A DNA stretch of 64,000 nucleotides. It comes from Psammoneis japonica. Its lineage: Eukaryota. The position numbers and the translations under genes were made by a program. Location: positions 124,001-188,000 of the forward strand of contig QPGO01000060.1 of the NCBI GenBank assembly GCA_008632985.1, in the 5' to 3' direction. Numbering within the stretch: the first letter of the stretch is position 1; the number at the start of each line of letters is the position of its first letter. Under the pieces are notes generated by a model. That model saw only the letters and a list, made by a program, of their open reading frames with translations, was not told the origin of the DNA and searched no databases. Below, in pieces: positions 1 through 64,000 of this stretch.

Positions 1-436
1 CTACAGCTGCACGTTCCATGCAAACAATGCAACAAACAATCGTCCATGACGAATTGTATTTGAAACCATTTCATTCTGTCTTATCGTCATTGGCTCTGAT
101 AAAGCGAATAAATCTCAATGTAACGAAAGAACAAGCACGATGCCTTACGTCTAATAGAAAGTTGTAACACTGTCAATGCGAACCTAAACCTGATTAGATT
201 GTGTGCGTGTTGCTCTAGAACACCACTCGATACATATATGTTAACCAGTCACCAATAATAACATTGTCCTCCCTTCCTTCTCCATCCAGATTCACTCGAA
301 ATCACGCGCGAAGTTTTAGAGGTGTGAAGAATGAAGCGAGCATGGCGGTGTGTTAGAGCATCTAGCTGATTACGCAACCTCCAATTTCACACAAGTCCAC
401 GTTCAAAAGCATCATTTTACATCTTTCTGTGTTGTC

Positions 437-2620
437 ATGCCGATCTCTTCAAGGTCGCTCGTTGCATTTCTAGTGTTGATTTATGCATCCCATGAATGCC
501 AATCGTTTGTTCCGTTGTCTCCAAGGAAATGGGGCAGCAACAACAAGTACAATGTAAACAAAAGAACTGGCGGTGGAAACTACAATGACAACAACAATAG
601 TAATAATGGAAATGGCCCTCCAAGACATCCTGGTTTCAATTCAGGCTGGAATGATAACGATGATGAAAATCATTTCTCTGGAACGACTTTGTTCAGTGGT
701 TTATTCTTTGCGACATGTCGATCGGAGAAAGAGCATAACCTACATGAATGGGCAATTCAAGATTGTAATATCCAAAACAAACATTCCGATGACGACGATT
801 CAATATCGATACGAGGAGGAGATAGCACCACTCAAAGCACAAGTGTAAAAGAAAAGCCGTCCGGTTTGAAGGGCATTGTATCGTATTGGTCCACCGTGTT
901 GAGTTCTGCCGGCTCCTCCTTGTTGAGTCCGTTTCGCTTTGTATCGTCCAAGGTCTCCTCCCTCTTTTCCCCAACGGCACGCAAGGAAAAAGCAATCAAG
1001 GACAAGCTTAATTCTGTACCGATTCAATCGGTAATTGTACGACAAAACTCAACTGTACTGCCACCCGAAATCGTCACGTCGGCCGCCCAACAATCTGGTC
1101 TCTTGGGCAATCCGATCTCGCCTGAAATCATTCAAGATGTGGCCATGTCATTGAAACGATGGTATGTCAATCAGGGCTATGTCTTGGCCACTGTAACAGG
1201 TGCCACGTTGGATGCTCCAAATGCCACGGCTGAAATTGAGGTGGAAGAACCGCTCGTGTCGGACATTCCCGTCAAAATTACATTTTTGAAGAAAATGATT
1301 GTGGACAAGCATGGTGAAGTCTTGACGTTTCGACAGTACAAGGAACAGCACTTGAAAGAATACGGACCCGCCGTACCGATCCAACGGAGCGCATTGAATA
1401 CAACCTATGTACCAACGTCTGGCAAAACAAGCCCCAAGCGCATCTCCAAGGCGCTCAATCTATTGCCTGGAAAACCCTTTCAATGGCAGGGAGAACGGTG
1501 GCAAACAGTCATGTCGAGTGGAGTCTTTAGCCAGATACTCGGTGCGAGTCCACAACGCATGGAGGATGGTACCGCTCAGCTGCACGTGCTCGTCACGGAA
1601 CGGCCTCCCCGAAATTTGGAATACGGCATGACGAAATCACTCTACACGGGTTCGTGGGAGGGTGAAGTGGATTTCGTCAATGGCAATTTGTTTGGTGGTG
1701 GTGAAGTCATTGGATTGATGGTACGTCGTGGTACCAGCGATGCCGAGACGAGTGCTAGACTGAGATTTAGTGACTCGAAATTTGGTCAAGCCGGCGGGTA
1801 CAATGTGGATGTGTTTAGTGAATTCATTGGAGATCAACTGCTACGCTCCGAGGGCAATGGCGTGACGGATTACAATCACGACACTCTACTATCACGCCGC
1901 GGAGCAACTGTACAATTCCAAAATCCAATTGATCCTAGTCGCATCAGAAACACGTTGGCAAGTGCCTCTTTGGAACGCACATCGACTCGGTCCGGACACC
2001 ACGAAAACTTGGCCAGTGGCACGGTGGATGTTGGTCCATTTTTTCAAGCCTTGCCAATGAATACTCGGTCAAGTGTAGTGACAACGATATCGTCTGGTGT
2101 TCGCGTTCCAGAAGGAAAGATTGGTGACAAGGCCGAGTCACTCTCATCAAAACTGTCGCTGAGTAACACAAAGCCCTACTCGTCTGGTTCCATCACGACG
2201 AAACAAGTACTGCCACTGTTGTCGGGCAAAGCATCGCTAGCATTATCGCATACCGTTATGACGTCGGGCAGCAATTTTCCTCGTCACGAAGCCAATTCGG
2301 CGGGTATTGCTGCATCTGTCCGTGGTTATGATCCAAGATCCAATGGACCGATACGGTCTTCCATGAAGGGGACTACCGAGATTCGAATTCCGGTCAAGCT
2401 GCCTATAGAACAGGTGAGACAGGATGCTGGAATTGTGTTGTTTGGAGACTGGCTAGTTGCAAAAAGCTATCGCGGGTCAGACTCGACAGTCCAAAAGTCT
2501 AGCATCGGCGTAGGGATCCGCAAATCAATCCAAGGAGTCCCACTCAAATATGACTTCAGCTACACCAAAGATGGAAAGATTGGAGCTACGTTTGGAATTG
2601 GATCCGATTTTGACGTCTAG
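437..2620 (+). CDS. Omp85/BamA-family beta-barrel protein, probably plastid-targeted
   Basis: The likely start is ATG 437, followed by a signal peptide (MPISSRSLVAFLVLIYASHECQS-FVP, ASAFAP-like). It has a POTRA-like 'WYVNQGYVLA', the Omp85 barrel motifs 'NLFGGGE' and 'VRGY', and a C-terminal 'GVGIR...PLKYDF...FGIG'. Confidence 0.8.
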   Translation: MPISSRSLVAFLVLIYASHECQSFVPLSPRKWGSNNKYNVNKRTGGGNYNDNNNSNNGNGPPRHPGFNSGWNDNDDENHFSGTTLFSGLFFATCRSEKEHNLHEWAIQDCNIQNKHSDDDDSISIRGGDSTTQSTSVKEKPSGLKGIVSYWSTVLSSAGSSLLSPFRFVSSKVSSLFSPTARKEKAIKDKLNSVPIQSVIVRQNSTVLPPEIVTSAAQQSGLLGNPISPEIIQDVAMSLKRWYVNQGYVLATVTGATLDAPNATAEIEVEEPLVSDIPVKITFLKKMIVDKHGEVLTFRQYKEQHLKEYGPAVPIQRSALNTTYVPTSGKTSPKRISKALNLLPGKPFQWQGERWQTVMSSGVFSQILGASPQRMEDGTAQLHVLVTERPPRNLEYGMTKSLYTGSWEGEVDFVNGNLFGGGEVIGLMVRRGTSDAETSARLRFSDSKFGQAGGYNVDVFSEFIGDQLLRSEGNGVTDYNHDTLLSRRGATVQFQNPIDPSRIRNTLASASLERTSTRSGHHENLASGTVDVGPFFQALPMNTRSSVVTTISSGVRVPEGKIGDKAESLSSKLSLSNTKPYSSGSITTKQVLPLLSGKASLALSHTVMTSGSNFPRHEANSAGIAASVRGYDPRSNGPIRSSMKGTTEIRIPVKLPIEQVRQDAGIVLFGDWLVAKSYRGSDSTVQKSSIGVGIRKSIQGVPLKYDFSYTKDGKIGATFGIGSDFDV

Positions 2621-3139
2621 AGGGAGCTTCAGCTAGAGTGTAATTGCTTGTGTCTTTTTCCTCCTATCAGCTCTTCATGCGTCAAGAGGAGGTACCCAGT
2701 AGCTATTGTTTGGATAGTTATCCGAATTTGCACTAATATCAGTCCACCGTGTTGCTGCAAGCGTAATCGCGGAGCACCAGCTCGCCCATTCCGTACTACA
2801 GGCGAGCATCGCTGACATGGTGCAGCGCGTTTCCATGAGACAGGCCTTGGGGCATACCTCCCCCGGCTTTAGGCCAGGAAAAGAAAGCAATGAATCACCC
2901 AATCAGGTGAAAGGGGTATTGTGAACGAAAACAGAACTGTCATCGCAGTCCATAGACGTACGCACGGAACAAGTAGCACGCAGATAAAAATTTCCATGTC
3001 GTGCTCCTAGTTTCTCTACTTGTTCATTGAAAAAAGGTTTCAAATAAGCGTGCATTTCAAAACAATGAAACGCATCAATGTCTAAAGTTGCCATTGAAGG
3101 TAACGTTGCCTCAAGAGCACCACAAAATGCATCTTGAGA

Positions 3140-5900
3140 GTGAAACATCACTCTAAAAATGTAAAAGGGGGGACATGATGTGGAGACACAAGAAAATTTG
3201 CAAGCCAACTGTTTGCTACCGGTGTAACATTTTGCCCCTTCCAGCAAATGCTCACTGTGTTGTGGCATTGCCAGCACAGGAAAAACCCCGACTCATCCTT
3301 CCCATCAAAGGTCAGATCCAAGTTGCAGCCTCCTGCTGCTTTGCAGACAAACACAATGAAGTCTTGGTTTGTTGGTTGACCAAAATTCAGTCAGTTGATT
3401 TTGGTGTTGAACAGGCAGGCCTTGCCAAACTTGCAACTGTGTGTTGTTGTCAACAGCTGTGTCAGGTCTTGTCTTTGTTTCAACATGTTGTCACTGCAAT
3501 TGGCTTCTGTGTTGGGGCCTGGAAAGTGTTTTGCCTTACTTGCAGGCTTTGTCAAGTCCCCTGGAAGCTTGTCAAGAAATTGGCTTATCTTCAGTGCTCA
3601 TTTTCCAGGCAACAACCACCATTTGTGAATCGTGGGTGGGACCATGCATGGTCCACACCCTCAGCCAAGGCTCAGGTTTGGGTGGCAGCCAAACATTGCC
3701 AGATGCCAATTTGGTGAGAAGTTTTTAAACAATTGTTGCCAATGCTGGGGCCAGAGTCACCAAATTGGGGGTTGGGTGTCAGCACATTGAAATTCAAAAA
3801 AGTCCAGAGCAGCTCACTTTTCACAAAGCGGCTGCAGCAACAATGACCACCAAGCAGGCTTTTGGCAACAACACACACATGAGAGGAGAGAGAGTGTGGT
3901 CAAGGTGACCAAAACTCCTCCCCCCCCATGGTTTGACACACAACAGCTTGAACAGACATTGAGTGCCTGCTTTTCATTCCCTCTGAGCAAAGAAACAGGG
4001 TTCATTTCCAAGGTGCACCTTCTGTGTTGAGAGCATTTGATGCCCACAGCAGTGACTGGCCATGCTGAGATGTCTGCAACAGGGTTTCCAAAGTGCAATG
4101 CAATGAGTGAGATTGTTTGCATCAGGAGGCAATGGAGCATGTGTCCATCTGCAACTGCAGCTGATGAGGACAACAAATGCCAACAACTGGAGGGGGATTT
4201 GCTGCTCAATGAGATGCTTCATCAAAGAACTCCAACACCATCCAGCAGCAGCCAAAAGAAACCCGGATGTTGACAGATTGACACAAACAATTGACAGCTT
4301 CCATTGACTGGCAAGAGGTTGAAAAATTGATGTCATGAACATCAGCACACAAAAATGATTAAAAGCCACAACATGGCTGATTCCAACACGAGCTGTTCAA
4401 TGTCGGTTGCATGCACCGACACCACCCGCCGGTGTTGCAATGCACAAAATGAACAAATGAGCCATGGCAGAGACCTTCATTGTCATTGTTGCTGCCAACT
4501 GCCCACTCTTAAATGCCATGCCCTTTTCTTGCAGCATGTTTTGCAGCAAGTTTCAGGCTTTGTTTCCTCTGCTGTGCTGTCTAAACTTTTGGCTCAGCCC
4601 CATCACTCTCTCAACTCATGTGCAATGCACACCCAGAAAAACAATGATGGAGCATCGCAGCAACCTTCCAAAACACAAAAAGTCAACAGGCAGCCCTTGT
4701 GCAAAACCTCAAAGACCATTTGCAGTCTCAACAAACAAAGGGGGTGCAATTGGTCAACAAACTGAAGCTTTCAAGGCCACCATGCAGTTGCTTGTTTGCA
4801 ATTCTAACAAGTCTTGGTGGGGCCAAAAACCATGAAAGGATTGTCCCAGAGAATTGTGTCACAACCCCACTGAGCCCCAGCCAAATTTTCCCCACCTCTG
4901 ATGCTTTGCTGTTTGAGCTTTTGCCTTGGCCCTGTCACTCTCTCAATTCGTGCACAATGCACACCCAGAAAAACAATCATGGAGCATGGCAGCAACCTTC
5001 CAAAAAGCACCACAATCACAATGTCAGCAAGGCAGCCCTTGTGCAAAACCTCAGAAAACATTTGCAGCATCAACAAAAGAGGGGCAATTGATCAATGAAC
5101 AAAAGCTCTCAAGATCACAAAGCAGTTGCTTGTTTGCAATTCTGACAAGTCTTGGTGGGCCAAAAACAATGGAAGGGCTGTCCTGGAGAATTGTGCTGCA
5201 ATTGCGTCGAGTCCCAGCCAAATTGTTCCTGCCTCTTGTGCTGTCCTGTTTGAACTTTTAGCTCATCCATGTCACTCTCTCATTGCACGCACTGCACACA
5301 TCCAGCAAAACAATCATGGAGCAGCAGCAACCTTGCAAAAAGCACAAAGTGAACCATGCGGCCCTTGCACAAAACCTCGGAGAACATTTGCAATCTCACA
5401 ACAAAAGGGGGCAATTGACCAACAAACAAAAGCCATGTCCAGGTTGCCATGCAGCCACTCCTTGACAATTCTGACAAGTTTGGCATGGCCAAAAGCCATG
5501 GAACGATTGCCCCAAAGAAATTTGCCACATCCCCCGGGCAAACAGGGCCAAGAATCTGTCAGAATCTCCTAACTTTCAAGAGGTTGCCTTGGCTGCTTTG
5601 AAGGTGGGTGTGCTCCACTGGGACATGGTCAAGCTGATGAAAGAAAAGTGTCATCAAAGCAGAGCATTGTCTTTCATTGGTCTCTTCAAGGGTGGGCTGA
5701 TCTGCAATCTTCAACAGGATGCTCTGCTGTGGACTCAAGATGACATCAAGCATTGTTTGGAGCACACAAACATTGGCTGGAGAAAAGTTGATGGTTTGCA
5801 ACATTCTTTGCCACCACAACAGTGCAAGAACAAAGAATGAGGCACACACTTGCCGCTGATTGTCCCCACAATTTCCCACTCAGTTTGCAGAGAGACTTGT
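3140..5900. mobile_element. Degenerate TpA/CpG-depleted block, probably decayed transposon or repeat DNA of unknown family
   Basis: TA and CG are nearly absent and TG/CA is abundant. Many short Cys/His-rich ORFs lack Tyr and no domain is recognisable. The composition matches the decayed copia at 53.5-60.7 kb. Confidence 0.5.
4545..5520 (+). repeat. Three diverged tandem copies of a ~335-bp unit
   Basis: 'TGCACACCCAGAAAAACAAT(G/C)ATGGAGCA...GCAACCTT' recurs near 4625, 4958 and 5293. 'GTGCAAAACCTC' and 'ATTCT(A/G)ACAAGT' recur at similar spacing. Confidence 0.8.
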
Positions 5901-6167
5901 GCCTGCAAGGTTGGTCGATGATGTTGACTTCATAGCGCAAGCTTTTGAAATAAATCCTTTTATCTTGTTGCGCGTCAGTCGAAGTCATGGTCTGCACAGA
6001 TCCTAAAAAACTGGGTGGTGTGCCAAGAGGAGTTCGAGAGCCTTGGGGAATGAGGCTGATTCTGGCGATTGTCTTGAGTCGAGCGCCATCGACAGCATCA
6101 AATAGATTAAGAGTTCAAAGAACGTGTTCATGATGTCTATTTTCTGCATAGTCTACTGTAGCTACAA

Positions 6168-9100
6168 TCAATCACGTTCGTAGTTCAATATCGGAGACAG
6201 CCATCTTTCGGTAACGCCGAGCTCAAGACCCTTCCTCTTTGAGTAGCTTTCGACTTGATCCTTGCCAACCTGTCCTACCGCAAAGTATTGAGATTCAGGG
6301 TGGGCAAACACTAAGGCCGATACAGAACTTGCTGGCATCATGCTGAGAGATTCACTCAATTCGATACCCGCCAACTCCTTGGCCTTAATCGTGTTCCACA
6401 TTGTTGTCTTCTCCGTATGATCCGGTTGCGACGGGTATCCTGGAGCAGGACGAATCCCGTCGTATTTGATTTTCAACAAGTCCGCCTCGTTGAGCTGTTC
6501 ATCCTTGGCATACCCCCACAAATCGACACGCATCTGTCGGTGCAAGTATTCCGCAAAAGCTTCGACAAAACGATCAGCCAGGGCTTGGCACATGATTTTG
6601 GAATAATCGTCATTTTCGGCTTCGTACATTGCAACTAGTTCTTCACAACCAAAGCAAGACACCGCAAACATGCCCAAGTGGTCACTGTATCCCTTGGGTG
6701 CGATGAAGTCAGCTTGACTAAAATAGGGGTCCTCTGATTCCTTTTCGGCTTGTTGGCGAAGCATGCAGAAGCGATTCATAGGCTTGTCGGAGATTCGGTC
6801 TTCTTCGGAAGCGTACACAATAACATCCTCTCCGTCTTCGCTACGATTGGCTGGGAACAAGCCAACGACACCCTTGAGATTCATGCTACCGTCTTTAACT
6901 ATTTTTGCCATTATGGCCTGGGCGTCATCAAACAGTTTCTTGGCTTCAGCGCCGACTGCCTCGTCGTTAAAAATCTTGGGATATCCACGATTTGGGTACC
7001 GGCCACGAAGCTCCCAAGTCTGGAAAAAAGGATTCTGATCACCGACAACAAACGATCCGAGCTGTAAGAATGCTGGATTACAACACCAAGAATGCTCGCG
7101 TGTTTCTAGACTTACCCAATCCATATAAGGTACCACATCTTCCAGCGTGACAGTGTCGATCACAGTAATTCCCATCTTGTGGGGCGCAGGCGCAACTGGC
7201 GACGAGTCAAAGTCAATTGTGAATTTCTGTTCCTGGGCCTGTTCAAATGTGAGGAAATATCGGTCCTCTAAACCGGCATAGTAGTCCTCGCGCATCTGAA
7301 AACGGGTATAAAAAAATCAAGAGGCTTCAGCAATCGAACAAGGACAATGTTGTTCGGGGCGTGATTTCACTTTTGGGTGAACTCACCACGTCATATTCCT
7401 CCATAATATCTTCTACGAACTCCTCCTTATTGTCGCTGAGAAGAGATGATACAACCGTGACAGATCGAGATGCGTCCAGGACATGAATGACAGGGTGTTC
7501 TAGAGTGAAATAGTTCGGCGAGATCTTTACAGCAGTGTGCATCTTGGACGTCGTCGCACCTCCAATCAACAAAGGCTGTTTGAATCCGCCCTTGGACATT
7601 TCCTTGGCAACAACAACCATCTCATCCAACGAAGGTGTAATGAGACCGGAGAGACCTATTACATCAACATTGTACTCCTTGGCCTTTTCTAGAATCGTTT
7701 CGCATGACACCATAACTCCAATGTCGTAAACCTTAAAATTATTGCAACCCAATACAACTGATACGATGTTCTTTCCGATATCATGGACGTCACCCTTGAC
7801 GGTGGCCATCAGAACCTTGCCTAGTGCACGAAGGAAAGTGTTAGCAAACGCGAGCTTACCATGCCAACAAGAGAAACTCTTTCGTCACTGCCGAATTCTT
7901 ACCTGCAAAATTAGAATCATCATTCTCGTCGAAATCATCTGGATTCAACCCCTGGGCAATCATGTTTTCCCTCTTCTCTTTTTCCATGAACGGAAGCAAG
8001 TACGCCACCGCCTTCTTCATGACACGAGCCGATTTAATGACTTGCGGTAGAAACATCTTTCCGGAACCGAATAAGTCCCCAACAACATTCATACCGTCCA
8101 TCAGCGGCCCTTCGATAACTTCCAAAGGACGGCTGCATGACTGACGAGCTTCCTCAACATCAGTAACAACGTGTTCGGAGATGCCGTTTACCAAAGCATG
8201 TTCTAACCTCTTTTTTGCGTCCAGATCACGCCACGATTTTTCTTTTTCCTGCACCGCACCTCCACCTTTTTTACGGGCTTCAATGGCTTCCTTTTCTTTT
8301 TTCGTCAAGTCCAGCATCACATCAGTGGCATCCTCCGTCTTGTTGAATACGAGGTTCTCGCAAGCAACAAGAAACTCTGGTTCCACTTCGTCGATAGCAA
8401 GCATTTCTTTCGCATTCACGATGCCAACGTCCATTCCGGACTCAAGTATGGCGTGACGCAGGAACACGGCATGAATCGATTCGCGGACTTTCGTTACTCC
8501 TCTGAATCCAAACGAGAGGTTCGAAATACCACCGCTAACCTTTACGTACGGACACTGTTCCTTGATGGTCTTTGTTGCGTTGATAAAGTCAACTCCATAG
8601 TTGGCGTGTTCCTCCATGCCGGTACCAATCGTCAATACATTGGGATCAAACACAATATCTTCTGGAGGGTAACCCACTTCATTTACAAGAATATCGTACG
8701 AGCGTTTGCATATACGAACCTTGTCCTCCTCGGTCGCAGCTTGTCCTTGTTCGTCAAACGCCATGACTACTACTGCGGCACCGTGTTTCTTCAACAATGT
8801 CGCTTGTTCCTTGAACAACTCTTCTCCGACCTTGAGAGAGATGGAGTTCACAATACACTTGCCCTGGCACCACTTGAGTCCAGCCAAAACAATTTCGAAT
8901 TTGGACGCATCCAACATAAAGGGAACTTTTGCTACTTCAGGCTCTGTGACAGCAATCTTGACAAACTTTTGCATAGCGGCCAATCCATCAAGCATACCGT
9001 CATCAACATTGATATCAATCACATGAGCACCATCCTCGACTTGCTTCTTCGCTATATCCATGGCAGTTCCATAGTCACCCGCCATCATGAGCTTTTTGAA

Positions 9101-12100
9101 GCGAATCGATCCGGAAATATTGCAACGCTCACCCACGTTCAAGAACGGTAAGCCCAAGTGGTTATGAACATCATCGACAACCAAGTCTTCGAGACCAGAA
9201 AGCCACATCTTGGGACGGCCAATGTCTGGAAGCTGTCTTGGCTTGTACTGCTCCGACATTTCGCGAATGGCCTTGATGTGGGGCGGAGTGGATCCACAGC
9301 AACCACCAACCATGTTCAACCACCCGTTCTCGAAAAATACCTTATTGTACTCTGCCATATCTTCCGGTGTTTCGTCATAGCCACCCATGGCGTTGGGAAG
9401 ACCAGCGTTAGAGTACACATGGACAAAACATTCGACAACCTTGGCAAGTCTCTCAACGAACGGAGTCATGTGCTGGGCACCAAGAGCACAGTTAAGACCC
9501 ACACACATGGGCTTGGCGTGACGGACCGAAGCATAAAAGGCTTCTCCAGTTTGACCGGACAAGGTGCGGCCCGACTGGTCCACAAGAGTTCCAGAAATAA
9601 ACACGGGGATGTCTAACCCAGAAAAGTCCAAGAACTCGCCAATTGCGAACAATGCAGCTTTGGCGTTAAGTGTATCGAAAATGGTTTCCACCATTAGAAT
9701 ATCAGCACCACCGTCGACCAACCCAACAACTTGCTCAAAGTACGTCTCCACCAACTCGTCAAAGGTCACGTTTCTGGCCGAAGGGTCTTCTACCGAAGGA
9801 GAAATTGAACCAGTACGGTTGGTCGGACCAATGGCACCCACGACAAAGCGGGGCTTGGTGGGGTCCTTGGCTGTTACCTCGTCGCAAGCCTCACGAGCTA
9901 GTTTTGCACCGCAATAGTTCAGTTCATAAGCATATGCCTCCATATTGTAGTCAGCCATGGCGATTGTTGTTGAAGAAAAGGTGTTAGTTCCAATCAAATT
10001 TGATCCTCCTTCTTCAAGATACGCCTTGTAAATGTCCGAAATGATTTGAGGCTGTGTAATGGACAACATATCGTTGTTTCCCTTGACATTGCAGTTCCAA
10101 TCCTTGAACTGCTCTCCACGGTACTCTTCTTCGTCGAGCTTGTTGCGCTTGGCATAATTCTGAATCATTGTACCCATGGCTCCATCATAGATTGCAATCT
10201 GACTCGTAAAGAGCGACGTAATATATTCCCGTACCGAATCACGTCCTCGTACAAAGTGAGGAAACGACTCGGGGTATAAATCACGAGGCTGCGAGTAATC
10301 AATACAGATATCTTTGCTTGCGGTAGTTGATTTCTGGCGAATAGCGGTAATCTTCTCGTGGGTGAGATTGGAGTTCAAATAGGGGTTCGGGACATGATTC
10401 TTCGCAGCTTCTGACGTTGGTAGAGGCGGTTCGATGGCAGGTTTGGGGGTGACATTGTCATACGAGAATGCAAGGCGTGGCCTGTTTACAGGTTTGCCAC
10501 GAGGCTTCCGAGGCGGAGGCAAGCCCTTCTTTTTGGCGTCGATGCATGCTCTTTCATACGCTGTCCGCTTCAACATCTCGTCTGTCGCATCCTCGGTCTT
10601 GTTGAATACGAGGTTCTCGCATAGCACCCTCATGTCGTCGTCTAATTCATCGATAGCAAGCATTTCTTTCGCATTCACAATACCAACGTCCATTCCGGAC
10701 TCAAGTATGGCGTGATGCAGGAACACGGCATGAATTGATTCGCGGATTTTCGTTACTCCTCTGAATCCAAACGAGAGGTTCGAAATACCACCGCTGACCT
10801 TCACGTACGGACACTGTTCCTTGATGGTCTTTGTTGCGTTGATAAAGTCAACTCCATAGTTGGCGTGTTCCTCCATGCCGGTACCAATCGTCAATACATT
10901 GGGATCAAACACAATATCTTCTGGAGGGTAACCCACTTCATTTACAAGAATGTCGTACGAGCGTTTGCATATACGAACCTTGTCCTCCTCGGTCGCAGCT
11001 TGTCCTTGTTCGTCAAACGCCATGACTACTACTGCAGCACCGTGTTTCTTCAACAATGTCGCTTGTTCCTTGAACAACTCTTCTCCGACCTTGAGAGAGA
11101 TGGAGTTCACAATACACTTGCCCTGGCACCACTTGAGTCCAGCCAAAACAATTTCGAATTTGGACGCATCCAACATAAAGGGAACTTTTGCTACTTCAGG
11201 CTCCGTGACAGCAATCTTGACAAACTTTTGCATAGCGGCCAATCCATCAAGCATACCGTCATCGACATTGATATCAATCACATGAGCACCATCCTCGACT
11301 TGCTTCTTCGCTATATCCATGGCTGTTCCATAGTCACCCGCCATCATGAGCTTTTTGAAGCGAATCGATCCGGAAATATTGCAACGCTCACCCACGTTCA
11401 AGAACGGTAAGCCCAAGTGGTTATGAACATCATCGACAACCAAGTCCTCGAGACCAGAAAGCCACATCTTGGGACGGCCAATGTCTGGAAGCTGTCTTGG
11501 CTTGTACTGCTCCGACATTTCGCGAATGGCCTTGATGTGGGGCGGAGTGGATCCACAGCAACCACCAACCATGTTCAACCACCCATTCTCGAAAAATACC
11601 TTATTGTACTCTGCCATGTCTTCCGGTGTTTCGTCATAGCCACCCATGGCGTTGGGAAGACCAGCGTTAGAGTACACATGGACAAAACATTCGACAACCT
11701 TGGCAAGTCTCTCAACGAACGGAGTCATGTGCTGGGCACCAAGAGCACAGTTAAGACCCACACACATGGGCTTGGCGTGACGGACCGAAGCATAAAAGGC
11801 TTCTCCAGTTTGACCGGACAAGGTGCGGCCCGACTGGTCCACAAGAGTTCCAGAAATAAACACGGGGATGTCTAATCCCGAAAAGTCCAAGAACTCGCCA
11901 ATTGCGAACAATGCAGCTTTGGCGTTAAGTGTATCGAAAATGGTTTCCACCATTAGAATATCAGCACCACCGTCGACCAACCCAACAACTTGCTCAAAGT
12001 ACGTCTCTACCAACTCGTCAAAGGTCACGTTTCTGGCGGACGGGTCTTCTACCGAAGGAGAAATTGAACCAGTACGGTTGGTCGGACCAATGGCACCCAC

Positions 12101-15018
12101 GACAAAGCGGGGCTTGGTGGGGTCCTTGGCTGTTACCTCGTCGCAAGCCTCACGAGCTAGCTTTGCACCACAGTAATTCAGTTCATAAGCATATGCCTCC
12201 ATATTGTAGTCAGCCATGGCGATTGTTGTAGAAGAGAAGGTGTTAGTTCCAATCAAATTTGATCCTCCTTCTTCAAGATACGCCTTGTAAATGTCTGAAA
12301 TGATTGAGGCTGTGTAATGGACAACATATCGTTGTTACCCTTGACATTGCAGTTCCAATCCTTGAACTGCTCTCCGCGGTACTCTTCTTCATCGAGCTTG
12401 TTGCGCTTGGCATAATTCTGAATCATTGTACCCATGGCCCCATCATAGATTGCAATCTGACTCGTAAAGAGCGATGTAATATATTCCCGTACCGAATCAC
12501 GTCCTCGTACAAAGTGAGGAAACGACTCGGGGTATAAATCACGAGGCTGCGAGTAATCAATACAGATATCTTTGCTTGCGGTAGTTGATTTCTGGCGAAT
12601 AGCGGTAATCTTCTCGTGGGTGAGATTGGAGTTCAAATAGGGGTTCGGGACATGATTCTTCGCGGCTTCTGACGTTGGTAGAGGCGGTTCGATGGCAGGT
12701 TTGGGGGTGACATTGTCATACGAGAATGCAAGGCGTGGCCTGTTTACAGGTTTGCCACGAGGCTTCCGAGGCGGAGGCAAGCCCTTCTTTTTGGCGTCGA
12801 TGCATGCTCTTTCGTACTCTGTCCGTTTCAGCATCTCGTCTGTCGCATCCTCGGTCTTGTTGAATACGAGGTTCTCGCATAGCACCCTCATGTCGTCGTC
12901 TAATTCATCGATAGCAAGCATTTCTTTCGCATTCACAATACCAACGTCCATTCCGGACTCAAGTATGGCGTGATGCAGGAACACGGCATGAATTGATTCG
13001 CGGATTTTCGTTACTCCTCTGAATCCAAACGAAAGGTTCGAAATACCACCGCTAACCTTTACGTACGGACACTGTTCCTTGATGGTCTTTGTTGCGTTGA
13101 TAAAGTCAACTCCATAGTTGGCGTGTTCCTCCATGCCGGTACCAATCGTCAATACATTGGGATCAAACACAATATCTTCTGGAGGGTAACCCACTTCATT
13201 AACAAGAATGTCGTACGAGCGTTTGCATATACGAGCCTTGTCCTCCTCGGTCGCAGCTTGTCCTTGTTCGTCAAACGCCATGACTACTACTGCAGCACCA
13301 TGTTTCTTCAACAATGTCGCTTGTTCCTTGAACAACTCTTCTCCGACCTTGAGAGAGATGGAGTTCACAATACACTTGCCCTGGCACCACTTGAGTCCAG
13401 CCAAAACAATTTCGAATTTGGACGCATCCAACATAAAGGGAACTTTTGCTACTTCAGGCTCTGTGACAGCAATCTTGACAAACTTTTGCATAGCGGCCAA
13501 TCCATCAAGCATACCGTCATCGACATTGATATCAATCACATGAGCACCATCCTCGACTTGCTTCTTCGCTATATCCATGGCTGTTCCATAGTCACCCGCC
13601 ATCATGAGCTTTTTGAAGCGAATCGATCCGGAAATATTGCAACGCTCACCCACGTTCAAGAACGGTAAGCCCAAGTGGTTATGAACATCATCAACAACCA
13701 AGTCTTCGAGACCAGAAAGCCACATCTTGGGACGGCCAATGTCTGGAAGCCTTCTTGGCTTGTACTGCTCCGACATTTCGCGAATGGCCTTGATGTGGGG
13801 CGGAGTGGATCCACAGCAACCACCAACCATGTTCAACCACCCATTCTCGAAAAATACCTTATTATACTCTGCCATGTCTTCCGGTGTTTCGTCGTAGCCA
13901 CCCATGGCGTTGGGAAGACCAGCGTTAGAATAGACATGAAGGAAACACTCAACGACCTTGTCTAGTTTCTCAACAAACGGAGTCATGTGCTGGGCACCAA
14001 GAGCACAGTTAAGACCCACACACATGGGCTTGGCGTGACGGATCGAAGCGTAAAAGGCTTCTCCAGTTTGACCGGACAAGGTGCGGCCCGACTGGTCCAC
14101 AAGAGTTCCAGAAATAAACACGGGAATGTCTAACCCCGAAAAGTCCAAGAACTCGCCAATTGCAAATAATGCTGCTTTGGCATTGAGTGTATCGAAAATG
14201 GTTTCCACCATTAGAATATCAGCACCACCGTCGACCAACCCAACAACTTGCTCAAAGTACGTCTCTACCAACTCGTCAAAGGTCACGTTTCTGGCGGACG
14301 GGTCTTCTACCGAAGGAGAAATTGAACCAGTACGGTTGGTTGGACCAATGGCACCCACGACAAAGCGGGGCTTGGTGGGGTCCTTGGCTGTTACCTCGTC
14401 GCAAGCCTCACGAGCTAGCTTTGCACCGCAATAGTTCAGTTCATAAGCATATGCTTCCATATTGTAGTCAGCCATGGCGATTGTTGTAGAAGAAAAGGTG
14501 TTAGTCCCAATCAAATTTGATCCTCCTTCTTCAAGATACGCCTTGTAAATGTCTGAAATGATTTGAGGCTGTGTAATGGACAACATGTCGTTGTTACCCT
14601 TGACATTGCAGTTCCAATCCTTGAACTGCTCTCCGCGGTACTCTTCTTCGTCGAGCTTGTTGCGCTTGGCATAATTCTGAATCATTGTACCCATGGCTCC
14701 ATCATAGATTGCAATCTGACTCGTAAAGAGCGACGTAATATATTCCCGTACCGAATCACGTCCTCGTACAAAGTGAGGAAAGGACTCGGGGTACAAGTCC
14801 TTGGGTTGATCATAATCCAAATCAACGTTCTTAACGGTTGCTTTCTGACGAATCGCCGCTATTTTCTCATGAGTCAACTTTGAATTCACATAGGGATTCG
14901 GAACATGGTTCTGAGCAGCATAGGATGTGGGTAGTGGAGGCTCGGTTGCTTCTTTTGGCTCCACGTTGTCATACGGAAAGGTAACTCGAGGCAGATCGGG
15001 CCGTTCTGCCTTGCTCAT
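6168..15018 (-). CDS. metH: Cobalamin-dependent methionine synthase with a triplicated Hcy-binding + pterin-binding module (~2865 aa if a 1-bp indel at ~12304 is corrected)
   Basis: ATG 15018. There are three copies of DGAMGT...GLNCALG...GGCCG (Zn/Hcy domain) and GERCN...DINVD (pterin domain), then a cap domain ([14 protein letters not shown]), the B12 motif DVHDIG and an activation domain (RPAPGYP). Introns at 7821-7902, 7296-7386 and 7035-7115 restore conserved sequence. Confidence 0.95.
8260..15018 (-). repeat. Intragenic tandem triplication in metH, period 2259/2258 bp
   Basis: Identical antisense ORFs start at 9564, 11823 and 14081. The copies differ mostly at synonymous positions. Confidence 0.95.
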
Positions 15019-15593
15019 TTTTCTTGAAGCCCACAGGAGTGAAACAGAGACCGCTTTGTTCAACTGAAAACAGATTAGACCTCAAGACTTGAATTAGAGC
15101 TCTATCGATTCCACAAAGTCTTCTTGTCTTCGTCTATTTTTGCTCTATGTTGAAGTCGCAAAATGTGGAATGATGACGAAAGAAAAGCACGTGCTGAGTT
15201 GTTTGGCTCTGAAACATGCGTAAAAAACTTCCCGCCAGTTTTTCTTGGGCCACTGGAACGTGCGCATTCAACGCATAGTACAAATCTTCGTAGATTTCAC
15301 GCAGGTAGAATGAAGTACATCGGAACCGCACATTTTCGTAGGACTGAAGGACGTACCGTACTGTTCAGGTTGTATGCGCATAAAAGACGCGCACACCAGT
15401 GCAATGTCGGACAGACGACGGCCGCACAATTGATTGCGCATTGCTTGCGATTCGCACGACAAATTGCCGTTCGACGCCGACGATGACGATGACATTTTCA
15501 GACGCTGATAGAGGACGACTTCGCAACATGCACTTAACACATTTTAATCAATTCCACTGTTATGAACACACACATGCAAAGAAAGTCCCCAGA

Positions 15594-15869
15594 TGACAGA
15601 AAATGAAGGCAAATGGCAAGAATTCAAACAACAACTCCTTGCTGCTGTCTAAATGGCAGATGAGTCTCCGCTCAGAGACCGTTACAGGAGCCGAAAGACG
15701 TGCAAGTTGGTATAATCGGGCTACTGTCATTGTTCTTGTGAGCCTTGTGGCTCAAAAGCAAACTGCATCGTGCGTGAACGCGCAGAACTAAAGCACACAA
15801 AACTGTGCACGGCAAACTAAACAGCGCGCGATGCTTCGCGCGCACCTAAATCCTGTTCAAATCCTGTCA
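15594..15869 (-). repeat. 3' LTR of the copia (hypermutated copy)
   Basis: It aligns without gaps to 22424-22699 with 13 substitutions. Confidence 0.97.
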
Positions 15870-18800
15870 CTCCCCAGTTTGCTTGAGGAGCCACAGAAAC
15901 AGATTCGACTTCGGATGGAATGAAGTTCCAGAACATGAGGGGGCGGAGAAGGTCCCAGATTTGGGAGCAACCCCAATGCTTGCTGAGAATGTCAGCAGGG
16001 TTGCGGGAGCCTTCGATGAATTGGAACTCAAGGCAACCAGAGGCAATTGCCTCACGCACACGGTGGAACGACAGTGCGGTGTGTCGCTTGTGTAACTTGG
16101 AGTGCGGGATGGTGGCACTGTCTACAACCGACTTGTTGTCACCGAACATGTGACTGACGTCACGGATCGGGACGCCAAGGTGGCGCAGGGTGATGCGCAG
16201 GTCGATGGTCTGCTCAACACAAGTCCTTGCGGCAACAAATTCAGACCCGCAGGTCGCAGTCTCCACGGTGGCTTGTTTCTTAGAGAACCAATCAGCCGGG
16301 AATTTGTTGAGGAAGTGGAGCATTCCCATGACAGAGCGTCCGGTGAGCATGCAATGGTGCAAGTTTGCATCGACGTAGTGGGTGGCAGTGACGAACTTGC
16401 CAAGGGGCGGTGGAGCGTCCTTCGGGATCATCTCTTCTGCTTCACCACACACGGAATGCATCCATTCACAGGCCGGAGCAGGGAGATCCGAACAGTCGGG
16501 CTCTTCCGTGCGAACGCGGAGAGCACCGTGTCGCATCTTGGAGAGGCACCCACAGACGCATTTGGCACGATCCAAGTGGCCTTGACGGGGCGCAGCTCGG
16601 AAGCTAGAGAGTGACATGACGGCCGTGGTGATGTCAATTCGACCAAGGGACACTGCCCATTGGAGTGAACCAACAAGAGACTGGAACTTGTGAATGCCAT
16701 CGGGTCCCAGCAGTTCGGAAGTGTCCAGTTCGGGGTGGTCACCCTTCTCTAGAGGTGACAGGGTGTTGGTGGCAGGTTTCTCCCCAAACAGTCGGGCACA
16801 GCTGTCGACCATGCGCTCGATGTACTTGCGCGGAGACAGGCACAAGGTTCCGTCGGGTTCCCGGGAAAAGTCGCAACCCAGATGGAACTCAATGGGTCCC
16901 GCACCCTTGAGCTTGAACTTGTGCTTTTCCGTGAGAGTGTCGACGAAAGATTGAGGGTCCTTCATGGCAATGGCGAGGTCATCCACATAAACGGCAATGT
17001 ATTCACAGTGGTCGCCGTTCCTGCGCATCCAAATGTCGGGTTCGGCGCGGCAGGGGAAGAAGCCTTCAGCTCGCAGGCAGTCGGCGAAGCGCTCGTGCCA
17101 GCGGAGACCGGAGCTGCGCAGTCCATGCAGTGCCTTGTGGATGACAAGGATGTGTCCTTCGAGTTTGCCGAACTCGGGTCCAGCTACAATGTAAAGCTTC
17201 TCCTTGGTGGTGGCTTCAAGGTAGGCATTGCCAATGTCGGTGGCCCATGTCTCCAACTCGTTGAGTTCGGCCAGGAAAATCATCAGCCGAAGGCCACGGA
17301 GGGAGACTACTCCGGAGTAGACACTGTCGACAGGTACGTCCGTGAGGTGCCCGTCGGCTACGAGTCGTGCCTTGTGGCGACCGTCGTGTTTCACATCGTG
17401 CGCTAGGTGCACTCGGATCTTCTTGCATCCCGCAGGAGGAGTGGAAGACTTGAAGGGCCCGCAGTCATGGAAGACTTCGTATTCGTCGAGTTGGTCCATC
17501 TCGAGATTGGTTGCGTCTCCCCACTTGCGGTTGCCGTTGCGTTCGTCTAGTGACATGGCGTGTTTGTAGTTCCGGGGAACTTCGCATCCACACTTGCAGC
17601 GGGGTGCAGTGCGGAAGGAGCGAAGCTTGGCTTGGTTGGCCATGCGAAACAGCTTCTTTTGGCGCCTCGCGATGGTGCGGAACCGCTTCCAGCCATCCGT
17701 GTCGAGGAGTCCGTTCTCTCGTGCATAGATGGCACAGGTGACGGGGTCGTCCTTGGCGATGATGGCAAGAGGCTCGGACGTGATCTCCCCACTTTCCCAT
17801 TCAAGCATGATGTTGTAGCTGGAGCCTTTCCAGGTTGGGTCGTGAGGCTTCAGAGGTCCTTCGTGTGACACGATGCATCGAAATTTCCAAACAGTGGTGT
17901 CTTCGTCTTCTTGCTCAATGTGATTCATGATGTCATTGCAGGCGAGGACTTCCTCGTATTCGTCATTGTTGACAGAGCAGACGAACTTAGTGAGCTCGGG
18001 ATTGCCATTCACTTTCCATTCGTGGTCTTCGACGGCCTTGACGATGCGAGCTCTGTGGCGTTGTCCATCCTCTTGTGGCTGCATGAGGAAGGTACGTCCA
18101 ATGATGTCTTGCGGATCGAAAACTGGCATCTTGGGTGTCCTGATCTCCCCATCAGGAGAGTCGACGGGGTTGTCGTCATGGCAAGATTTGATGATGGGTT
18201 CAGGTGGCTCCCCATCAGGAGGATCAAGACGCAGGTTTCGAACGGCAGGATCGGGGGTAGCGGAGCGGACGTTGGACCGGTAGAGGATCTTCTGAGTCTC
18301 GTCAGATAGAATCTTGAAGGTCATCTGGTGGCCGACGTGCTCAGCAATGCCAACGAAGCGTCCACGCAACTCACGGGATTCAGACGGCCAATCGGAGTCA
18401 TCGAGGTGGAAGTGCACGGGTTCCCACCAGTGAAAGCGAAGCAATGGGCTGATGTCCGGGGTGGAGCCAGTGAGAGTCTCGAGGGGCGTGCGCCAGTGGA
18501 GACGTGGGGACGCTGCATGGTTGAGCATGAAGCACACGCACATGAGCGCCAGCAGCCATGTGTGGGCGGGCGAACCAAAACGATCCATGACAGTGTTCGC
18601 CATGCGCTTCACGGTCTGGCATCGACGCTCGGCAAAGTTTTGGTGTTGCTGGTGAGGCTCACTTTGCCAGCTAGAGATGAAGAGGGCGCGCAGGATCCCG
18701 AGCACTTTGTTGCTGATCTCAACTTGAGCACGGTCGCTAATGAGTTTGGATGGGGCACCACGTGCACGGATCTGATCCTCGAGTGTGTTGACAAACTCTT

Positions 18801-21486
18801 TGTCCGTCTTAGTGCCGTAGACGTCAGTGACGGTAGACTCGGTGCCAACAAACAGTTGGGCGCTGGTGCAACCAGAGTCGACGGCCGGGGTGTCGGCACA
18901 AACGGTGTCAGTGGCGACAGGCTCGTTGCGGCGGTGCACATTAAGGGCGGGGTTGGGTGATTTGTAGGCCTTGCGAAGGTGTGTACCGGCGGGCATGCGG
19001 GCGTACTGCGTGGTGCAGTCAAAAGTACGACGGACCGTGTCGGTAGGTAGGAAGCCAAAGTAAGGCCGAAGAGACTCGAAGGGGGGGTCCTTGGGCTGCA
19101 CAGTGCGCTCCGGAGGTGTAACGTCATCGCCCTGGGGGCCAATCGCATGCAGATGACACTCGCAGAACACGTCGTCGTTCGGAATGAGGTGATCATCGAG
19201 GGCGGACGCGTGATCGGCAGACAAGGAAGCGGACAAGATGGTCTCGTTGACAACGACACGATGACGGTAGTTGCCGCATTCGTCAAACAGGTTGGCAGTG
19301 GGATCGTCCTGTAGGTCAGAGATCGCGTCGTACCACTGGTCGTCGTCAGTGACAGAGTGATCGAGGACGGAAGGGTCCCATGTGTCATCACCGGTGAGGA
19401 TGACATGGGGCAGGGTGTCCCATTCGGCGTCAGTGTAAGGTCGCATGGCAACATAAGGCAGGCCAGCCTTGATGTCAATGGGGATGACACAGCCATCAGG
19501 AGTGGCAATACGTTGCAAGCCGTTGGGCACCTTGACAGAGTGATCGTTGACATCCTGTTTGTGCCATTCGAGCTGGCCGCAGGAATGGATGGTCTTGCCC
19601 TTTCCCGTGCATGCGTGCTGATGGAGGATGGCGATGACGGGACCACGCTGGGTCTCAATGACGGCACCAGCGGTGACAATGGGGATGTCCACCAATTGAT
19701 GATCGTCAATGCCCTGAACGTCGACTTGGCGAGAGGTGCGTGCAATGACGCGAACGTTGTCGCCAGCAATGCCGCCGTTGGCCCCACGATCGACTAGAGC
19801 ACCAGTGCGTGTGGATCGATGAGCAGAGGCAGAGTAAATGACATTGTGGTTGTCAACGCGGCGGCAAGTGCGGCCGTTAAGCTCCATGTTATCTGCAGAA
19901 GCTGGCGGGGTAGAGGAAGCGGCGGATGGCCCCGGTCGACTGGCATTGGGGGCTTGGTTAGGAGACAACAGACGTTGCAGATCACTGGGTGGCAGTGGCT
20001 TGCGCTTGGTGAGGTGCGCCAGGATGGGATTGTCCGAAGTGGCGTCCACATGTGGGGCGGAGTCACCAGAGTCAGCAGGAGTCGTGTTGGACAAGTTGAC
20101 ATCACCGTCACTCCCAAGGTGTTGGTCGTGAAGGTTGGCCGTAACAGACTCATGGCAGTTGCTGGCTCGCGGATTGCGGGGAGGTGGACGAGAATGCTCA
20201 AGGATGATCGCCTTGGAGGAATCGGGCAACGAGTCCCAGAGCCGTTGGTGGTCGGGAGGGAGACGTCTCCATTGGACACCGGTGAGGCTGGGACCGCGGG
20301 TGCAGGCAGCATTGGCTTGAAGGACGTCAACATCGCTGTCAATGTCGTAGAACACATCGTCGGACGGTTCCTCGGAGCAGACGTCGTGTGCGTGTGTGGC
20401 GCGTCGGGGAGCTCGAGGTGTCGTCTTGGGTTGAAACGTGCTGTCGTACTGAGCTGCCGCGGAGAGGAGCAAGCCACAGCATTGATCGTATGTGAGGCTC
20501 TTGCCACTCTGCGTACGATGCTGATCAGCTTGGTTCTTGACAGCACGGAGTTCCTCGACAGGGTGCACGGCATTCTCGAGCATGACGCGCTTCTGTCCTT
20601 CAGAGAAGTGGTCACTGGCCGGGGTGAGTGCCTCGCACTTGCGCAACTGATCTTGCCAATGAAGGATGAACCCGTGGGTCGGACCTTTCCAAGTGCCATC
20701 ACCAAGACGCGCGGTGGTGAGGTACGTGAGCAGGGTGGAGGACTCGATGGATGCGCGGGTGGAGGCAAGCGCGCACTCAGACAAGGAGCGGCAGACGGTC
20801 TGTGCGTCAGAAGACCCCACATTTTCGCGAATGAGAGCCTTGCCCTTGTCGGTGAGAAGGATGTGTTCGAAGATGGCGAACATGTGCTTTTGCTGTTCAG
20901 CAAAGAGCAGTTTGTCTTCGGGGCTGGTCGGTTTGTACGACGAGTCTAGAATGCACTTGACGTCTTGGGCACGGGCTTGTGCCACAAGTGAGGTGTGCCA
21001 AGTGTGCCACTGCTTGTCGGATTTGAGAGCCGTGAAAGCGGTGGGATCACACTTGATGCCTCGCTTGAAGTCCCGCACCGGGTCGCGTGCCTTGGTCGGG
21101 TTGGTGACATGTGGAGGTGCAAGGGGTGAGCTGCCGATGGACACAGAAGACATGCAGTCGGGGCTGAGGCGGCAGGCAAGGAACTCGTCATGCGTGAACA
21201 AAGAGGAGTTGTTGGCAACGTCAAGACCTTTGTGTGCTTTAACAATGTGCAGACTGACCAGTGCTGCTAACATGTTCTTACAACCACGGGGCAAAGGGAT
21301 TGCATCAGTGCCGTTGTCGCACTCAAGCGAGTCGATTTGGGACGGCATGAACGTGAACAGTTCCTGACATGAGTCCGTGCCGTCTTGGGCCAAAGCCAAA
21401 CGAAGAGGACTCCCAGCACCTTGGGCAAGCACGGTTCCAACCACGTGCTCGAAACCATCGGTTTGTTGCTGGCGAGTGAGAACCAT
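15817..21486 (-). CDS. Copia gag-pol polyprotein (protease-integrase-RT-RNase H), open but with many Tyr>Cys/His changes
   Basis: ATG 21486. Motifs in copia order: protease LVDRGANGG; integrase ATDTV / SDRAQ / AERR; RT KARLVADG, DIGNAYL, YVDD; RNase H YVDANL, SEF, GDN, ADILSK. The stop codon lies inside the 3' LTR. Confidence 0.95.
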   Translation of the reverse strand: MVLTRQQQTDGFEHVVGTVLAQGAGSPLRLALAQDGTDSCQELFTFMPSQIDSLECDNGTDAIPLPRGCKNMLAALVSLHIVKAHKGLDVANNSSLFTHDEFLACRLSPDCMSSVSIGSSPLAPPHVTNPTKARDPVRDFKRGIKCDPTAFTALKSDKQWHTWHTSLVAQARAQDVKCILDSSYKPTSPEDKLLFAEQQKHMFAIFEHILLTDKGKALIRENVGSSDAQTVCRSLSECALASTRASIESSTLLTYLTTARLGDGTWKGPTHGFILHWQDQLRKCEALTPASDHFSEGQKRVMLENAVHPVEELRAVKNQADQHRTQSGKSLTYDQCCGLLLSAAAQYDSTFQPKTTPRAPRRATHAHDVCSEEPSDDVFYDIDSDVDVLQANAACTRGPSLTGVQWRRLPPDHQRLWDSLPDSSKAIILEHSRPPPRNPRASNCHESVTANLHDQHLGSDGDVNLSNTTPADSGDSAPHVDATSDNPILAHLTKRKPLPPSDLQRLLSPNQAPNASRPGPSAASSTPPASADNMELNGRTCRRVDNHNVIYSASAHRSTRTGALVDRGANGGIAGDNVRVIARTSRQVDVQGIDDHQLVDIPIVTAGAVIETQRGPVIAILHQHACTGKGKTIHSCGQLEWHKQDVNDHSVKVPNGLQRIATPDGCVIPIDIKAGLPYVAMRPYTDAEWDTLPHVILTGDDTWDPSVLDHSVTDDDQWYDAISDLQDDPTANLFDECGNYRHRVVVNETILSASLSADHASALDDHLIPNDDVFCECHLHAIGPQGDDVTPPERTVQPKDPPFESLRPYFGFLPTDTVRRTFDCTTQYARMPAGTHLRKAYKSPNPALNVHRRNEPVATDTVCADTPAVDSGCTSAQLFVGTESTVTDVYGTKTDKEFVNTLEDQIRARGAPSKLISDRAQVEISNKVLGILRALFISSWQSEPHQQHQNFAERRCQTVKRMANTVMDRFGSPAHTWLLALMCVCFMLNHAASPRLHWRTPLETLTGSTPDISPLLRFHWWEPVHFHLDDSDWPSESRELRGRFVGIAEHVGHQMTFKILSDETQKILYRSNVRSATPDPAVRNLRLDPPDGEPPEPIIKSCHDDNPVDSPDGEIRTPKMPVFDPQDIIGRTFLMQPQEDGQRHRARIVKAVEDHEWKVNGNPELTKFVCSVNNDEYEEVLACNDIMNHIEQEDEDTTVWKFRCIVSHEGPLKPHDPTWKGSSYNIMLEWESGEITSEPLAIIAKDDPVTCAIYARENGLLDTDGWKRFRTIARRQKKLFRMANQAKLRSFRTAPRCKCGCEVPRNYKHAMSLDERNGNRKWGDATNLEMDQLDEYEVFHDCGPFKSSTPPAGCKKIRVHLAHDVKHDGRHKARLVADGHLTDVPVDSVYSGVVSLRGLRLMIFLAELNELETWATDIGNAYLEATTKEKLYIVAGPEFGKLEGHILVIHKALHGLRSSGLRWHERFADCLRAEGFFPCRAEPDIWMRRNGDHCEYIAVYVDDLAIAMKDPQSFVDTLTEKHKFKLKGAGPIEFHLGCDFSREPDGTLCLSPRKYIERMVDSCARLFGEKPATNTLSPLEKGDHPELDTSELLGPDGIHKFQSLVGSLQWAVSLGRIDITTAVMSLSSFRAAPRQGHLDRAKCVCGCLSKMRHGALRVRTEEPDCSDLPAPACEWMHSVCGEAEEMIPKDAPPPLGKFVTATHYVDANLHHCMLTGRSVMGMLHFLNKFPADWFSKKQATVETATCGSEFVAARTCVEQTIDLRITLRHLGVPIRDVSHMFGDNKSVVDSATIPHSKLHKRHTALSFHRVREAIASGCLEFQFIEGSRNPADILSKHWGCSQIWDLLRPLMFWNFIPSEVESVSVAPQANWGVTGFEQDLGAREASRAV

Positions 21487-22412
21487 GGCAGACAAAAAAT
21501 GGTGTCAGGACAATCAATTCTGGTTGGGAAGCGAAGGCAGACTCGAAACTTGGGTGAGAATGGACTTGACTTGAAATGGACTTGACTTGAAATCTTGAAC
21601 TATCTTAAAATCAGAAGTCGCCGGGCTTTGTCATCCCATTCGTTGTTGAGTGCTAAACTTCCCATCCGGTCCGTAGAGTTGTGCCGGCACGTCCGAACCC
21701 GCAGCTGGCGGCGCTTTGGGTTGCTTGCGAGCAGAGTAGCGGGTTGTAAACCCCTGCAGGTAAGCTGACTGGAGGTGGACAAGACCCCCGAACCGTTCTT
21801 ATTTTATGTCGGTTGGATTTCCCGATCAGGCTGGCCAGTTGACGCAGGCGTTGGGCGCTGTGGACGAACGAACAAACGCGGGAAAGCACCCTCGCCCCAA
21901 CGCAGGCTGCAATCACGGCTGCTTGCTCTCACAGTCGTCCTCGTGGACCTAGTAGAACTGTAGAGCACCAGCAGTCCGGGGTAGATCAGGTACAATGGAC
22001 TCGGTGTGCTTGTAGAGTGGCAGCAAAACCGCAGTCCGAAGAGTGGGTACAGGTTCTTGGCCGTGAAGATATGTATATATATATATGTCTTCAGCAACGA
22101 AGATCCTTGAATATGTAGGGTTCTTGACCGTTAACCGATGAATAGGTATATCAAGGGATGAGGATCAAGGATAGACTTGGATATGACCGTTGAATGTATG
22201 TCTTCAGCGATCGAAGGTAGTATAATCAATCCAGATATCCAGCGGTAAGGAGACTTGACGGTGACGTTAACTTCCTGCCGATGCCCTGGTATTGAATGCG
22301 CGTAGACTTGCCGATGTATGTAGAATATATACGGAGGTCCACGTAGAATTAAAAAGTCGTTGGTAAATCAACGACGACGATGGCGGTTGCTCAATGGGTT
22401 GACAATGAGCAA

Positions 22413-22423
22413 GACTGTTAATC
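22413..22423 (-). promoter_or_regulatory. Candidate primer-binding site complementary to a tRNA-Asn(GTT) anticodon arm
   Basis: The plus strand reads GACTGTTAATC immediately inside the 5' LTR, which is an Asn anticodon stem-loop sequence. There is no TGG-type PBS. Confidence 0.55.
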
Positions 22424-22699
22424 TGACAGAAAATGAAGGCAAATGGCAAGAATTCAAACAATAACTCCTTACTGCTGTCTAAATAGCAGATGAGTCTCCG
22501 CTCAGAGACCGTTACAGGAGCCGAAAGACGTGTAAGTCGGTATAATCGGGCTACTGTTATTATTCTTGTGAGCCTTGTGGCTCGAAAGCAAACTACATCG
22601 CGCGTGAACGCGCGGAACTAAAGCACACAAAACTGTGCACGGTAAACTAAACAGCGCGCGATACTTCGCGCGCACCTAAATCCTGTTCAAATCCTGTCA
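22424..22699 (-). repeat. 5' LTR of the copia (retains TA and CG)
   Basis: It aligns without gaps to 15594-15869. Confidence 0.97.
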
Positions 22700-22704
22700 C
22701 CAGA

Positions 22705-25700
22705 CGAACTTTTCTCTCAATTGTCGTTCGACAATGGAGAGCATCAAACAATGGAAAAAACAGAGCTCGGCATTGTGTGATGTTTGCTGTCAAGCAGAGG
22801 TTGCTCACGGGGACTTGCATGACTTGACACATTCTTAAACTCAATGGACTGAATGTCTGCAAGAGTGAACAAAAGACTCTGGGGCATGTCTCTGCCATCC
22901 CTGTCGTCTCACGATGACGCACAAACTTCATGTCACCGATTTTTGGTGATGAGGCACGCAGCGCTCCAGGCATTTCTCACAGAGCAGAAAATCCTGAAAA
23001 ATCATGTCATCATGCCTTCACCCCTTTGTTCTGCGATGGCCTTAAATCCTCCCAATTTGGGACAAATCGAGGGATTTGAAGACAAACGCATGTCCATCGT
23101 TTCCATCAACAAATGTCCGCGATTTCAAATCAAAAACCTGCCCTCCCAACCAGGTTGTGCACATCAACAAGTTGGTGACAAAGCAACATTCCATCTGTGT
23201 TTTTCTGACTGACATTTGATCACTTTGCTTGTTTTCCAAAATCTTGATTTGTGGTGCATGTTTGCACAATTCAACAATGCAAGCATTTGGTTTGCACCGC
23301 ATTTTTACAACTGAATTTTTCAATCCCTTGTTGCTCTCCAGTTCATTTGTGACTTCCTTCAAAGCAGTCATGAGCTCCTGTGTCTTCTGCTCTGTTTGCA
23401 CCTTGTTCATGTTCTTGTTTTGACTGTCTCATGATTTCTCCCTTGCCTCCTTGAACTGGTTTGCCAGCTCCTGCACCACCCCTTGTGTTCCATCATCTCT
23501 TCTGGGTCTTTTTCCAACCAGGTGAATGTGCTTGAGTTGTTGTCTGTGTCCTTGCCTTCTTCTCTGCAATGACAAGCTCTGGCAGGATCCTCTCACAGAA
23601 GTCTTCTCCCCTGGTTGGGTTTCCTCCATTGTCCACCTCCACATCACAGTCTGAGCCAAAAGAGCTGTCCTTGTTGTTGCTCTTGCACACTCTGCATGCC
23701 ACACATCAAAGTTGTTCTTCAGGAGCATGTGGGCAAATGCTTTGGCACATGATGTGCCCATCCTTGTCTCCCAACCATTCTCTCCCACTGCTGGTTGCAA
23801 GCAACAGGCAGTTGCAGAACACCGTGTGCAATGCAGGGTTGGACAAACGCTCGTGGAATCTTTCCAGCAATGACAACACACAATTGTTTTTTGTGGCAAG
23901 TGCAAAGCTTTGTGCAACAAGGAATGCATCAACAACAATGTCAGTGTTTGTCTTGCTTGTCAACGCTGCTGGCCACACACTCTCACTGTGGCTGCAATTG
24001 GTCCTGCTGAGCCTGGTGAGCATTTGATTGCTTCAGTGCTGGCCACTCCTGATGCATTCTTCCTTTCTTCATTTTCATCCACAGAAAATGCAGGCATGAA
24101 GTTTGTTGCACCTCTGGAAGCTCCAACAGAGAGCATTCTGCATTCCATCCATCAGCACTGGTCCACAGTGCTGGGCAAAGTCTTTGTGCAGCATGCTCAT
24201 TTCCTCCATCTGCCTTTCAACAAACACAAACATGATGCTGAGAAACACCTTTTCTTTGACATGGTCTCTCACCTTGATTTTGCTGCATGCCCTGCCATCA
24301 TTGGCCATCCACTCAGCTGGGTTCACTTGCCTCTGGAATGTGGTTGTCATGATTTGGTTGGCACTTGGTTGTGTGGTGTTTTTTGCAAAGCTCACCTTTT
24401 GCTTGTCAGTCATCTTGTTGCCAGGGTTCACCATTGCAATCTGATCTCCTTTACAATCAGCCAATGCTCCCAGGTCAGGTGTGCATTTGAGCCTTCTTGA
24501 GATTGAAAATCTCCACACAAGCACCCACATTGTCATGTGTGGACAACATTGGCATGGAAATGCTCATGAAGTCCAATGCCTCCTGGGTTCAGTTCTCAAT
24601 GCGTGGATGCAAGTCCAGCAGAAAATTGTGCCTGTGCTGCAGCCAAAGAGTCAACCACTTTGGCAGGAGGAGATTGATGCTGACTGAAAAGAAATCTTCA
24701 ATGAGTTTCCCACCTCCCGGGTCAAGCAGCAGTGCACATGGACCACTTTGAATGCAAAAAAGCATTTGTGTTTTTGCCTCATGAAACTGGCAAAGTTTCG
24801 CCACATTCGCCACTGCTGTGGCCAAATGCAGCATGTCACACAAACATTGGCAAAGAAACCACACCCAACAGCCTTTGCATTGTCATCAATTGCACCTCTC
24901 CTGCTGTGGAGAAGGTGTTGCTGTCTTCAGCAACAAGATCTTTGCTTGGCAATGGAGTGAGAAGGTTCTGTCTTTGTTCTTCCGCAGTGAGGCATCACCA
25001 TCATCCTGAACAGACACACACCAAAATCTTCTTTAGCCTCATCAGCCAGCCCACAGTGGTCTCTTGTTGTCATTTGTGATGGTGTTGTGCAATGGTGTTG
25101 CAAAGCATCCTCACATGGTGCAGTGCACACTTCAAGAGTTTTGCACTCAGAAAAGGCGTCAGGGGCAATGTTGTCATCCTTGGAGCAACCCAGCATTTGC
25201 TGCTGAGTTTTCATCATGCAGGACATTCTGTGCAATGACACAGGGTGTTGTCAGGGGCAGGTTCTGTAATTCTGCCATTTTCTTGGTCAGATTCTTGAGA
25301 AGTTTGCACGGGAGTCCTCTTGCACCTTTGTCACTTGTGTGGATCACTCCTGGCAGCATCGCATTTGGCTGTGGAGCCACCATGCCCACATTTGAGCTGT
25401 TTCAATCATGCCAGTGGATGCTTGAGGTGCTGAGCCATGTTCCTCAATGGAGCTCTTGTAGGGCAGTCATGGCCATCGACACACTGTGCAATTCGTGCTC
25501 TCATCCACACCTGCTTCCTCTGCACTGTTCAACAAGAATTTGCCATGCCAAGAGAAAAACACTGAGGAGCACGCGAAACATTGTTCTGGTGTTTTGGATG
25601 GCACTGCCACATTCACAGCACACTCGGTCGAAACATGCTGTTTGTGCAGATGACCACTCTACACAGGGCAATGTCGGTTGTCTGCATCGGCACGTACTCG
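22705..25700 (-). mobile_element. Decayed TpA/CpG-depleted element, possibly a DNA-transposon remnant, with the copia inserted at its edge
   Basis: TA and CG are nearly absent. Broken minus-strand fragments ('VRDHVKEKVF', 'AFAHMLLKNNFDVW', 'GWKK') resemble diatom TE accessory ORFs, but the family could not be assigned. Confidence 0.5.
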
Positions 25701-26009
25701 AAACATTCACACTGGCATGATAATTTGGAAATTCACGGCCGGCGCTTGCTGCGACGGGCGATCGACGGGCACCCAAGTTTTTTGAAGCAGACATACCAAC
25801 AATGTTTTAGTCGTGGTTTGCTGATTTTGAATCACGACCGTTCTGTGGAAATCTACGCACGCCAGTACAAAACACAAGACGCGTAAACAGCAACGGTCAA
25901 ACGCCCAACACCATTGCCAATAAAACACGAACCAGTCTGATTGCTAGTTGTATTGTTATCTTACCAACCAGTTTTGCATACCCATCCCCTGACTTTATCA
26001 TTCAATTCA

Positions 26010-27659
26010 ATGGTATGATCTTTAGTGCTCCGAAGTGTGATTGTTTTCTTTCTCAATTGTCTCGCGACTCAAATTCATTCTCATTTCTTTTTTAAGTCGG
26101 GCTTAATTTCCTGTGTCGTATCTGGAGCGACATGGTGCTTTTGTTCCGCCATGGCCTCCTTATTGGGTGCTTGCTGTGGCAATGACAAGCCATCAACTGT
26201 TCCTCCCAGCGCAACGTCAGGCAGAAAGCGATCGGTGCTGCTGCTGGTGTACGCAATTGCCCTCGCCTTTGCGTTTCAGTACGGCGTAGCACCACATCTT
26301 CAGGACCCCACAATCGACAATTATGTGTCGAGGAGTTGGACGGATGGATGCGAGGATTCGGGCTCAAAGGAGTTGGAAGAGCGATGCTCTGGAAATGCGG
26401 GCGTGTATCGCGTTTCTGGAAGCGCTCTCTTGTTCTTTTCTATTGCAGCCGTCGCCGCGGCATGCAAACCTACGGCGAATAGGGAGGCATGGCCAGCCAA
26501 ATACGTTTTGTTCTCCTTCCTAGTTTTGGCTACTGTCTTCATTCCAAACAGTCCCTTGTTCCTCGACATTGTGATGCAGATCTCCCGCATAGGTGCCGTC
26601 GTTTTCATCCTATTTGACGTGATTATTCTGATTGATATAGCTTATAATTGGAACGAGAGTTGGGTTATTAAATCAAACGAAGCAGAAGCAGAAGAAGAGG
26701 GCTCTGGAAAAAAGTGGCTATATGCCATTCTCTTTTCATGCTTTGTCTTTTTTGCGGGATCCATTGCTGCGATTGCCGTTTTGTATAATTACTTTTCTGG
26801 ATGCGGTACCAATGTGGCCTTTATCACAATTACGCTCGTATGAGTATCATTGTTACAGTGGCGCAGCTGCTTGGAGAGGAGGCTAGTCTTTTGACAAGCG
26901 CCACAATCGTGGCATATTCGACGTATCTATGTTACATTGCCGGTAAGACAAGTCTGCTGCCTTGCTTCCAGCGTGGGTTGTTATCTTTTCTCGTTCGTAC
27001 AACTGAATGATCCTTTTCAAATTTTGTAGTTTCCAAGAACCCCGACGGCGAATGCAATCCAACCTTGGGAGATACAGATATTTTGGGCATCGTCCTCGGA
27101 GTCGGTGTTTCGTTAGTGGGCTTGGCTTGGACAGGGTGGTCCTACACCGCAGAGGAGAGAGTGCAGGGCACAAGGTAAGTTGTTTCTAGTTCTTGCCCTC
27201 GTTGACGGTTGTTTCATGCTGTGCATCCCTTTACTCTAACATCTATTGTCAAATAATGTTGTCACATGAAACAGCGATGCTTCGGAAGAACCGTTGGTTG
27301 ACGAAAAGGGAGAAACATCAAACGAGGAACGAAAAGTGACCGGAGTGGTGACGGGACAAACGTATGGATCAAATGTTGGTGTCACAGAAGCGGCAACAGA
27401 TGATTCTTCAGAAACCGAAGAGGGAAAGCGTTCCTTTTCAAACTCATGGAAACTAAACGTTATCCTTGCGCTTGTCACCTGCTGGGTCGCCATGTCGTTA
27501 ACAGGATGGGGAGCAATCCAATCTGGTGGAGATGCAGCAAACCCCGACGTCGGAAAAGTTAGTATGTGGATGGTCATTGCATCTCAGTGGCTAATGCTAA
27601 CTTTGTACTCGTGGACGCTGGTGGCGCCAAGACTCTTCCCTGACCGAGATTTCTCGTAG
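26010..27659 (+). CDS. Serine incorporator (SERINC/TDE) family membrane protein
   Basis: Motifs include 'CSGNAGVYRVS', 'AWPAKY', 'IDIAYNWNESW', 'SLLTSA', 'AMSLTGW' and the C-terminus 'LYSWTLVAPRLFPDRDFS'. An ATG-only first exon (26010-26012, intron 26013-26096) is probable. There is an apparent 1-bp frameshift at ~26838 and further introns near 26942 and 27174. Confidence 0.9.
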
Positions 27660-28447
27660 TTCCATCTTCTATTTTTCTTTCCTTTAATTATACTTTTGTA
27701 GCATACCATACTTTTCTTTTTTTCTTGCGATGCGTTCAACTGGAGCTCATCTGGTTTTACTCTCTCATCCGCTTGACCACCTCTTGGGCTCTCTCTAGCT
27801 CTATGTCTAGTGATAGAGTATTTGAAAGCTGTTTTGCTGTAAGATGCCCCTGCATTGCTATCTCTCTCACTCAGTTTGAGATCTGAGAAACGGATAGAGG
27901 ATGGTCTAAAACAATGACAGATAGACATGAAGGCGATTTTGGAATGATTGCGTGGCTCTTTTTTGGCTCAATGCACGTGGAAGTTGAGGGCTTCGAAGGG
28001 ATGCACAGCAATGGCAGTGAGGCCGATGGGATGCCAACGTGAGTATCTAGACTAGAAGAACTAGTAAGCTAGTTTGAGAGAGATAGCTACTACTCTCTAG
28101 AGGCCTCTAGTAGCTCTAGAGTAGAGAGGGTCCTGTAGCGTTAGATAGACAGAGCTCTCTAGTAGAGTAGAGCTAGACTCTCTAGAGGGCCTAGAGTAGA
28201 GAGAGAGTAATAAATAAGTCGTCGTCCTCATCTCGCCCTTCCGTCGTCGCGTTCCCAAACCGACGGGTGGACGGACGGATCGACAGGATTCCGGAAGTCT
28301 TGCCATCGTCCGTTTCCCGTCACTTTCTATTTCCTGAAGATTTTTTCGCAACAAGAACCCTACGATGATGCTTGAGCCGATAGCGACGCAGCAGCGACAT
28401 AAACCAGTAGAGTACGAGAAAAATTGTACCATTGTTTAAGTCATAAC

Positions 28448-30151
28448 ATGGTAACCGTCACGACAGTTGTTAGTCCCAAGTTTCCCTTCTTGACCGTCGG
28501 CCACATTGAAGAATGGGCAGCCCTGGGTCCTCCCTCGCATCAACGGCCCACTTCAAAAGACGAACAAGCAGCCTTGCAGGAACGGCGACAGCAACGGAAT
28601 GAGTTGAAACAGAAATTACTAAAGCTGGGGCCAGAAGAAACCTCTCCCAAGTTACTAGAAAGAGAGTTGAATAGATGTGCTCAGTATCTCTGGGACTTTC
28701 AGACGGATGACAGCAACAACAACGCTTGGAGACTGCATCTCTTCTCCCAGCAAGACAATCGACCGGCATATCAGCAAGACCCGAGCCATCCCGACAATAT
28801 CATGGATTATCGAAGCGAAGGAGGTCCCTTGCTCCAATATTTATGGGCGCCCAATGATCAACCCATTCAAGGACAGAGTTTGTATCTGGGTGGGGAAGTG
28901 GGATCCGATGGCAACATTTATTGCATTCCCGGTCATGCGGAACGCGTCTTGAAGATTGACACCCACAACAATACGATCGAGCCGATTGGTCCCAAATTGA
29001 ATACCAGAAATGGTCGCTTGTTCAAGTGGTTGCGTGGGATTGTTGTGGATAATATTATTTATGGATTGCCCTGTCATGCCGATTCGATTCTCCGAATTGA
29101 TGTGAAAACTCAAACCGTCTCGCAAATCCCTATCCCCTTTCAAGACTTTTATTCCGACCCACAACAAGCCAAAGAACAACGGTGTGTGAATTGGAAGTAT
29201 CATGGAGGAAGTATTTGTCCGTTGGATGGTTGCATTTACGCCATTCCCCAAGCAGCCCATCGTGTGCTGAAATTGGACCCCACAACCGAAACAATTTCCC
29301 TCGTCGGACCGGAACTGCCGGGCAAGTGCAAATGGTATGGCGGGATTGTCGGCAAGTCTGACGGTGCCATTTATGGCATTCCACAAAACGCGGCGGGAGT
29401 CTTGCGCATTACACCTACCAAAGTGACGGTCCACGGCGACTTTGGACAAGGCCAGCACAATTGGCATGGCGGAGCCGCGGCGGGCAATGGCGTGATTGTG
29501 TCGGTTCCAGCCAATGCGGATACCGTCCTGTGTATTACTCCCGCGGACACTCAAGACGGAGAACCTACGCTGCGAGAAATCGGAAACTCGTCCTTTATTC
29601 AAAGCGGTCGGCATCGCAGTGATGGCAAATACAAGTACCTCGGAGCCATGTAAGTCTACACTTTTTGAAGCTTTAAATGCATTGGCAGAAAGCATCCACC
29701 ATGCAACTCACTCATTCTCTTCTTTTATATTCACAGGGCCGGCACAAATGGCAAAGTCTACATCTTTCCATGTGCTTCTGAGTATGTCTTGCAAGTTGAT
29801 ACCCTCCACTTTGTAGCCAAAAACGTTGGACCAAATCTACGAGAAACAGGCATGGAATCCGTCCATCAAAACAAGTGGCAGAACGGATTGACATGCCTAC
29901 AAGACCAATGCGTCTATGGGATGCCCCTGTCTGGTCATACCTTGTTGCGGATTGATTGTTCCGAAACGACGGCCGACGAGGATTCTCCCGATCCCGTTGT
30001 GACGACTTGGAAATTGCCCTCTCCTCGAATTGAATGCCGAGACAAGTTTGAAGGTGGTGTCTACACTGATTCTGGAATCATGTATACGGTGCCAAACAAT
30101 CACAAGGGCGTGCTGCGGATTGAACCTGCGAATCTGGCATCTAAGCATTGA
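28448..30151 (+). CDS. Uncharacterised beta-propeller-like repeat protein
   Basis: About seven repeats of W-x-G-G...D-G-x-I-Y-x-I-P-x-x-A-x-x-V-L-x-I-D. The intron at 29650-29736 restores 'LGAM-AGTNGKVYIFP'. Confidence 0.8.
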
Positions 30152-30796
30152 CAGATTGCTCCTTGGGTTGAAAAAGGATCATCGTCTTATCACTAGAGTA
30201 GCAATTACACTCTCACACTAGCCAAGCCACGACTTAACTAGGAGTAAAATTTCGGATGCGTTGGCGTGCTGTCAGATTCCAACCAGGAGGAGGAGTAGGG
30301 TGAGGATAAGGTTAGATCGGCACACCACCCGGTTGGACAGTTTTTGCGCGCTTTCTTTTTCACGCCCGCTCGGCGTTGGCGGCGTAAGGCTAGAGATTTG
30401 AAATTTTCTGTTAGAACAGCAGCAAAAGATTGGAAGGATCCACAGAACTTATGCCACTCATTGGCTTCTCCGCCTCTCAAGCAAAACGCACATTTGATTG
30501 TGACTGCTGGTGACGACCGGGAGAGCAACGATGCAGCACCGCTGTATCAACCATAAAAGAACACGGCTGTTTCCAAGAGGAAGTTGGGCCTTTTCAAAAC
30601 CATCCAACTCGAGGAAACCATCTGCAGGAAGGAGGTCACTGGTGTCGCCCACCATTTGAGTGTGGTGCAACTGCCATTTATCAGGTGCTGTATGAAACTG
30701 CCAAGTCCACGGCATTGTGCAACTACGATTCAAAAAGGAATAGGAATGGGATTAAGGAATTCACTCCGGAATTATAGGAAACTCCCCACAATAAAT

Positions 30797-33700
30797 CTAA
30801 ATGTCTGTGTCCATAGGTGCCGGCAAGTTACTCTCCGATTCTGGAACAACCGCCTCTGTCTGGCGCGAAGACTCATCTTGAGCAACAGTCTGGGCTTCAT
30901 TTGCTTTGGCCTCTTCCTCCCTCTTCTTTGCGATTTCCTTCTCTCGCTTCTCCACTTCTTCGTTTTCCCTCTCCACAATCTTTACAAGAAGATCGCATCG
31001 TTTCTGAATCTCCAGTGCGCTACGTGACTTGAAATGCCAATCGAATCGGAACTGCCATGCCCTCCGGATTTCCATGCGAATCCTCTCCGCAGCACCATAG
31101 CCGTGGCGGTGCATCATGCAAATGAGAAAAGCATCCTCCGTTCGCTGATAATTCCTGCCACGAGTACCCGTACCATAGTTAAGTTTCATATCCTGCCAAG
31201 AGTCCTTCAGAAGCTCATTCGCGGAAGGAAGGCTTTTCAAGCGCTCTTTTCCTTCCTTTTCGTCCAGGTAATAGGGGCCAAATTTTTCCTCGATGTGGCG
31301 TTCCACTTTTTGCTCGATGGCTTTTCTTACTTCTCTCAAGCGAAGAATCTTCTTCTCTCCCCGTTCGACTTTTTCGATCACCTTCTTCCAATCACCTATT
31401 CTCCGATAGTTGGTCCAGAACGCCACAAAGTAACGCTTGACTTCCATTGGATCCTTGCCGCACTCGAGTTCGACGTCCTTGACGATACTGTTGATGTTAT
31501 ACCGTCCATGACGTTCCATACTAGAGCAGAAAGCCTTGAAGTCCTTTTTCGACCAATCGGGGAATCCCTCTGCTAATAGACGTTCCTTCTCCGCTTTGTC
31601 TTCAGGTGTCAGCTGGAATTCACTTAGCTGCTGCTCCATGGTGTGAACGGTCTGCATCGTTTCGTGATAATTGGCCGCTGCCGGGTTTGTTTGCGCGCGA
31701 ATCTCCTTGATCCGACCTAGTTGCTTCTCCTTGGCAACAGCTAATTCACGCTCCTTCTCTGTAATAGCGTTAAGGCGTTCCTTGTCGAAGAGCTGGAAAT
31801 CGTGCGTCGTCGGTCCCTTTCGACGCTTTTTAGTGGCCGCATCGGCTGCGTGAGCTTTCATTCCACTCGAACCTCCTGTGTTCATTGTCTCTCGAAAGTA
31901 CTCGTTCACATCGTAATTGCGTTTGCGCTCACGTTGAGGTAGGTTGATAAAGTTACCGGCCGACTTCTTGTCTGCATCACGATAGTTCTTTCCTGCAAAA
32001 TCAAAGGTGTCAATGCCAGTGTCGTCTTCCGCCAACAAAGAGAAATTCGCAAGATTGTGTTGCGTATCCGTCTGCAGCTTTGCTTGGATAGCGCTCGTTT
32101 TTGCTTCACCCTTGGCAATCAGCGCATCAATGTCTTCATCGGTATAGGTACCGCCTTTTCCGCTGATAATCTGGTCTGCACCAAATCGCACCATGCGCAT
32201 GAGCTCATCTTTCTCCAACGACGAGTGCTGCTCGGCGAGACGACCTTGCTGGATAACTGCAGCGTCTAGAAACAGCTTTCTATCCGCACGTTCGATAATT
32301 TTTTCCTCCACGGTTCCCTCGGAAATGAAGCGGAAGACCTGTACCGGCTTTTTCTGTCCGATACGGTGAGCCTGCACAAGCCAAAGAAGCAGCAAAAGGG
32401 TGAGCAATGAGGATTGATAGAAAGGCAAACACGAAAAAGAAAAGATAATTCACTCACGCGATCCATTGCTTGTAAATCAACCTGTGGATTCCAGTCACTA
32501 ACAAGCAAAGGATGAAATAAAATGAGATGAGTACAACAAAGAGTCTGTCAACTTCCGCTAGAGAACAATCTCGACATACCTATCAAAAAGAATAACAATG
32601 TCAGCTGTAGCCAAGTTGATCCCTAGACCTCCCGCTCGAGTGCTGAGCAGAAAGGCAAACTTGCTCGAACCTTCCGCGTTGAACTCTTCCATTTGCGAGT
32701 CACGTTTCTCACCGTCCGTGTTGCCGTCAATGCGACAATATTCATGACCAATGATACGAAAGTAATCCTCGAGGATGTCAAGAACACGAGTCATTTGACA
32801 AAAGATAAGAACACGCGATCCGTTTGCCTTGAGTTTGGGTAGCAGTTTATGCAACAGCATCATCTTCCCGCAATTTTCCCACAAATGTGGACCATCCGAG
32901 TAAGGAGGCCCGGCTTCTGCGCCATCAAAGACTATAGCAAGATATGGCGCAAGAAGGGTCCAAGTGAGCGCATCGTAAACAACAACGGGCAAGAAAGAGA
33001 CGCGGTTCCGCGAGAATCAGAACTTACGATAGGGATGGTTGCAGACCTTTCTGAGCTGCATGAGAATGTTCAAAAGACGGACTCGGTCCGGTCCACCCAA
33101 GCTGTTGAGCTCGTGCGCGTCTTTGCGAAGGACCCGCGTGTACCATTCTTGCTGCATCGGCGTCAAGCCAACGTATAACTTCGTCTCCTTCTTTGGTGGC
33201 AGTGCGCAAGCAACATCCTTCTTGACACGGCGAAGCATAAAAGGGCGCAGCACCGTGTGAAGTTTCTTGATGACGTTTTCGTGTCCTTGATCATCAGACA
33301 AACTGAACCACTCGTCAAATTGTTCGGCATCGCCAAAAATGTCGGGCAACAAAAAGTTCAAAAGTGCCCACAACTCGTGAAGGTTGTTTTGGAGCGGCGT
33401 TCCTGTAATCAAGACGCGAAACTGTGTGTTGAGCATTCGGACCGCCTTGCTGAGAGACGAGTTCTCGTTCTTGATTCGGTGAGCCTCGTCGATCATGAGA
33501 CTGATTTATAGAGATGAGAGTGATCATGGAGTGAGAACGCATTAAGAAAAATGAAAAAAGTGTGTAAGGATCATACTTTTTACTTACTATTTCCAATCCA
33601 CCTTGGAGAACTTTCCTTTTTCCTTGAGGACGCCCTCGTAACTCGTGACAAGGACATCAAATTTATGCCTGCCTGTGACGGGGTCGGGCGGCAGATCGTT

Positions 33701-34857
33701 CTTGATGACTTTTGCCCGTTCATCCTTGGTACCTCCCATACGAATCGCTCGGATACTGGGGCACCACATCTTGAACTCCCGAATCCAATTGCCCACCACA
33801 GACTTTGGCACCACTACCAAGTGCGGTCCCTTGACTCCTCTCGATTCCCTAAGGTAAGCGAGAAGCGAAATCGTTTGTAACGTCTTGCCCAATCCCTAAA
33901 AAAATTGGAAATAGCAATTGTGAATCAAGCAATGACAACGGGGAAAAAGAAGTGGAAACGAAAATGGGTTTTACCATTTCATCCGCCAGAATCCCGTTGA
34001 TGCCATGGTCGTGCAGCTTGATGAGCCAGTTGAGTCCTTCCAACTGGTATCCGTGCATTTTGCAGTGTGGAGCGAGGATTCCTGGCTGCTTATCCAATCG
34101 AACCGTGCGGCGCTTGGACTGAGCGGACTTGAGCAAGTTTGCATCCTCTTCTGCTTCAGTTAGACGACCACGAGAGCCCTTGCCTTTTCCTTTTTTCTTC
34201 TTCCCTCCAGCAGCCACAGAGCCGGCAAGGAAATGCGCAAACACATCTGACTGAGCCAAGAGGTACTGCAATCGGTCTCCCGCAGTCGCCGGTCCCGCAG
34301 CTTGCAACTTTTTCTGCTCGGCAGCCATGAGCTCCTTCCGCTCCTTCTCCGTTTCCTGCATCTCTATGCGGTCCTCCTCCTGCATCTCCTTGAGCCCCTC
34401 ATCGTCGTCTTCCGATTTCTCGAAATCTTCGTCGTCTTCGTCTAGGCTGCTGTTCTTTTCTTCTTCTTCCAAGCCCTCGAGATCCAAGCCTTTCGGTGTA
34501 AACAAACAAACAAGGTTGCGTAAGATATCGAATGTTCGATGACAATGTTCGTAAGTTATGTTTGGAGCCATTCGCATCTGCATGGTCTATCGATAAGCTG
34601 TTCAATGAGCCAATATGAAACCATATGTAGTTCCTATGGCTGCCAGCAATACCCGTGCGCCGATGACCTGAAAAACCGTGCATACATAGCGAGTGCAACC
34701 ACACCCACCGCATCACATTCGATTCGCCGCTCGTCGCTGCATTCTGCGACTTACCTTCAATCTCAACATCAGAATCATCGTCAGCAGAGTTCTCTATCGA
34801 TATCGCCTTGTTCTGATCGGCAGCGCCGGCCGCATCTGTTGCTTCCAATGACGCCAT
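30797..34857 (-). CDS. ISWI: ISWI-family SNF2 chromatin-remodelling ATPase (multi-exon)
   Basis: Motifs [56 protein letters not shown], and a C-terminal HAND-SANT-SLIDE ('[10 protein letters not shown]'). Confidence 0.93.
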
Positions 34858-34939
34858 GGTACAATCTCAAATCGCTGTCTCTGTCTCGCAGTGAGCAGTG
34901 AGTGCGCAAGCTACAGTACCCGTCGTAGCTCTACGTAGG

Positions 34940-35096
34940 CCTACTACTAGGCCCTAGCCTACGTACGGTACCGTACAATAGAGCATTTGCCGCGCGCTTT
35001 TTTCTCGTGAAGTGATGAGTTTGCCTACTAGGCCCTACTAGAGCCTACGTACGGTACCGTACAGTAGAGCATTTGCCGCGCGCGCTTTTCTCGTGA
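34940..35096. repeat. Tandem ~70-bp duplication containing 14-bp palindromes in the divergent ISWI/cbbX promoter
   Basis: GTACGGTACCGTAC occurs at 34963-34976 and 35049-35062, each followed by A(A/G)TAGAGCATTTGCCGCGCGC...TTTTCTCGTGA. Confidence 0.85.
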
Positions 35097-35532
35097 TTCG
35101 ACTTTATCCGCCTGCGCGCGACAGCGTGAATCATAATTTCAGAAAGGCGGTTGAGCTTTGAAATCGATGACGTCAGGCACGGGCATGCGCAAGGATATCG
35201 TAGGGTACGTAGAAACCATACGGAGAACACGTACGTACGTGTCAAAAAACGGAAACAAAGATCACGATATGGGTGGCCTCTTTTGACTTTGTCAGGTCCG
35301 AATAAATCCTGTCCGCCCATACGTTCAGCGTTTTTATCATCATATGGTTTACGTGTTAGAAAGATGTAGAATCTGTCCGTCGTGCCCAGAAAAACGAATA
35401 CGCACAGACGGACATACAGTCTCACTACAAATCCTACGTAAGATTCTTTGGACGTGACAGGTCCAAAGTCGTTTCACCGATCCCGAAGGCGGTGATGTTT
35501 GTGGAGGAGGATCGACATCACATAGATTGACC

Positions 35533-37217
35533 ATGAAGCTCTCTACAGCCGCCGCTTTCTTCTGCGTCGCCGCTTCGGCGTCCGCATTCACACCTGCTTC
35601 TCTTTCGTCTCAAAGGGTAAGTGGTACTTACAACAAAGAGTCTGACAAAGCTAATGGACGATAGAGTGCTTCTGGCCGATCAATGCGGGTCATCTTGCGT
35701 TGATAACTGCTGATGGTGCTTGATAACATCATGATTTGGTGATGGGCTGTTGCCGCTGGTATTGTGCTTCTTTGCTTAGTATCAGTTGTGGCTTTCTTTT
35801 CCTGATAATGCTTTTCCTCTGCACTGCCCAAATCTTCCTAGGCTGCTACTCGTTTGTTTTCGGACCCGAACCAAAATCCGTTTGCGAGTTATCAATCGAC
35901 CCATCCACCTCCAGCAGCACCGGCGGCTCCTGCTGCTCCTGCCGCACCGGCTGCCCCTGCTGCACCAGCGGCTCCTGCTGCCACTGGCGGAAACCCAAAC
36001 CCTCTAGGCGGGAAATCCCTGGAGTACACGGGAGGAGATGACCCCAACAACGCAAACTACGTGAAGCTCAGTGATGCTTTGCAGGAAGCCGACACGGAAC
36101 GCCGCAAGGCCAGAGAAGCTGCCGAGGCTCGTGAGAGAGCTGCCGAAATCAGGCGGGAAGAGCGTTTGAAGAAGATCGCGTACATGAAAGAAATGCCTGA
36201 TGATCAGCCTGCCGGAACTGGTAAGTCTAGGAGCTTGCTGTGAATCCACAACGTGCTTTGGTTTGAATTGTGATTCCACAACTCACACACAAATCCTTAC
36301 CTTGCTTTCCTCTTTTAGTCGATGAATTCATGTTCAAAGAGGGAGTCCAAGATCAGCTTGACAAGCTTGATGCTGATCTCGTTGGTCTTGTGCCTGTGAA
36401 GAAGCGTGTCAAGGAAATCGCTGCTCTTCTCGTCCTTGATAAGATGCGTCGCAAGCTTGGTTTCGAGACGGCTGTGCCTTCGCTCCACATGTGCTTCACT
36501 GGTGCTCCAGGAACGGGTAAGACTACTGTTGCTGTCAGGATGGGACAGATTCTTGCCAAGATGGGATACTCTCGCCGTGGACACGTTGTCCTTGCTACCC
36601 GTGATGATCTCGTGGGTCAGTACGTTGGTCACACCGCTCCCAAGACCAAGGAGATGATCAAAAAGGCCATGGGTGGCGTCTTGCTTGTTGATGAGGCTTA
36701 CTACCTCTACAACGCTGCTAACGACCGTGATTACGGACAGGAATCCATTGAGATTCTTCTTAACGTTATGGAGAACAACCAAGACGATCTCGTTGTCGCT
36801 GTTGCAGGTTACAAGGATCGCATGGACACCTTCTTCTCTTACATTCCTGGTATGATGTCTCGTATCGGTAACCACATTGACTTCCCCAACTACAAGCCTG
36901 ATGAGCTTGTGGCTATCGCGGGTGTCATGGCGTCGCAGTTGGAATATGACATTGACGCTGATGCGTTCCCGGTGTTCCAGAGGTACATTGAGGCCCGTAT
37001 GGAATTGCCTTACTTCTCCAATGCCCGTACTGTTCGTAACGCGATGGACCGCGCACGTATGAACTCCGCCATTCGTACCTTTGAGAGGTTTGCTATCAAT
37101 GGTGAAAACGGTGGCGTTTGCACTATTGATGACCTTAAGTCTATCAAGGCTGCTGACTTCCAAGTGCTGCTTGACGATATTCTGAATGCTGACACCGATA
37201 AGCGCATCTTTGCGTAG
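35533..37217 (+). CDS. cbbX: Nuclear-encoded, plastid-targeted CbbX (red-type Rubisco activase, AAA+)
   Basis: MKLSTAAAFFCVAASASAFTP gives an ASAF bipartite signal. Introns lie at 35617-35841 and 36221-36318. Motifs: LVGLVPVK, Walker A GAPGTGKT, LVGQYVGHTAPKT, Walker B LLVDEAY, NARTVRN. Confidence 0.95.
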
Positions 37218-37371
37218 GCGAGACCCGTTGTTCAATCTACATCATTATTTCAAGGCGAGGCGCAGAATACAGAAATTAAGTCAATAGAAGTAAAACCAAG
37301 TTGACACACTATTTCTCGTCGCAATCTCGTCCACACATAGTAGAGGCCAACAAAGCTTGTTTGCCCGTGTT

Positions 37372-39341
37372 TCATAGCTCTGTCTTCTCGTCCCATTCCT
37401 CAAGGCCGCCGTCATTCACATTGGGGCTCGTCCTACCACTTTTCTTGATCTGAGCAGCTTCGTTTGAAGAAGCTAGCAAAGGAGATCTACGACCCGACTC
37501 CCTCTTCGAATCGGTCCCAGAACTCCCCTTCTTCCACGACACTCTCGATGCAAGGGAAAACACATTGCGAGGATCGTACAATTTCTTGACCTCCTGGAGC
37601 TTCTTTCCGTTGCTGGCTGAAACATTGTAGTAGCCGGTTCCTTGCCTACCAGACTTGGTTACTTGATCCCGTAGTGACTCTGGATGAGTGGTGCTTCGAA
37701 CGTTCTCACATGCGTTGAGACTGTTCACTACGTTATTCACCCACTGAAGAACTTTCTCCTTTTCGTGCTGGTCTCGTTTGTCATTCTTGCTTTCCTCCCA
37801 TATTCCCTCAATGTGAATTACAAACGCCGCGTCTCGAGCACTAAATGCGACATTGTTCGGTGGAACTTTATTAATCTTGCCACCGCTACGGACACCAAGA
37901 CAAATACAGATGAAAGTGACTCGTGAGCGGGAGTAGTGATGCAGGAAACAAGGAGCCTTACTTGGAAAGAGTATACTTACAGAGCTGAAACACAAATCTG
38001 GCTCTGAGAATTGACCGAAGAACTTCCGCTCGTTGCCTTTGTAAGAATATCAATAATCTTATCCGTCATCGCCGTCACGTACTTGTATGCAATAATCACG
38101 TTCCCCGGCTTGAAAAAGGTGTCAGTCTTCTTTTCTAGCTCACAGTACGCCACCATTGCAAAGTTAACGTCTCGCAGCTTTGAGCTGATAGCACCAGTCT
38201 TCAAATCACAAAGCCCAGGAACCTGCTCCCATTTCATGGGAAGCCGATCGGAATCAAATTTTCGTCGTCGAAGGATGCCAACCCTGGTTTTGTTTGCTTG
38301 TTCCATGTCTCGGTACAGCTCAAGGTATCCCTCTGACTGCGGAACCGCTTCTGAATCGATAGACGATGCAATGAATGGCATAGACGACGACTTTGACTGT
38401 ATAAGGATTTGAGAAAAGACATCGTCAGGGGCTTTGTGTTTTTCGCCATTGATCCACTCGGCCCATTCCTTGATTGCTGCAAACCGCTTGTCTGCACCCC
38501 GGGACCAGAGACAACCAGTTACAAGAGCGGCATTGCGAATTGGGTACCCACGCAATGTGACAGACGTGACAACCCCAAGCCCACCTCCTCCTCCACATAG
38601 CGCCCATAAGAGATCTTGGCGGTTCCGTGGAGAGCAGCGCCTTACGGTCCCATCTGCGAGAACGACTTGAGCCGCAAGGACATTATCGCAGGATAAACCA
38701 TATTTTCGAGAAGCATATCCATATCCTCCGGCAAGGAGACATCCAACAACTCCCAAGTGTTGGTAGCTCCCTGTAACGCACATTAGACCAAACTCTGCTG
38801 CAACCCGATCCAAATCTTGAACCCGCGCACCGCCTTGGACGAGCAAAGTCTCAGCCTCGCGGTCGACCTTGACTCCTCGCATCAAACTTAGATCCAGGAT
38901 AATCGCTCCCTCTTTCATGGACGCCATGGACATTCGGCCATTAGCAATACAGAGACGAGGAATTCCCAAATCGTTTCCAGTCCTTCGATTTTCCGAGAGA
39001 CAACGTCGTACACCCGACGCATAACCACGAACGCACGAAGAAACATCACCCGAAGAACGCGGTTGCAGAATCAAACACGGGACACAAATCTGATTGTAAT
39101 TGTGAAGACTAAAGCGTTCCAATTCAAAGTCGTCCGATCCCGGGAAGAAAATTTTGAATCGTTGGCCTTCTTGTCTTTGTGCCTCAATTTGTTGGACAAA
39201 AATATCTTGCGACCTTTCACTGCCTCGAAACGAGTGATACATCGAAGGCGGCTTTGACGTGTGAGGCGCTTCCGCCTCAATCTCATGAGAATCCGAAGAA
39301 ACAACGACGTTTGCCATGATTGACAATTCACTCTGGTCCAC
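37372..39341 (-). CDS. FAD-binding oxidoreductase of the berberine-bridge/VAO family
   Basis: Motifs 'VQGGAR', 'GCLLAGGYGYASRKYGLSCDNV', 'DLLWALCGGGGGLGVVTS' and a C-terminal 'LQEVKKLYDPRNVF'. Intron at 37886-37980. Confidence 0.85.
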
Positions 39342-39863
39342 AGCGGCAACAGTAAGATGGCAGAAGCGACAAGCTTACGAAGTAGTTCCTTTAGAGTACC
39401 GGAGATTGCTTCCCGCTTTGAACTTGCGTTTTATTTTGACCCTTGAAGCCGGCATTTTTCGGTTTGGGTCAGTTGGGGCAGGTTGGGGTCAGTCCCGGGT
39501 CGGGTCATCTTCCGTACCACTTACAGACCTCCCAGTTGGGAGTGGGGTCGGGTCAGTTCGTGTGGAAAGGTCGCAGAGTGCGCGCGGCGCGCGGGCTACC
39601 TCTTCACCCCTGAATTGTTATTGGCCGTTTATTGTGAAAATACACATCTTAATTCGGGTATGTTTTGCATTTTTTAGGAAATATTTTATATATTCACACT
39701 TTTAGACGGTTGAAATTGCTGTTGTATCGAAAGAGAATGGTGAGGGGTGAGAGTTTGCAACACGCAACACGACGTACCGGTACACCACAATCGATCCACA
39801 ATGCCCATGGCGACGAAGAGCGAATCGTTGTTATCTCCACTCGTTGCATGTTAAGGCCAATCA

Positions 39864-42800
39864 ATGACTACTCACAACAGAAACCATGCGTTTGGGCACA
39901 AAAAGATCAGACCCAAAAAGCGTTCGAAAAAGAAACATACCAAATTATGGCCGGGCAGATCGCTGCATGTTCTCAACGGTCAGCGCGAAGAAAAAAAGAT
40001 GAAGGCACGAGAAGCAGATTCAAAGAATGAGATCAGTACTCCACCAATTATAGTATCAGGATCAAATGCTCGTCAACATGTTGAGTTTGTTTATCCACGA
40101 GGTAAAAATACAGAGCTCGTGCCGTTCAAGTTTGAGAGACCAAACGAAAAGATCAAAACAACAGATGAAGTTCAACATTCAGCAAAATCACCAAGGTTAA
40201 TAGACGATAAAAATTCCGAAGGAGTAATGACAAACGAAAGCATTGAAGACATTTTGTACAGCAAGAAAAAACCACAGGATCCCGCAGAGATGTCCGCTAC
40301 GAAGGAGATTAAGCGGCAACGTGTTTCTGAGGACAGACAACAAAAGCATGATGCAGAGCTAAGTGCATCCAAGTCGCACACACTGCCAGGTCAAACAAGT
40401 CAACAGTCAAAAACTTCTGCAAATCACTTGCATCGTTCCGCAACGCTTAAGGAAACGGACAGTTATGGTGGTCAGCTGTCGGGGTTATCGGTAGAAGATG
40501 CGGTACGCGACAAGTATGGTTCTCGCCCTCGAGCCAACTCTACGGACGGGGAACTTAACTTGCCTCGGCGAGGCTTATGCGACGAGCGCATGGTATTAGA
40601 GTCTCACAGGTGGAAACTTGACGGGAAAAAGCCTGCTCCAAAAGGATTATGTAACCTTGGCAACACTTGCTTTCTGAATGCAACTCTACAATGTCTCGCG
40701 TACCTACCTACATTTTGTCAGTGTCTGACAAAGTTACCGGCCAAGAGTAATGTTCCAAGAGGCAACGAGTTTAAGGGCCAAAAGTTAATGACGCATCTCA
40801 GTCATTTGTTGCGACAAATCCATTCCATGGATGGACATGGCAACGTGGGTCATGCGATCGCGCCAAGAGCCATTGTGAATGCCATTCCTTCGATTGGCGG
40901 AAAAAGCTACAAGTTTCGACCTGGAAGGCAAGAAGATGCCCACGAGTTTTTAGTTCATTTACTTGACACAATGAAAGATGGCGAACTCAAAGCTGCAGGT
41001 AAGAATTCGAACCCGCTTTATTCTCCTTTTTCTTGTATCCAAATCTTAAGTGCTCCCCTTCCCAAATTTGTTTGTTTCAAACCCAGGCGTCAACCAAAAT
41101 ATCAGTGGCTGGAGAGAAAGGCTTCCGATTCCTCGACTTGATGAAACCACCCTTATTCATAGAATATTCGGAGGATACCTGCGAAGTCAGATAAGTTGCA
41201 CATCGTGTGGTAACCGGAGCAACACGTACGATCCGTTCCTGGACCTTGCCCTGGAAGTGAGCAAGAAGTCATCCAACAGCGTGGCTTCGGCGTTTTCTGA
41301 GTTTACAAGGAAAGAAACACTGGACTCTGCAAATCGATGGAAGTGCTCGGGATGTAAACAGCACGTCTGCGCTTCCAAACAGCTGACTGTCTTTCGTCCC
41401 CCGCTTTCTCTCTGTATCCAGCTAAAGAGGTTTTCCTTTGGCGGTGGCTTTGGCGGATTCAGTTGGGAATTCGGTCACTATGGCGGACACTCGTCAGCCA
41501 GAGGTGGCTCAAAGATCACAAAGCCAATTGACTTCCCTTCAGAGCTGAAGCTTCCTCTAAGTGACGGACGAACGTGTGAATATAATTTGACCGGGATAAT
41601 CATACACGTTGGCGGCAGTGCGAGCTCTGGGCATTACACGGCATATGTTCGAAAGCCAAGTGGTCAAGGTGGTAACCAATGGTATCACATTGATGACTCC
41701 TTTGTTCAGGCCGTCTCGGAGAGGACTGTGCTTCAACAGAGACACGCCTATGTCCTGTTTTACTGTCGTAGAGAGGTCAAACTCGAATTTCCTTCGCCAC
41801 CACCCCGAGGATCCATGTCTGCGAGTGAAGCTAGACAATTGGGTGCATCAAGAGCTCGTGCACGGGCCGATAGTTTGACAAAAGAGAATGAGGCATTACG
41901 GGAGTTTCCTCAAAAGTCGGTAGCTTCTGAATCGACAACGACTGGACGAAGCGGCAACCCGAGAGAACCAATAGGGATTACTCGTTTTGTGGTTTCACAG
42001 GATTCATCCGAGTCTGATTCATCTTCCTCGTCTTCGAGTACTTCACCCGACTCTGAAAACTCTCCCAAGTCTTCTGATAAAGAAACGACGAAGGAAGTTG
42101 TAGCGACAACAGCGAGAGAAACTACAAGAAATGAAGGCGTTCAACCCCAATCTTCTGTAATGGACAAGGGCGAGGGAGGAACAACGCCAGCTGACGATGC
42201 CTCCACCACTTCTTCATCATCATCCTCGGATAGCAGCTCAGACAGCAGCTCTTCAGATGATGAGGACGAAGAGAAGCCATCACCATCTTCTTCAGAGAAT
42301 ATGAAGGCTATCAAGCCAGACAAGTCGCCAGCGGATGATGAAAGTAGTGAAAGAAGAGAAGCTGCCCTTCGAGACGGCGTAAAACAAAAAGTCGTTTTGG
42401 ACCAAGGTAGTCGTCGAGGGAAACTTGAAGTGATGCTCGGGCCTAGATCAAAGTCAAAAGCTTGGAAGCCTCAAGCCGTGGCTAGCAAGGTGGAAGACCA
42501 AAAAGAGCAGCAGCTTTTGGGGAATATTCGAGTTGGAAAATGGGATGACGACGATTCTCTCGAAGTGTCGGCGGCGGCGGCGCATGCAAACAGAGAAAAA
42601 GCAGTGAAACAGTTGAAGAAGAAAGAGAGGTCAAGGAAGCGAAGCATGCATCTGGATCGATGGGACGCAAAGTTGGACGAGGGAAAGAAGAAAAAAGTGA
42701 AATCTAAACAAAGCGAGACACTCATGGGGAATGTTGATCCTAGGAATAACCCCTACCACCGCATTCAGAGCAGCATTCAAAGAATGAATCGAGGTCGAGC

Positions 42801-42879
42801 AAAAGGATCTTTCCATCAAAAGGATAAATCGAACACGCCAAAGAGACCTGCATACCGTCATGCTTCAAGAAGAAGATAA
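39864..42879 (+). CDS. Ubiquitin-specific protease (C19, USP36/42-like)
   Basis: Cys box GLCNLGNTCFLNATLQCL, QEDAHEFL, and His box HVGGSASSGHY...DDS. Intron at 40999-41086; Ser-rich and basic C-terminal tail. Confidence 0.92.
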
Positions 42880-42958
42880 GGATACTAAGAACGCATTAAT
42901 TTCCTCTGAATATGCCCGACACTCGGTACAGAGAGTGCTATTATAACAAGGTCCTTCA

Positions 42959-45900
42959 CTAAGACAACTTTTCGAGGAGAGAAAAGACGTCTATCGCTTC
43001 ACTGGCTCGAGAAGAGCAAGACTTTTTGCGTGATTTCTGCATTGATAAGCACCTTGCTGAGAAGTCAGCCCCCAGAACGACATTACGCCACAAGAAGAGC
43101 CTGCTTTTCACTGCAAACTCTCGATCGCAATCTTGTGGTCCACTCGCAACGGTTTCGTCTTTGGTAGTACCCGGCACAAGATCGGAAACATGCCAACGTC
43201 TGCGCGCTTCGTCTTTCTCAAGGTCCTCCAGAAATTTCTTGTCGCGTTCAAAGCGTACCCTCGCATCTTCTCGTTCCTGTTTCTTTGTTTTCTTCTCGGC
43301 ACCATCTTCTAACTCCTTGCCCGCCAGGGTGCCTCGGCATTTTGCAGCACCGCATCTGCAGACAAACTTATCACCATCCCTTGTATCAAACTGGTAATCG
43401 TAACTTAGAAATTCGCCAGGAGCAATATTCCGACAGGATTTGATGACAACGTGCATGTACCCTCCGACATTGACTCGGACAAGTTTGCAGTTTGGATCAC
43501 AGGAATGATTAATAAATCGGCTCATGTTGGCCTCATTCCTCGCATCAATGTACCAGCCGGTGTCAAGATACATCACGTAGAAATTGGGGTCGTTTGGATG
43601 GTCTCTAGCCCATGCTTCAAGGCGTTTCTTCTTTGTTTCTTCGTCGATAACTTCACCCGTGTACTCCTGAATAAGTTCACCCTCTTTTGCGCCGTTGACG
43701 GCAACGAGCCCCCAGCCTTTTCCCTGTTCTCGCTGAGGCCTACATTTTGCAAACTTTCTCATGCCCAAACTGCGATTCCCACATTCGGGACCGAGATTGC
43801 AGTTTGAGTATGGATTCTTCACGCCACCGGACGTGCCAGAACCACCCGTACATTCCATCATCACCATTCGATTCAGACAGTGCTCGTCACAGGAAACTTT
43901 ACAGCGACAGGATTCACCACTGGGAGGGCGACGCTTTGGTCGGTTTGCCGGGTCATAACGAAGTCTATGCACTTGTCGATACGACGGTGGTTTAGAGTGG
44001 ACCTGATGGGGATACATAACGGGTTGCGTCAGAAACAAGGAAAATGAAAACCCGAGACATCCCGTACACAAATATGATAACGAGACTCTTACCTCCGCCT
44101 TGTAGCCACAAGGAAGGCAACAGTTCCAATCTGATGAACATTTGATCAACTCATCTGCGCTGAGCTGGTCGTGAAGCGTCTTCTCCTCAGGACTGGATAC
44201 GTCTCCTCTCACCCCCGGAAAGAACAAGTTTGGCCCGGCCTGTGCGGCCAATCTCTTGCGCTTTAGCTCCTCCTTGCGTTTGTTGCCACGTTCAATCTTG
44301 CTCAGTTTCTTATCGACATCGGCTTCGACTTGTCCCTGAAATGAGGACTCTACATCCAATTCGGGCAACCTCGACGTGCTGGCATGCTCATGGCAAAGGA
44401 GCGCAAGCTCGTGAAAGCGGGCAACGGGGGGAATACATGTAACGTGATAGGCAATTGGACATTCAAGACAAGGCTATTAAACGGCAATTGGTCGAAAGAG
44501 ACAAGTGTAAGACTCCCGACAAACAATTGAAACAACACATTTCAACAAAACAATACTTACATAGACTCGACCCTTCTTGGTAGCAAGCGCAGCCGACATG
44601 GAATTGGAGGATTTCTTCTTTTTCCGCCGCTTGCCTCCACGCTTCTGGGGTGGTTGTTGGTCTACGGCATCGTTCTCTTCTTCATCTGGCGGAATGTACT
44701 CCTCAGTACAAGTCCAACACTGGTGAGCCGGACATATGAATCGAGGCCTCGTTGCCACATGAGACAAATCGTCATCGGAAGGTGCGTCCTCGTCTTTGTT
44801 TGGAATTTCCACAAGATCGACTTGCACGTTGTACATGGTTAGACAAGATTCATGATAGAACCGACCACAATCGGGCTTGCTGCAGCAAAAGACATCGTGA
44901 TTGTCGACCCCATACTCTTGACACACGGTACACTGGTGCTGTCCTTGGATGCAATCGTTGCAAATCCATGGTGTATCCGAGGGTGGTACGCTTGCCAGTC
45001 CCGCGCAGGGATAGTGAAAGGGGCGTTGGCACTCTCCTTCACAAATAATCAAGGGTGAGTTCACGTCTTCCTGGCACTCGGCTTCTTTGCATTCAGTACA
45101 AATCCATACAAAATCTTCCTTGTTTTCCTCTGGTGGTTTATTATTTGCTTTCTTTCTCGATTTCTTGGGCTGCTGCTCGTCGGCTCGTCGTCGAGTTTCT
45201 TTTTTCTTGGGCTGCTTTTGCGATTCCGAGGCAATGCTGGGTGTCGAGACAACACTCTCTCTTCCCGATGATGACGCATGTGCTGCTGCATCATCCATAG
45301 TGACTGCCACTGGCTCATCGATTACCACCTTTTCTGAAAGGTCCATGGGCTCAACGTGTTGCGATGGCTGAGAAACTGCTACCGGTATTACAGCCTCTGG
45401 CTCAGTTTGATGGGTAACCAAATCTTGACCATTAACTTGTTCCTTGGATGGGTCCACCACTCGAAACCGTTTTGTATCTGGTAAATCATCCGGTGCCTCG
45501 TTTTTCTGTGAGTTCTTTTCGGTCGGCAAGGCTCGTTTTCTGGAAAGAGAAGTTGTTACCGGTACATCTTCTTCTTGCTCCTTATCCGCTGCTTCTTCTT
45601 CTTGCTCCGTATCATCCGCTTTTGCCATTTGCAATGCTTGTACAATTGCCTTGTGAGAATTACGCGGCACGACATGGCGAGCAATAGTCTCTTCCGGAGG
45701 AGTAATCAAAATCCATCGCGTGGTATGATACTCGGTGTAGGTTACACAAATTGCCTTTTCGCCGGGTCCAATTGTATAATGCGGTTTTTCATCCAGCGAC
45801 GTGTCCCCCAGTCCAACCGAGCTTCCCTCTTGAGCAATTTCTACAATTTTGGCACAATAGTGCTTGACAAACAACGAGTTGGTATTGCATTTTTCGTATT

Positions 45901-46312
45901 CATCCATATAATCCGGACAGTGCACCAAGTCCCCAGGCTCGAGTGACATTTGCCATTGCTGCAAAAAGCCCAATGCACGTTTCACAAGAGTCTTGTCGAG
46001 TGGTAGTACAGTGGTTTGGAGTACACGTTTCGTGGATTTGTCGACACGATGCTCATAGAGCAAGAGCGCTTCTGAAACTTTGGGTGCGTGTTGTTTTAGA
46101 AGCATAGCTTTTTCGTTCAACTTTGCATCGTGATTGCGTCGTCGAGACGACCCGCGTCGAGTACTATCATTCCAACGAGCTTGTGCCTTTTCTAGAGCTT
46201 GTTCAGCTTGATTCAATACGTGATTCAGGAGCTCTTCATTGCGTCTGTGCAGAGCATCGTCGTTGTCATTGGATGATGACATCATGTTTGTTTCTTCTGT
46301 CGTGCTTTGCAT
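42959..46312 (-). CDS. PHD-finger + AWS/SET/post-SET histone methyltransferase (NSD/ASH1-like, likely H3K36)
   Basis: PHD fingers (CTEC...CEGECQRPFHYPC...CNDC), AWS 'CLNR', SET 'KGWGL', 'RFINHSCDPNC', 'LSYDY' and post-SET CRCGAAKC. The gene is multi-exon and the start is uncertain. Confidence 0.88.
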
Positions 46313-46912
46313 GTTCAGAAAGAAGCACTCGATCAAAACTTGATGCACATACAAGCACACTTTTTCGTGTCAATAATAAGGAGAGTGTCAGCCACAGCAC
46401 ACACCAGCCAGGTCCAGGTCTCTTTAGGCTTTCCAATGCTGACACCAACCCACACACAACACAAAAATGAGGCACGCGACAACAGCGATCGCAACGCTCT
46501 GCCCTCTGCCCGTCGCGCCGCCGCACAAAGATTTTTCTTGGATTGCCGCGCGTCACGCATGCAAGATATCCATTTCACGTAGAACTACGTAGATCTCGTA
46601 CCAATTCCGTCCAAAAGCCGAAGAAAGATCGCGATCCGCCACCAAATCCATATGCTTTTCTGTAAGAATGACGTTTGCTAAAATGTCTCATCTGTGTAGA
46701 ATTCAGTACTTTTTCTACAGAGATTGAAGAAGAATCGGAGCCGCCACAAAAATAGCCAACGTAGAAACTGCGTACGCAATGTACGTGGCGGTTAAGTTTT
46801 GATGACATCATTTTCGAACTCATGAAAAACCCGCCAAAAGTGCAAACGAAATTTTGTCGTTAGTTTGCTCTCCTCGATCACACTTGCTCGCAGAAAAGCG
46901 TTCTTGATCACC

Positions 46913-47899
46913 ATGGTGCAAGTAATTCTCAACGTCCCCGCAGACAGCAACCACCACCACCGCCGCTCGATGGATGAGTGTGTTTGTAGTGGTCGTGATC
47001 ATGTACGTGCGCTTTGTCAGCAAGAATCAAACTACGGTCCTCTCGGAACAATAAACGTGGAGGGCGAGTGGAGACGAGAAATTTGCAGGTGGTGTTTTAC
47101 CGTAGTCGACCATTACGGCTTGAGTCGTCACGTGGTGGCGATTTCCTTGCAATACGTCGATCGATACATGGCTCGTACTACTCAACGTCAAGTGTCTACG
47201 GTTGAATATCAGCTATTGGCAGTCACGGCTCTCTATCTAGCGGTCAAGGTCCACGGAGAATCCGATTCGGGAGATCGACGCGTCTTTTTGATTCATGGCT
47301 TTGTCGATCTCTGTTCTCGACGATTCAGTCGATACGACTTGGAGCGGATGGAGATTCGTCTTTTGGAAAAGCTCGAGTGGAGGATGAATCCGCCCGTTCC
47401 AGCCATCTTTTTGGATTCTCTCAAGCACGTGTTTCCGGTGGAATTGCTTTCATGTGGAACCGCGCTGAATGGGGTTTTTGAAACCGCCAAGTACATCACC
47501 GAGTTGACCGTGTTTGAATCCGCCTTTACGAATCACTTCCAGCCCTCCGTCGTGGCCTTTGCGTCCATTGCGTTTTCCATGCTCGTCACGGACCCCAAGG
47601 TGATTCCTCAAGTTGCTCAGCGTGAGTTTTTCCACCGAGTTGCCCTCTTGACGGGACTCTTTCCCGAAACCGTCCAAGTCAAGCAAGCTCAAGACATGAT
47701 TGCCCGTCTTTATGAAGACAACGACATGACCACGGGCGGACTAGTACATGGTGGAACTGCTCTACAAGACGAGGATACTCTACAAGAGGATGATAACGTC
47801 CGTGGAAGCACCTCTCCGGTTTGCGTTCGTGCCGAGAGGCAAAAGGCCTACGAACAAGCCTCGAGCCAAGCCCCCAAGCGTATCCCAATGGACGACTAA
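46913..47899 (+). CDS. Cyclin (diatom-specific cyclin type)
   Basis: Cyclin box 'WRREICRWCFTVVDHY...YVDRY...QLLAVTALYLAVK...MEIRLLEKLEWRMNPP'. Confidence 0.88.
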   Translation: MVQVILNVPADSNHHHRRSMDECVCSGRDHVRALCQQESNYGPLGTINVEGEWRREICRWCFTVVDHYGLSRHVVAISLQYVDRYMARTTQRQVSTVEYQLLAVTALYLAVKVHGESDSGDRRVFLIHGFVDLCSRRFSRYDLERMEIRLLEKLEWRMNPPVPAIFLDSLKHVFPVELLSCGTALNGVFETAKYITELTVFESAFTNHFQPSVVAFASIAFSMLVTDPKVIPQVAQREFFHRVALLTGLFPETVQVKQAQDMIARLYEDNDMTTGGLVHGGTALQDEDTLQEDDNVRGSTSPVCVRAERQKAYEQASSQAPKRIPMDD

Positions 47900-49396
47900 A
47901 CGAGACGAATGAAGAGTCTCTACTACTAATGCTTCCATCATCATTGTCATCAAGAATTCTTCCACCCGTCTATCCGCCATCAAAATTTCAAAGAATGTGA
48001 CCGAGCTTCCATCACTCGGTTTCGTTTATATTGCTTTATACTGTCATGCTACCCCAAGCTCTCTCAAGTCGTATAAATAGTTTCTCAAAACTCCTTCATA
48101 GATCACATATTGTTGCAACCCCTTGTCTAATAGTTAGAACTCTATAGAGCTAGTTTGCTAGGCTTGGTTGCGTTTCTACGGATGGAACACAATAGATGGA
48201 AACGAGAACTACTTGATTGATTCTCAGAAAGCTTGTTGTAAGGTATTGCACTAGGAACGACCTAGTCTATCTAGTGTAGATTTTGAGATTGAGAGAGTTG
48301 TTGCAGGGTACAAGGTTTGGTTGTGCTTCGTGATTGCTATTAGTTATTACTCCTAGTTAGTAGGATTGCGGACGAATATATTGAGTTTCTACTAGTTCCA
48401 TTCTACCTCATACTATGTGCTTCGATCCATCTCTAGAAAGCATTTGCTTTGAAGCGTTCAAAGTCAATCCCAGATCTCGTTACATGCGGTTAGGTTCTTG
48501 TCATTGTAGGAATCATTTAGCCAAAAAGGTTAGGTTTGCAGTTTTCGTGTGAATTCCGAGAACTTGACAACCAAAAGAACAATGCCATCACAATGATTTT
48601 CCAAAAGTGCGTCACTTTCTTCTAGAATGTTCTGTTCTGCTTGTCCATCTCTTGCTTTGTTTGTCCCATTCAAGAGATGCACTACTAGAATGATAACATG
48701 TGCAATCGAAGCATGGCGGGCATCGGCTTTTTCCTTGGGTCGTGCTGAACGGACGGCACGTGCGGGCAGGGAAAACCGCGCGATCTCGCGCGAAAAAAGA
48801 CAGAGGGCGGCCAGGCGAGGGCGGCCGCGCGGCGCGCGAGCGAGATAGAGCGCGCGCGCGCGAGCGACTTCTGAGCCGAAAGGCCCGCGCGCCCAAATGT
48901 AATCGAATGAGGATTAACGATGATAACGGAGGGCAAAGTAGGTATGGCCTCACTCTAGCTACAGTATTCATAAGGTCTAAAACATGCAATCGAAGCCTGT
49001 TTTGGTATTCTCGGATAGCCTTCAAGCCTACACGCGCCGGTGCACAAGAGAGCATTGCTTCATTCACGGCAGGTCATACGGAGCGAGCTTTCTCGAGAGA
49101 CCAAGAAACACAATGAGGAATCACTGTACCTTTGAAGCAGACGGTTCAGTTTGCCTTGTCCAAAATTAAAGAGATGAATGTAGCTGTAAACAAAGTAAAA
49201 ATGCGGTACCTTCTGATAATACTTTCTATGCATAGATACATTTAGATCAAGGCACCGCGCAATGGGTGTTGTGGGGTCAACCGTCAAGGCATGTTGAATC
49301 TGAAAAAAGCAACTGATCATGCAATAGGTCATTAGGTATCATGAACTATGGAAAGATGGAAATTGCTTGGCAAGTGAAGATGAACCATTCGCTATT

Positions 49397-50602
49397 TTAA
49401 TCCGACTTGACGGCTTTGGAATTGTTGGCACTGTACACGTCGTCTTTCCCGTGATCAATGTTGATTTGCAAGGATTCGTCGTCGCTCATGTAGTGCCAGA
49501 GGTAGTCAGCAAAGTTACTGGTAGAGTGAATGAGTGTATCACATTGCTGAGCCAGACGAAAAATGGACAACATGATAATCACCTCCAGTTTCGGATCATT
49601 AGACGGGGTCTGACTTTCCCATCCTCCTTCCGCGCCACGATGGCGTGGCCTGTCTATATGCACCCAGTTGTGTTCAGGAAACTGAGATTTCGCTTCTTCA
49701 AGCGCATTTTGATCGTCCGTCAGCAGAAAAACGCTTCGTTCCTTGTGTAACGAACGATTTCGTTCCGTGGCTGCGTCCACGTACTCTTGAATCGCGTGGT
49801 ACTTTCGCGACCACTTGCCATGCAAGACGACATCACCTCGACGGACGTGCATGGCCGCACACGGTGCGGATAGATTTACAGATTTGGTTGAGTATTCATA
49901 CACGGCACGCCTCAGCCATGTTTGTTGGCGGGTAGCGTATTCGTAGGTCCAGCCGGCCATGGGCTGCTGAATGCGGGGGGAATGATTTTTTGCTAAAAGA
50001 GCATTGACCACTTTGTCTCTAGGAAGATCACCCGGTACCTCACAAGATGATATATTTAGAAAGAAACATGACAAATCCTTTTTCGGGCACGCGGCGTTGC
50101 TGCCATCCTTTTTGTTTGCCGCATAGTGCCAGTGATCTACGGCATGCATTTGTACAGGTTGTTTCGTTTCGAGGGCCAAGAGAAGTCCATCGTTTACATT
50201 TAAAAAGTCAGCTCCCCAACCCGATGACCACATTTGTTTGACTACAAGTCTAGAGCAGTTCCCATTGTGTTGGATGTCATGCAGTTCCCGAAAGAATTTT
50301 GCTTTAGCTTCGTCTTGCATGGGCGAAAAGCAGCAGTGCGTGTCGTTCTCCGACGATACAATCCAGTCAGGATGGCTGGTCCACCAGGCATCAATGTCCA
50401 TTTCCCACCCTACACAGAAAGCCGTTGTTTGGTTTCCGCTTGGCATTTGATTATTGATGGCGGACATCAGTTCACTCTCGCTGTTGAATGCAAAGATGTA
50501 ACGCGCTGTCGTGTTGAGAAGGGTCGAAAGACTGATCATTCTAAAGATGATAATCACAACAGCAGTTACCAAGACTACTGCCTTTGGTAGTGAGAACGCC
50601 AT
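49397..50602 (-). CDS. Type II membrane glycosyltransferase, GT23/alpha-1,6-fucosyltransferase-like
   Basis: N-terminal TM anchor and fucosyltransferase motifs 'MHVRRGD', 'FLLTDD' and 'CDTLIHSTSNF'. Confidence 0.75.
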   Translation of the reverse strand: MAFSLPKAVVLVTAVVIIIFRMISLSTLLNTTARYIFAFNSESELMSAINNQMPSGNQTTAFCVGWEMDIDAWWTSHPDWIVSSENDTHCCFSPMQDEAKAKFFRELHDIQHNGNCSRLVVKQMWSSGWGADFLNVNDGLLLALETKQPVQMHAVDHWHYAANKKDGSNAACPKKDLSCFFLNISSCEVPGDLPRDKVVNALLAKNHSPRIQQPMAGWTYEYATRQQTWLRRAVYEYSTKSVNLSAPCAAMHVRRGDVVLHGKWSRKYHAIQEYVDAATERNRSLHKERSVFLLTDDQNALEEAKSQFPEHNWVHIDRPRHRGAEGGWESQTPSNDPKLEVIIMLSIFRLAQQCDTLIHSTSNFADYLWHYMSDDESLQINIDHGKDDVYSANNSKAVKSD

Positions 50603-52360
50603 GACGATGAATGGAAAATGGAACGAAGACTGTCAATTTTGAATGAAGGCATGTGGCATGTCGCAGTGAGGGGTTTGTGTTTGTGCCAGCATCAACGAAA
50701 GAGTACTGCGATACCTACGTACAGTATCGGTATGCCTGCGAGAAACAAAACGACGAGAGCGAAAGTTACCGGGTCCCGGAACACGACTGAAAAAGTAGCT
50801 AATCGTTCAGTACTACGAATACTAAAGCTATATTACATCACGATAAGATCTATACATTCCTTCATTTGTATTGTAAATATTAAATATGAGTTAGCCGGGG
50901 TAGGGCTAGTTGGTCGCGCACGTTTTGGTTCGATGTGATGAGCAACTAGCCATACCCTGCAGGAAGAGCTGTTGGTGGCGCGGCGCGCGAGCAGAAGCAA
51001 CAAAGCAAAGAACACGGCGTGGGTCAAAACGTAGTAAAATGACGCAACAACAAGCAACGAGAAGAAACCCAACTTGACCCATGAATACAGCGCATACATA
51101 TTGTCCAACCACTTCAATAGTATCTCGTATTCCCAACTTGTAGATGAGGGGACGGCGTTCGCGTTTCTCGCCATGGTGTTGTTGTGCGTTATCGTGTTGT
51201 TTGCGCGCGAAGAACACGGGATCTATTTATCCGATAGTGACTGTGTTTTGGTAATAGTAGATGTTTTACTATATACAATATGAGGATATTTTGAGAAGCG
51301 CTTCGGGGCGACCCTGTTCGGACCGTTAAATAGAATTTTTTTTTATACAGATTCTAAAATGTGTTTCGGGGTGTTCCTCACTTTTTTGAATTTGGGTATG
51401 TATATTTTAAAGACCAAAGAAATGTTAATGATATGTAAAATCCTCAGAGACCCACATAAATTTATGTTCCATGTAGACCGCGTAGATTGTGTACCGGCGG
51501 AAAATCCACCGCCTGTCAACTCATCAGTAGTAATTCTACGTATATTCTACTTACACCTCACACACGCACACACGCCTACACAGTCTAATAACCGCGCACA
51601 CGTGCGCGAGATGAAAATTTATTGTTCCTATGTGTACCGGTACCTACAGAACGGTGCAGTATTGCCCCGTCCGTGCCGCCGTGCGCGCGCGGCACCCTCG
51701 CAACTCGCAAGTGCCGCAAAAGCACAACGCCCTATTACCGGTACTTACTCTAGTAGTTGTACCGGTACCGTCGTCGTACTTGCCTGTCCACCAATTTGAA
51801 TTTGGAATTTGAATTCGTCAAACAGAATGCTACTGAAAACAGAGGACAACAAAAATGGCATACACTAAAGCTTCAGTCTAGAGTTCTTTTGTTGGAAGAA
51901 GAGTCGGATGCAGATTGAGCAAACAAGAAAGTTCCGGATGATTGTGAAGACTCATTTGACGGGGCTGTGTTAGAAAAACTCATGAGCATTCGAATCCGCA
52001 AAAAAGAAGCAATGAGATCTCAAAATGCAACAATGCCCTACTAGACAAGCGCGGTCGACAAGAATACATCGCAGGTAGGCCCTATCATGTATTTGTTGGA
52101 TCGAACATGTCCATCGACAAAGACGGATAATCTCACGAATCCGTCATACCCCAAGAACAAGAACCTTTTCTGGTGCTTCAAACAATGCAAAAGCACCGAT
52201 GCAAGCGACATTGACTAGAGAGGCTGAGACCATATCCACGATCTGGAATGGGTTATTTCGGCAACACCAGCAAGAGATGCCTGTGTCACCGCATCAGTTG
52301 CTACAGTTGCAAATTTCGGGGTGCAATGGGAAACTCAGAACGGTCGCACCGACCACTTGA

Positions 52361-53152
52361 CTACTCGCTACTTCTGTTTCCTTGCCCGACACTTTTCGAC
52401 CTGATGAGGTCAGGCTTTTCATTGATCGACTTATACACCAAGTCGGGTTCCTTCTGCACTCGTGCCAACACATGTGCCCAGAGCGAGTCTGGCACAGAAT
52501 CGCAATGAAGCAAAGAACACGCCTTTTCTTTGCACAGTCGATAGTCGCTAATTTTCCTCTTGAGCTGTGGAGTTAAACTGTCCCATGAGTATTCTCTTAC
52601 TGTCGAGCTTTCTTTGAGACTTTGAACGAGCGCTGTTTTGCCCTCAGTTCCAAATGGATTTGCCGTCAACATCAGATAATCGAGAGTTCTGTTTCTTTCA
52701 AGTGCTTGTGCTATTCTCTTGACACCACTGTCGCCGATGACATTAGAAACCAGAGTAATCCCCAAAAGTGTATCATTGTTCTCGATACCTTCTGCTAAAT
52801 GCGTGGCTCCCTCGTTCCCAATAGAATTCATGCGCAGAGCCAAATATGTCAGCGAACGGTTCGTTCGCAACATTGCTCCAACAGACTTAACCGCTTCATT
52901 GTCGATTCTACAACCGTCAAGCCAAAGTCGAGTGACTGTCTCATTGGTGCTCAAAGTCTCACAAAGACGTTTGACTCCAGCGGGACTGATGCGACTCCTT
53001 GAAAGACTAACCACGCTTAATTTGGGAAGCGACGGAATGACTTCGCACAGCTGAGTCATTTGATCCTCCGCAATTTCTTGATAGGAAAGGTTGATGTTGG
53101 TAATTTCCGGATCTCTTGTCTCCAGCACTTCCTGCAAATCTTCAGCAATCAT
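52361..53152 (-). CDS. Ribonuclease-inhibitor-type leucine-rich repeat protein
   Basis: 28-aa repeats of the form L-x-x-L-x-L-x-x-N-x-I-G-x-x-G-x-x-x-L-A-x-x-L-x-x-N. Confidence 0.85.
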   Translation of the reverse strand: MIAEDLQEVLETRDPEITNINLSYQEIAEDQMTQLCEVIPSLPKLSVVSLSRSRISPAGVKRLCETLSTNETVTRLWLDGCRIDNEAVKSVGAMLRTNRSLTYLALRMNSIGNEGATHLAEGIENNDTLLGITLVSNVIGDSGVKRIAQALERNRTLDYLMLTANPFGTEGKTALVQSLKESSTVREYSWDSLTPQLKRKISDYRLCKEKACSLLHCDSVPDSLWAHVLARVQKEPDLVYKSINEKPDLIRSKSVGQGNRSSE

Positions 53153-53508
53153 GACTGTAGCACAAAAACGATTCAGGATGGAGAAGTGGCGAGCACAAGA
53201 GGGGATGGTTCATGGGTTCTCGGTTCTAGCTAAAGTAGAGAGTCATTCACAGTCACGGTTCATTCACGGTTGCCATTTTGGATTTCCACAAAGTCACTGT
53301 AGGGCCTCTAGCTAGTGACAGACAGACGGACCCCATGAGCACACATGCCGTACACACAACACATGCGGCACATCACATAAATGATACACCACACACCAGA
53401 CCAGTCCCCCATTGTTTTCTTGGCAGTCAGCAGCTGGTGAAATGGTCACAACCATGGTCCTCTGCAGAGGCCAGATGTTGCAAAAGTTTCCCACCACAAC
53501 CTGGCTGC

Positions 53509-56500
53509 TGTCAGTCGACCTGCGCTGGCTGCTGTGTGTGTGTGGCCAGACCACTGTTTGCAGATGATGATGGCCAGGAGGCATCTGGGTTGGACAGATG
53601 AGTTGAGATCTGCTCTTCTCTCACTCTTTCTCACCAGCGCACATGTTGTCACTGTCACTGGTTTGCAGGGAGGAACCTTGTGCTTGTTGCTCTTGCTCCT
53701 GTTGCTGCTTTGTCACTGCCAGGTTGTGGCCTTGTCAGAGAGGTCGTCATTCTTCTGTGCTGCAACTCCCATCGTGATGCACACTCGGTTTGTGAGCTGA
53801 GCAAGCCTGCTGCCATTTTTGATCCTGGAAGTGATTTTTTCATCAGTGCACAGCCCCACAGACCAGCACCAGGTTTCTGTGTGTTCATGACTGAAAATTT
53901 GGTGCACCTCCAATCAAAACCATGTTGCATTTGACCCCCAAGAAGCCCTTTTTAAAACCATCACAAAGAGAATTTTTCTGTTGTCTTTGCACAACATGCT
54001 TGAAACCAGGAAGTCATCAAACACTTCAACAGCCTTTGCAGCAGCATTGATCAGGGTTGATTTTTTGATGATCCAAGGCATGCAAAGCTGTGGACAACAT
54101 TGTTGATCTCATGAAGGAACACATCCTTGCAGAGCTCATCCTCCCAGAAACCCTTGACCCCCTGCTGCCAACTCACCACTGCCAGTCACATCACTCTTCA
54201 GAAAGGCATCCCTCAATGTTGCCAGCAGCCTTGCATCTTCTGACTGAGCATCATCTCATCTGTCCTGACAGAGATGATGGATCACAAAATCAAGAAGGAT
54301 GCCCTTCAGGCTGACTGCACCAAGGTGATTGTCACTTTGTCTGCATCTCACATCTCCACTTCTCCCCCACTGTGCAACATGCATTCAGGGACCCAAGCAA
54401 TTTTTTCATGCCACGTGCCCACAAGTTTTTGCTCTCAAGACTCTGCCAGCATTGTCCACTGCTTCAGGCTCTCTTGACATCTCCGATTTGATGGACGCAC
54501 TGAACAACAACCTTGCTGCATCAAAAGCACCCCCCGCTGCAGGTTCTGGTGACACTGAGACCCCTGCTGCCATGACCTTGTCATCCAAATTTTTGTTTGG
54601 CCCAGATGCCCTGCCTGAGGACACATGTGAGCATCTTGACAAAAAGGTTGCTGCTGATGAAGTCATCATCAAGAGTTCCTCATCAACCCTGTGCTGGTGG
54701 AAATCCATGCAATCTTGGCATTCTTGATCATCTCATTCTTGTGGATGGTTTGCTGTTTGTGATGCAAGCTGTCCCAGACCACAAATCTCTTCTTCAAAAA
54801 CACAGCATTTCTCATGATGACTCACCACACGGTGTTCATCAATGGCATCAGAATTTTCAATGTCATGCTGGTGTTGACTGTGGCCATTTTGTCCACCCCT
54901 TGTGGTGTTTCAACAAGAATTATTTTGGCAACTGGGGGTTTGCTGTTGGCAACACTGCTGCTGATTTTTCCCAGTGTGTGCACATTCATTGCATTGGTGC
55001 AACTTGCATGCTGTCAAACCTTCTGTCGCTGCACATTGTGGCTTTCTGCTGTGATGTGATGGGTGACAAGCCTTGAAGCAAATCCTTTCTGATGCAGACC
55101 CCACATTCTGTGTGACGAAGCTGTTGGTCTTGTTGACTGTCACCCACGACAAGGCAACACCTTTCTCTTCCAGACCACTGTGCCCAATTCAAGGGTTTTT
55201 GCAGCTGCATGCCTGCATCTTTGACACCAAGTCTTCACTGAACAATGAAAGGGAGATGACTGTTTTCATCAAGGACACAAAGTGCTCCAAATTTTCAACT
55301 CATTTGACATGCTCAGAATGCTGTCAGCCTGTTGACACAAGTGCACTGATGACCAAATTTTCTTCTTTTTTGCATCAGCCCAATGGCCCCATTGCCACTG
55401 AGTCAATGCTTTGGTGCTTGGACCATCTCTGGAGTCTGGCAAGTCTCCAACCAGCTCTTGCCTGTGGCACATGATCCCCTGGTTGATGCAGTTGCATTGC
55501 AAGAAGACTCTTTTGACACCCTGTGTGGTGAACTGGCACATCTTGATGTCACACCCAATGATGGAGATTGCCTTTGCATCATTTGCACATGGCATCTGTC
55601 TTCAAGATCAAGGTTGCTCCCAATGAAGCCACCAAATGTCCATGCTTGGCATGCGCTGGCGATCATCTTTTTGATGATTGCCCCATCCTCCAGAGTGACC
55701 CACGCATCAAGGGTTTTCACATTTGATTGTGAAGCAGCACAACATGCCTCTGCTTTTGCTGGCTCCTGGGAAAACTTGCCTGCCAGACAGAATGGGCCTG
55801 CTCTTTCACCATCTTAAAATCCTCTGGAATTGAGGGCCATTGCAGCTGATCTCAGATCCACAATGCTGCCCCCACCTTCTTCCCACTGAGACAACACAGA
55901 TGATTGCAGGGGGCAACTGTGAAAGAGTGGCTGTCCATTCCATCATTGTCCACTCCAAAGCCTCTTTCTCCAGCAGATGATGTGATGCCTGGTGCTGCTC
56001 CTCTGACTTCTTTGGGGAACCTCCAACGTCAACAAGCTGTGCATGACAATCCCAGGGCACAAAGTGTTGATCCAGAGGGAGGGCTCAAGAGCAGGGGAGA
56101 GCAGAGGAAGATGCTGAGCAAGACTTGGAACCATTCAGTTTGATGGCACTCTTGGCTCCTCAGCTGCACTCAACTCTGTGTGCATCTCACCAACTGCACC
56201 TGCCTGGGTCTTGTGCCTTCCATCACCTGCAACGCTGACCATGAATCTTTGAAGGTCAGCACCATCCAGTTTGACCCTAAAGAATGTTGTGCTCAGTCAG
56301 ACACTGGCAAGCATGCACCCTGCACTGTGGCAAAAGGACCTTCTCCACTCATGCCAACTGTTCACCCCAGACAACCCACACCCACTCCAGGTCAACCCAG
56401 CCCCATCTTGGTGTGAGTGCCATTGACCACCATGGTTGCAGTTGTTTGTGTGCACCTGCTGAGACCACCAACAAAGGGCATGTTGCTGTGCATGAAGCTT

Positions 56501-59500
56501 GCTGCTGCCATCCCCAACTCTGGCCCACCTTGATTGATCAATGAGTTCCATGTGCCACCAAGGGTGGACACAAGAAAGACTGTCCAGTTGATTGCTTGCT
56601 GAAGTTCCATGACCTTGGAACATGAGAACACATTGAAAAGCATTGTCTTTGATCCAGTCAAGATGCTGTGGTCAATGAACAACATGTCAATGGAAAATGT
56701 TTTGCTCATCCTTTGATCCCACTGGAATCTGATGATGACTTGGATCTTGCCATTCAGGAACTCAGTGAGGATGATCCCACTTTTGCAAAAGAATGCGAAC
56801 CTGTTGCCACCCACATGATCAACACCTGCTGCAAAGAAAACAAGCACTGTGCCCTTCAGGAGGAAATGAAAAAGATTCCAAGGGCTTGCCAAGGCATTCT
56901 GTTTGATGCTTGCATGAAAAAGAACAGGTGCCATTGCACGCAACCCCTCAAGGCTGATGCTGAATGTCTCCCCTGGCACCAGCACCTCAGCCACCCCCAG
57001 CAATCGTGTCCTGTGTCTCATGCCCACAGGGACATTGGTGGTGTCCCAAGTTTGCCCATGGTGTGCCCTCCCTTGTCACCTGTCCAGCTTGCATTTGCAC
57101 CAAACAAAGAACAAAGACACCGGCTGGCCCCAATTCCACTTGGGCTGCTGCTCAGTCATGCGCCAAAGTTCAATGGTGGAATTTTTGTTCTCTGGTCTAA
57201 AGTCAAAGGACAAAGAGTGCACAAAGAATTGTGTTGGTCCAAATTTTGTGACCTGTTGGATCACAGTGCATGATGACTTTGCTCACCACCACCTCCATGG
57301 TGAAACCCACATTTCCAAGGCATCTCCTTTGGACTGGCTTTTTTGATTCTTAAATGAGCATTCACCAAAATGTCCAGACAAATGGATCAGGGTGCTGATC
57401 CCAAGGTTTGGCAACTCTTTGAGCAAGACTTCCAACATGCACTCAGACCCACTGGCACGGATGCCTCCAACCAGAACAGTCCCACAGAATGCAGTCATTT
57501 GACCATGGCTGATGTGATCCAGGTGATGCTCATCAAAGCAGACCTCCCCACAAAATTCTGGCCCTGTGCTTTTCATCAGCCACTGGTGCATCCAGATCAA
57601 GAAGAGTGCCATCCCCTCCAAGGGTCCGAGTGTTGCACCCATTGCTGCTGCTGCTGCTGCTGGCAAGGTTGACAACTTCAGTGCATTCCACACCTTTGGC
57701 TGCCACATTTGGGCATGTTCTTGCTTTGATGCTCCAGTGGCAAGTTCCACTCTGTGTCTCAGAAAGGTTTCTTCCTTGGCTGCCTGCTGGGCATGACCAA
57801 GAACATCCTGTGGTGCAACCCTGCATCCAGGCATCAAGACTGCTGCCAGGCATGTTTGCATGATGAGGGTGTGAATGACCTCCAACAGGATGAGACTTGT
57901 CCCCCAAACATTTGGCACCATTTCCACCAACTCAGAATGGCAAACCTTTTCCTGCTAAAGACAAGGAGACAACCATTGACAACTTCTGTTTCATGGGAAA
58001 CCATTTGCAGAGACCCTTCTTGAGCACAACATGAAGCACTCCATTGCTGATCCTGCATTTGGGCTGGACTTCAAAATGGATGTGCAGTGCAGTCAGGTGC
58101 ATGTGTTGGGTGTCAAGCATGGCAGCTCTGTGCCCCATCTTTTCTCATCATTGCTCAAAGCCACCAAGTGCTGCAAGATCTTGGGTGCTTGCATTGTGTT
58201 GATTGATGGCATGGATGTCTTTGCCCAAGATCAAGCCTTGGCTCTGAGCTCTGACATCTCCATGTGACATGGACAACCCAGATTTCAAGATTGTGTTTGC
58301 TCCTGAATGTTGTCTCTAATCATGTGAGCTGGAACATGCTTTGGTTGAGCACAGCATTTTTGCTTCATCCCCAGATGACAAGGAAGAACATGTCCCTGAT
58401 CTCACCACCATGGATGTGCACGCCATTGCTGCCCTGCAGTTTCTTGATGTTGATTTCTCCCCTCTCAATGAATGTGAGCTGGATTCACTCCCAACTGTTG
58501 ATCATGAGAATGGTGCTGCATTCAACATTTTTGTGATTTCTTCCCATGCCATCACCCCAAAAGAATGTGAACTTGATGGTTTTGCTTGCGGTCACCTTGA
58601 GAAGCTCCCTGCTTGGCCACAATGGCATGGTGAATTCAAGCAATTGGACCAGTGCCCACTTCCATCTGCTGGGAATGTTTGGTGCTCCCATCCCATGCCC
58701 CAAGAACACTGTCACATGGTGGCCCCACTGGCAACACACAATGCAAAATCAGGTTGCACTCAACAGCCCCAATGCTGTTGTGAGGGTTCACCCCGAGCTG
58801 CTCCTGCTCTCCACTGCCTGCAGTCTACACACTTGTTGTGTGTCAAGCAGCCAATCCAACAGTTGCTTTTTGCACTCTCTGCATCAATGGGACATCAAGT
58901 TCATTCTGGTGATGCTCAAGATGCCTGTGCACACTCTTCAAAACCATCTGCTCTGGTTTGTGTGCAGGTTGATGAGACCTTTGCTGCATGGCACAAGTCA
59001 CATTTTGGTGTTGACCTGGATCACTCCATTGTCCCACCAACTCTCAATGCCTTGCAGGGTCACCCAGAATCTGCCACATTGACCAGTGCCAAGCTCCTTT
59101 TTCACAACAGAACACATGACAAGTGTGTTTGCACTTCTGCCTTTCAGAGAAAGTGCACTCTCTTGCTCCAACAACAGGTTGATGATTTCTCCATTGTTTG
59201 CCTGGAGGAATCACGTGTGATGATCAAGATCTTCAATGAACTCAGTGCTGCTCCACAACTCCCCTGTGAGGACTCCACTTCTTTCAAGCATCTTGACTCA
59301 TGTGTGGACTGGAGCTCTTCAATGGTGTTGACATTCATCAGCATGATGATTCCATGTCTGTTGCATGTCATGGCTGCATTGAGGATTGGGGACTGACTTC
59401 ATGTGGTTGGATCACCCTGTCTGCTGACAAATCTGCCTCTGACTGCCAGGCCATGCTGATGCCAGTGGAATCAGTCTCCTGGTTGTGCTCTGATGTTGGT

Positions 59501-60710
59501 CACATTGAAGGAGATCTCAAGAACATGCAGCCAGAATTGAAGGAGGCTCAAGGAGGTTTTGGACATCGAGACCTGCTTGGTGAGTTGTTGTGTGTGCATG
59601 TCATTTGCCGCCTTGACATCGGCTGTGCTGTTATGACCCTTTCCAAGTTTGTGGTGTCTCCTGCTCTGGTGCACTGCGTTGCATTGAAAGGGATTGCCAG
59701 CCCTCTTCACTGCATGAAGTGTTGGGATGTCAGCTGCAAGAAGCCCATCAAGGACTCAACTTTGCCTGTGCACCCCCACAAACAACTTGAGGCAGACCCA
59801 ACTCTCTCTTTGTTCCCATCAGCAGATTCTCTTGCACAGCTGCTTGCTTTCTTGGATGCATTCTGCAATGACCTTCATGACCATTGCTCTGCCACTGGCT
59901 GTGGTTGCATGATGTCAGCCAGTGAGGCAGTTCCTTGCCATTGCAAGACAAAAATGGTGGCTGCGACCAGTTCCATGAAGGCTGAGTGAGTTTTGTGTCA
60001 CTCACTGGCACCACTGCAAAACATGTCCTGTGCCTGCAATGATCAGTCCTCAAGAAGCTTGGTTGCCCCCTCAAGATGATGCCACTCCTCTCTTTGTTGA
60101 CAGCAAATCAGTGCCATCAAGATCACCAACAATTGTGTTCCCACCAAGCAATCTTGCCACATTGACATCCAGTGGTTTGTCATCCAAGACTGGAAAGAAG
60201 ATGGGGGTGCCATTGCCAGACACATCCCAGCCATTGTCAACCCCAGCGATGATCTCACCAAGGCTGCTCTTGGTTTGATGCCACATGCCCATCATGCTCA
60301 CCAGCTCATGGGATGCTGCCACTGAGTCTTTTGTCCTGACTCTGAATGGCATCTGCTGAATTGCCCTTTTTGTGTTTTGTTCTCTTGTTTGTTGGTCATC
60401 TGGTCTACATTGCTCTGGAGACCAACTGCTGTCTTCCCTTTCATTCTGTCTGTGATCTGCACTGCCTTTTTAGACATGCTAGATCAGAGGAGGGTGTCAG
60501 TCAACCTGGTCTGCTGCACACGGTGCCAGACTGTTTGCAGATGACAGCCAGGCATCTAGACCAGACAGACAAGCAGATCTCTCTGAGATTTGCTCGTCTC
60601 ACTCTTTCTTGCTGGCACCCATGTTGTCACTGTCACTGGTTTGTGGGGAGGACCCTTGCACTTGTTGCTCTTGATTTGCTGCTCTGATGGCTGCTGTTTT
60701 CTCACACAGT
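53509..60710 (+). mobile_element. Heavily decayed Ty1/copia element (frameshifted, Tyr-depleted)
   Basis: Diverged LTR-like repeats start TGTCAGTC(G/A)ACCTG at 53509 and 60495, the latter after the purine tract AGAGGAGGG; both contain CATGTTGTCACTGTCACTGGTTTG. Relics: integrase (MDQG...PTGTDASNQN...KFWPCAF, ~57370), RT (GSPRAAP, GDAQDACAHS, LQGHPES, QVDDF, ~58780-59190) and RNase H (LLGELLC, HIDIQWF). The LTR 3' ends are approximate. Confidence 0.85.
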
Positions 60711-62094
60711 GCTTGGGGGGGGCTTGTCTTGCTTTGAGTGCTGGGGGTGTCCTGGTGCCACACCTGCTGGGCTGCACACTCCTTTTCTTCTGCTGTGCAC
60801 CATCAAAGATCATCTGTGTTGCAGCTAAGTTCCTGCCAGCTGCTGCTTTTGTGGCGCAACTCATGCTTTCTGCATTGTGTGCCACACAGGAGATGCACCC
60901 TCCAGACCCAAGAGCACTGCTGTGGACATCTCCATCATGAGTGTGTGGCAGCAACAATGCATTGAATGTTGTCAAGGTCACATTCTGCAACCCCAATCAG
61001 CAGCGAGTCAGAGTGGGGGCTGAGAACAAAGGGAACCAAAAAAGTGGGGATCTCTCACAAAGCACATGGTGCAGCTGCTTCTGCACTAGAAAAGTGCAGT
61101 CTTGACTTCAAAAAATTGATGAGCACAAAACACACTGTGCTGACAGCCAGACCCCATGCTGGTCCCAGGCACCAGGTGTTGCAGGGGCACTTGTCACTGG
61201 AGCCAAAGAGGGTGCCAAGGAGGCAGGAGATGCAACAAACGAATCCAGAAACCCTTTGCCACCCTTGGCAAGGGTGACACCAGCATTGTTGCACTGACTG
61301 TTCACAGCAGCCTCAAAGGCTTCTGGTGCAAACTTGCCAAAGCCTGCATGAGTGCTCACGGTGGAGCCATCATCTTGAATGGTGACAAACATCATTGAGC
61401 CTTTGCAAATTTCGGGGTGTCTTGAAGAAGAAATCATGCCCCAGACCATCATGGACATCTGAGGAGAACCATTGTTTGTGCAACATCCACTCACAACTGA
61501 AGCACTGTTGGCCTTGGTCCCTTCCATGCCAAGGAAAACACCTTCACAACCCTGGATTGCAAGCAAGGAGAGATGATTGAAAGGATTGCCATCACCATGG
61601 GTGCAGTCATGCACAGAAGATTGGCGGCAAGGAGATGGGAAGATCATTGGTGGAAATGGTGAAGAAGACAGAAGACTGTGGGGGGCAGCAGTGGTGCAGA
61701 AGATGATTGGTGGTGACAGCATGGAAGATTGGCAGTGACAGCATGCATGCTTGTCTTTGCACTTTGAGTGTGAGCAAATGAGGAGCGCGCCAATTGCTCG
61801 TTGATGACATGCACAAAAAACCAAAGGAAGTCCTGAGCAAGGAAAATGTTTTCCAGGTGTTTTTTGCTCCTTGGGATGAAAAGCAGTCCAGCACACTTTA
61901 GAACCAGTTCTACAAGCATGTCACAGAACCACATCCAGTCCTGTGTGGCGCAGTTGATGGCAACGTGCTCGATCATCATGGTGAGCCATCCGTGATGGGT
62001 GTTTTGCCAAAGTGCAGCAATGTGATGAGCGCCAACAACGAGCAGTCAAACGAGTCAGTCATTTTTTGTTTGATCTGTCACGCGGAATTTCGAA

Positions 62095-62690
62095 AACGCA
62101 GATTCTTAAAAATCCTCATTCCCCAAAACGGTCATTTTTAAGGATGGATCGTCGAGATGAGGTCTCTTTACGCGCGAGCTCGCATTTTTTGGAAAAAACC
62201 CGGATTTCTCGTGCTGGATGCGCGCGCTCGCCAACAAAATATTTTCAGCGATAGGTCGAACTTTGTCCCTTCGAAAGACATCATAGAATGTGTTGGCGAT
62301 GGTTGTGACCATGCGCGATCTTTAGCTTGACGACTGTAGATGTGTCCACAGCCAGTCAAACGCCAATTGTCAGCTTTTCCTGGAAAGTTGTGGCTTGTCT
62401 CCCACAAGCAGTGCGATTTTGGCCAAAAACAGCGGTTCATCGCATGTGACAACTGCACCGAATCCGACAATTGGCGTTTGAAGGTTGAAATGTGTAGTTC
62501 ACATACAGATCTAACAGCCCTGATGGGGGCTGGACACAGTCACATGTGTTTGGGGGTGCTCAGAGGCATCGCAAAATGACGCGGGCGAAGTGCGGGGAAA
62601 TTGCAAAACCACGAGCTAATTGAAAAAACACCTCATCTAGACGATCCATCCTTAAAAATGATGCCGTTAATTTTTGAGAATCTGTGGTCG
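62095..62690. mobile_element. Segment bounded by inverted repeats (MITE-like or transposon end)
   Basis: 62132-62163 and 62630-62661 are reverse complements at 31/32 bp, with weaker extension outward. Confidence 0.55.
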
Positions 62691-63189
62691 TGCCAATTGT
62701 CAAAGGTCATTTTGGCACGTTGGCACAAATTTAACGGTCATTTTGGGCACACCACGCAAACACCAGCTCATCACATCAAACACAAAAGAGACAGCAACAT
62801 GCTCATTGCTGTTTTTCTCACTCCACCGTGAGCCTTTTTGTTGTTGCTTTCTGTCTGCACTGTCAGCACAAACCATTGTTGGTCCACCTGCCTTGTGCCA
62901 TGTGTCTTACAAGAGGCAACAGTGGCGCTTCTCCTTGGTCAAGAGGTTGTGACCTCTCTCCTCCCTCCTCTCTCCGTCGCTCCACCAGACACTCAAGATG
63001 TCACAACCATGATGACCACCCTGTGCATTGCCCTCATTGTTCACCCCGTCGTGGACATGGTGGACCACCTCGTTGCCATGACAACCCTCCAGAACAGCCT
63101 CCCTGCCAATCACCATGTCACTCTGTTCAATCATCATGGCGTCACAGCCCGTCAGCAAGCAATGAGTTTCCATCAAGAATGTCACCCAA

Positions 63190-63700
63190 TTCATCTCCGA
63201 CTGTGTCGTTGCAGCCTGCCACTCTGTCTCCATCATTGCAGCAATGCTGTCAAGCTCCAACTGTGTTGTTGCAGCCTCCTGCTCCATTGCCATCATTGCA
63301 GCAATGCTGTCCAGCTCCGACCGCGTCGTTGCAGCCTCTCGCTCCGTTGCTGTCATTGCAGCAATGCCATCAAGCTCTGACCACATTGTTGCAGCCTGCC
63401 GCTCTGTTTTGCCATTGTCGCAGCAACACCACTGCGCTCCAACCGTGTCGTTGCAGCCCACCGCTCCGTCACCATCATTGCAGCAATGCTGTCATGCTCT
63501 GACCACGTCATTGCAGCCCACCGCTCCACCTCCATTGTTGCAGCAATGCCGTCATGCTCCCACCACTTTGTTGCAACCTGCCGCTCCGTTGCTGTCTTTG
63601 CAGCAATGCCATCACATTCCCACAGCCTTGTTGCAGCCAACCACTCCGTTGCCCTCATTGCAGCCACATTGTCATGCTCTTGCTGTGCCGTTGCAGCCTG
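63190..63700. repeat. Tandem array of about eight 60-bp units
   Basis: 'GTTGCAGCC...CATCATTGCAGCAATGC...GCTC' recurs every 60 bp. The minus strand encodes a 20-aa repeat (ERxAATTxSELDxIAAxxxT). Confidence 0.88.
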
Positions 63701-64000
63701 TGGCTCCAGTTCATTGGGCACCAATGCATGCCCCCTTGACTGCATTGACTGCAAAAAAGATGCAAACTCGTGGTTCTGGGGGAAAGGGCCGTCCCTTGAA
63801 GACATCCTCTTCCAGGCAACCCCCATCCTCTCCCACTGTTGGTGTTCATGACAGTGGTGTTGTTCATGGTGGCACTCGCAGTCGCTCTCATTTTTCTGCT
63901 CATTGCTCCTCCCACTCCCACTCCAGCTCTAAGTCAAGGTCCACATCAAGGTCTCCCTGTTCACATCAATTGCGGTCATGTTGCTCCCGGTCAATTTCCT

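Follow-up and report, generated by a model that had tools for sequence, protein, structure and literature searches.

A candidate B12-dependent methionine synthase with three substrate-binding modules and one cobalamin domain in Psammoneis japonica

Methionine synthase (METH) is the enzyme behind algal dependence on vitamin B12, and one locus in the window (the whole 64,000-nucleotide stretch of Psammoneis japonica contig QPGO01000060.1 that was analyzed) raises the question of whether several substrate-binding modules can serve a single cobalamin. A Pfam search of the METH gene (minus strand, 15018..6168) returned three Hcy (PF02574) and three pterin/folate (PF00809) domains together with a single cap (PF02607), a single B12-binding (PF02310), and a single activation domain (PF02965), recovering every part of the [Hcy-pterin]x3 - cap - B12 - activation layout proposed in a preliminary description. 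MetE domains (PF01717/PF08267) were absent from the Pfam matches of the four METH frames. The Zn-ligand cysteines (GLNC and GGCC, three copies each) were found in the Hcy domain of all three modules, as had been claimed, and DxHxxG occurs once in the cobalamin domain, as DVHDIG; with these hallmarks and the domains in place, the identification as MetH holds. Canonical MetH/MTR references (human 9ssp/4ccz; Thermus 8ssc and 8g3h) likewise carry all five Pfam domains in order, the Zn ligands, and DxHxxG, but pair each cobalamin domain with a single Hcy and a single Fol domain, whereas the P. japonica protein has three of each, an ∼100-aa N-terminal extension, and a 134-aa inter-module connector.

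The gene is predicted to comprise four exons (15018-7903, 7820-7387, 7295-7116, and 7034-6168) separated by GT-AG introns of 82 nt (7821..7902, predicted from homology), 91 nt (7296..7386, predicted), and 81 nt (7035..7115, predicted and in frame). It opens with an N-terminal extension (∼101 aa, 14716..15018) that is common to stramenopile METH, and its start codon agrees with the N-termini of relatives. The modules, with a period of 753 aa, consist of Hcy domain 1 (13774..14715; GLNC at 14016, GGCC at 13824) and folate (pterin-binding) domain 1 (12859..13665), Hcy domain 2 (11516..12456; GLNC at 11758, GGCC at 11566) and folate domain 2 (10601..11407), and Hcy domain 3 (9257..10198; GLNC at 9499, GGCC at 9307) and folate domain 3 (8342..9148), the last with a terminal-type tail running into the Fol:Cap linker. 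The single cap (7997..8242), cobalamin-binding (7387..7820; DVHDIG at 7791), and activation (AdoMet) domains (6168..7040, including the stop codon) follow, all on the minus strand. Connector 1 (12457..12858) and connector 2 (10199..10600, differing from the first at 5 of 376 nt and 1 aa) each hold a Fol-tail helix resembling the Fol:Cap linker, a PPPRKPRG motif, and a version of the N-terminal extension that has diverged, giving two internal junctions (extension copy plus KPR motif) and one terminal-type tail. The Pro/Lys-rich linker previously described, [14 protein letters not shown], does exist in two copies (the first at 12789), but makes up only 14 residues of the 134-aa connector.

The length of 2865 aa given earlier stands if the three introns are removed and one base is added; as assembled, the sequence does not form a single reading frame. 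The break, overlooked in the preliminary description, lies in Hcy domain 2, where an AAA run (12304..12306, near 12305) is one base shorter in module 2 than in modules 1 and 3, giving a repeat spacing of 2258 vs. 2259; the assembled frame from the start codon ends at codon 922 and the remainder lies in a second frame. A single homopolymer base inside a near-identical repeat is a typical place for polishing to fail, and we regard this frameshift as probably an assembly error. That it is real, marking a broken or heterozygous null allele from a recent faulty duplication, seems improbable. The deletion does stand in the assembly, and gapless short-read contigs over the equivalent site do not exclude it because modules 1 and 3 would suffice to produce them; whether or not the missing base is added, every one of the covering contig's 558 31-mers is accounted for. 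Against it are its position at a homopolymer base within a 98%-identical repeat, the fact that neither covering run lists a deletion at 10047, the equivalent position, the nine private changes downstream, all at third codon positions, and the finding of neither METE nor a second intact METH in the genome. Searches of the genome gave no match to PF01717 for METE. Of the further METH copies, those on C81 and C62 are fragmentary or contain stops, and those on C116, C205, and others were seen only as short pieces; a tblastn comparison (E<1e-4) did not match the Hcy-family loci on C55, C30, and C60 to METH. Since these searches yielded neither a METE match nor another intact METH, the cell probably depends on this gene.

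Whether the third module exists at all was judged from short-read contigs of one run, with one depth figure per contig and one sample. Single-copy contigs had depths of 58.1-64.5 (mean 61.4), repeat contigs 124.6, 141, and 120, and the linker contig 97.5, and a contig joint leads back from 10640 to 8387. Relative to single copy, the observed depths of 2.03/2.30/1.59 are close to the three-module prediction (2.07/2.52/1.75), compared with 0.75-1.83 for two-module models and 1.69-1.77, 2.02-2.18, and 1.25-1.38 for a 3/2 heterozygote, which may still be compatible with the data given the single figure per contig. The preliminary description had named haplotype misassembly as a possible refutation, and an artefact of this kind, in which two haplotypes of a two-module gene were joined one period out of register, would fit the allele-like distances within the array (modules 97-98% identical, besides the 5/376 nt between linkers), the prevalence of two modules among relatives, and the absence of any single read covering the whole array. 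We nevertheless consider it highly improbable: the linker contig reaches 1.59 times single-copy depth where two-module models permit at most 1.0, contig 7 holds 31-mers missing from the two-module models (16-59 of 558) and none missing from the three-module model, and a 91%-identical relative is likewise three-module. Dispersed METH fragments were also rejected as a source of inflated repeat depth, since the 13 loci tested (fetched copies only) contain 0 of these 31-mers. The three modules are therefore very likely real.

The differences among modules are largely silent. Synonymous changes account for 37/43, 44/53, and 31/34 of the differing codons in the module pairs, all 12 substitutions private to module 2 fall at third codon positions, and connectors 1 and 2 are 99% identical, from which the third module appears to be recent, or recently converted. 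Homogenization within genes is general: the modules formed a clade of their own in 33 of 37 proteins, those of P. japonica grouping together, and the first and last Hcy domains had a median identity of 100% (101 proteins). These analyses support a history of duplication, conversion, and crossing-over, in which the stramenopile ancestor would have duplicated [N-extension-Hcy-Fol], gene conversion would hold the module cores near-identical while position-specific ends diverge, and the third module would have been gained here, as in several other diatoms, by unequal crossing-over between modules 1 and 2.

A survey of module number in diatom MetH, which had been suggested at the outset, found both two- and three-module forms, and the P. 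japonica gene is not itself unique. Two or more modules were present in 93 of the 120 matches listed, a figure that should not be read as a frequency, since the query covered a junction and scores sum over repeats, favoring multi-module matches; all 18 long matches had three or more. Two modules are common among stramenopile matches, as in Nitzschia inconspicua (2113 aa), Epithemia (2119 aa), Hondaea (2120 aa), and Skeletonema menzelii (2111 aa), which share the N-extension, PPPRKPR junction, and homogenized cores of the P. japonica protein and have one module fewer. The only mention of repeated modules that we found in print is a passing one, of a "2,280-nt intron" in Phaeodactylum METH (PMC4523565). 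Three modules, with the same architecture and near-equal length, occur in Skeletonema marinoi (KAK1744626.1, 2858 aa), Stephanodiscus triporus (KAL3762808.1, 2893 aa), Chrysophaeum taylorii (2877 aa), and the proteins P0121, P0448, and P0001; these database entries are labeled just methionine synthase or hypothetical protein, and our search found no paper on them. Because two-module relatives fall between them, the three-module stramenopile forms are probably separate triplications, and module number differs even within one 90% cluster (two in P0002, three in P0448). The earlier comparison with a canonical enzyme of 1230-1260 aa needs adjusting accordingly, since close relatives are mostly two-module proteins of ∼2100 aa and other algae have three- and four-module forms; on the same grounds, only the third module appears recent in P. 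japonica.

The junction itself distinguishes internal from terminal positions, as its motif followed 79 of the 85 internal folate domains but none of the 82 terminal ones, and it is crossed in transcriptome-derived proteins of relatives (P0056, P0057, and P0145). About 23 of the 27 single-module matches start or stop inside an internal junction, and many algal METH models of ∼1250-1450 aa are for that reason probably collapsed or truncated. An activation-domain search of 50% representatives yielded mostly fragments, which say nothing about architecture.

Beyond stramenopiles, chlorophyte METH has three or four modules and dinoflagellate METH three, in both cases repeated, homogenized Hcy+Fol modules on one cap-Cob-Act, whereas the enzyme is single-module in B12-using fungi, animals, and streptophyte algae (haptophytes, oomycetes, and brown and red algae were left out of this survey). 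The chlorophyte and dinoflagellate linkers (about 85 aa and 110-130 aa) do not resemble the stramenopile linker (0 cross matches). In an LG+G4 quick tree with long-branch warnings, P. japonica METH fell within a five-row diatom clade (SH-aLRT 100), multi-module enzymes occupied three separate clades, and chlorophyte METH grouped with the single-module streptophyte, fungal, and animal enzymes; a single clade of all multi-module enzymes was rejected (p-AU 0.001 and 5e-5). Given this rejection and the unrelated linkers, two to three independent origins of repeated modules are likely, and the cobalamin domain was not repeated along with the modules.

In 102 multi-module proteins, the nine folate-site residues checked were intact in every Fol domain except for two deletions, and Zn ligands were lost in five first, one middle, and one last Hcy domains. 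Such retention does not show activity, because gene conversion alone preserves these residues; the five degenerate first Hcy domains suggest that this site is dispensable in some lineages, and P0040/P0168, which keep both GGCC cysteines in the distal Hcy domain only, hint that distal sites are used. In an AlphaFold2 model (pTM 0.71, which does not establish the packing of neighboring modules), the connector block had a pLDDT of 70-97 and is predicted to be ordered, and the Hcy-Fol didomain matched the human MetH N-half with a TM-score of 0.95 by target (rmsd 2.3 Å). No repeated-module structure was among the Foldseek matches listed, and ESM Atlas gave no usable match to the N-terminal extension or the connector; the recognition value was low, and neither novelty nor absence follows.

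We assign a probability of roughly 0.45 to this gene encoding a functional cobalamin-dependent methionine synthase with a tandemly repeated substrate-binding half, in which several modules serve one cobalamin. In support, collapse to one module would leave a complete canonical enzyme, yet the junction motif is retained. MetH is inactivated about once per 2,000 turnovers and its turnover is gated by CH3-H4folate (PMC10293825). Several intact Hcy/Fol didomains in a partly ordered array may supply methyl-folate and homocysteine to one cobalamin domain; with more methyl-folate-loaded Fol barrels in reach, cob(I)alamin would be remethylated sooner, and each scarce B12 would turn over more often with less oxidation to inactive cob(II). 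The second module may already confer this benefit, that of the third being additive and dispensable. More turnover per B12, as put forward in the preliminary description, remains our leading reading, indirectly favored by the repeated origins, the unrepeated cobalamin domain, and the lack of a METE match.

Reach is the main difficulty. In solved MetH structures, according to the accessible part of one preprint, a short Fol:Cap hinge steers the cobalamin domain through movements of 30-45 Å and the rate-limiting steps are conformational (bioRxiv 10.1101/2024.08.29.610163); on that basis, it is not obviously possible for cobalamin to reach modules one or two periods off. The problem would be avoided if upstream modules acted in trans or as a reservoir rather than on their own chain's cofactor, and the same preprint reports that isolated N-terminal halves are active in trans when given exogenous cobalamin or the C-terminal half. 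They would methylate or demethylate cobalamin that is free, chaperone-bound, or carried on further METH chains, or else keep methyl-folate close to the enzyme. Folate sites are also more strictly conserved than Hcy sites, but such a role would not require the modules to stay covalently fused across several independent origins, and we consider it unlikely. It is rather doubtful, too, that the extra modules do no catalysis and persist in a structural, stabilizing, or regulatory role or as neutral passengers that look intact through gene conversion while their number drifts by unequal crossing-over. The 100% median identity, the varying module number in close relatives, the first-domain Zn ligands lost in 5/102 proteins, and 4 of the 120 listed matches that resemble diatom proteins with one module, whether true or collapsed, all fit idleness, which is quite likely for the third module alone. 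For the repeats as a whole, long retention with a conserved junction in diatom, labyrinthulid, and pelagophyte matches, three-module forms that are old and whose linkers have diverged (P0001, P0121, and P0122), the repeated origins, and the distal-only GGCC of P0040 speak against it.

The layout common to many algae may extract more work from scarce B12. More tentatively, stramenopiles, chlorophytes, and dinoflagellates may each have evolved METH with two to four active modules per cobalamin, a convergent solution for saving B12 that gene conversion keeps uniform and that collapsed assemblies and false introns have masked so far, with module number tuning a species' B12 requirement. If two to four modules per cofactor are common in algae, the textbook one-to-one shuttle model fails for major marine producers, module number becomes a candidate trait for B12 economy, and cis vs. 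trans use of distant active sites could be tested in Chlamydomonas and Phaeodactylum. In that case, quantification by peptides, qPCR primers, or read counts that fall in the repeat would be expected to overstate METH two- to four-fold.

A gene for cobalamin-dependent methionine synthase (METH) lies on the minus strand, running from 15018 to 6168. Pfam places one Hcy and one pterin domain in the frame 15018–12256 and two of each in the frame 12334–7859, followed by single cap, B12-binding and activation domains. After removal of three introns (GT-AG; 82, 91, and 81 nt), whose presence we infer at positions predicted by homology, and insertion of one N at the frame break, the translation is 2865 aa long and contains GLNC and GGCC three times each, DVHDIG once, and the Pro/Lys-rich 14-residue connector motif twice. 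The layout in the preliminary description, with three Hcy–folate modules but one cap, B12-binding and activation domain in 2865 aa, stands. A single-base loss near 12305, which it did not report, breaks the assembled frame, and translation of the assembled sequence ends at codon 922.

The missing base lies in an AAA run of module 2, so that the repeat spacings are 2259 and 2258 nt. We consider the frameshift probably an error because the genome yielded no METE match (a weak absence, as this is a draft and 9 of 14 control genomes matched), no second intact METH was found among the copies checked, and the module-2-private changes downstream of 12305 are synonymous only. At the equivalent site 10047, neither of the two covering runs lists a deletion; the contig over this site can be assembled without module 2 there, so the reads fit a frame with or without the deletion. 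We conclude that this METH is a real and probably functional three-module enzyme.

Over 1883 nt, the module cores share 97.6% (M1–M2), 97.0% (M1–M3), and 98.1% (M2–M3) identity. Of the codons that differ, 37 of 43 (M1–M2), 44 of 53 (M1–M3), and 31 of 34 (M2–M3) are synonymous, and the 12 sites at which only module 2 departs from the others all fall at third codon positions. The two connectors differ at 5 of 376 nt. The module ends are not homogenized: the Fol3 tail is unlike those of Fol1 and Fol2, and the N-terminal extension of module 1 is strongly unlike its copies inside the connectors. Such a pattern would be expected if an ancient gene of two modules, its cores kept alike by conversion, had gained the third through unequal crossing-over.

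Read depth, proposed earlier as a check on the third module, favored three. DNA contigs from one sample, possibly that from which the assembly was made, were placed on 6100–10640. Among the 16 of 134 pieces listed, four single-copy contigs had depths of 58.1–64.5 (mean 61.4), whereas depth reached 141, 120, and 124.6 in the three contigs of the module core and 97.5 in the connector contig. The latter four correspond to 2.30, 1.95, 2.03, and 1.59 copies, although contig depth is, according to the tool's own warning, a poor measure of copy number. Counting the assembled copies that hold each 31-mer, a three-module gene predicts 2.52, 1.88–2.05, 2.07, and 1.75 copies; two-module models, a bad fit, predict 1.52–1.83, 1.09–1.72, 1.31–1.47, and 0.75–1.00, and leave 16–59 of the 558 31-mers in the longest contig without a match. 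One contig links 10640 back to 8387. Dispersed METH copies were rejected as the source of the repeat depth, since the 13 copies examined contain none of these 31-mers. The sample may be a 3/2-module heterozygote instead of 3/3.

Among the best 120 matches of 820–2611 aa, 93 have at least two modules, most at ∼2100 aa, a proportion that is not a frequency because the query favors multi-module proteins. Nitzschia, Epithemia, Hondaea, and Mucochytrium are among the relatives with two or more modules. Of the 27 single-module matches, 21 were scored as beginning or ending within the internal junction, two more begin in the Fol tail on inspection, and four appear complete. All 18 matches above 2611 aa have at least three modules (15 have three; Bryopsis and Haematococcus have four), and a Symbiodinium model is two three-module genes fused. 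The suggested survey of other diatoms recovered three-module proteins already in databases from Skeletonema marinoi and Stephanodiscus triporus (S. menzelii has two). P0448, with modules 91% identical to those in the window, likewise has three; P0002 falls in the same 90% cluster as P0448, yet has two modules. The junction is also present in the transcriptome-derived proteins P0056, P0057, and P0145. Enzymes with one module came from streptophyte-like entries (Closterium among them), from early-diverging fungi, and from a sea cucumber. Five streptophyte-type single-module proteins (P0352, P0362, P0348, P0379, and P0404) carry an N-terminal PF16561 domain, not repeated modules. The Thalassiosira pseudonana model (P0159, 1251 aa) begins within the Hcy domain, which points to possible truncation; that of Chlamydomonas reinhardtii (P0087, 2453 aa) has three Hcy domains and, unlike C. 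incerta, an only partial second Fol domain, which may be a gene-model error. Group labels, among them pelagophyte, labyrinthulid, and prasinophyte-like, were assigned from organism names.

In a tree of 96 modules, modules formed own-protein clades in 33 of 37 proteins, and in 76 of 101 proteins the first and last Hcy domains shared 99% identity or more; short-read assemblies may overstate this identity, and megabase-contig entries show the same. When the last module and the C-terminus were used to build a tree of 48 rows, multi-module enzymes fell into three groups: stramenopiles with one sister pair; chlorophytes, which are nested among the single-module enzymes of streptophytes, fungi, and animals; and Polarella together with a further protein. 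A single clade of all multi-module enzymes was rejected (p-AU 0.001), as was one of stramenopiles plus chlorophytes (p-AU 5e-5), in tests using an LG+G4 quick tree with long prokaryote-like branches and groups picked after the module tree was known. Linker profiles gave no cross-group matches. Two separate origins are well supported and three are likely; a single early gain and repeated later loss would be a less likely alternative. The window METH is not unique, being one case of a widespread, convergent architecture of the central algal B12 enzyme.

This architecture is apparently little described. In Phaeodactylum METH, an in-frame "intron" of 2,280 nt was reported to code for an additional MetH and pterin-binding domain; it has EST support and was called unverified (PMC4523565). 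Passages of PMC11439496, PMC11197592 (section 3.2 included), PMC10861871, PMC6557843, PMC10828217, and PMC13483994 do not mention repeated METH modules, and no paper titles on them were found in a search mostly outside subscription journals; Pfam tables in the PMC11439496 supplements may show such repeats. Full-length dinoflagellate metH cDNAs are described as having the usual four domains, none of them repeated (PMC11197592), which is hard to square with the dinoflagellate gene models.

Across 102 multi-module proteins, checked at key residues chosen from known motifs, all Fol domains keep nine folate-site positions unchanged, the exceptions being two first domains that carry deletions, and Zn ligands are lost in five first, one middle, and one last Hcy domain. 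Both folate domains are kept where Zn ligands are lost in the last Hcy domain (P0040/P0168) or the first (P0054, P0059, P0061, P0071, P0072), and these contrasting variants are natural tests of module use. The GGCS of the last and GGCC of the first Hcy domain in P0040/P0168 hint that a distal site can be used. An AlphaFold2 model of Fol2-connector-Hcy3-Fol3-cap (69 sequences; pLDDT 83.9, pTM 0.71) predicts an ordered connector; its Hcy-Fol didomain matches human MTR.

MetH is oxidized roughly once in every 2,000 turnovers, and the conformational change that begins turnover is set off when CH3-H4folate binds (PMC10293825). Its halves are active in trans, the Fol:Cap hinge shifts the cofactor 30–45 Å, and turnover is rate-limited by conformational steps (bioRxiv 10.1101/2024.08.29.610163). 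Additional loaded Fol barrels could make cob(I)alamin shorter-lived and raise output per B12; we tentatively prefer this reading, at a probability of roughly 0.45. Upstream modules acting in trans or as a reservoir seem unlikely, and idle extra modules slightly more so. The strongest argument for selection is that, at the sequence level, a return to a single module should be simple and do no damage, yet the repeat has lasted and has arisen more than once, and that the cobalamin domain is not repeated alongside the modules in the proteins examined. The strongest caution is gene conversion, which keeps active sites intact without selection.

A Copia-type LTR retrotransposon at 15594–22700 has 277-bp LTRs that share 95% identity and a frame of 1895 aa containing RVT_2; upstream of the METH start codon, it ends at a distance of ∼575 bp. 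A related LTR lies within one copy (L003) of a dispersed ∼2.2-kb element found at loci L003–L010 (G000 contigs C146, C27, C47, C72, C61, C54, C11, and C293). This element carries ∼670 bp of METH Fol-tail/connector at 75–86% identity, with terminal inverted repeats of 33–35 bp in L004 and L006 that were not found in L008; it is a putative non-autonomous DNA transposon with a captured METH internal junction. TpA and CpG are strongly depleted at 4001–6000, 24001–26000, and 54001–62000 and in the METH copies of L003–L016 (observed/expected 0.02–0.14 and 0.07–0.32 in repeats; genes have about 0.55 and 1.0). Among dispersed METH copies, differences affect 29% of TpA, 22% of CpG, and 9.6% of other bases, mainly as A>G/T>C at TpA, which suggests a TpA-directed mutation process acting on repeats; the tandem METH repeat escaped it. 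Degenerate METH copies with stops occur at L022 and L023 (C81), L014/L016 (C116), and in record 11 of read run X2, and some read contigs jump over stretches at intron positions, suggesting partly processed pseudogenes.

Follow-up and report, generated by a model that had tools for sequence, protein, structure and literature searches.

How two long terminal repeats (LTRs) of one retrotransposon came to differ only by transitions at TA and CG dinucleotides, with every change on the same side, is the question raised by this locus of Psammoneis japonica. The element spans 15594–22699 of the window, that is, of the 64,000 nt analysed here from one contig of one genome.

Structure of the copia element

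The element is an intact Ty1/copia LTR retrotransposon on the minus strand. Self-comparison of the window gave a direct repeat pair at 15594–15870 and 22424–22700 with 95% identity, and the LTRs, read as TG...CA with the termini TGACAG...CCTGTCA, are 276 bp in length. The target-site duplication CCAGA is found at 15589–15593 and 22700–22704, and its identity on both sides indicates one insertion with no crossover between elements. The insertion site is also supported by a read-derived contig (depth 60) that crosses the left flank and covers 29 nt of the LTR, a single mismatch being present over 323 nt. An uninterrupted gag-pol ORF of 1892 aa is located at 15817–21495 on the minus strand and overlaps the left LTR by 53 nt. 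Since it is the sole long ORF and lies on the minus strand, the left, TG/CA-bearing copy (15594–15869, minus strand) is the 3′ LTR of the element, and the copy at 22424–22699 (minus strand) is the 5′ LTR, adjoined by a 5′ leader at 21594–22423 (minus strand). The reverse transcriptase sits in the C-terminal third of the polyprotein, where RVT_2, the sole Pfam domain called, matches aa 1356–1565 (E = 1e-26); the Pfam search gave no integrase upstream of it. The polyprotein has 953 homologues at E ≤ 1e-3, with PF07727 in all of the 120 listed, and copia-type homologues align with it end to end at 97–99% coverage. A second copy of the element family or of its LTR was not found in the window by blastn or by tblastn with four homologues.

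Differences between the LTRs

The preliminary description of this DNA had counted 13 differences between the LTRs, nine of TA and four of CG against TG/CA, and a recount in the assembly sequence gave exactly the same number and split, all of them transitions. They are located at 15632, 15641, 15655, 15703, 15708, 15728, 15732, 15754, 15765, 15771, 15784, 15813, and 15833, and the TG/CA state is in the 3′ LTR at 13 of 13 sites, the 5′ LTR keeping TA at nine and CG at four. The dinucleotide counts made by hand could likewise be reproduced: the copy at 22424 contains 17 TA, nine of which read TG (5) or CA (4) in the copy at 15594, and 20 CG, four of which are changed; 8 TA are left in the 277-nt repeat at 15594–15870 (TA o/e 0.45). 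None of the 203 of 277 nucleotides that lie outside TA and CG in the 22424 copy differs. The probability of all 13 differences falling in TA or CG nucleotides is 3.5e-8, that of at least nine of 13 falling in TA nucleotides is 2.8e-6, and the restriction of all 13 changes to one LTR has p = 2.4e-4 under random hits. TAC was changed at 5/8 occurrences versus 4/26 for other TAN (p = 0.017), and the TA changes were divided 5 versus 4 between the strands.

The same asymmetry is found in the rest of the element. The leader lacks the TA depletion, and TA o/e is 0.93 in the leader plus 5′ LTR versus 0.26 in the remaining element, with one boundary between TA-normal and TA-poor sequence near 21600–21900. 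The ORF and the 3′ LTR are depleted alike, each having lost approximately 52–53% of its TA, and CG is nearly intact in this young element. Simple uniform decay in place would not predict one-sided LTR changes together with a spared leader.

Direction and context of the changes

The polarity TA>TG/CA proposed earlier is borne out by the ORF of the same element, in which TA is ancestral and conserved Tyr codons have become TGY or CAY. The Tyr content of the polyprotein is 1.43%, versus a median of 3.84% and a minimum of 2.86% in 120 homologues, and its Cys content is 2.91% versus 0.92% (maximum 1.28%) in the same set; His is enriched as well. Conserved Tyr columns were defined by Tyr in at least 80% of 60 homologous polyproteins, and the 42 columns obtained comprise 16 in which the element kept Tyr, 17 with Cys (TGY), five with His (CAY), and four with Phe. 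Other conserved columns were changed at 54 of 726 (Fisher p = 2e-17 for the Tyr excess). The TA arm thereby accounts for changes at 22/42 conserved Tyr columns versus 3/57 conserved Arg columns for the CpG arm, so that TA is lost about 10 times faster than CpG at codons. Invariant Tyr residues were kept more often than the others (8/13 vs 8/29, p = 0.047).

Variation within the family was read from contigs of sequencing reads, four DNA runs of one sample and one study being on record. The family is of very high copy number, with a summed depth of 60,000–380,000 in the element bins versus 495 in the flank bin. In one of the runs (X1), it varies at 256 transition versus 23 transversion places, and 3402 of 13,111 contigs are at least 99% like the window. 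Forty of 285 variable places were listed, and 19 of these 40 were read by codon; among the places read, the TA state at family-variable sites corresponds to the residue conserved in 49–60 of 60 outgroup proteins. At aa 336, 350, 893, and 1310, for example, the window has TAC, Tyr is found in 49–55 of 60 outgroups, and TGC makes up 52–93% of family depth, and at a Val column conserved in 60/60 the window has GTA and 69% of family depth has GCA. Reverse cases, with CAC or TGC in the window and TAC in other family copies, were also present. TA>TG/CA states are common to 52–97% of family depth at many sites, and these shared states, together with the better-kept invariant Tyr residues, indicate that part of the load was inherited through transposing lineages. 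The 40 of 285 places listed include one LTR difference out of 13, the CG site at 15708, with C in 96% of the family, and at three LTR sites two loose contig ends show 5′-LTR-like letters in other copies. For the nine TA differences of the LTRs, the support for TA as the ancestral state is indirect.

Tyr codons in GTAC context comprise six Y>H, six Y>C, and five kept, and to judge from these codons, both strands are hit equally in GTAC. Together with the 5:4 division in the LTR, this 6:6 ratio upholds the earlier argument that A>G on both strands speaks against editing of a single RNA or cDNA strand. The preferred context, as far as it can be read from the variable sites, is 5′-TAC-3′ (equal to 5′-GTA-3′): TAC was found at 11 of 12 window-TA sites among the 40 places listed, and the highest family shares of change (0.80–0.93) among these places are at TACG. 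Two-step codons of the type TACG>TGCG>TGTG are also present. As for CpG, the window has TG/CA where other copies have CG at 15 of the 40 listed places (8 T>C and 7 A>G), and private CpG losses occur at listed places in the ORF of the element.

Blocks lacking TA and CG

Three blocks of the window, 13,689 nt in total, are almost devoid of both dinucleotides, with o/e values of 0.04 for TA, 0.10 for CG, 1.91 for TG, and 1.82 for CA. Their YR-step fraction (0.241) is equal to that of genic DNA (0.238), which indicates that TA and CG disappeared through transitions. The blocks lie at 3163–5951 (12 TA, o/e 0.06; 22 CG, 0.14; TG 1.87; CA 1.74), 23099–25477 (5 TA, o/e 0.03; 15 CG, 0.11; TG 1.78; CA 2.06), and 53379–61899 (17 TA, o/e 0.03; 47 CG, 0.09; TG 1.96; CA 1.79), the last of which contains a relic Ty1/copia element on the plus strand and is the one of the three with an established transposon origin. 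A Pfam search with 16 stop-to-stop ORFs from the three blocks, including two from 3163–5951 and five from 23099–25477, gave no family at E ≤ 0.1. In a purine/pyrimidine-collapsed self-comparison of the window, the blocks were unrelated except for the LTR remnants of the relic.

The relic, whose GC content (0.486) is like that of the genome, contains a reverse-transcriptase ORF of 358 aa at 58320–59396 (plus strand); at E ≤ 1e-3 it has 400 homologues, the best of them at 8e-51. This ORF contains no Tyr in 358 residues and 1.4% Arg; 6/6 conserved Tyr columns are changed (four His, one Cys, and one Phe), as are 8/9 conserved Arg columns (four Gln and one each of Cys, His, Lys, and Ala). A further relic ORF at 59297–59986 (plus strand) matches the copia polyprotein profile on its RNase H side (positions 1595–1657, E = 2.6e-5), and a word-based homologue search with it gave no match. 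The putative 5′ and 3′ LTR remnants (53507–53695 and 60493–60673, plus strand) pair with each other, and the anchored core of their alignment contains 130 identical positions, nine TG<->CA double changes, 11 other transitions, 15 transversions, and 22 gap columns. A 337-nt tandem repeat within 3163–5951 likewise has 7–9 TG<->CA double changes per copy pair. These doubles in the relic LTRs and in the tandem repeat indicate that the changes arose after duplication, in the chromosome.

DNA that is spared

The claim that the process is directed at transposons also holds in the window, where genes, a genic triplication, and ordinary intergenic DNA are spared and the relic copia element is saturated. 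Genic DNA has o/e values of 0.57 for TA and 1.00 for CG, and its TA o/e is low at all codon phases (0.48–0.60); ordinary intergenic windows of 500 nt have TA o/e values of 0.86–1.15. The value of 0.43 for non-coding DNA as a whole is a mixture of the blocks with normal intergenic DNA and does not denote a genome-wide bias. A tandem triplication of MetH (3 × 2.26 kb, 94–98% identical), which is genic and known from the assembly alone, has normal TA and CG, and its copies differ by 64 transversions, 37 other transitions, and 14 TA>TG/CA changes, an ordinary spectrum. There is no per-site TA excess in the genic duplicates. Duplication alone is thus not the trigger, since the MetH triplication is unhit. 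In the flank of the element, one SNP between the window and a run is TA/CA.

Proposed process and alternative explanations

The observed direction, strand symmetry, context, regional targeting, saturated end state, and metagenome protein signature (described below) are probably best explained by a transition hypermutation at the DNA level that is strand-symmetric and transposon-directed and converts TpA (fast) and CpG (more slowly) to TpG/CpA; we assign this reading a probability of approximately 0.7. The LTR differences would then be one visible part of a wider hypermutation of transposon DNA next to spared genes. Its targets would be the two self-complementary pyrimidine-purine steps, TpA and CpG, with TpG/CpA as the product. 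The young element may represent an early stage, with about half of the TA lost from the ORF and 3′ LTR, and old copies could proceed to saturation, giving multi-kb DNA without TA or CG and with doubled TG/CA. Heavily mutated ORFs would stay open because TA>TG/CA cannot make a stop codon. The CpG arm may be 5-methylcytosine deamination in the methylated chromatin of transposons, and an activity converting A to G (or T to C) would be needed for the TpA arm. For the latter, enzymatic deamination of adenine in DNA is a low-confidence candidate and our first choice; a TET/JBP-type oxidation of the thymine methyl group, acting on 5-methylpyrimidines in TpA and 5mCpG, is the second choice, and context-biased T:G>C:G repair is the third. 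The broader idea of an undescribed genome defence in marine, diatom-like stramenopiles, in which a putative enzyme system would convert A:T to G:C at TpA of silenced transposons alongside CpG methylation, with a 5′-TAC-3′ preference and as a mirror image of RIP, the repeat-induced point mutation of fungi, is offered tentatively, its chances being slightly below even. Transposons would, under this idea, end up as sequence that is free of TA and CG and poor in stop codons.

Part of the pattern could have been produced by other routes. Gene conversion, in which the 5′ LTR and leader were replaced from a less mutated copy, or the 3′ side from a more mutated one, would account for the single boundary with 13/13 changes on one side of it, is plausible in a family of such high copy number, and would preserve the target-site duplication, which is indeed intact. 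Protected promoter-proximal chromatin would look identical, however, and we consider conversion unlikely, if a serious candidate; the LTR differences would then sample family polymorphism, which is compatible with hypermutation at the family level. Editing of RNA or cDNA during the retrotransposition cycle, accumulating along transposing lineages after the 5′ LTR had been copied, agrees with the many changes common to most family copies, with a spared 5′ LTR and leader beside an equally hit ORF and 3′ LTR, and with an ORF that is still open. The excess of Y>C over Y>H (17:5) would also suit it, but this excess arises from the TAC preference. Such editing is nevertheless rather improbable: the changes are strand-symmetric both in GTAC and in the LTR, the leader belongs to the RNA and cDNA yet is unmutated, the TG<->CA doubles of the relic LTRs and of the non-LTR tandem repeat postdate chromosomal duplication, and a lineage that is still transposing would hardly have been emptied of TA and CG across 8.5 kb.

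The remaining explanations dispense with a targeted process. A genome-wide bias or selection against TpA (e.g., for RNA stability), with the transposon drifting to equilibrium, would be in line with genes that are low in TA at every codon phase and with the TA/CA type of the single flank SNP, but it is very unlikely in view of the normal TA of ordinary intergenic DNA, the sharp borders of blocks with TA at 0.04, the genic duplicates without per-site TA excess, and the destruction of conserved catalytic-domain Tyr residues, contrary to selection. Modified bases in nanopore consensus sequences typically cause A>G and C>T errors, and the sequencing platform of the assembly and runs is not on record; a signal-based basecaller that reads modified A or C at TpA and CpG of heterochromatin as G or T could be invoked, which would place the error in the assembly and leave the genome unmutated. 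This is hardly credible, since the same kinds of variants occur in k-mer contigs at 60x depth, 3402 of 13,111 contigs are at least 99% like the window, the genes and the 1892-aa ORF are without frameshifts, conversion is complete across 13.7 kb, two-step codons exist, and the Y>C signature recurs in ENA and JGI metagenome proteins. In the reversed reading, RIP-like mutation or non-CpG methylation decay (C>T at CpA/TpG) gave the 5′ LTR its TA, and the 3′ LTR lost CpG. In its favour, all 13 changes are compatible with the notation C:G>T:A, and methylated repeats decay most commonly in this way. The reading would require nine CpA hits solely in one LTR and four CpG hits solely in the other, and it can be set aside almost entirely: outgroups give TA>TG/CA in the same element, C>T at CAA, CAG, and TGG would create stops, of which there are none in 1892 codons, and the relics of the window end TA-free rather than TA-rich.

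Comparison with known systems

The hypermutation proposed here shares with fungal RIP a direction at repeats, a restriction to transitions, a dinucleotide context, and an action on both strands of chromosomal DNA, as well as possible saturation and compositionally odd blocks beside normal genes. RIP, however, converts C:G to T:A (CpA>TpA), gives an AT-rich product, and creates stops, whereas in the window the main arm runs A:T>G:C at TpA, with stops being removed and the GC content of the relic unchanged. RIP also depends on RID/DNMT4-type enzymes and has a premeiotic timing. The label “reverse RIP” used in the preliminary description is best kept as an analogy: duplication, the trigger in RIP, is insufficient alone in the unhit MetH triplication. 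Diatoms carry RID-related DNMT4 proteins, described as being of unknown function by Hoguin et al. (2023, PMC9998398). Methyl-CpG decay likewise produces CG>TG/CA on both strands and near-complete CG loss in relics, and the suggestion that CG loss fits 5-methylcytosine deamination is consistent with 4/20 LTR CpGs changed and with CG o/e values of 0.09–0.14 in relic DNA. It cannot remove TpA, the faster arm in this element, and the claim that TA loss goes beyond such deamination is substantiated by 9/13 LTR changes and 22/42 conserved Tyr columns, all of them TA changes.

APOBEC3 (C>U, minus-strand cDNA) and ADAR (A>I, RNA) also cause context-dependent hypermutation of retroelements, and ADAR has an A>G outcome with a 5′ U preference. 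These enzymes edit a single strand of an intermediate in replication and give an asymmetric signature, in contrast to the symmetric and also post-integration changes in the window, and ADAR is a metazoan family, whereas the host here is stramenopile-like. Very-short-patch repair was reportedly connected by Bhagwat and McClelland in 1992 with the rarity of CTAG in E. coli. As in the present process, a word containing TA is lost to CA/TG, in this case by T:G>C:G-biased repair whose role is to counter 5-methylcytosine deamination, but the system is bacterial, genome-wide, mild, and tetranucleotide-specific, neither regional nor saturating. The natural substrate of TadA and ADAT2-3 is the A in U-A-C-G of the anticodon loop, and early DNA-acting variants of adenine base editors preferred YAC; by analogy, the 5′-TAC-3′ preference may recall the UAC(G) substrate. 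We know of no natural DNA-acting member of the TadA/ADAT family.

RIP, APOBEC, and methyl-CpG decay all run in the direction C:G>T:A. A process aimed at TpA and running A:T>G:C would, if true, be a genome defence or mutator of a new class and imply that an enzyme for adenine or thymine in DNA exists in nature, which could interest the field of base editing. Such a process would, moreover, account for the unusual dinucleotide patterns of these algal genomes and for their long spurious ORFs. As TAA and TAG stops vanish, dead elements keep open frames and put gene annotation at risk, and dating by LTR divergence would be affected in such genomes. A simple screen of genomes and metagenomes could be based on TA/CG-free blocks and on Tyr-free, Cys- and His-rich polyproteins.

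Occurrence in other data sets

In a full-text search of the literature, transposon hypermutation of the type TpA>TpG/CpA was not found to have been described. In viral contigs, 13 pattern matches included no relatives, and in genome contigs nine distant loci were found in mis-binned MAGs, with TA o/e values of 0.55–0.89 and no usable LTR pairs. A metagenome search with the polyprotein gave one partial locus of 2352 nt with 49% identity. On the other hand, 10 of 270 public homologues have a Tyr content below 1.5%, and the seven looked up are from ENA and JGI metagenome contigs. Within one JGI 90% cluster of near-identical copia proteins, from a metagenome unrelated to the present DNA, comparison with a normal member (Tyr 3.3%) revealed mainly Y>C changes (8/44, 9/48, 2/9, and 3/11) and never C>Y; further changes in this cluster are T>A, V>A, I>M, and I>V.

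Structure of the copia-type element and its LTR pair

One direct repeat pair in the window (15594-15870 and 22424-22700, 95% identity) forms LTRs of 276 bp when read TG...CA, and the identical 5-base duplication CCAGA on both flanks (15589-15593 and 22700-22704) indicates a single insertion rather than a crossover joining two elements. The interval between the LTRs has just one long ORF, which encodes a polyprotein (minus strand, 15817-21495; 1892 codons, 0 stops) with a copia-type reverse transcriptase (RVT_2, E 1e-26); its orientation makes the left copy the 3' LTR of the element. No second copy of the element was found within the 64-kb window. The two LTRs differ at 13 sites, and these are transitions without exception. 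At nine sites TA in the right LTR is matched by TG (5) or CA (4) in the left, and at the other four CG in the right LTR is matched by TG or CA. The right LTR holds 17 TA and 20 CG, and its 203 remaining nucleotides all match the left LTR (P = 3.5e-8 for all 13 falling inside TA/CG by chance); on recounting, every LTR count in the preliminary description proved correct.

The 3' LTR carries all 13 changes (p = 2.4e-4 for a random distribution). TA o/e is 0.93 across the 5' LTR and leader (21594-22700) and 0.26 elsewhere in the element, and TA-normal sequence gives way to TA-poor sequence at one boundary near 21600-21900. This promoter-proximal end was either shielded from the process or replaced through gene conversion from a less mutated copy. 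At the opposite end, the ORF enters the 3' LTR by 53 nt (15817-15869) before reaching TAG, and the C-terminus of the polyprotein extends about 35 residues beyond the end of its homologues, consistent with loss of an original TAA/TAG stop through TA>TG/CA.

Direction of change

The polarity of the changes was inferred with outgroup polyproteins, of which 953 were retrieved at E<=1e-3 (best 59-61% identity). Compared with the 120 listed of these 953 homologues, the polyprotein is poor in Tyr (1.43% vs median 3.84%, minimum 2.86%) and rich in Cys (2.91% vs median 0.92%, maximum 1.28%) and His (4.55% vs median 3.55%, maximum 4.27%). At the 42 columns where Tyr is conserved in at least 80% of 60 aligned homologues, the element has 16 Tyr, 17 Cys, 5 His, and 4 Phe, and changes at other conserved columns amount to 54/726 (p = 2e-17 against the Tyr columns). 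At codon level, TAY>TGY corresponds precisely to TA>TG, and TAY>CAY to TA>CA. Of 57 conserved Arg columns, almost all of them CGN in the element, just 3 followed the CpG route, so the element has lost TA roughly ten times as fast as CpG (p = 1e-7). Because TA>TG/CA is unable to create a stop codon, an open ORF is expected despite heavy mutation and is no sign of youth.

Contigs from four DNA runs of one sample were compared with the element over 15300-22423. A depth-60 contig spans the flank and extends 29 nt into the LTR, and the summed depth within the element is 60,000-380,000, so the element family is very high-copy. One of these runs, X1, contains 79 A>G, 79 T>C, 52 C>T, and 46 G>A variable places, together with 23 transversions. 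The codon-level reading of the family draws on 19 of the 40 places listed, out of 285 variable ones. Among these, residues 336, 350, 893, and 1310, where 49-55 of 60 outgroups share Tyr, are TAC in the window and TGC in 52-93% of the family depth; a Tyr column conserved in 60/60 is CAC in 17% of the depth, and a Val column conserved in 60/60 has changed from GTA to GCA in 69%. Conversely, Tyr columns with CAC or TGC in the window have TAC (79%) or the opposite-strand product in other copies, and CGC in some copies reflects the change of both adenines of one TpA. Since these variants fall at columns conserved in the outgroups, TA is the ancestral state and the whole family has been hit by the same process. 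The direction TA to TG/CA, claimed earlier from the LTRs, is therefore supported within the ORF by both the conserved Tyr columns and the family variants.

Within the LTR, 15708 is the sole site among the 40 places listed of 285, and the family is 96% C there, so TG in the left LTR is derived from CG. Two loose contig ends carry the right-LTR letters in other copies at three further LTR sites, and the polarity of the nine LTR TA sites rests on the ORF and parsimony. Many changes are common to most family copies, and Tyr is kept at 8/13 invariant columns vs 8/29 less conserved ones (p = 0.047), so mutated source copies kept being copied, under some selection. A further difference was observed at 15354, in a CGTAC context, where TA in the window is CA in the run; this sole mismatch in 323 nt of the flank contig repeats the type of change found in the element, here in the unique sequence beside it.

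Strand symmetry and sequence context

Conserved Tyr columns show Y>C and Y>H in a ratio of 17:5, an excess that is an effect of context and not of strand. At Tyr codons within GTAC, a word identical on both strands, 6 became His, 6 became Cys, and 5 were kept. In the LTR, 5 of 8 TAC adenines were changed vs 4 of 26 in TAA/TAG/TAT (p = 0.017); TAC is also the context at 11 of the 12 window-TA sites among the places listed, and G follows 8 of 9 TGT Cys codons at Tyr columns, the outcome of a two-step path TACG>TGCG>TGTG. The process is thus strand-symmetric and prefers 5'-TAC-3' (5'-GTA-3'). This symmetry, already proposed from the LTRs and borne out by the GTAC codons, is evidence against editing of a single RNA or cDNA strand.

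Blocks nearly free of TA and CG

Dinucleotide profiles revealed three blocks at 3163-5951, 23099-25477, and 53379-61899, which together (13,689 nt) contain 34 TA (o/e 0.04) and 84 CG (o/e 0.10) and have o/e values of 1.91 for TG and 1.82 for CA. The frequency of pyrimidine-purine steps is 0.241 in the blocks vs 0.238 in genic DNA, and this equality indicates that TA and CG became TG/CA via transitions rather than having been avoided. The first two blocks gave no Pfam matches. The largest holds a relic copia element, in which TA loss has reached saturation: one ORF matches a copia profile (E 2.6e-5), and an adjoining ORF (58320-59396; 400 homologues at E<=1e-3, best 8e-51) has no Tyr among 358 residues (homologue median 3.5%), with Arg at 1.4% (6.6%), Cys at 6.2% (2.4%), and His at 7.0% (3.6%). 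Its conserved Tyr columns are all changed (6/6; 4 His, 1 Cys, 1 Phe), as are 8 of its 9 conserved Arg columns (4 Gln, 1 Cys, 1 His, 1 Lys, 1 Ala).

Putative LTR remnants of the relic (53507-53695 and 60493-60673) differ by 9 TG<->CA doubles in ~170 aligned bases, and the first block contains a 337-nt tandem repeat with 7-9 such doubles between each pair of copies. A double of this kind arises when an ancestral TA (or CG) is resolved independently on opposite strands in two copies, and hence the changes were made in chromosomal DNA after duplication. Separately, a tandem array with a 60-nt period (63135-63710; at least 6 overlapping 214-nt units, 64-79% identity) sits in a stretch with a TA o/e of 0-0.04 and CG still at 0.4-0.6, and may be an intermediate stage resembling the young element.

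Six-frame counts for the element interior (15871-22423) gave 41 TAA, 59 TAG, and 241 TGA; depletion of TAA and TAG leaves many long spurious ORFs of 120-390 aa on both strands in the interior and blocks. In such genomes, dead transposons and relics may be called as genes during annotation.

Sparing of genes and ordinary DNA

Genic DNA of the window, which includes MetH, ISWI-like, UCH, SET/PHD, cyclin, and Serinc genes, has an o/e of 0.57 for TA and 1.00 for CG, and ordinary intergenic windows (500 nt each) have TA at 0.86-1.15; the pooled 'non-coding' TA o/e of 0.43 combines blocks with normal DNA. As a genic control, the substitution spectrum was taken from the tandem triplication in MetH (8312-14975, minus strand; period 2258-2259 bp, copies 94-98% identical), which spans the homocysteine S-methyltransferase and pterin-binding domains of B12-dependent methionine synthase. 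Its copies differ by 64 transversions, 37 other transitions, and 14 TA>TG/CA vs 5 reverse changes, with no per-site excess, so duplication alone is not the trigger. The sparing of genes, intergenic DNA, and the triplication indicates a regional process with sharp borders that hits transposon DNA, which supports the targeting first proposed from the LTR pair.

One junction of the triplication is in frame (ORF 7856-12334, 1492 aa) and the other frame-shifted, and the triplication could be real or an assembly problem. The best matches of MetH have 77-85% identity, with a Triparma match at 64%. The copia element lies ~500 bp upstream of the MetH frame (15081-15594) and shares its orientation; the end nearer the gene is the 3' LTR, and transcription reading out of the LTR into MetH is conceivable.

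The same signature in metagenomes

Among 270 public homologues, ten have Tyr below 1.5%, four of these 0%, and the seven of the ten whose origin was traced all belong to metagenome contigs of ENA and JGI. The JGI cluster examined is a different copia family, 24% identical to that of the element. Its four near-identical members differ from a normal member (Tyr 3.3%) mainly by Y>C (8/44, 9/48, 2/9, and 3/11 of differences), followed by T>A, V>A, I>M, and I>V, each a TA>TG/CA route; C>Y was found 0 times in these four comparisons. The signature is therefore not peculiar to the assembly of this window. This recurrence and the absence of frameshifts in the genes make a basecalling artefact at modified bases less likely. 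The pattern recognized in one LTR pair is thus confirmed and considerably widened, to blocks, a relic, an element family, and metagenomes. A eukaryotic copia polyprotein 52-65% identical to that of the element is also encoded on nine contigs assigned to bacterial or archaeal MAGs; these contigs are probably mis-binned algal DNA.

Possible mechanisms

The host is stramenopile/diatom-like. The CpG arm of the process probably represents 5-methylcytosine deamination in methylated transposon chromatin. Diatom DNMT4 enzymes, which are RID-related and of unknown function (PMC9998398), are relevant at most to this arm. Neither TpA>TpG/CpA hypermutation of transposons nor TA- and CG-free blocks were found described in the openly accessible full-text literature searched, and the TpA arm would require an activity without a described counterpart. 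The preferred candidate is a putative adenine deaminase acting on DNA; TadA/ADAT enzymes act on a UACG substrate, which the TAC(G) preference in the element family resembles. As the next candidate, a putative TET/JBP-type oxidase could act on the methyl group of T in TpA and of 5mC in CpG, and the oxidised 5-methylpyrimidine products would mispair. The third candidate is a putative repair biased T:G>C:G, which may be likened to the T:G>C:G-biased very-short-patch repair of bacteria.

Follow-up and report, generated by a model that had tools for sequence, protein, structure and literature searches.

The window analysed here is a 64,000-nucleotide stretch of contig QPGO01000060.1 from the diatom Psammoneis japonica. 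It carries a single insertion of a Ty1/copia-type LTR retrotransposon (Table 1), and the gene next to it, some 0.5 kb further on with the element on its upstream side, encodes a methionine synthase that itself points to a diatom host. A protein-atlas query with this methionine synthase returned only bacterial clusters. The element is bordered by a 5-bp target duplication and by direct LTRs of 276 bp that are 95% identical (TGACAG...CTGTCA), and its gag-pol open reading frame (ORF), with a first ATG at 21486, runs to a TAG stop at 15817–15819 with no internal stop. The features of Ty1/copia membership present are LTRs with TG...CA ends, a target-site duplication of about 5 bp and the reverse transcriptase family RVT_2 (PF07727; E = 1e-26, 94.5 bits against a curated cut-off of 31.6). 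The element may belong to the CoDi clade of diatom copia, a label narrower than the Ty1/copia features considered here. Upstream of the reverse transcriptase, positions 911–1016 of an alignment profile match the retroviral integrase chains 3jca_A and 7usf_A weakly (E = 0.003–0.004), and Pfam rve has no match in the gag-pol ORF even at E ≤ 1. A tblastn search of the window with three homologues as queries gave no further copia copy.

Table 1 Coordinates of the copia-type insertion and of converted DNA in the window (TA and CG ratios are observed/expected)
Feature	Position	Strand	Remarks
Block B1, fully converted	3100..5900		TA 0.07, CG 0.14; tandem units of about 330 bp
Target-site duplication CCAGA, left copy	15589..15593		Directly abuts the LTR; same 5 bases at the right copy
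3' LTR, TG...CA ends, TA-eroded	15594..15869	-	8 TA and 16 CG left; TA 0.45
gag-pol ORF, 1892 codons	15817..21495	-	Listed from TTG at 21495; TA 0.25
Purine-rich run, sense AAACTGGGGAG	15870..15880	-	Directly upstream of the 3' LTR; polypurine-tract-like, putative function
Reverse transcriptase domain RVT_2	16801..17430	-	Residues 1356-1565; Pfam PF07727
Putative integrase catalytic core, approximate	18436..18933	-	Upstream of the reverse transcriptase; weak profile match
5' untranslated region (UTR), uneroded	21496..22423	-	49 TA in 928 bp; TA 0.83
5' LTR, uneroded	22424..22699	-	17 TA, 20 CG; TA 0.90
Target-site duplication CCAGA, right copy	22700..22704		
Flank, TA nearly gone, CG kept	22705..23130		2 TA, 17 CG, counted over 22701-23130
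Block B2, fully converted	23130..25400		4 TA, 13 CG, 268 TG, 267 CA in 2271 bp
Block B3, fully converted	53600..61700		16 TA, 42 CG, 986 TG, 901 CA in 8101 bp
Partly converted block	62500..64000		Runs past the window end; TA 0.11, CG 0.50

We compared the gag-pol translation with 60 of 120 listed homologues, mostly metagenome proteins, taking the longer ones from P0001–P0079 (51–62% identity to the window ORF). An earlier note on this DNA had flagged ten peptide strings with cysteine or histidine where copia proteins normally have tyrosine, and three more strings as arginine-to-cysteine changes, and all of them are found in the translation of 15817–21495 (-). Ten of the flagged positions are tyrosine in a majority of the 60 homologues (C866 in 54, C959 in 41, C1300 in 46, C1302 in 51, C1357 in 51, H1457 in 60, C1749 in 58, H1772 in 59, H1782 in 42 and C1843 in 55); the expectation fails for C1304 (F 44, Y 15), H1366 (F 35, Y 25) and H1713 (M 27, Y 21).

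The broader claim, that tyrosine has been lost systematically to cysteine and histidine in a frame that stays open, is borne out by the alignment. Among the 36 columns with tyrosine in at least 80% of the homologues, the window keeps Y in 15 and has C in 15, H in 4 and F in 2. Thus 58% of these columns have changed, 19 of them to Cys/His, whereas each of the remaining 19 amino acids has changed at 0–18% of its conserved columns (55 of 718 columns; Fisher p = 1.3e-13). Relaxing the threshold to tyrosine in half of the homologues or more (30 of 60) yields 59 columns, in which the window has Y in 21, C in 22, H in 9, F in 6 and W in 1. Tyrosine makes up 1.43% of the window ORF and at least 3.03% of each of the 120 listed homologues, whereas cysteine makes up 2.91% compared to at most 1.61%. 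Cys/His at the same positions in relatives, which the note had named as evidence against its reading, occupies 10 of 1,260 homologue cells in the 21 changed columns, and over all 36 columns no homologue has more than two such residues.

At the nucleotide level, 22 of the 76 changes at conserved columns are TA>TG/CA and 8 are CG>TG or CG>CA, and the TA changes also occur across codon boundaries (T994A and T1532A, both preceded by T). Lost tyrosines range from residue 59 to residue 1843 with no gradient along the ORF, which argues against a time gradient of reverse transcription, and the flanking bases of lost and kept tyrosine codons show no clear preference. The tyrosine of YVDD is kept. Where all 60 homologues have tyrosine, 8 of 13 columns are retained, compared with 13 of 39 less conserved columns, a difference in raw counts that may hint at some purifying selection. 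Along the sense strand of the ORF, TA>TG outnumbers TA>CA by 18:4 (p = 0.004) and cysteine outnumbers histidine among the tyrosine replacements by 15:4; the 18:4 bias is not what one would expect of a DNA process that treats both strands alike.

Every tyrosine codon contains TA, so that its erosion reads as Tyr>Cys (TGY) or Tyr>His (CAY), and because tyrosine is ancestral in the outgroup alignment these changes represent a loss of TA. This direction, proposed in the note, is also seen in the non-coding LTR pair and in family copies that carry TA, TG or CA at the same sites. Aligning the two LTRs reveals 13 differences, and at 13 of 13 the 5' LTR has TA (9) or CG (4) and the 3' LTR has TG or CA. 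All are transitions and none lies outside a TA or CG dinucleotide, although these target bases make up only 74 of 277 (p about 4e-8). Losses from the 3' LTR amount to 9 of 17 TA (T>C in 5, A>G in 4, so both strands were affected) and 4 of 20 CG, or 13 of 37 target dinucleotides compared to the untouched 5' LTR/UTR (p = 7e-5). As the 5-bp target duplication is intact, both LTRs stem from a single insertion event and started out identical; with all 13 differences polarized from TA/CG in the 5' copy to TG/CA in the 3' copy, the 9 TA were lost after insertion, and since the pair shows no ordinary substitution, TA probably changed at a rate far above background. The proportion of TA lost in the 3' LTR (53%) equals that of conserved tyrosine codons turned into Cys/His in the ORF (19 of 36, 53%), a match that, like other copy-specific figures, would weigh less if polishing of a long-read assembly with multi-mapping reads had blended copies, as may happen in a family so extremely abundant in the sequencing run.

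The loss is locally confined. Pfam-annotated host ORFs have a TA observed/expected ratio of 0.52, and 13.7 kb of unannotated host DNA has 0.67 for TA and 1.03 for CG, to be set beside the values within the element (Table 1). The erosion border inside the element falls between a TA at 21279 and a TA at 21601. This sharp border and the 13:0 split of the LTR differences would be accounted for equally well if an unmutated copy had overwritten the 5' end by gene conversion.

Three further blocks of the window (B1–B3, about 13 kb together) are fully converted, with observed/expected ratios of 0.03–0.07 for TA, 0.09–0.14 for CG and about 1.7–2.1 for TG and CA; the converted blocks end abruptly, as far as a resolution of 200–400 bp shows, and the host DNA is unaffected. 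In 23 of the 43 adjacent double-transition differences between tandem units of B1, TG in one unit faces CA in the other, and B3 contains 14 TAA, 14 TAG and 453 TGA on both strands summed. Block B2 is reproduced by 31-mer contigs from the run with 0–1 differences at a depth of 60–76, which is single-copy depth. None of the 57 ORFs of at least 90 amino acids in the converted blocks matches a mobile-element Pfam family, the only matches being a sub-threshold one to TMEM126 and one to LRR_6 at a block edge, and a blastn comparison of the blocks with one another detected nothing beyond internal tandem units and two short matches, either between blocks or inside them.

Other copies of the family were followed in four runs of one sample, which is probably the source of the window assembly, and the runs are not independent. 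Inside the element, 29 of the 35 variable places listed are TA/CG versus TG/CA, and variant places across the family are strand-symmetric (A>G 128, T>C 127). At 17318/9 the window has TA and other copies have CA (59%) or TG (17%); at 18620/1, in the tyrosine column of residue 959, the codon reads TGY in the window, and CAY accounts for at least 76% of the depth. Derived states at many sites are carried by 52–90% of the family depth (90% at 18281, for example), and, being common to most copies, some of the losses may come from an already mutated master copy.

The CG component, to which the arginine-to-cysteine changes had been attributed, is real but weaker than the TA loss, with the 8 of 76 conserved-column changes and the 4 of 20 CG lost from the 3' LTR noted above. 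Arginine is present in 58, 55 and 27 of the 60 homologues at C149, C1207 and C1105, respectively, and 4 of 83 majority-arginine columns have changed, three to Cys and one to Gln. The idea that the erosion adds no stops is strictly correct for the TA component: TAA, TAG and TGA cannot be reached by T>C or A>G, so the frame stays open, as it did in 2,000 of 2,000 simulations of TA-only hits. By comparison, 150 simulated hits resembling fungal repeat-induced point mutation (RIP) always closed the frame and 150 random transitions left it open in 1.9% of runs. The idea does not extend to the CG component, which can close the frame via CGA>TGA; 19 CGA codons remain in the ORF.

We consider it likely that the ORF and the 3' LTR of this element were eroded locally after insertion, by TpA>TpG/CpA changes made at the DNA level on both strands. 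The element would have inserted once upstream of the methionine synthase gene, after which a process acting on both DNA strands would have converted about half of the TpA in the ORF and 3' LTR and left the 5' UTR and 5' LTR untouched. Tyrosines would have turned into cysteine and histidine in an open frame, CpG>TpG/CpA changes would have been much rarer (roughly 5–20% of sites), and the gag-pol protein would have been disabled. The element would stand for an early stage of the erosion, whereas B1–B3, with almost no TA or CG and with TG and CA doubled, appear to be older stretches that have reached its end state.

The tyrosines may instead have been lost before insertion, either in a mutated master that was still transposing or through A-to-I RNA editing (with a preferred upstream U) fixed by reverse transcription, leaving only a minor part to any in-place process. 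This would account for the 18:4 and 15:4 biases of the sense strand, for derived states shared by 52–90% of the family depth and for the survival of invariant tyrosines, that of YVDD included. We nevertheless judge it unlikely: reverse transcription makes the LTRs identical, yet the 3' LTR lacks 9 of 17 TA through T>C as well as A>G; variant places are strand-symmetric across the family; low-copy blocks without a retroelement signature are fully converted; and RNA editing gives no account of T>C on the sense strand. Quite improbable, in our view, is a genome-wide bias towards TA>TG/CA and CG>TG/CA without any targeting, to which unconstrained DNA would simply drift. Background TA is indeed lowish (0.52–0.67) and TG and CA exceed 1 everywhere, but the 13.7 kb of unannotated host DNA has not drifted in this way (TA 0.67, CG 1.03), the block borders are sharp, an untouched 5' LTR/UTR coexists with a 3' LTR short of 13 of 37 target dinucleotides, and the absence of ordinary substitutions from the LTR pair points to a TA rate far above background.

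Modified bases cause systematic long-read errors, and in so hugely repeated a family polishing could mix copies. An artefact of assembly, polishing or base calling at modified bases is still very improbable: 31-mer contigs match B2 at single-copy depth (a check from same-sample runs, hence not independent), TA, TG and CA all occur in the run as alleles of single family sites, and a base-calling error would neither split cleanly into TG and CA nor respect an LTR border. We give almost no credence to an adaptive or neutral replacement of tyrosine by Cys/His in a functional subfamily, which the open frame and intact catalytic YVDD would suit, as the same TA>TG/CA changes occur in the non-coding LTR and across codon boundaries and none of the 120 listed homologues shows the shift in composition.

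The signature in the diatom element matches the TpA-only hypermutation reported for the chlorarachniophyte Bigelowiella natans in a 2026 preprint, where A/T>G/C changes in mutation-accumulation lines occur at about 1000-fold above background (Mettrop et al. 2026, bioRxiv 10.64898/2026.01.13.699255). According to that preprint, integrated viral DNA is the target, adenine deamination is proposed, clusters poor in TpA and rich in CpA and TpG are enriched in reverse transcriptase and DDE domains, which are also overrepresented among TpA-poor coding sequences, and ADAR and ADAT-type enzymes favour an edited A that follows U/T (bioRxiv 10.64898/2026.01.13.699255). In both cases A/T>G/C transitions fall almost only at TpA, yield TpG or CpA depending on the strand and occupy bordered regions of foreign or mobile DNA, to which B1–B3 may also belong; here, TpA-type changes account for 9 of 13 LTR differences (the other 4 being CpG transitions), 19 of 21 changed conserved tyrosines and 22 of 76 conserved-column changes. 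Unlike in B. natans, the host is a diatom (a stramenopile), the target is a very abundant LTR retrotransposon inside which the erosion stops, and CpG, absent from the main text of the preprint, is also lost in the old blocks. Whereas the rate was measured there in mutation-accumulation lines, the diatom evidence is comparative only, and the preprint does not touch on what the process means for tyrosine or for open frames ('tyrosine' and 'stop codon' have 0 occurrences). In the literature searched, which included two papers on diatom transposons, TpA erosion is not reported for any diatom, the signature being described only in the B. natans preprint.

Fungal RIP is likewise a dinucleotide-specific, transition-only, locally confined and in-place mutation of repeated or mobile DNA. 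RIP adds TpA, shifts the composition towards AT and introduces stop codons. As a candidate it was rejected for its opposite direction, RIP in ascomycetes being C:G>T:A, mainly CpA>TpA (PMC2621366), whereas here TpA is destroyed rather than gained, GC does not fall and 1892 codons contain 0 stops. Deaminase editing, by APOBEC3 on minus-strand cDNA or by ADAR on double-stranded RNA, is also a hypermutation of retroelements by base deamination, but acts before integration and on one strand, so that the LTRs stay identical; it was rejected because they differ at 13 target sites by T>C and A>G, although the ORF has its 18:4 bias. Decay of methylated CpG in silenced transposons resembles the CG>TG/CA changes, which reach about 5–20% in the element and near completion in the old blocks. 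The CpG loss may well be such ordinary decay, separate from the TA loss, which CpG decay does not explain and which is the faster process in the element.

We infer that a putative enzyme drives the erosion as a targeted defence, the most plausible mechanism being the deamination of adenine at TpA proposed for B. natans. More tentatively, and stopping short of favouring the whole of it, we propose that diatoms practise such targeted in-place deamination on integrated mobile DNA in sharply bounded domains, that together with CpG decay it would strip transposons of TA and CG and leave them with few stop codons, and that it would mirror fungal RIP with missense in place of nonsense; because experiments on a rhizarian alga have measured this signature too, such a system would date far back in the SAR supergroup.

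Should TpA-directed hypermutation be at work in diatoms and not in a chlorarachniophyte alone, many marine protists probably share it. Diatoms can be transformed and their genes knocked out, which makes a search for the putative enzyme responsible possible there. Long intact transposon ORFs in such genomes should not be assumed to be active, and fully converted relics escape homology-based repeat annotation, as with the 57 block ORFs here, while the disappearance of TAA and TAG makes them rich in spurious long ORFs. Where 13 of 13 LTR differences are due to hypermutation, LTR divergence is no valid clock for dating insertions. A scan of viral contigs for relatives returned none and a scan of metagenomes one locus, at 49% identity; in a related metagenomic element (L001), the CG observed/expected ratio is 0.24 and that of TA is normal at 0.60.

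The tyrosine loss that an earlier note reported in the gag-pol frame is an outward sign of a localized hypermutation that erases TpA, and also CpG, in this diatom genome. The frame lies between direct repeats of 276 bp (TGACAG...CTGTCA), both bordered by the five bases CCAGA, and the paired LTRs and shared flanks therefore identify an LTR retrotransposon of Ty1/copia type, inserted once and complete. The element precedes a long methionine synthase gene by about 0.5 kb, in the same orientation. The label 'CoDi' may apply to it. The ORF of 1892 codons is uninterrupted (first ATG at 21486, stop TAG at 15817-15819). Residues 1356-1565 match the copia-type reverse transcriptase RVT_2 (Pfam, E = 1e-26), and a profile built from the aligned homologues gave a weak match to retroviral integrase cores upstream of it (E = 0.003); Pfam detected no integrase in the ORF, even at E <= 1.

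Positions and dinucleotide content of the features compared (observed/expected ratios)
Feature	Position	TA	CG	Details
Converted block B1	3100-5900	0.07	0.14	TA 14, CG 21, TG 281, CA 348
Tandem repeats in converted block	4570-5540			Units ~330 bp, about 77% identity
Methionine synthase ORF	6171-15081	0.60		Minus strand
Element 3' LTR	15594-15869	0.45		Minus strand
Element ORF	15817-21495	0.25		Minus strand
Element 5' UTR	21496-22423	0.83		Minus strand
Element 5' LTR	22424-22699	0.90		Minus strand
Intermediate stretch	22701-23130	0.06	0.76	
Converted block B2	23130-25400	0.03	0.10	TA 4, CG 13, TG 268, CA 267
Chromatin gene loci	30800-32449, 42962-46369			
Converted block B3	53600-61700	0.03	0.09	TA 16, CG 42, TG 986, CA 901
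Intermediate stretch	62500-64000	0.11	0.50	
Tandem repeats in converted block	63190-63730			Shorter units, 71-77% identity
Pfam-annotated host ORFs		0.52		
Unannotated host DNA		0.67	1.03	13.7 kb
Metagenomic relative L001		0.60	0.24	2352 bp

The ORF was compared column by column, in an alignment, with 60 homologues (51-62% identity) out of the 120 listed. Tyrosine is conserved in 80% or more of them at 36 columns; there the window has Tyr at 15, Cys at 15, His at 4 and Phe at 2, so that 19 have gone to Cys or His, whereas 0-18% of the conserved columns of every other residue type are changed (55 of 718; Fisher p = 1.3e-13). Lowering the threshold to 50% gives 59 tyrosine columns, at which the window has Tyr 21 times, Cys 22, His 9, Phe 6 and Trp once. 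Relatives rarely share these residues: Cys or His fills 10 of 1260 homologue cells at the 21 changed columns, and no homologue has more than two at the 36 conserved ones. The composition of the whole ORF follows suit, with 1.43% tyrosine and 2.91% cysteine against at least 3.03% and at most 1.61%, respectively, in all 120 listed homologues. Lost and kept columns are intermixed from residue 59 to 1843 without a gradient. The tyrosine loss is thus real and far beyond chance; all the peptide strings flagged earlier occur in the translation, and the flagged residues fall in majority-tyrosine columns as claimed, except at 1304, 1366 and 1713. With 19 conserved tyrosines replaced, the encoded protein is plausibly dead.

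To establish the kind of change, the window's codon at all 76 conserved columns that had changed was set against the closest codon encoding the consensus amino acid. TA to TG accounts for 18 and TA to CA for 4, that is, 22 in the direction that the earlier note had proposed; CG to TG and CG to CA account for 4 each, and the remaining 26 single-base and 20 multi-base changes correspond to normal divergence at this level of identity. The proposed CG component is therefore present but weaker in the ORF, where 83 majority-arginine columns now hold three Cys and one Gln.

The LTR pair gives a cleaner view because both copies were the same when the element inserted. Of 277 aligned positions, 13 now differ, always by transitions and always with TA (9 sites) or CG (4 sites) in the 5' LTR and TG or CA in the 3' LTR; no difference lies elsewhere (p about 4e-8). 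TA has therefore disappeared from the 3' LTR at 9 of 17 sites (53%) and CG at 4 of 20 (20%), and the first fraction equals that of conserved tyrosines turned to Cys or His, which fits erosion of the whole ORF after insertion. Had APOBEC or ADAR edited replication intermediates instead, the LTRs would be identical and one strand marked, which the 13 differences contradict. The ORF does carry a sense-strand bias (18 TA to TG against 4 TA to CA, p = 0.004), for which an RNA-level editing contribution, transcription-linked exposure of the non-template strand and selection are all possible sources. The earlier interpretation is essentially right.

Such erosion explains an open frame, as T>C and A>G never turn a sense codon into a stop (TAA, TAG or TGA) and the frame can close only through CGA to TGA, in the CG component; 19 CGA codons are left. 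When hits on the ORF were simulated at TA only, up to the 67 TA available, the frame stayed open in 2000 of 2000 runs, so the claim of missense erosion without stops holds for the TA component. With 150 hits it stayed open in 1.9% of runs for random transitions, 0.9% for random substitutions of any kind, none for RIP-like CpA>TpA changes and 4% for hits across TA and CG sites, a setting in which CG loss exceeds that observed.

The erosion is confined. Its limit falls near the start codon, between the TA dinucleotides at 21279 and 21601, and, given the direction, the LTR hits split 13 to 0 in favour of the 3' copy (p = 7e-5). A chromatin or targeting border, or gene conversion by an unmutated copy, could have spared the 5' end. 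The only related element DNA compared, a metagenome contig at 49% identity (L001; 3.7% Tyr), is CpG-poor with normal TpA, and TpA erosion is therefore not general to these elements.

A 1-kb dinucleotide profile and finer maps revealed three further blocks in the window nearly devoid of TA and CG (B1-B3, about 13 kb in total), with TG and CA about doubled, complex rather than low-complexity sequence and GC steady at 47-49%. In B3, stop trinucleotides on both strands comprise 453 TGA, 14 TAA and 14 TAG. None of the 57 ORFs tested in these blocks matched a mobile-element Pfam family. TA loss is ahead of CG loss in the two intermediate stretches, and the reverse order (CG gone, TA left) occurs in some windows near 3100-3500 and 60100-60800; both orders suggest two processes, and the CpG loss may be either the normal decay of methylated CpG or part of the TpA-erasing process. 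Between the tandem units of B1, 23 of 43 adjacent double-transition differences set TG against CA, as expected if ancestral TA or CG sites went separately to TG or CA in each unit.

Four sequencing runs of one sample contain the stretch (run contigs matched at 80% likeness); they are not independent, because the assembly was probably built from them. Run contigs reproduce B2 at depth 60-76 with 0-1 differences, and the conversions are therefore in the read data and not from assembly alone. Summed word depth, which is not a copy number, is about 66,000-195,000 over the element versus about 60 in single-copy flanks, and copies of the family are clearly very numerous. In one run (X1) the variable places comprise 128 A>G, 127 T>C, 84 C>T, 76 G>A and 89 transversions, and TA or CG alternates with TG or CA at 29 of 35 listed places (40 of 511 were listed; five in the left flank were dropped). 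At 17318/9 the window has TA and others CA (59%) or TG (17%); at 16152 it has TG, with A in 80% of depth; and at 18620/1 (residue 959, Tyr in 41 of 60 homologues) it has TGY (Cys), with CAY (His) in at least 76% of depth, although such paired sites lack phase and double and single changes are not always separable. Some of the losses may thus be inherited, as derived states are frequent in the family. One run contig joins 15762 to 22667, a solo-LTR-like form somewhere in the genome, and a one-base deletion at 21494 occurs in about 47% of depth in X1.

Our literature searches, including term look-ups in diatom transposon papers, found no report of TpA erosion in diatoms. So far the only description of such a signature is a preprint on Bigelowiella natans, a distantly related alga (Mettrop et al. 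2026, bioRxiv 10.64898/2026.01.13.699255). As described there, two integrated viral regions in mutation-accumulation lines mutate about 1000-fold above the rest of the genome, with 230 of 231 changes A>G or T>C, all of those on TpA; the genome holds 124 clusters that are TpA-poor and CpA+TpG-rich, and TpA-poor coding sequences are enriched in reverse transcriptase and DDE domains. The signature is the same as in our element. The cause that its authors put forward is an ADAT2-like enzyme that deaminates adenine in DNA. The preprint's main text does not contain the words CpG, diatom, tyrosine or stop codon. Fungal RIP is a conceptual counterpart in the opposite direction, turning CpA into TpA where the window loses TpA.

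Among 20 host ORFs scanned in the window, none had a deaminase fold. The methionine synthase carries its homocysteine-methyltransferase and pterin-binding modules twice each; since named homologues from diatoms measure about 2100 aa, this duplication appears to be genuine and not introduced by assembly. Its best named relatives are diatom (Nitzschia, Epithemia, Corethron and Proboscia, 81-84% identity), with green-algal and dinoflagellate proteins at 45-49%, which places the host among the diatoms. The host genes also include two chromatin genes, one ISWI-like (HAND and SLIDE domains) and one NSD-like (SET plus PHD).

Follow-up and report, generated by a model that had tools for sequence, protein, structure and literature searches.

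The two LTRs of a copia element in the 64-kb stretch of DNA analysed here (the window) differ at 13 of 276 positions without any gap. The question raised by this locus is what kind of process produced these differences, which sites it prefers and on which molecule it acts. An earlier note, made from the letters alone, had proposed that the mutated adenines prefer 5'-TAY while YTAR sites survive, and had read this bias as the signature of an enzyme rather than of spontaneous decay. We compared the LTR pair, the other copies of the copia family and three old TA-poor blocks of the same window. Repeat DNA in the window shows a DNA-level, strand-symmetric change of TpA to CpA or TpG with a context bias, and we hold this with high confidence as a phenomenon. 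Its chemistry is a separate matter, which is weighed below.

Gene content and features of the locus

The window is gene-dense, intron-poor eukaryotic DNA. Its Pfam matches are to methionine synthase MetH, an ISWI-type remodeller, an NSD-type SET protein, a cyclin, UCH and a CbbX-like AAA protein. Proteins named from Helicotheca, Seminavis, Cylindrotheca and Ditylum match the CbbX frame at 91-92% identity, and the MetH piece shows 77% identity to marine sequences and 64% to Triparma. On these matches, the window probably comes from a diatom. Each of the three tandem units of the MetH locus consists of a homocysteine-S-methyltransferase and a pterin-binding module, and the units are followed by one single B12-binding and activation part. 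The units share 94-97% identity (3-6% differing, mostly at codon-spaced sites) and open frames continue through them; this has the appearance of a genuine triplication of the N-terminal half of MetH under selection, and not of a collapsed assembly. Islands with a TA O/E of 0.9-1.15, compared with ~0.5 in the surrounding genes, were seen at 22001-22500, 28001-28500, 34501-35500, 48001-48500 and 50501-52000, and these short non-depleted stretches are probably intergenic or promoter DNA. The features used in the analysis are collected in Table 1.

Table 1. Positions of the copia element, the depleted DNA and the MetH locus in the window
Feature	Position	Strand	Description
Block A	3230..5930		9 TA and 20 CG left; CA/TG O/E ~1.8
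Tandem units in block A	4570-5534		three units of 332-337 bp, 74-80% alike
MetH locus	6168-15063	-	three tandem 2258-bp units at 8312-10570, 10571-12828 and 12829-14975
Target-site duplication	15589..15593 (left), 22700-22704 (right)		CCAGA, 5 bp, read from sequence
3' LTR	15594..15869	-	276 bp with TG...CA ends; 95% identity to 22424-22699; each of the 13 differing sites reads CA/TG
Copia polyprotein frame	15817..21495	-	open, 1892 aa, RVT_2; TA O/E ~0.27, CG O/E ~0.95
Leader between 5' LTR and frame	21500..22423	-	TA not depleted, O/E 0.5-1.0
5' LTR	22424..22699	-	TA at 9 differing sites, CG at the other 4; 17 TA and 20 CG in total
Block B	22700..25560		TA nearly absent from 22700 on; CG absent too from ~23130
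Block C	53390..61890		8.5 kb; 16 TA and 47 CG left
Old LTR-like direct repeat in block C	53604-53712 and 60584-60686		81% over 109 bp, ~6.98 kb apart
Partly depleted stretch	62100..64000		62100-62900: 16 TA (9 YTAR), CG normal
Partly depleted stretch, distal part	62900-64000		2 TA, CG O/E 0.4-0.6, 60-bp tandem repeats

LTR differences confined to TA and CG dinucleotides

At nine of the 13 differing positions, the right LTR has TA where the left has CA or TG, and at the remaining four it has CG where the left has TG or CA. All 13 changes fall on the 74 bases of TA or CG dinucleotides, with none among the other 202 bases (p=1.6e-8). Since a new insertion receives both of its LTRs from a single template, the 13 differences arose after integration and at the DNA level. 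On the + strand, the TA events comprise five A>G and four T>C changes, and all nine occurred in the 3' LTR only (p=0.004). The same holds for all 13 differences if the CG sites share this polarity; the four CG sites in particular could also have changed from TG to CG in the other LTR. TA sites were lost no more slowly than CpG sites, at 9 of 17 TA and 4 of 20 CG in this young LTR pair (p=0.047).

Contigs of a public run (X1) pile up on the copia element with a summed depth of ~7e4-2e5 against ~60 on flanking single-copy DNA, which indicates that the family is very abundant. Within the family, 447 of 539 variant places were transitions, and the family-wide counts on the two strands were 138 A>G and 131 T>C, and 93 C>T and 85 G>A. 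For a context test at the family level, we took the best 40 of 544 variant places by support (39 of them inside the element), which include 10 TA sites. Among the 34 transitions listed in these best 40 of 544 places, 31 lie in YR dinucleotides.

TA- and CG-depleted blocks

For composition, the three-block set was taken as 3230-5930, 23130-25560 and 53390-61890, 13.6 kb in total. The O/E values of TA, CG and CA/TG were 0.03, 0.10 and 1.86 in the blocks and 0.57, 1.01 and 1.15 in genic DNA, respectively, while the other twelve dinucleotides exhibited almost no difference between the two. CA and TG are about equally frequent on the + strand of the blocks, and the GC content of the affected DNA stays near 48-50%. 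In a 500-bp profile, the borders of the depletion are sharp, within ~100-200 bp, and those of TA and CG coincide in blocks A and C. The internal repeats of the blocks are 20-25% diverged and carry many transversions; the blocks are thus truly old, and their state requires only a high relative rate and no burst.

The earlier note had treated the decayed blocks as transposable elements, which our comparisons did not support in that form. The evidence that they are repeats consists of internal repeats and of elevated read depths over part of block B, at 140-690 compared with 60 for single-copy DNA. On the other side, the blocks gave no credible Pfam or copia match. Among 78 block ORFs of at least 90 aa, none scored above the Pfam cut-off and one TMEM126 match fell below it. 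A profile of 120 copia homologues and the piece from the window, run against six-frame block translations, returned nothing with E<1, and tblastn of the copia protein on the blocks with E up to 10 gave scattered short matches only, the best at E=0.02. The direct repeat in block C is spaced as in an LTR retrotransposon, yet no pol homology is left. Many long open frames are present within the blocks. In the partly depleted DNA at the end of the window, a 60-bp tandem array at 63135-63710, with units 64-79% alike, overlaps long open frames that run past the window end.

Direction of the change

Four results agree and point to TA as the probable ancestral state, which would have changed to CA or TG; the LTR sites themselves are compared without an outgroup. 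The first is the composition of the old blocks given above, and the second comes from other copies of the family. At 17318/17319, the TA of the window copy is CA in 59% and TG in 17% of the family depth. At 16151/16152 three states coexist, with TG in the window, A at 16152 in most copies and C at 16151 in 22%. The old block repeats contain six to eight aligned CA<->TG double differences per 150-330 bp, compared with none in 2258 bp of a genic control, as expected if a single palindromic TA or CG was resolved twice independently. In the copia polyprotein, conserved Tyr is replaced by Cys or His. Across 178 conserved columns from 120 homologues, the window copia keeps Tyr in 3 of 9 columns and other residues in 160 of 169 (p=9e-6), and the Tyr replacements are Cys three times and His, Phe and Trp once each. 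When the window copia was compared with one homologue, Tyr-to-Cys was found seven times and the reverse once. A composition inherited within the family, or codon usage, may account for part of the low TA of the copia frame instead of damage after insertion. The survivor classes of the frame and of the leader with the 5' LTR were 16/33/16 and 23/32/11, respectively, which is only a slight YTAR shift and too small to carry weight.

Sequence context of TA loss

Read on the strand where A changed to G, the nine LTR events are TAC five times, TAT twice, TAG once and TAA once, and our recount is identical to the tally in the earlier note. Counted per adenine over the 17 TA sites, with two adenines per site, 7 of 15 in TAY and 2 of 19 in TAR had mutated (Fisher p=0.025). 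Divided by the 3' base, the mutated fractions were 5/8 for TAC, 2/7 for TAT, 1/7 for TAG and 1/12 for TAA, and these events favour the 3' base as the one that sets the rate. The LTR alignment also confirmed that all four CTAA sites are unchanged (22480, 22619, 22648 and 22677, which correspond to 15650, 15789, 15818 and 15847).

The three blocks retain 30 TA sites, of which 20 are YTAR, eight YTAY, two RTAR and none RTAY. Genic TA sites are distributed quite differently over these classes, with 261, 377, 435 and 498, respectively (17/52/32% YTAR/mixed/RTAY; chi-square p=2.5e-12). Depletion is therefore unequal among NTAN contexts, and the order predicted in the earlier note, with RTAY most and YTAR least depleted, was borne out. 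The seven survivors that it had named are real and lie within 1-2 bases of the positions given there, namely TTAA at 53953, 55815 and 57351, CTAA at 56278, 57198 and 57956, and CTAG at 60557. Moving the block borders inward by 100 or 300 bp left the survivor result unchanged. The ancestral NTAN mix of the blocks was represented by proxy, by genic DNA and by 1.2 kb of unmutated copia DNA (the leader and 5' LTR), which served as a TE-derived baseline. The bias persisted against this copia baseline (YTAR/mixed/RTAY 23/32/11; p=3e-6) and when the baseline was built from the sequence flanking every YR step of the blocks (p=1.2e-6). The genic baseline of these robustness tests leaves out 1-3000, and its proportions are the same as those of the fuller genic set. 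Expressed as survival proxies, the contexts range from TTAA (0.30) and CTAA/TTAG (0.28) through CTAG (0.11), TTAC/GTAA (0.06), TTAT/ATAA (0.04) and CTAC/GTAG (0.04) to ATAC, ATAG, ATAT and GTAC, all at 0.

We fitted a Poisson rate model in which each adenine is lost at a rate given by its 3' base. Two rates, for Y and R, described the data far better than one (likelihood-ratio chi-square 45.2, p=1.8e-11), with a kTAY/kTAR ratio of 3.8. A fit with four rates gave kA 0.48, kG 1.0, kC 2.48 and kT 3.22, and gained little over two rates (p=0.09). As the model expects about one RTAY survivor and none was seen, a palindromic RTAY recognition site is unnecessary. Survivor counts alone do not separate an A followed by Y from an A with R two bases upstream; the events and the products separate both. 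The products TGY and TGR numbered 1718 and 1446 in the blocks and 2850 and 2904 in genic DNA (p=1.7e-5).

In the copia family, all seven mixed sites among the 10 TA sites listed had changed on the predicted strand (p=0.008). Within the best 40 of 544 variant places, these seven changes are six gTAg to gCAg and one cTAc to cTGc. An exception is the YTAR site at 18673 (cTAg), which is changed in 85% of the other copies. The partly depleted stretches (22700-23130 and 62100-64000) retain 20 TA sites, 12 of them YTAR. CG survivors exhibited no flank bias, with 44:80:40 in the corresponding classes compared with 1010:2488:1122 in genic DNA. The context rule is drawn from small samples, namely nine events, 30 survivors and 10 family sites in one 64-kb window.

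Nature of the process

A rate at least that of methyl-CpG decay, the dinucleotide specificity, the half-site flank rule, the confinement to repeats and the clustering in one LTR all argue for a process that is enzyme- or modification-dependent rather than spontaneous. We put the probability that such a process acts on DNA and is aimed at repeats at roughly 0.55. The enzymatic reading in the earlier note stands as far as context bias, rate, specificity and repeat confinement go; its adenine-specific form does not, as no adenine deaminase was evidenced and the TA signature is strand-symmetric. Because of this symmetry, A>G in T-A-Y and T>C in R-T-A are one and the same change, and the attacked base may be either A or T, which sequence does not separate. 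Genes are spared, and the MetH triplication in the same window has a mixed, codon-spaced spectrum that includes new TA, which indicates that the process is not triggered by duplication as such.

In repeat DNA of the window, TpA turns into CpA or TpG (A:T to G:C) alongside the ordinary decay of CpG to TpG/CpA, so that both palindromic YR steps finish as CA/TG. Each adenine of a TA site acts as an independent half-site, with T-A-Y (R-T-A on the opposite strand) lost ~3.8 times faster than T-A-R, and RTAY consequently vanishes first while YTAR (TTAA, CTAA/TTAG and CTAG) lingers. In the mechanism that we propose, the attack would be tied to the silenced chromatin of repeats, similar to RIP with the opposite base change. 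Among the possible chemistries, we tentatively place DNA adenine deamination by a TadA/ADAT-like deaminase first, as the sequence context would suggest, at odds of somewhat less than one in three. The fuller proposal is a little less likely again: a natural enzyme, most simply an adenine deaminase derived from TadA/ADAT, might act on silenced transposons and convert T-A-Y to T-G-Y on either strand, a kind of 'inverse RIP'. To our knowledge, no natural DNA adenine deaminase has been described in eukaryotes.

The resemblance to TadA/ADAT enzymes and to TadA-derived adenine base editors lies in the A-to-G change (through inosine), the 5' T/U and the 3' pyrimidine. Natural TadA edits the UACG anticodon loop, and a 5' U preference is common to ADAT/TadA enzymes. 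A 5' T is likewise found here, as every A/G or T/C difference between the LTRs falls in a TA or CG dinucleotide. At the 3' side, the LTR events (TAC 5/8, TAT 2/7) and the block rates (kT 3.2, kC 2.5) indicate a pyrimidine and not C alone, and this preference, with C about equal to T, appears looser than the UAC of TadA. For one engineered TadA, a review gives a YAC context (PMC13109818). TadA/ADAT enzymes act on single-stranded loops or R-loop DNA, whereas both chromosomal strands are equally affected here.

Alternative explanations

At least two other chemistries fit the pattern as well. In misdirected mismatch repair, which we rank second and regard as unlikely, a T:G-specific activity that guards 5mC in repeats would resolve G-opposite-T errors at TpA to C:G. 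On the G strand, a preceding C makes G.T the best substrate of thymine DNA glycosylase and a preceding T the second best, the latter corresponding to a TpA site. This repair model fits the strand symmetry and the borders that TA and CG losses share in blocks A and C, and efficient T:G repair also predicts that CG stays near normal where TA is low, as in the copia frame (CG O/E 0.95). A precedent is very-short-patch (Vsr) repair in E. coli, in which a 5-methylcytosine-guarding system turns CTAGG to CCAGG (PMC2715241). It likewise converts TA to CA and depletes a TA-containing word; it is, however, bacterial, tied to Dcm sites and genome-wide, whereas the change in the window is confined to repeats and favours RTAY, with CTAG among the survivors. 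A clock-like process limited by replication errors should, moreover, leave both LTRs alike, and nine of nine TA events lie in one LTR (p=0.004). Misdirected repair also predicts gains of CG from TG, and the old blocks are CG-poor. Ranked third, and with clearly lower odds, is a thymine chemistry suggested by analogy, in which a TET/JBP-type dioxygenase would mark T in R-T-A of repeats (as 5hmU or 5fU) and mispairing with G would give T>C. The TA signature can equally be written as T>C in R-T-A, and dinoflagellates place 5hmU on repeat elements, where it helps silencing and prefers T in TA and TC (PMC11572971). The dinoflagellate base is an epigenetic mark and is not shown to cause T>C decay; organisms rich in 5hmU retain their T, so that the mark itself is not strongly mutagenic. 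We know of no thymine modification of the 5hmU/5fU type in diatoms. The remainder of our expectation falls on chemistry other than a deaminase, T:G repair or thymine oxidation.

We give each of the other three explanations very little weight. RNA editing of the element transcript by an ADAR- or ADAT-like enzyme, written into new copies by reverse transcription, would suit a family that is highly variable at TA sites and dominated by transitions. We rejected it, as edits would be identical in both LTRs and the LTR differences post-date integration. It also expects changes on the sense strand only, against the near-equal A>G and T>C counts in the family and the five and four in the LTR, and the old blocks show no strand bias between CA and TG. 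Equally improbable, and likewise rejected, is the reversed polarity, in which C-to-T changes at CpA, as in fungal-type RIP, produced the TA of the right LTR and the left LTR lost four CpG. The 13 differences would then split 9:4 between the LTRs instead of 13:0, and many diatoms carry DNMT4 enzymes, of function not known, which may group with fungal RID (PMC9998398). Old repeat DNA is, on this reading, expected to be TA-rich and is nearly TA-free; other copies carry both CA and TG at single TA sites, old repeats differ by CA<->TG doubles, and conserved Tyr codons were lost rather than gained. Only marginally better are the chances that no targeted process exists and that the pattern comes from DNA that is foreign or unusual in composition, from an artefact of sequencing or assembly, or from selection that disfavours TA and CG. 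The blocks gave no protein homology, and joint avoidance of CpG and UpA occurs in some viruses. An artefact is unlikely because block B is recovered, at single-copy depth and with 0-1 differences, in independent contigs of the public run, and a TA O/E of 0.03 far exceeds any selective avoidance known to us. In addition, the same change occurs as separate events both between the two LTRs, whose target duplication is intact, and among family copies, and the context rule is true in all three data sets.

Comparison with RIP and methyl-CpG decay

With ascomycete RIP, the proposed enzyme- or modification-dependent process shares a dinucleotide-specific transition in repeat and transposon DNA, sharp borders, wrecked coding capacity and skewed dinucleotide ratios. 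RIP converts C:G to T:A, mainly CpA to TpA, and the DNA becomes TA-rich and AT-rich (PMC2621366, PMC7882544). In the window, in contrast, TA is lost through A:T-to-G:C changes, GC stays at ~48-50% and no stop codons arise. RIP is triggered by duplication and hits every copy, whereas a genic 2.26-kb triplication was spared here and only one LTR of the pair was affected. Fungal-type RIP was considered as a candidate and set aside, as neither its base change nor its TA enrichment is found (TA O/E 0.03, CA/TG O/E 1.86). The part of PMC9998398 that we could consult mentions no mutational signature for diatom DNMT4.

Methyl-CpG deamination turns CG into TG/CA in the same blocks, without flank bias and with the same end products. 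The CG O/E of 0.10 in the blocks and four of the 13 LTR differences are as expected from it, and it accounts for the CG part only. TA is beyond its reach, and in the young LTR TA loss (9/17) was faster than CG loss (4/20). A full-text literature search found no description of transposon decay from TA to CA/TG in diatoms or elsewhere, with most subscription journals outside its coverage.

Consequences of TA loss

By the genetic code, a change from TA to CA or TG abolishes TAA and TAG and cannot give rise to a stop codon. Affected elements therefore keep open frames while Tyr turns into Cys or His, and neither the 1892-aa frame nor the long block frames are a sign of function; long open frames in such DNA in general are not evidence of function. 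If 'inverse RIP' is true, elements would be disabled by Tyr-to-Cys/His and similar replacements without stop codons or a GC shift, and the enzyme would be the first natural DNA adenine editor and represent a new class of genome defence. As all 13 LTR differences lie at hypermutable sites, dating by LTR divergence is inflated. Old repeats can be recognised cheaply by a composition free of TA and CG and rich in CA/TG. The half-site rule (TAY) helps to focus the search for an enzyme, and a natural DNA adenine deaminase, if this is what acts here, would be relevant to base editing. If the conversion of TpA to CpA/TpG is general in diatoms, it would be a major mutational force in a key phytoplankton group, of which we found no description. 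It would add a second case, chemically different, of genomes that mutate their own transposons.

Relatives of the element

A protein search with a 333-aa piece of the copia frame returned 356 matches, the best at 64% identity and none of the same family, and these homologues were used solely for the conserved-Tyr test. A scan of viral contigs with a 27-row alignment gave no further copies of the element, and a metagenome scan gave one locus at 49% identity. This locus, a related copia fragment on a metagenome contig of 2352 bp (49% protein identity), has a CG O/E of 0.24 and a TA O/E of 0.6, and thus shows CpG decay without the TA loss of the window copy.
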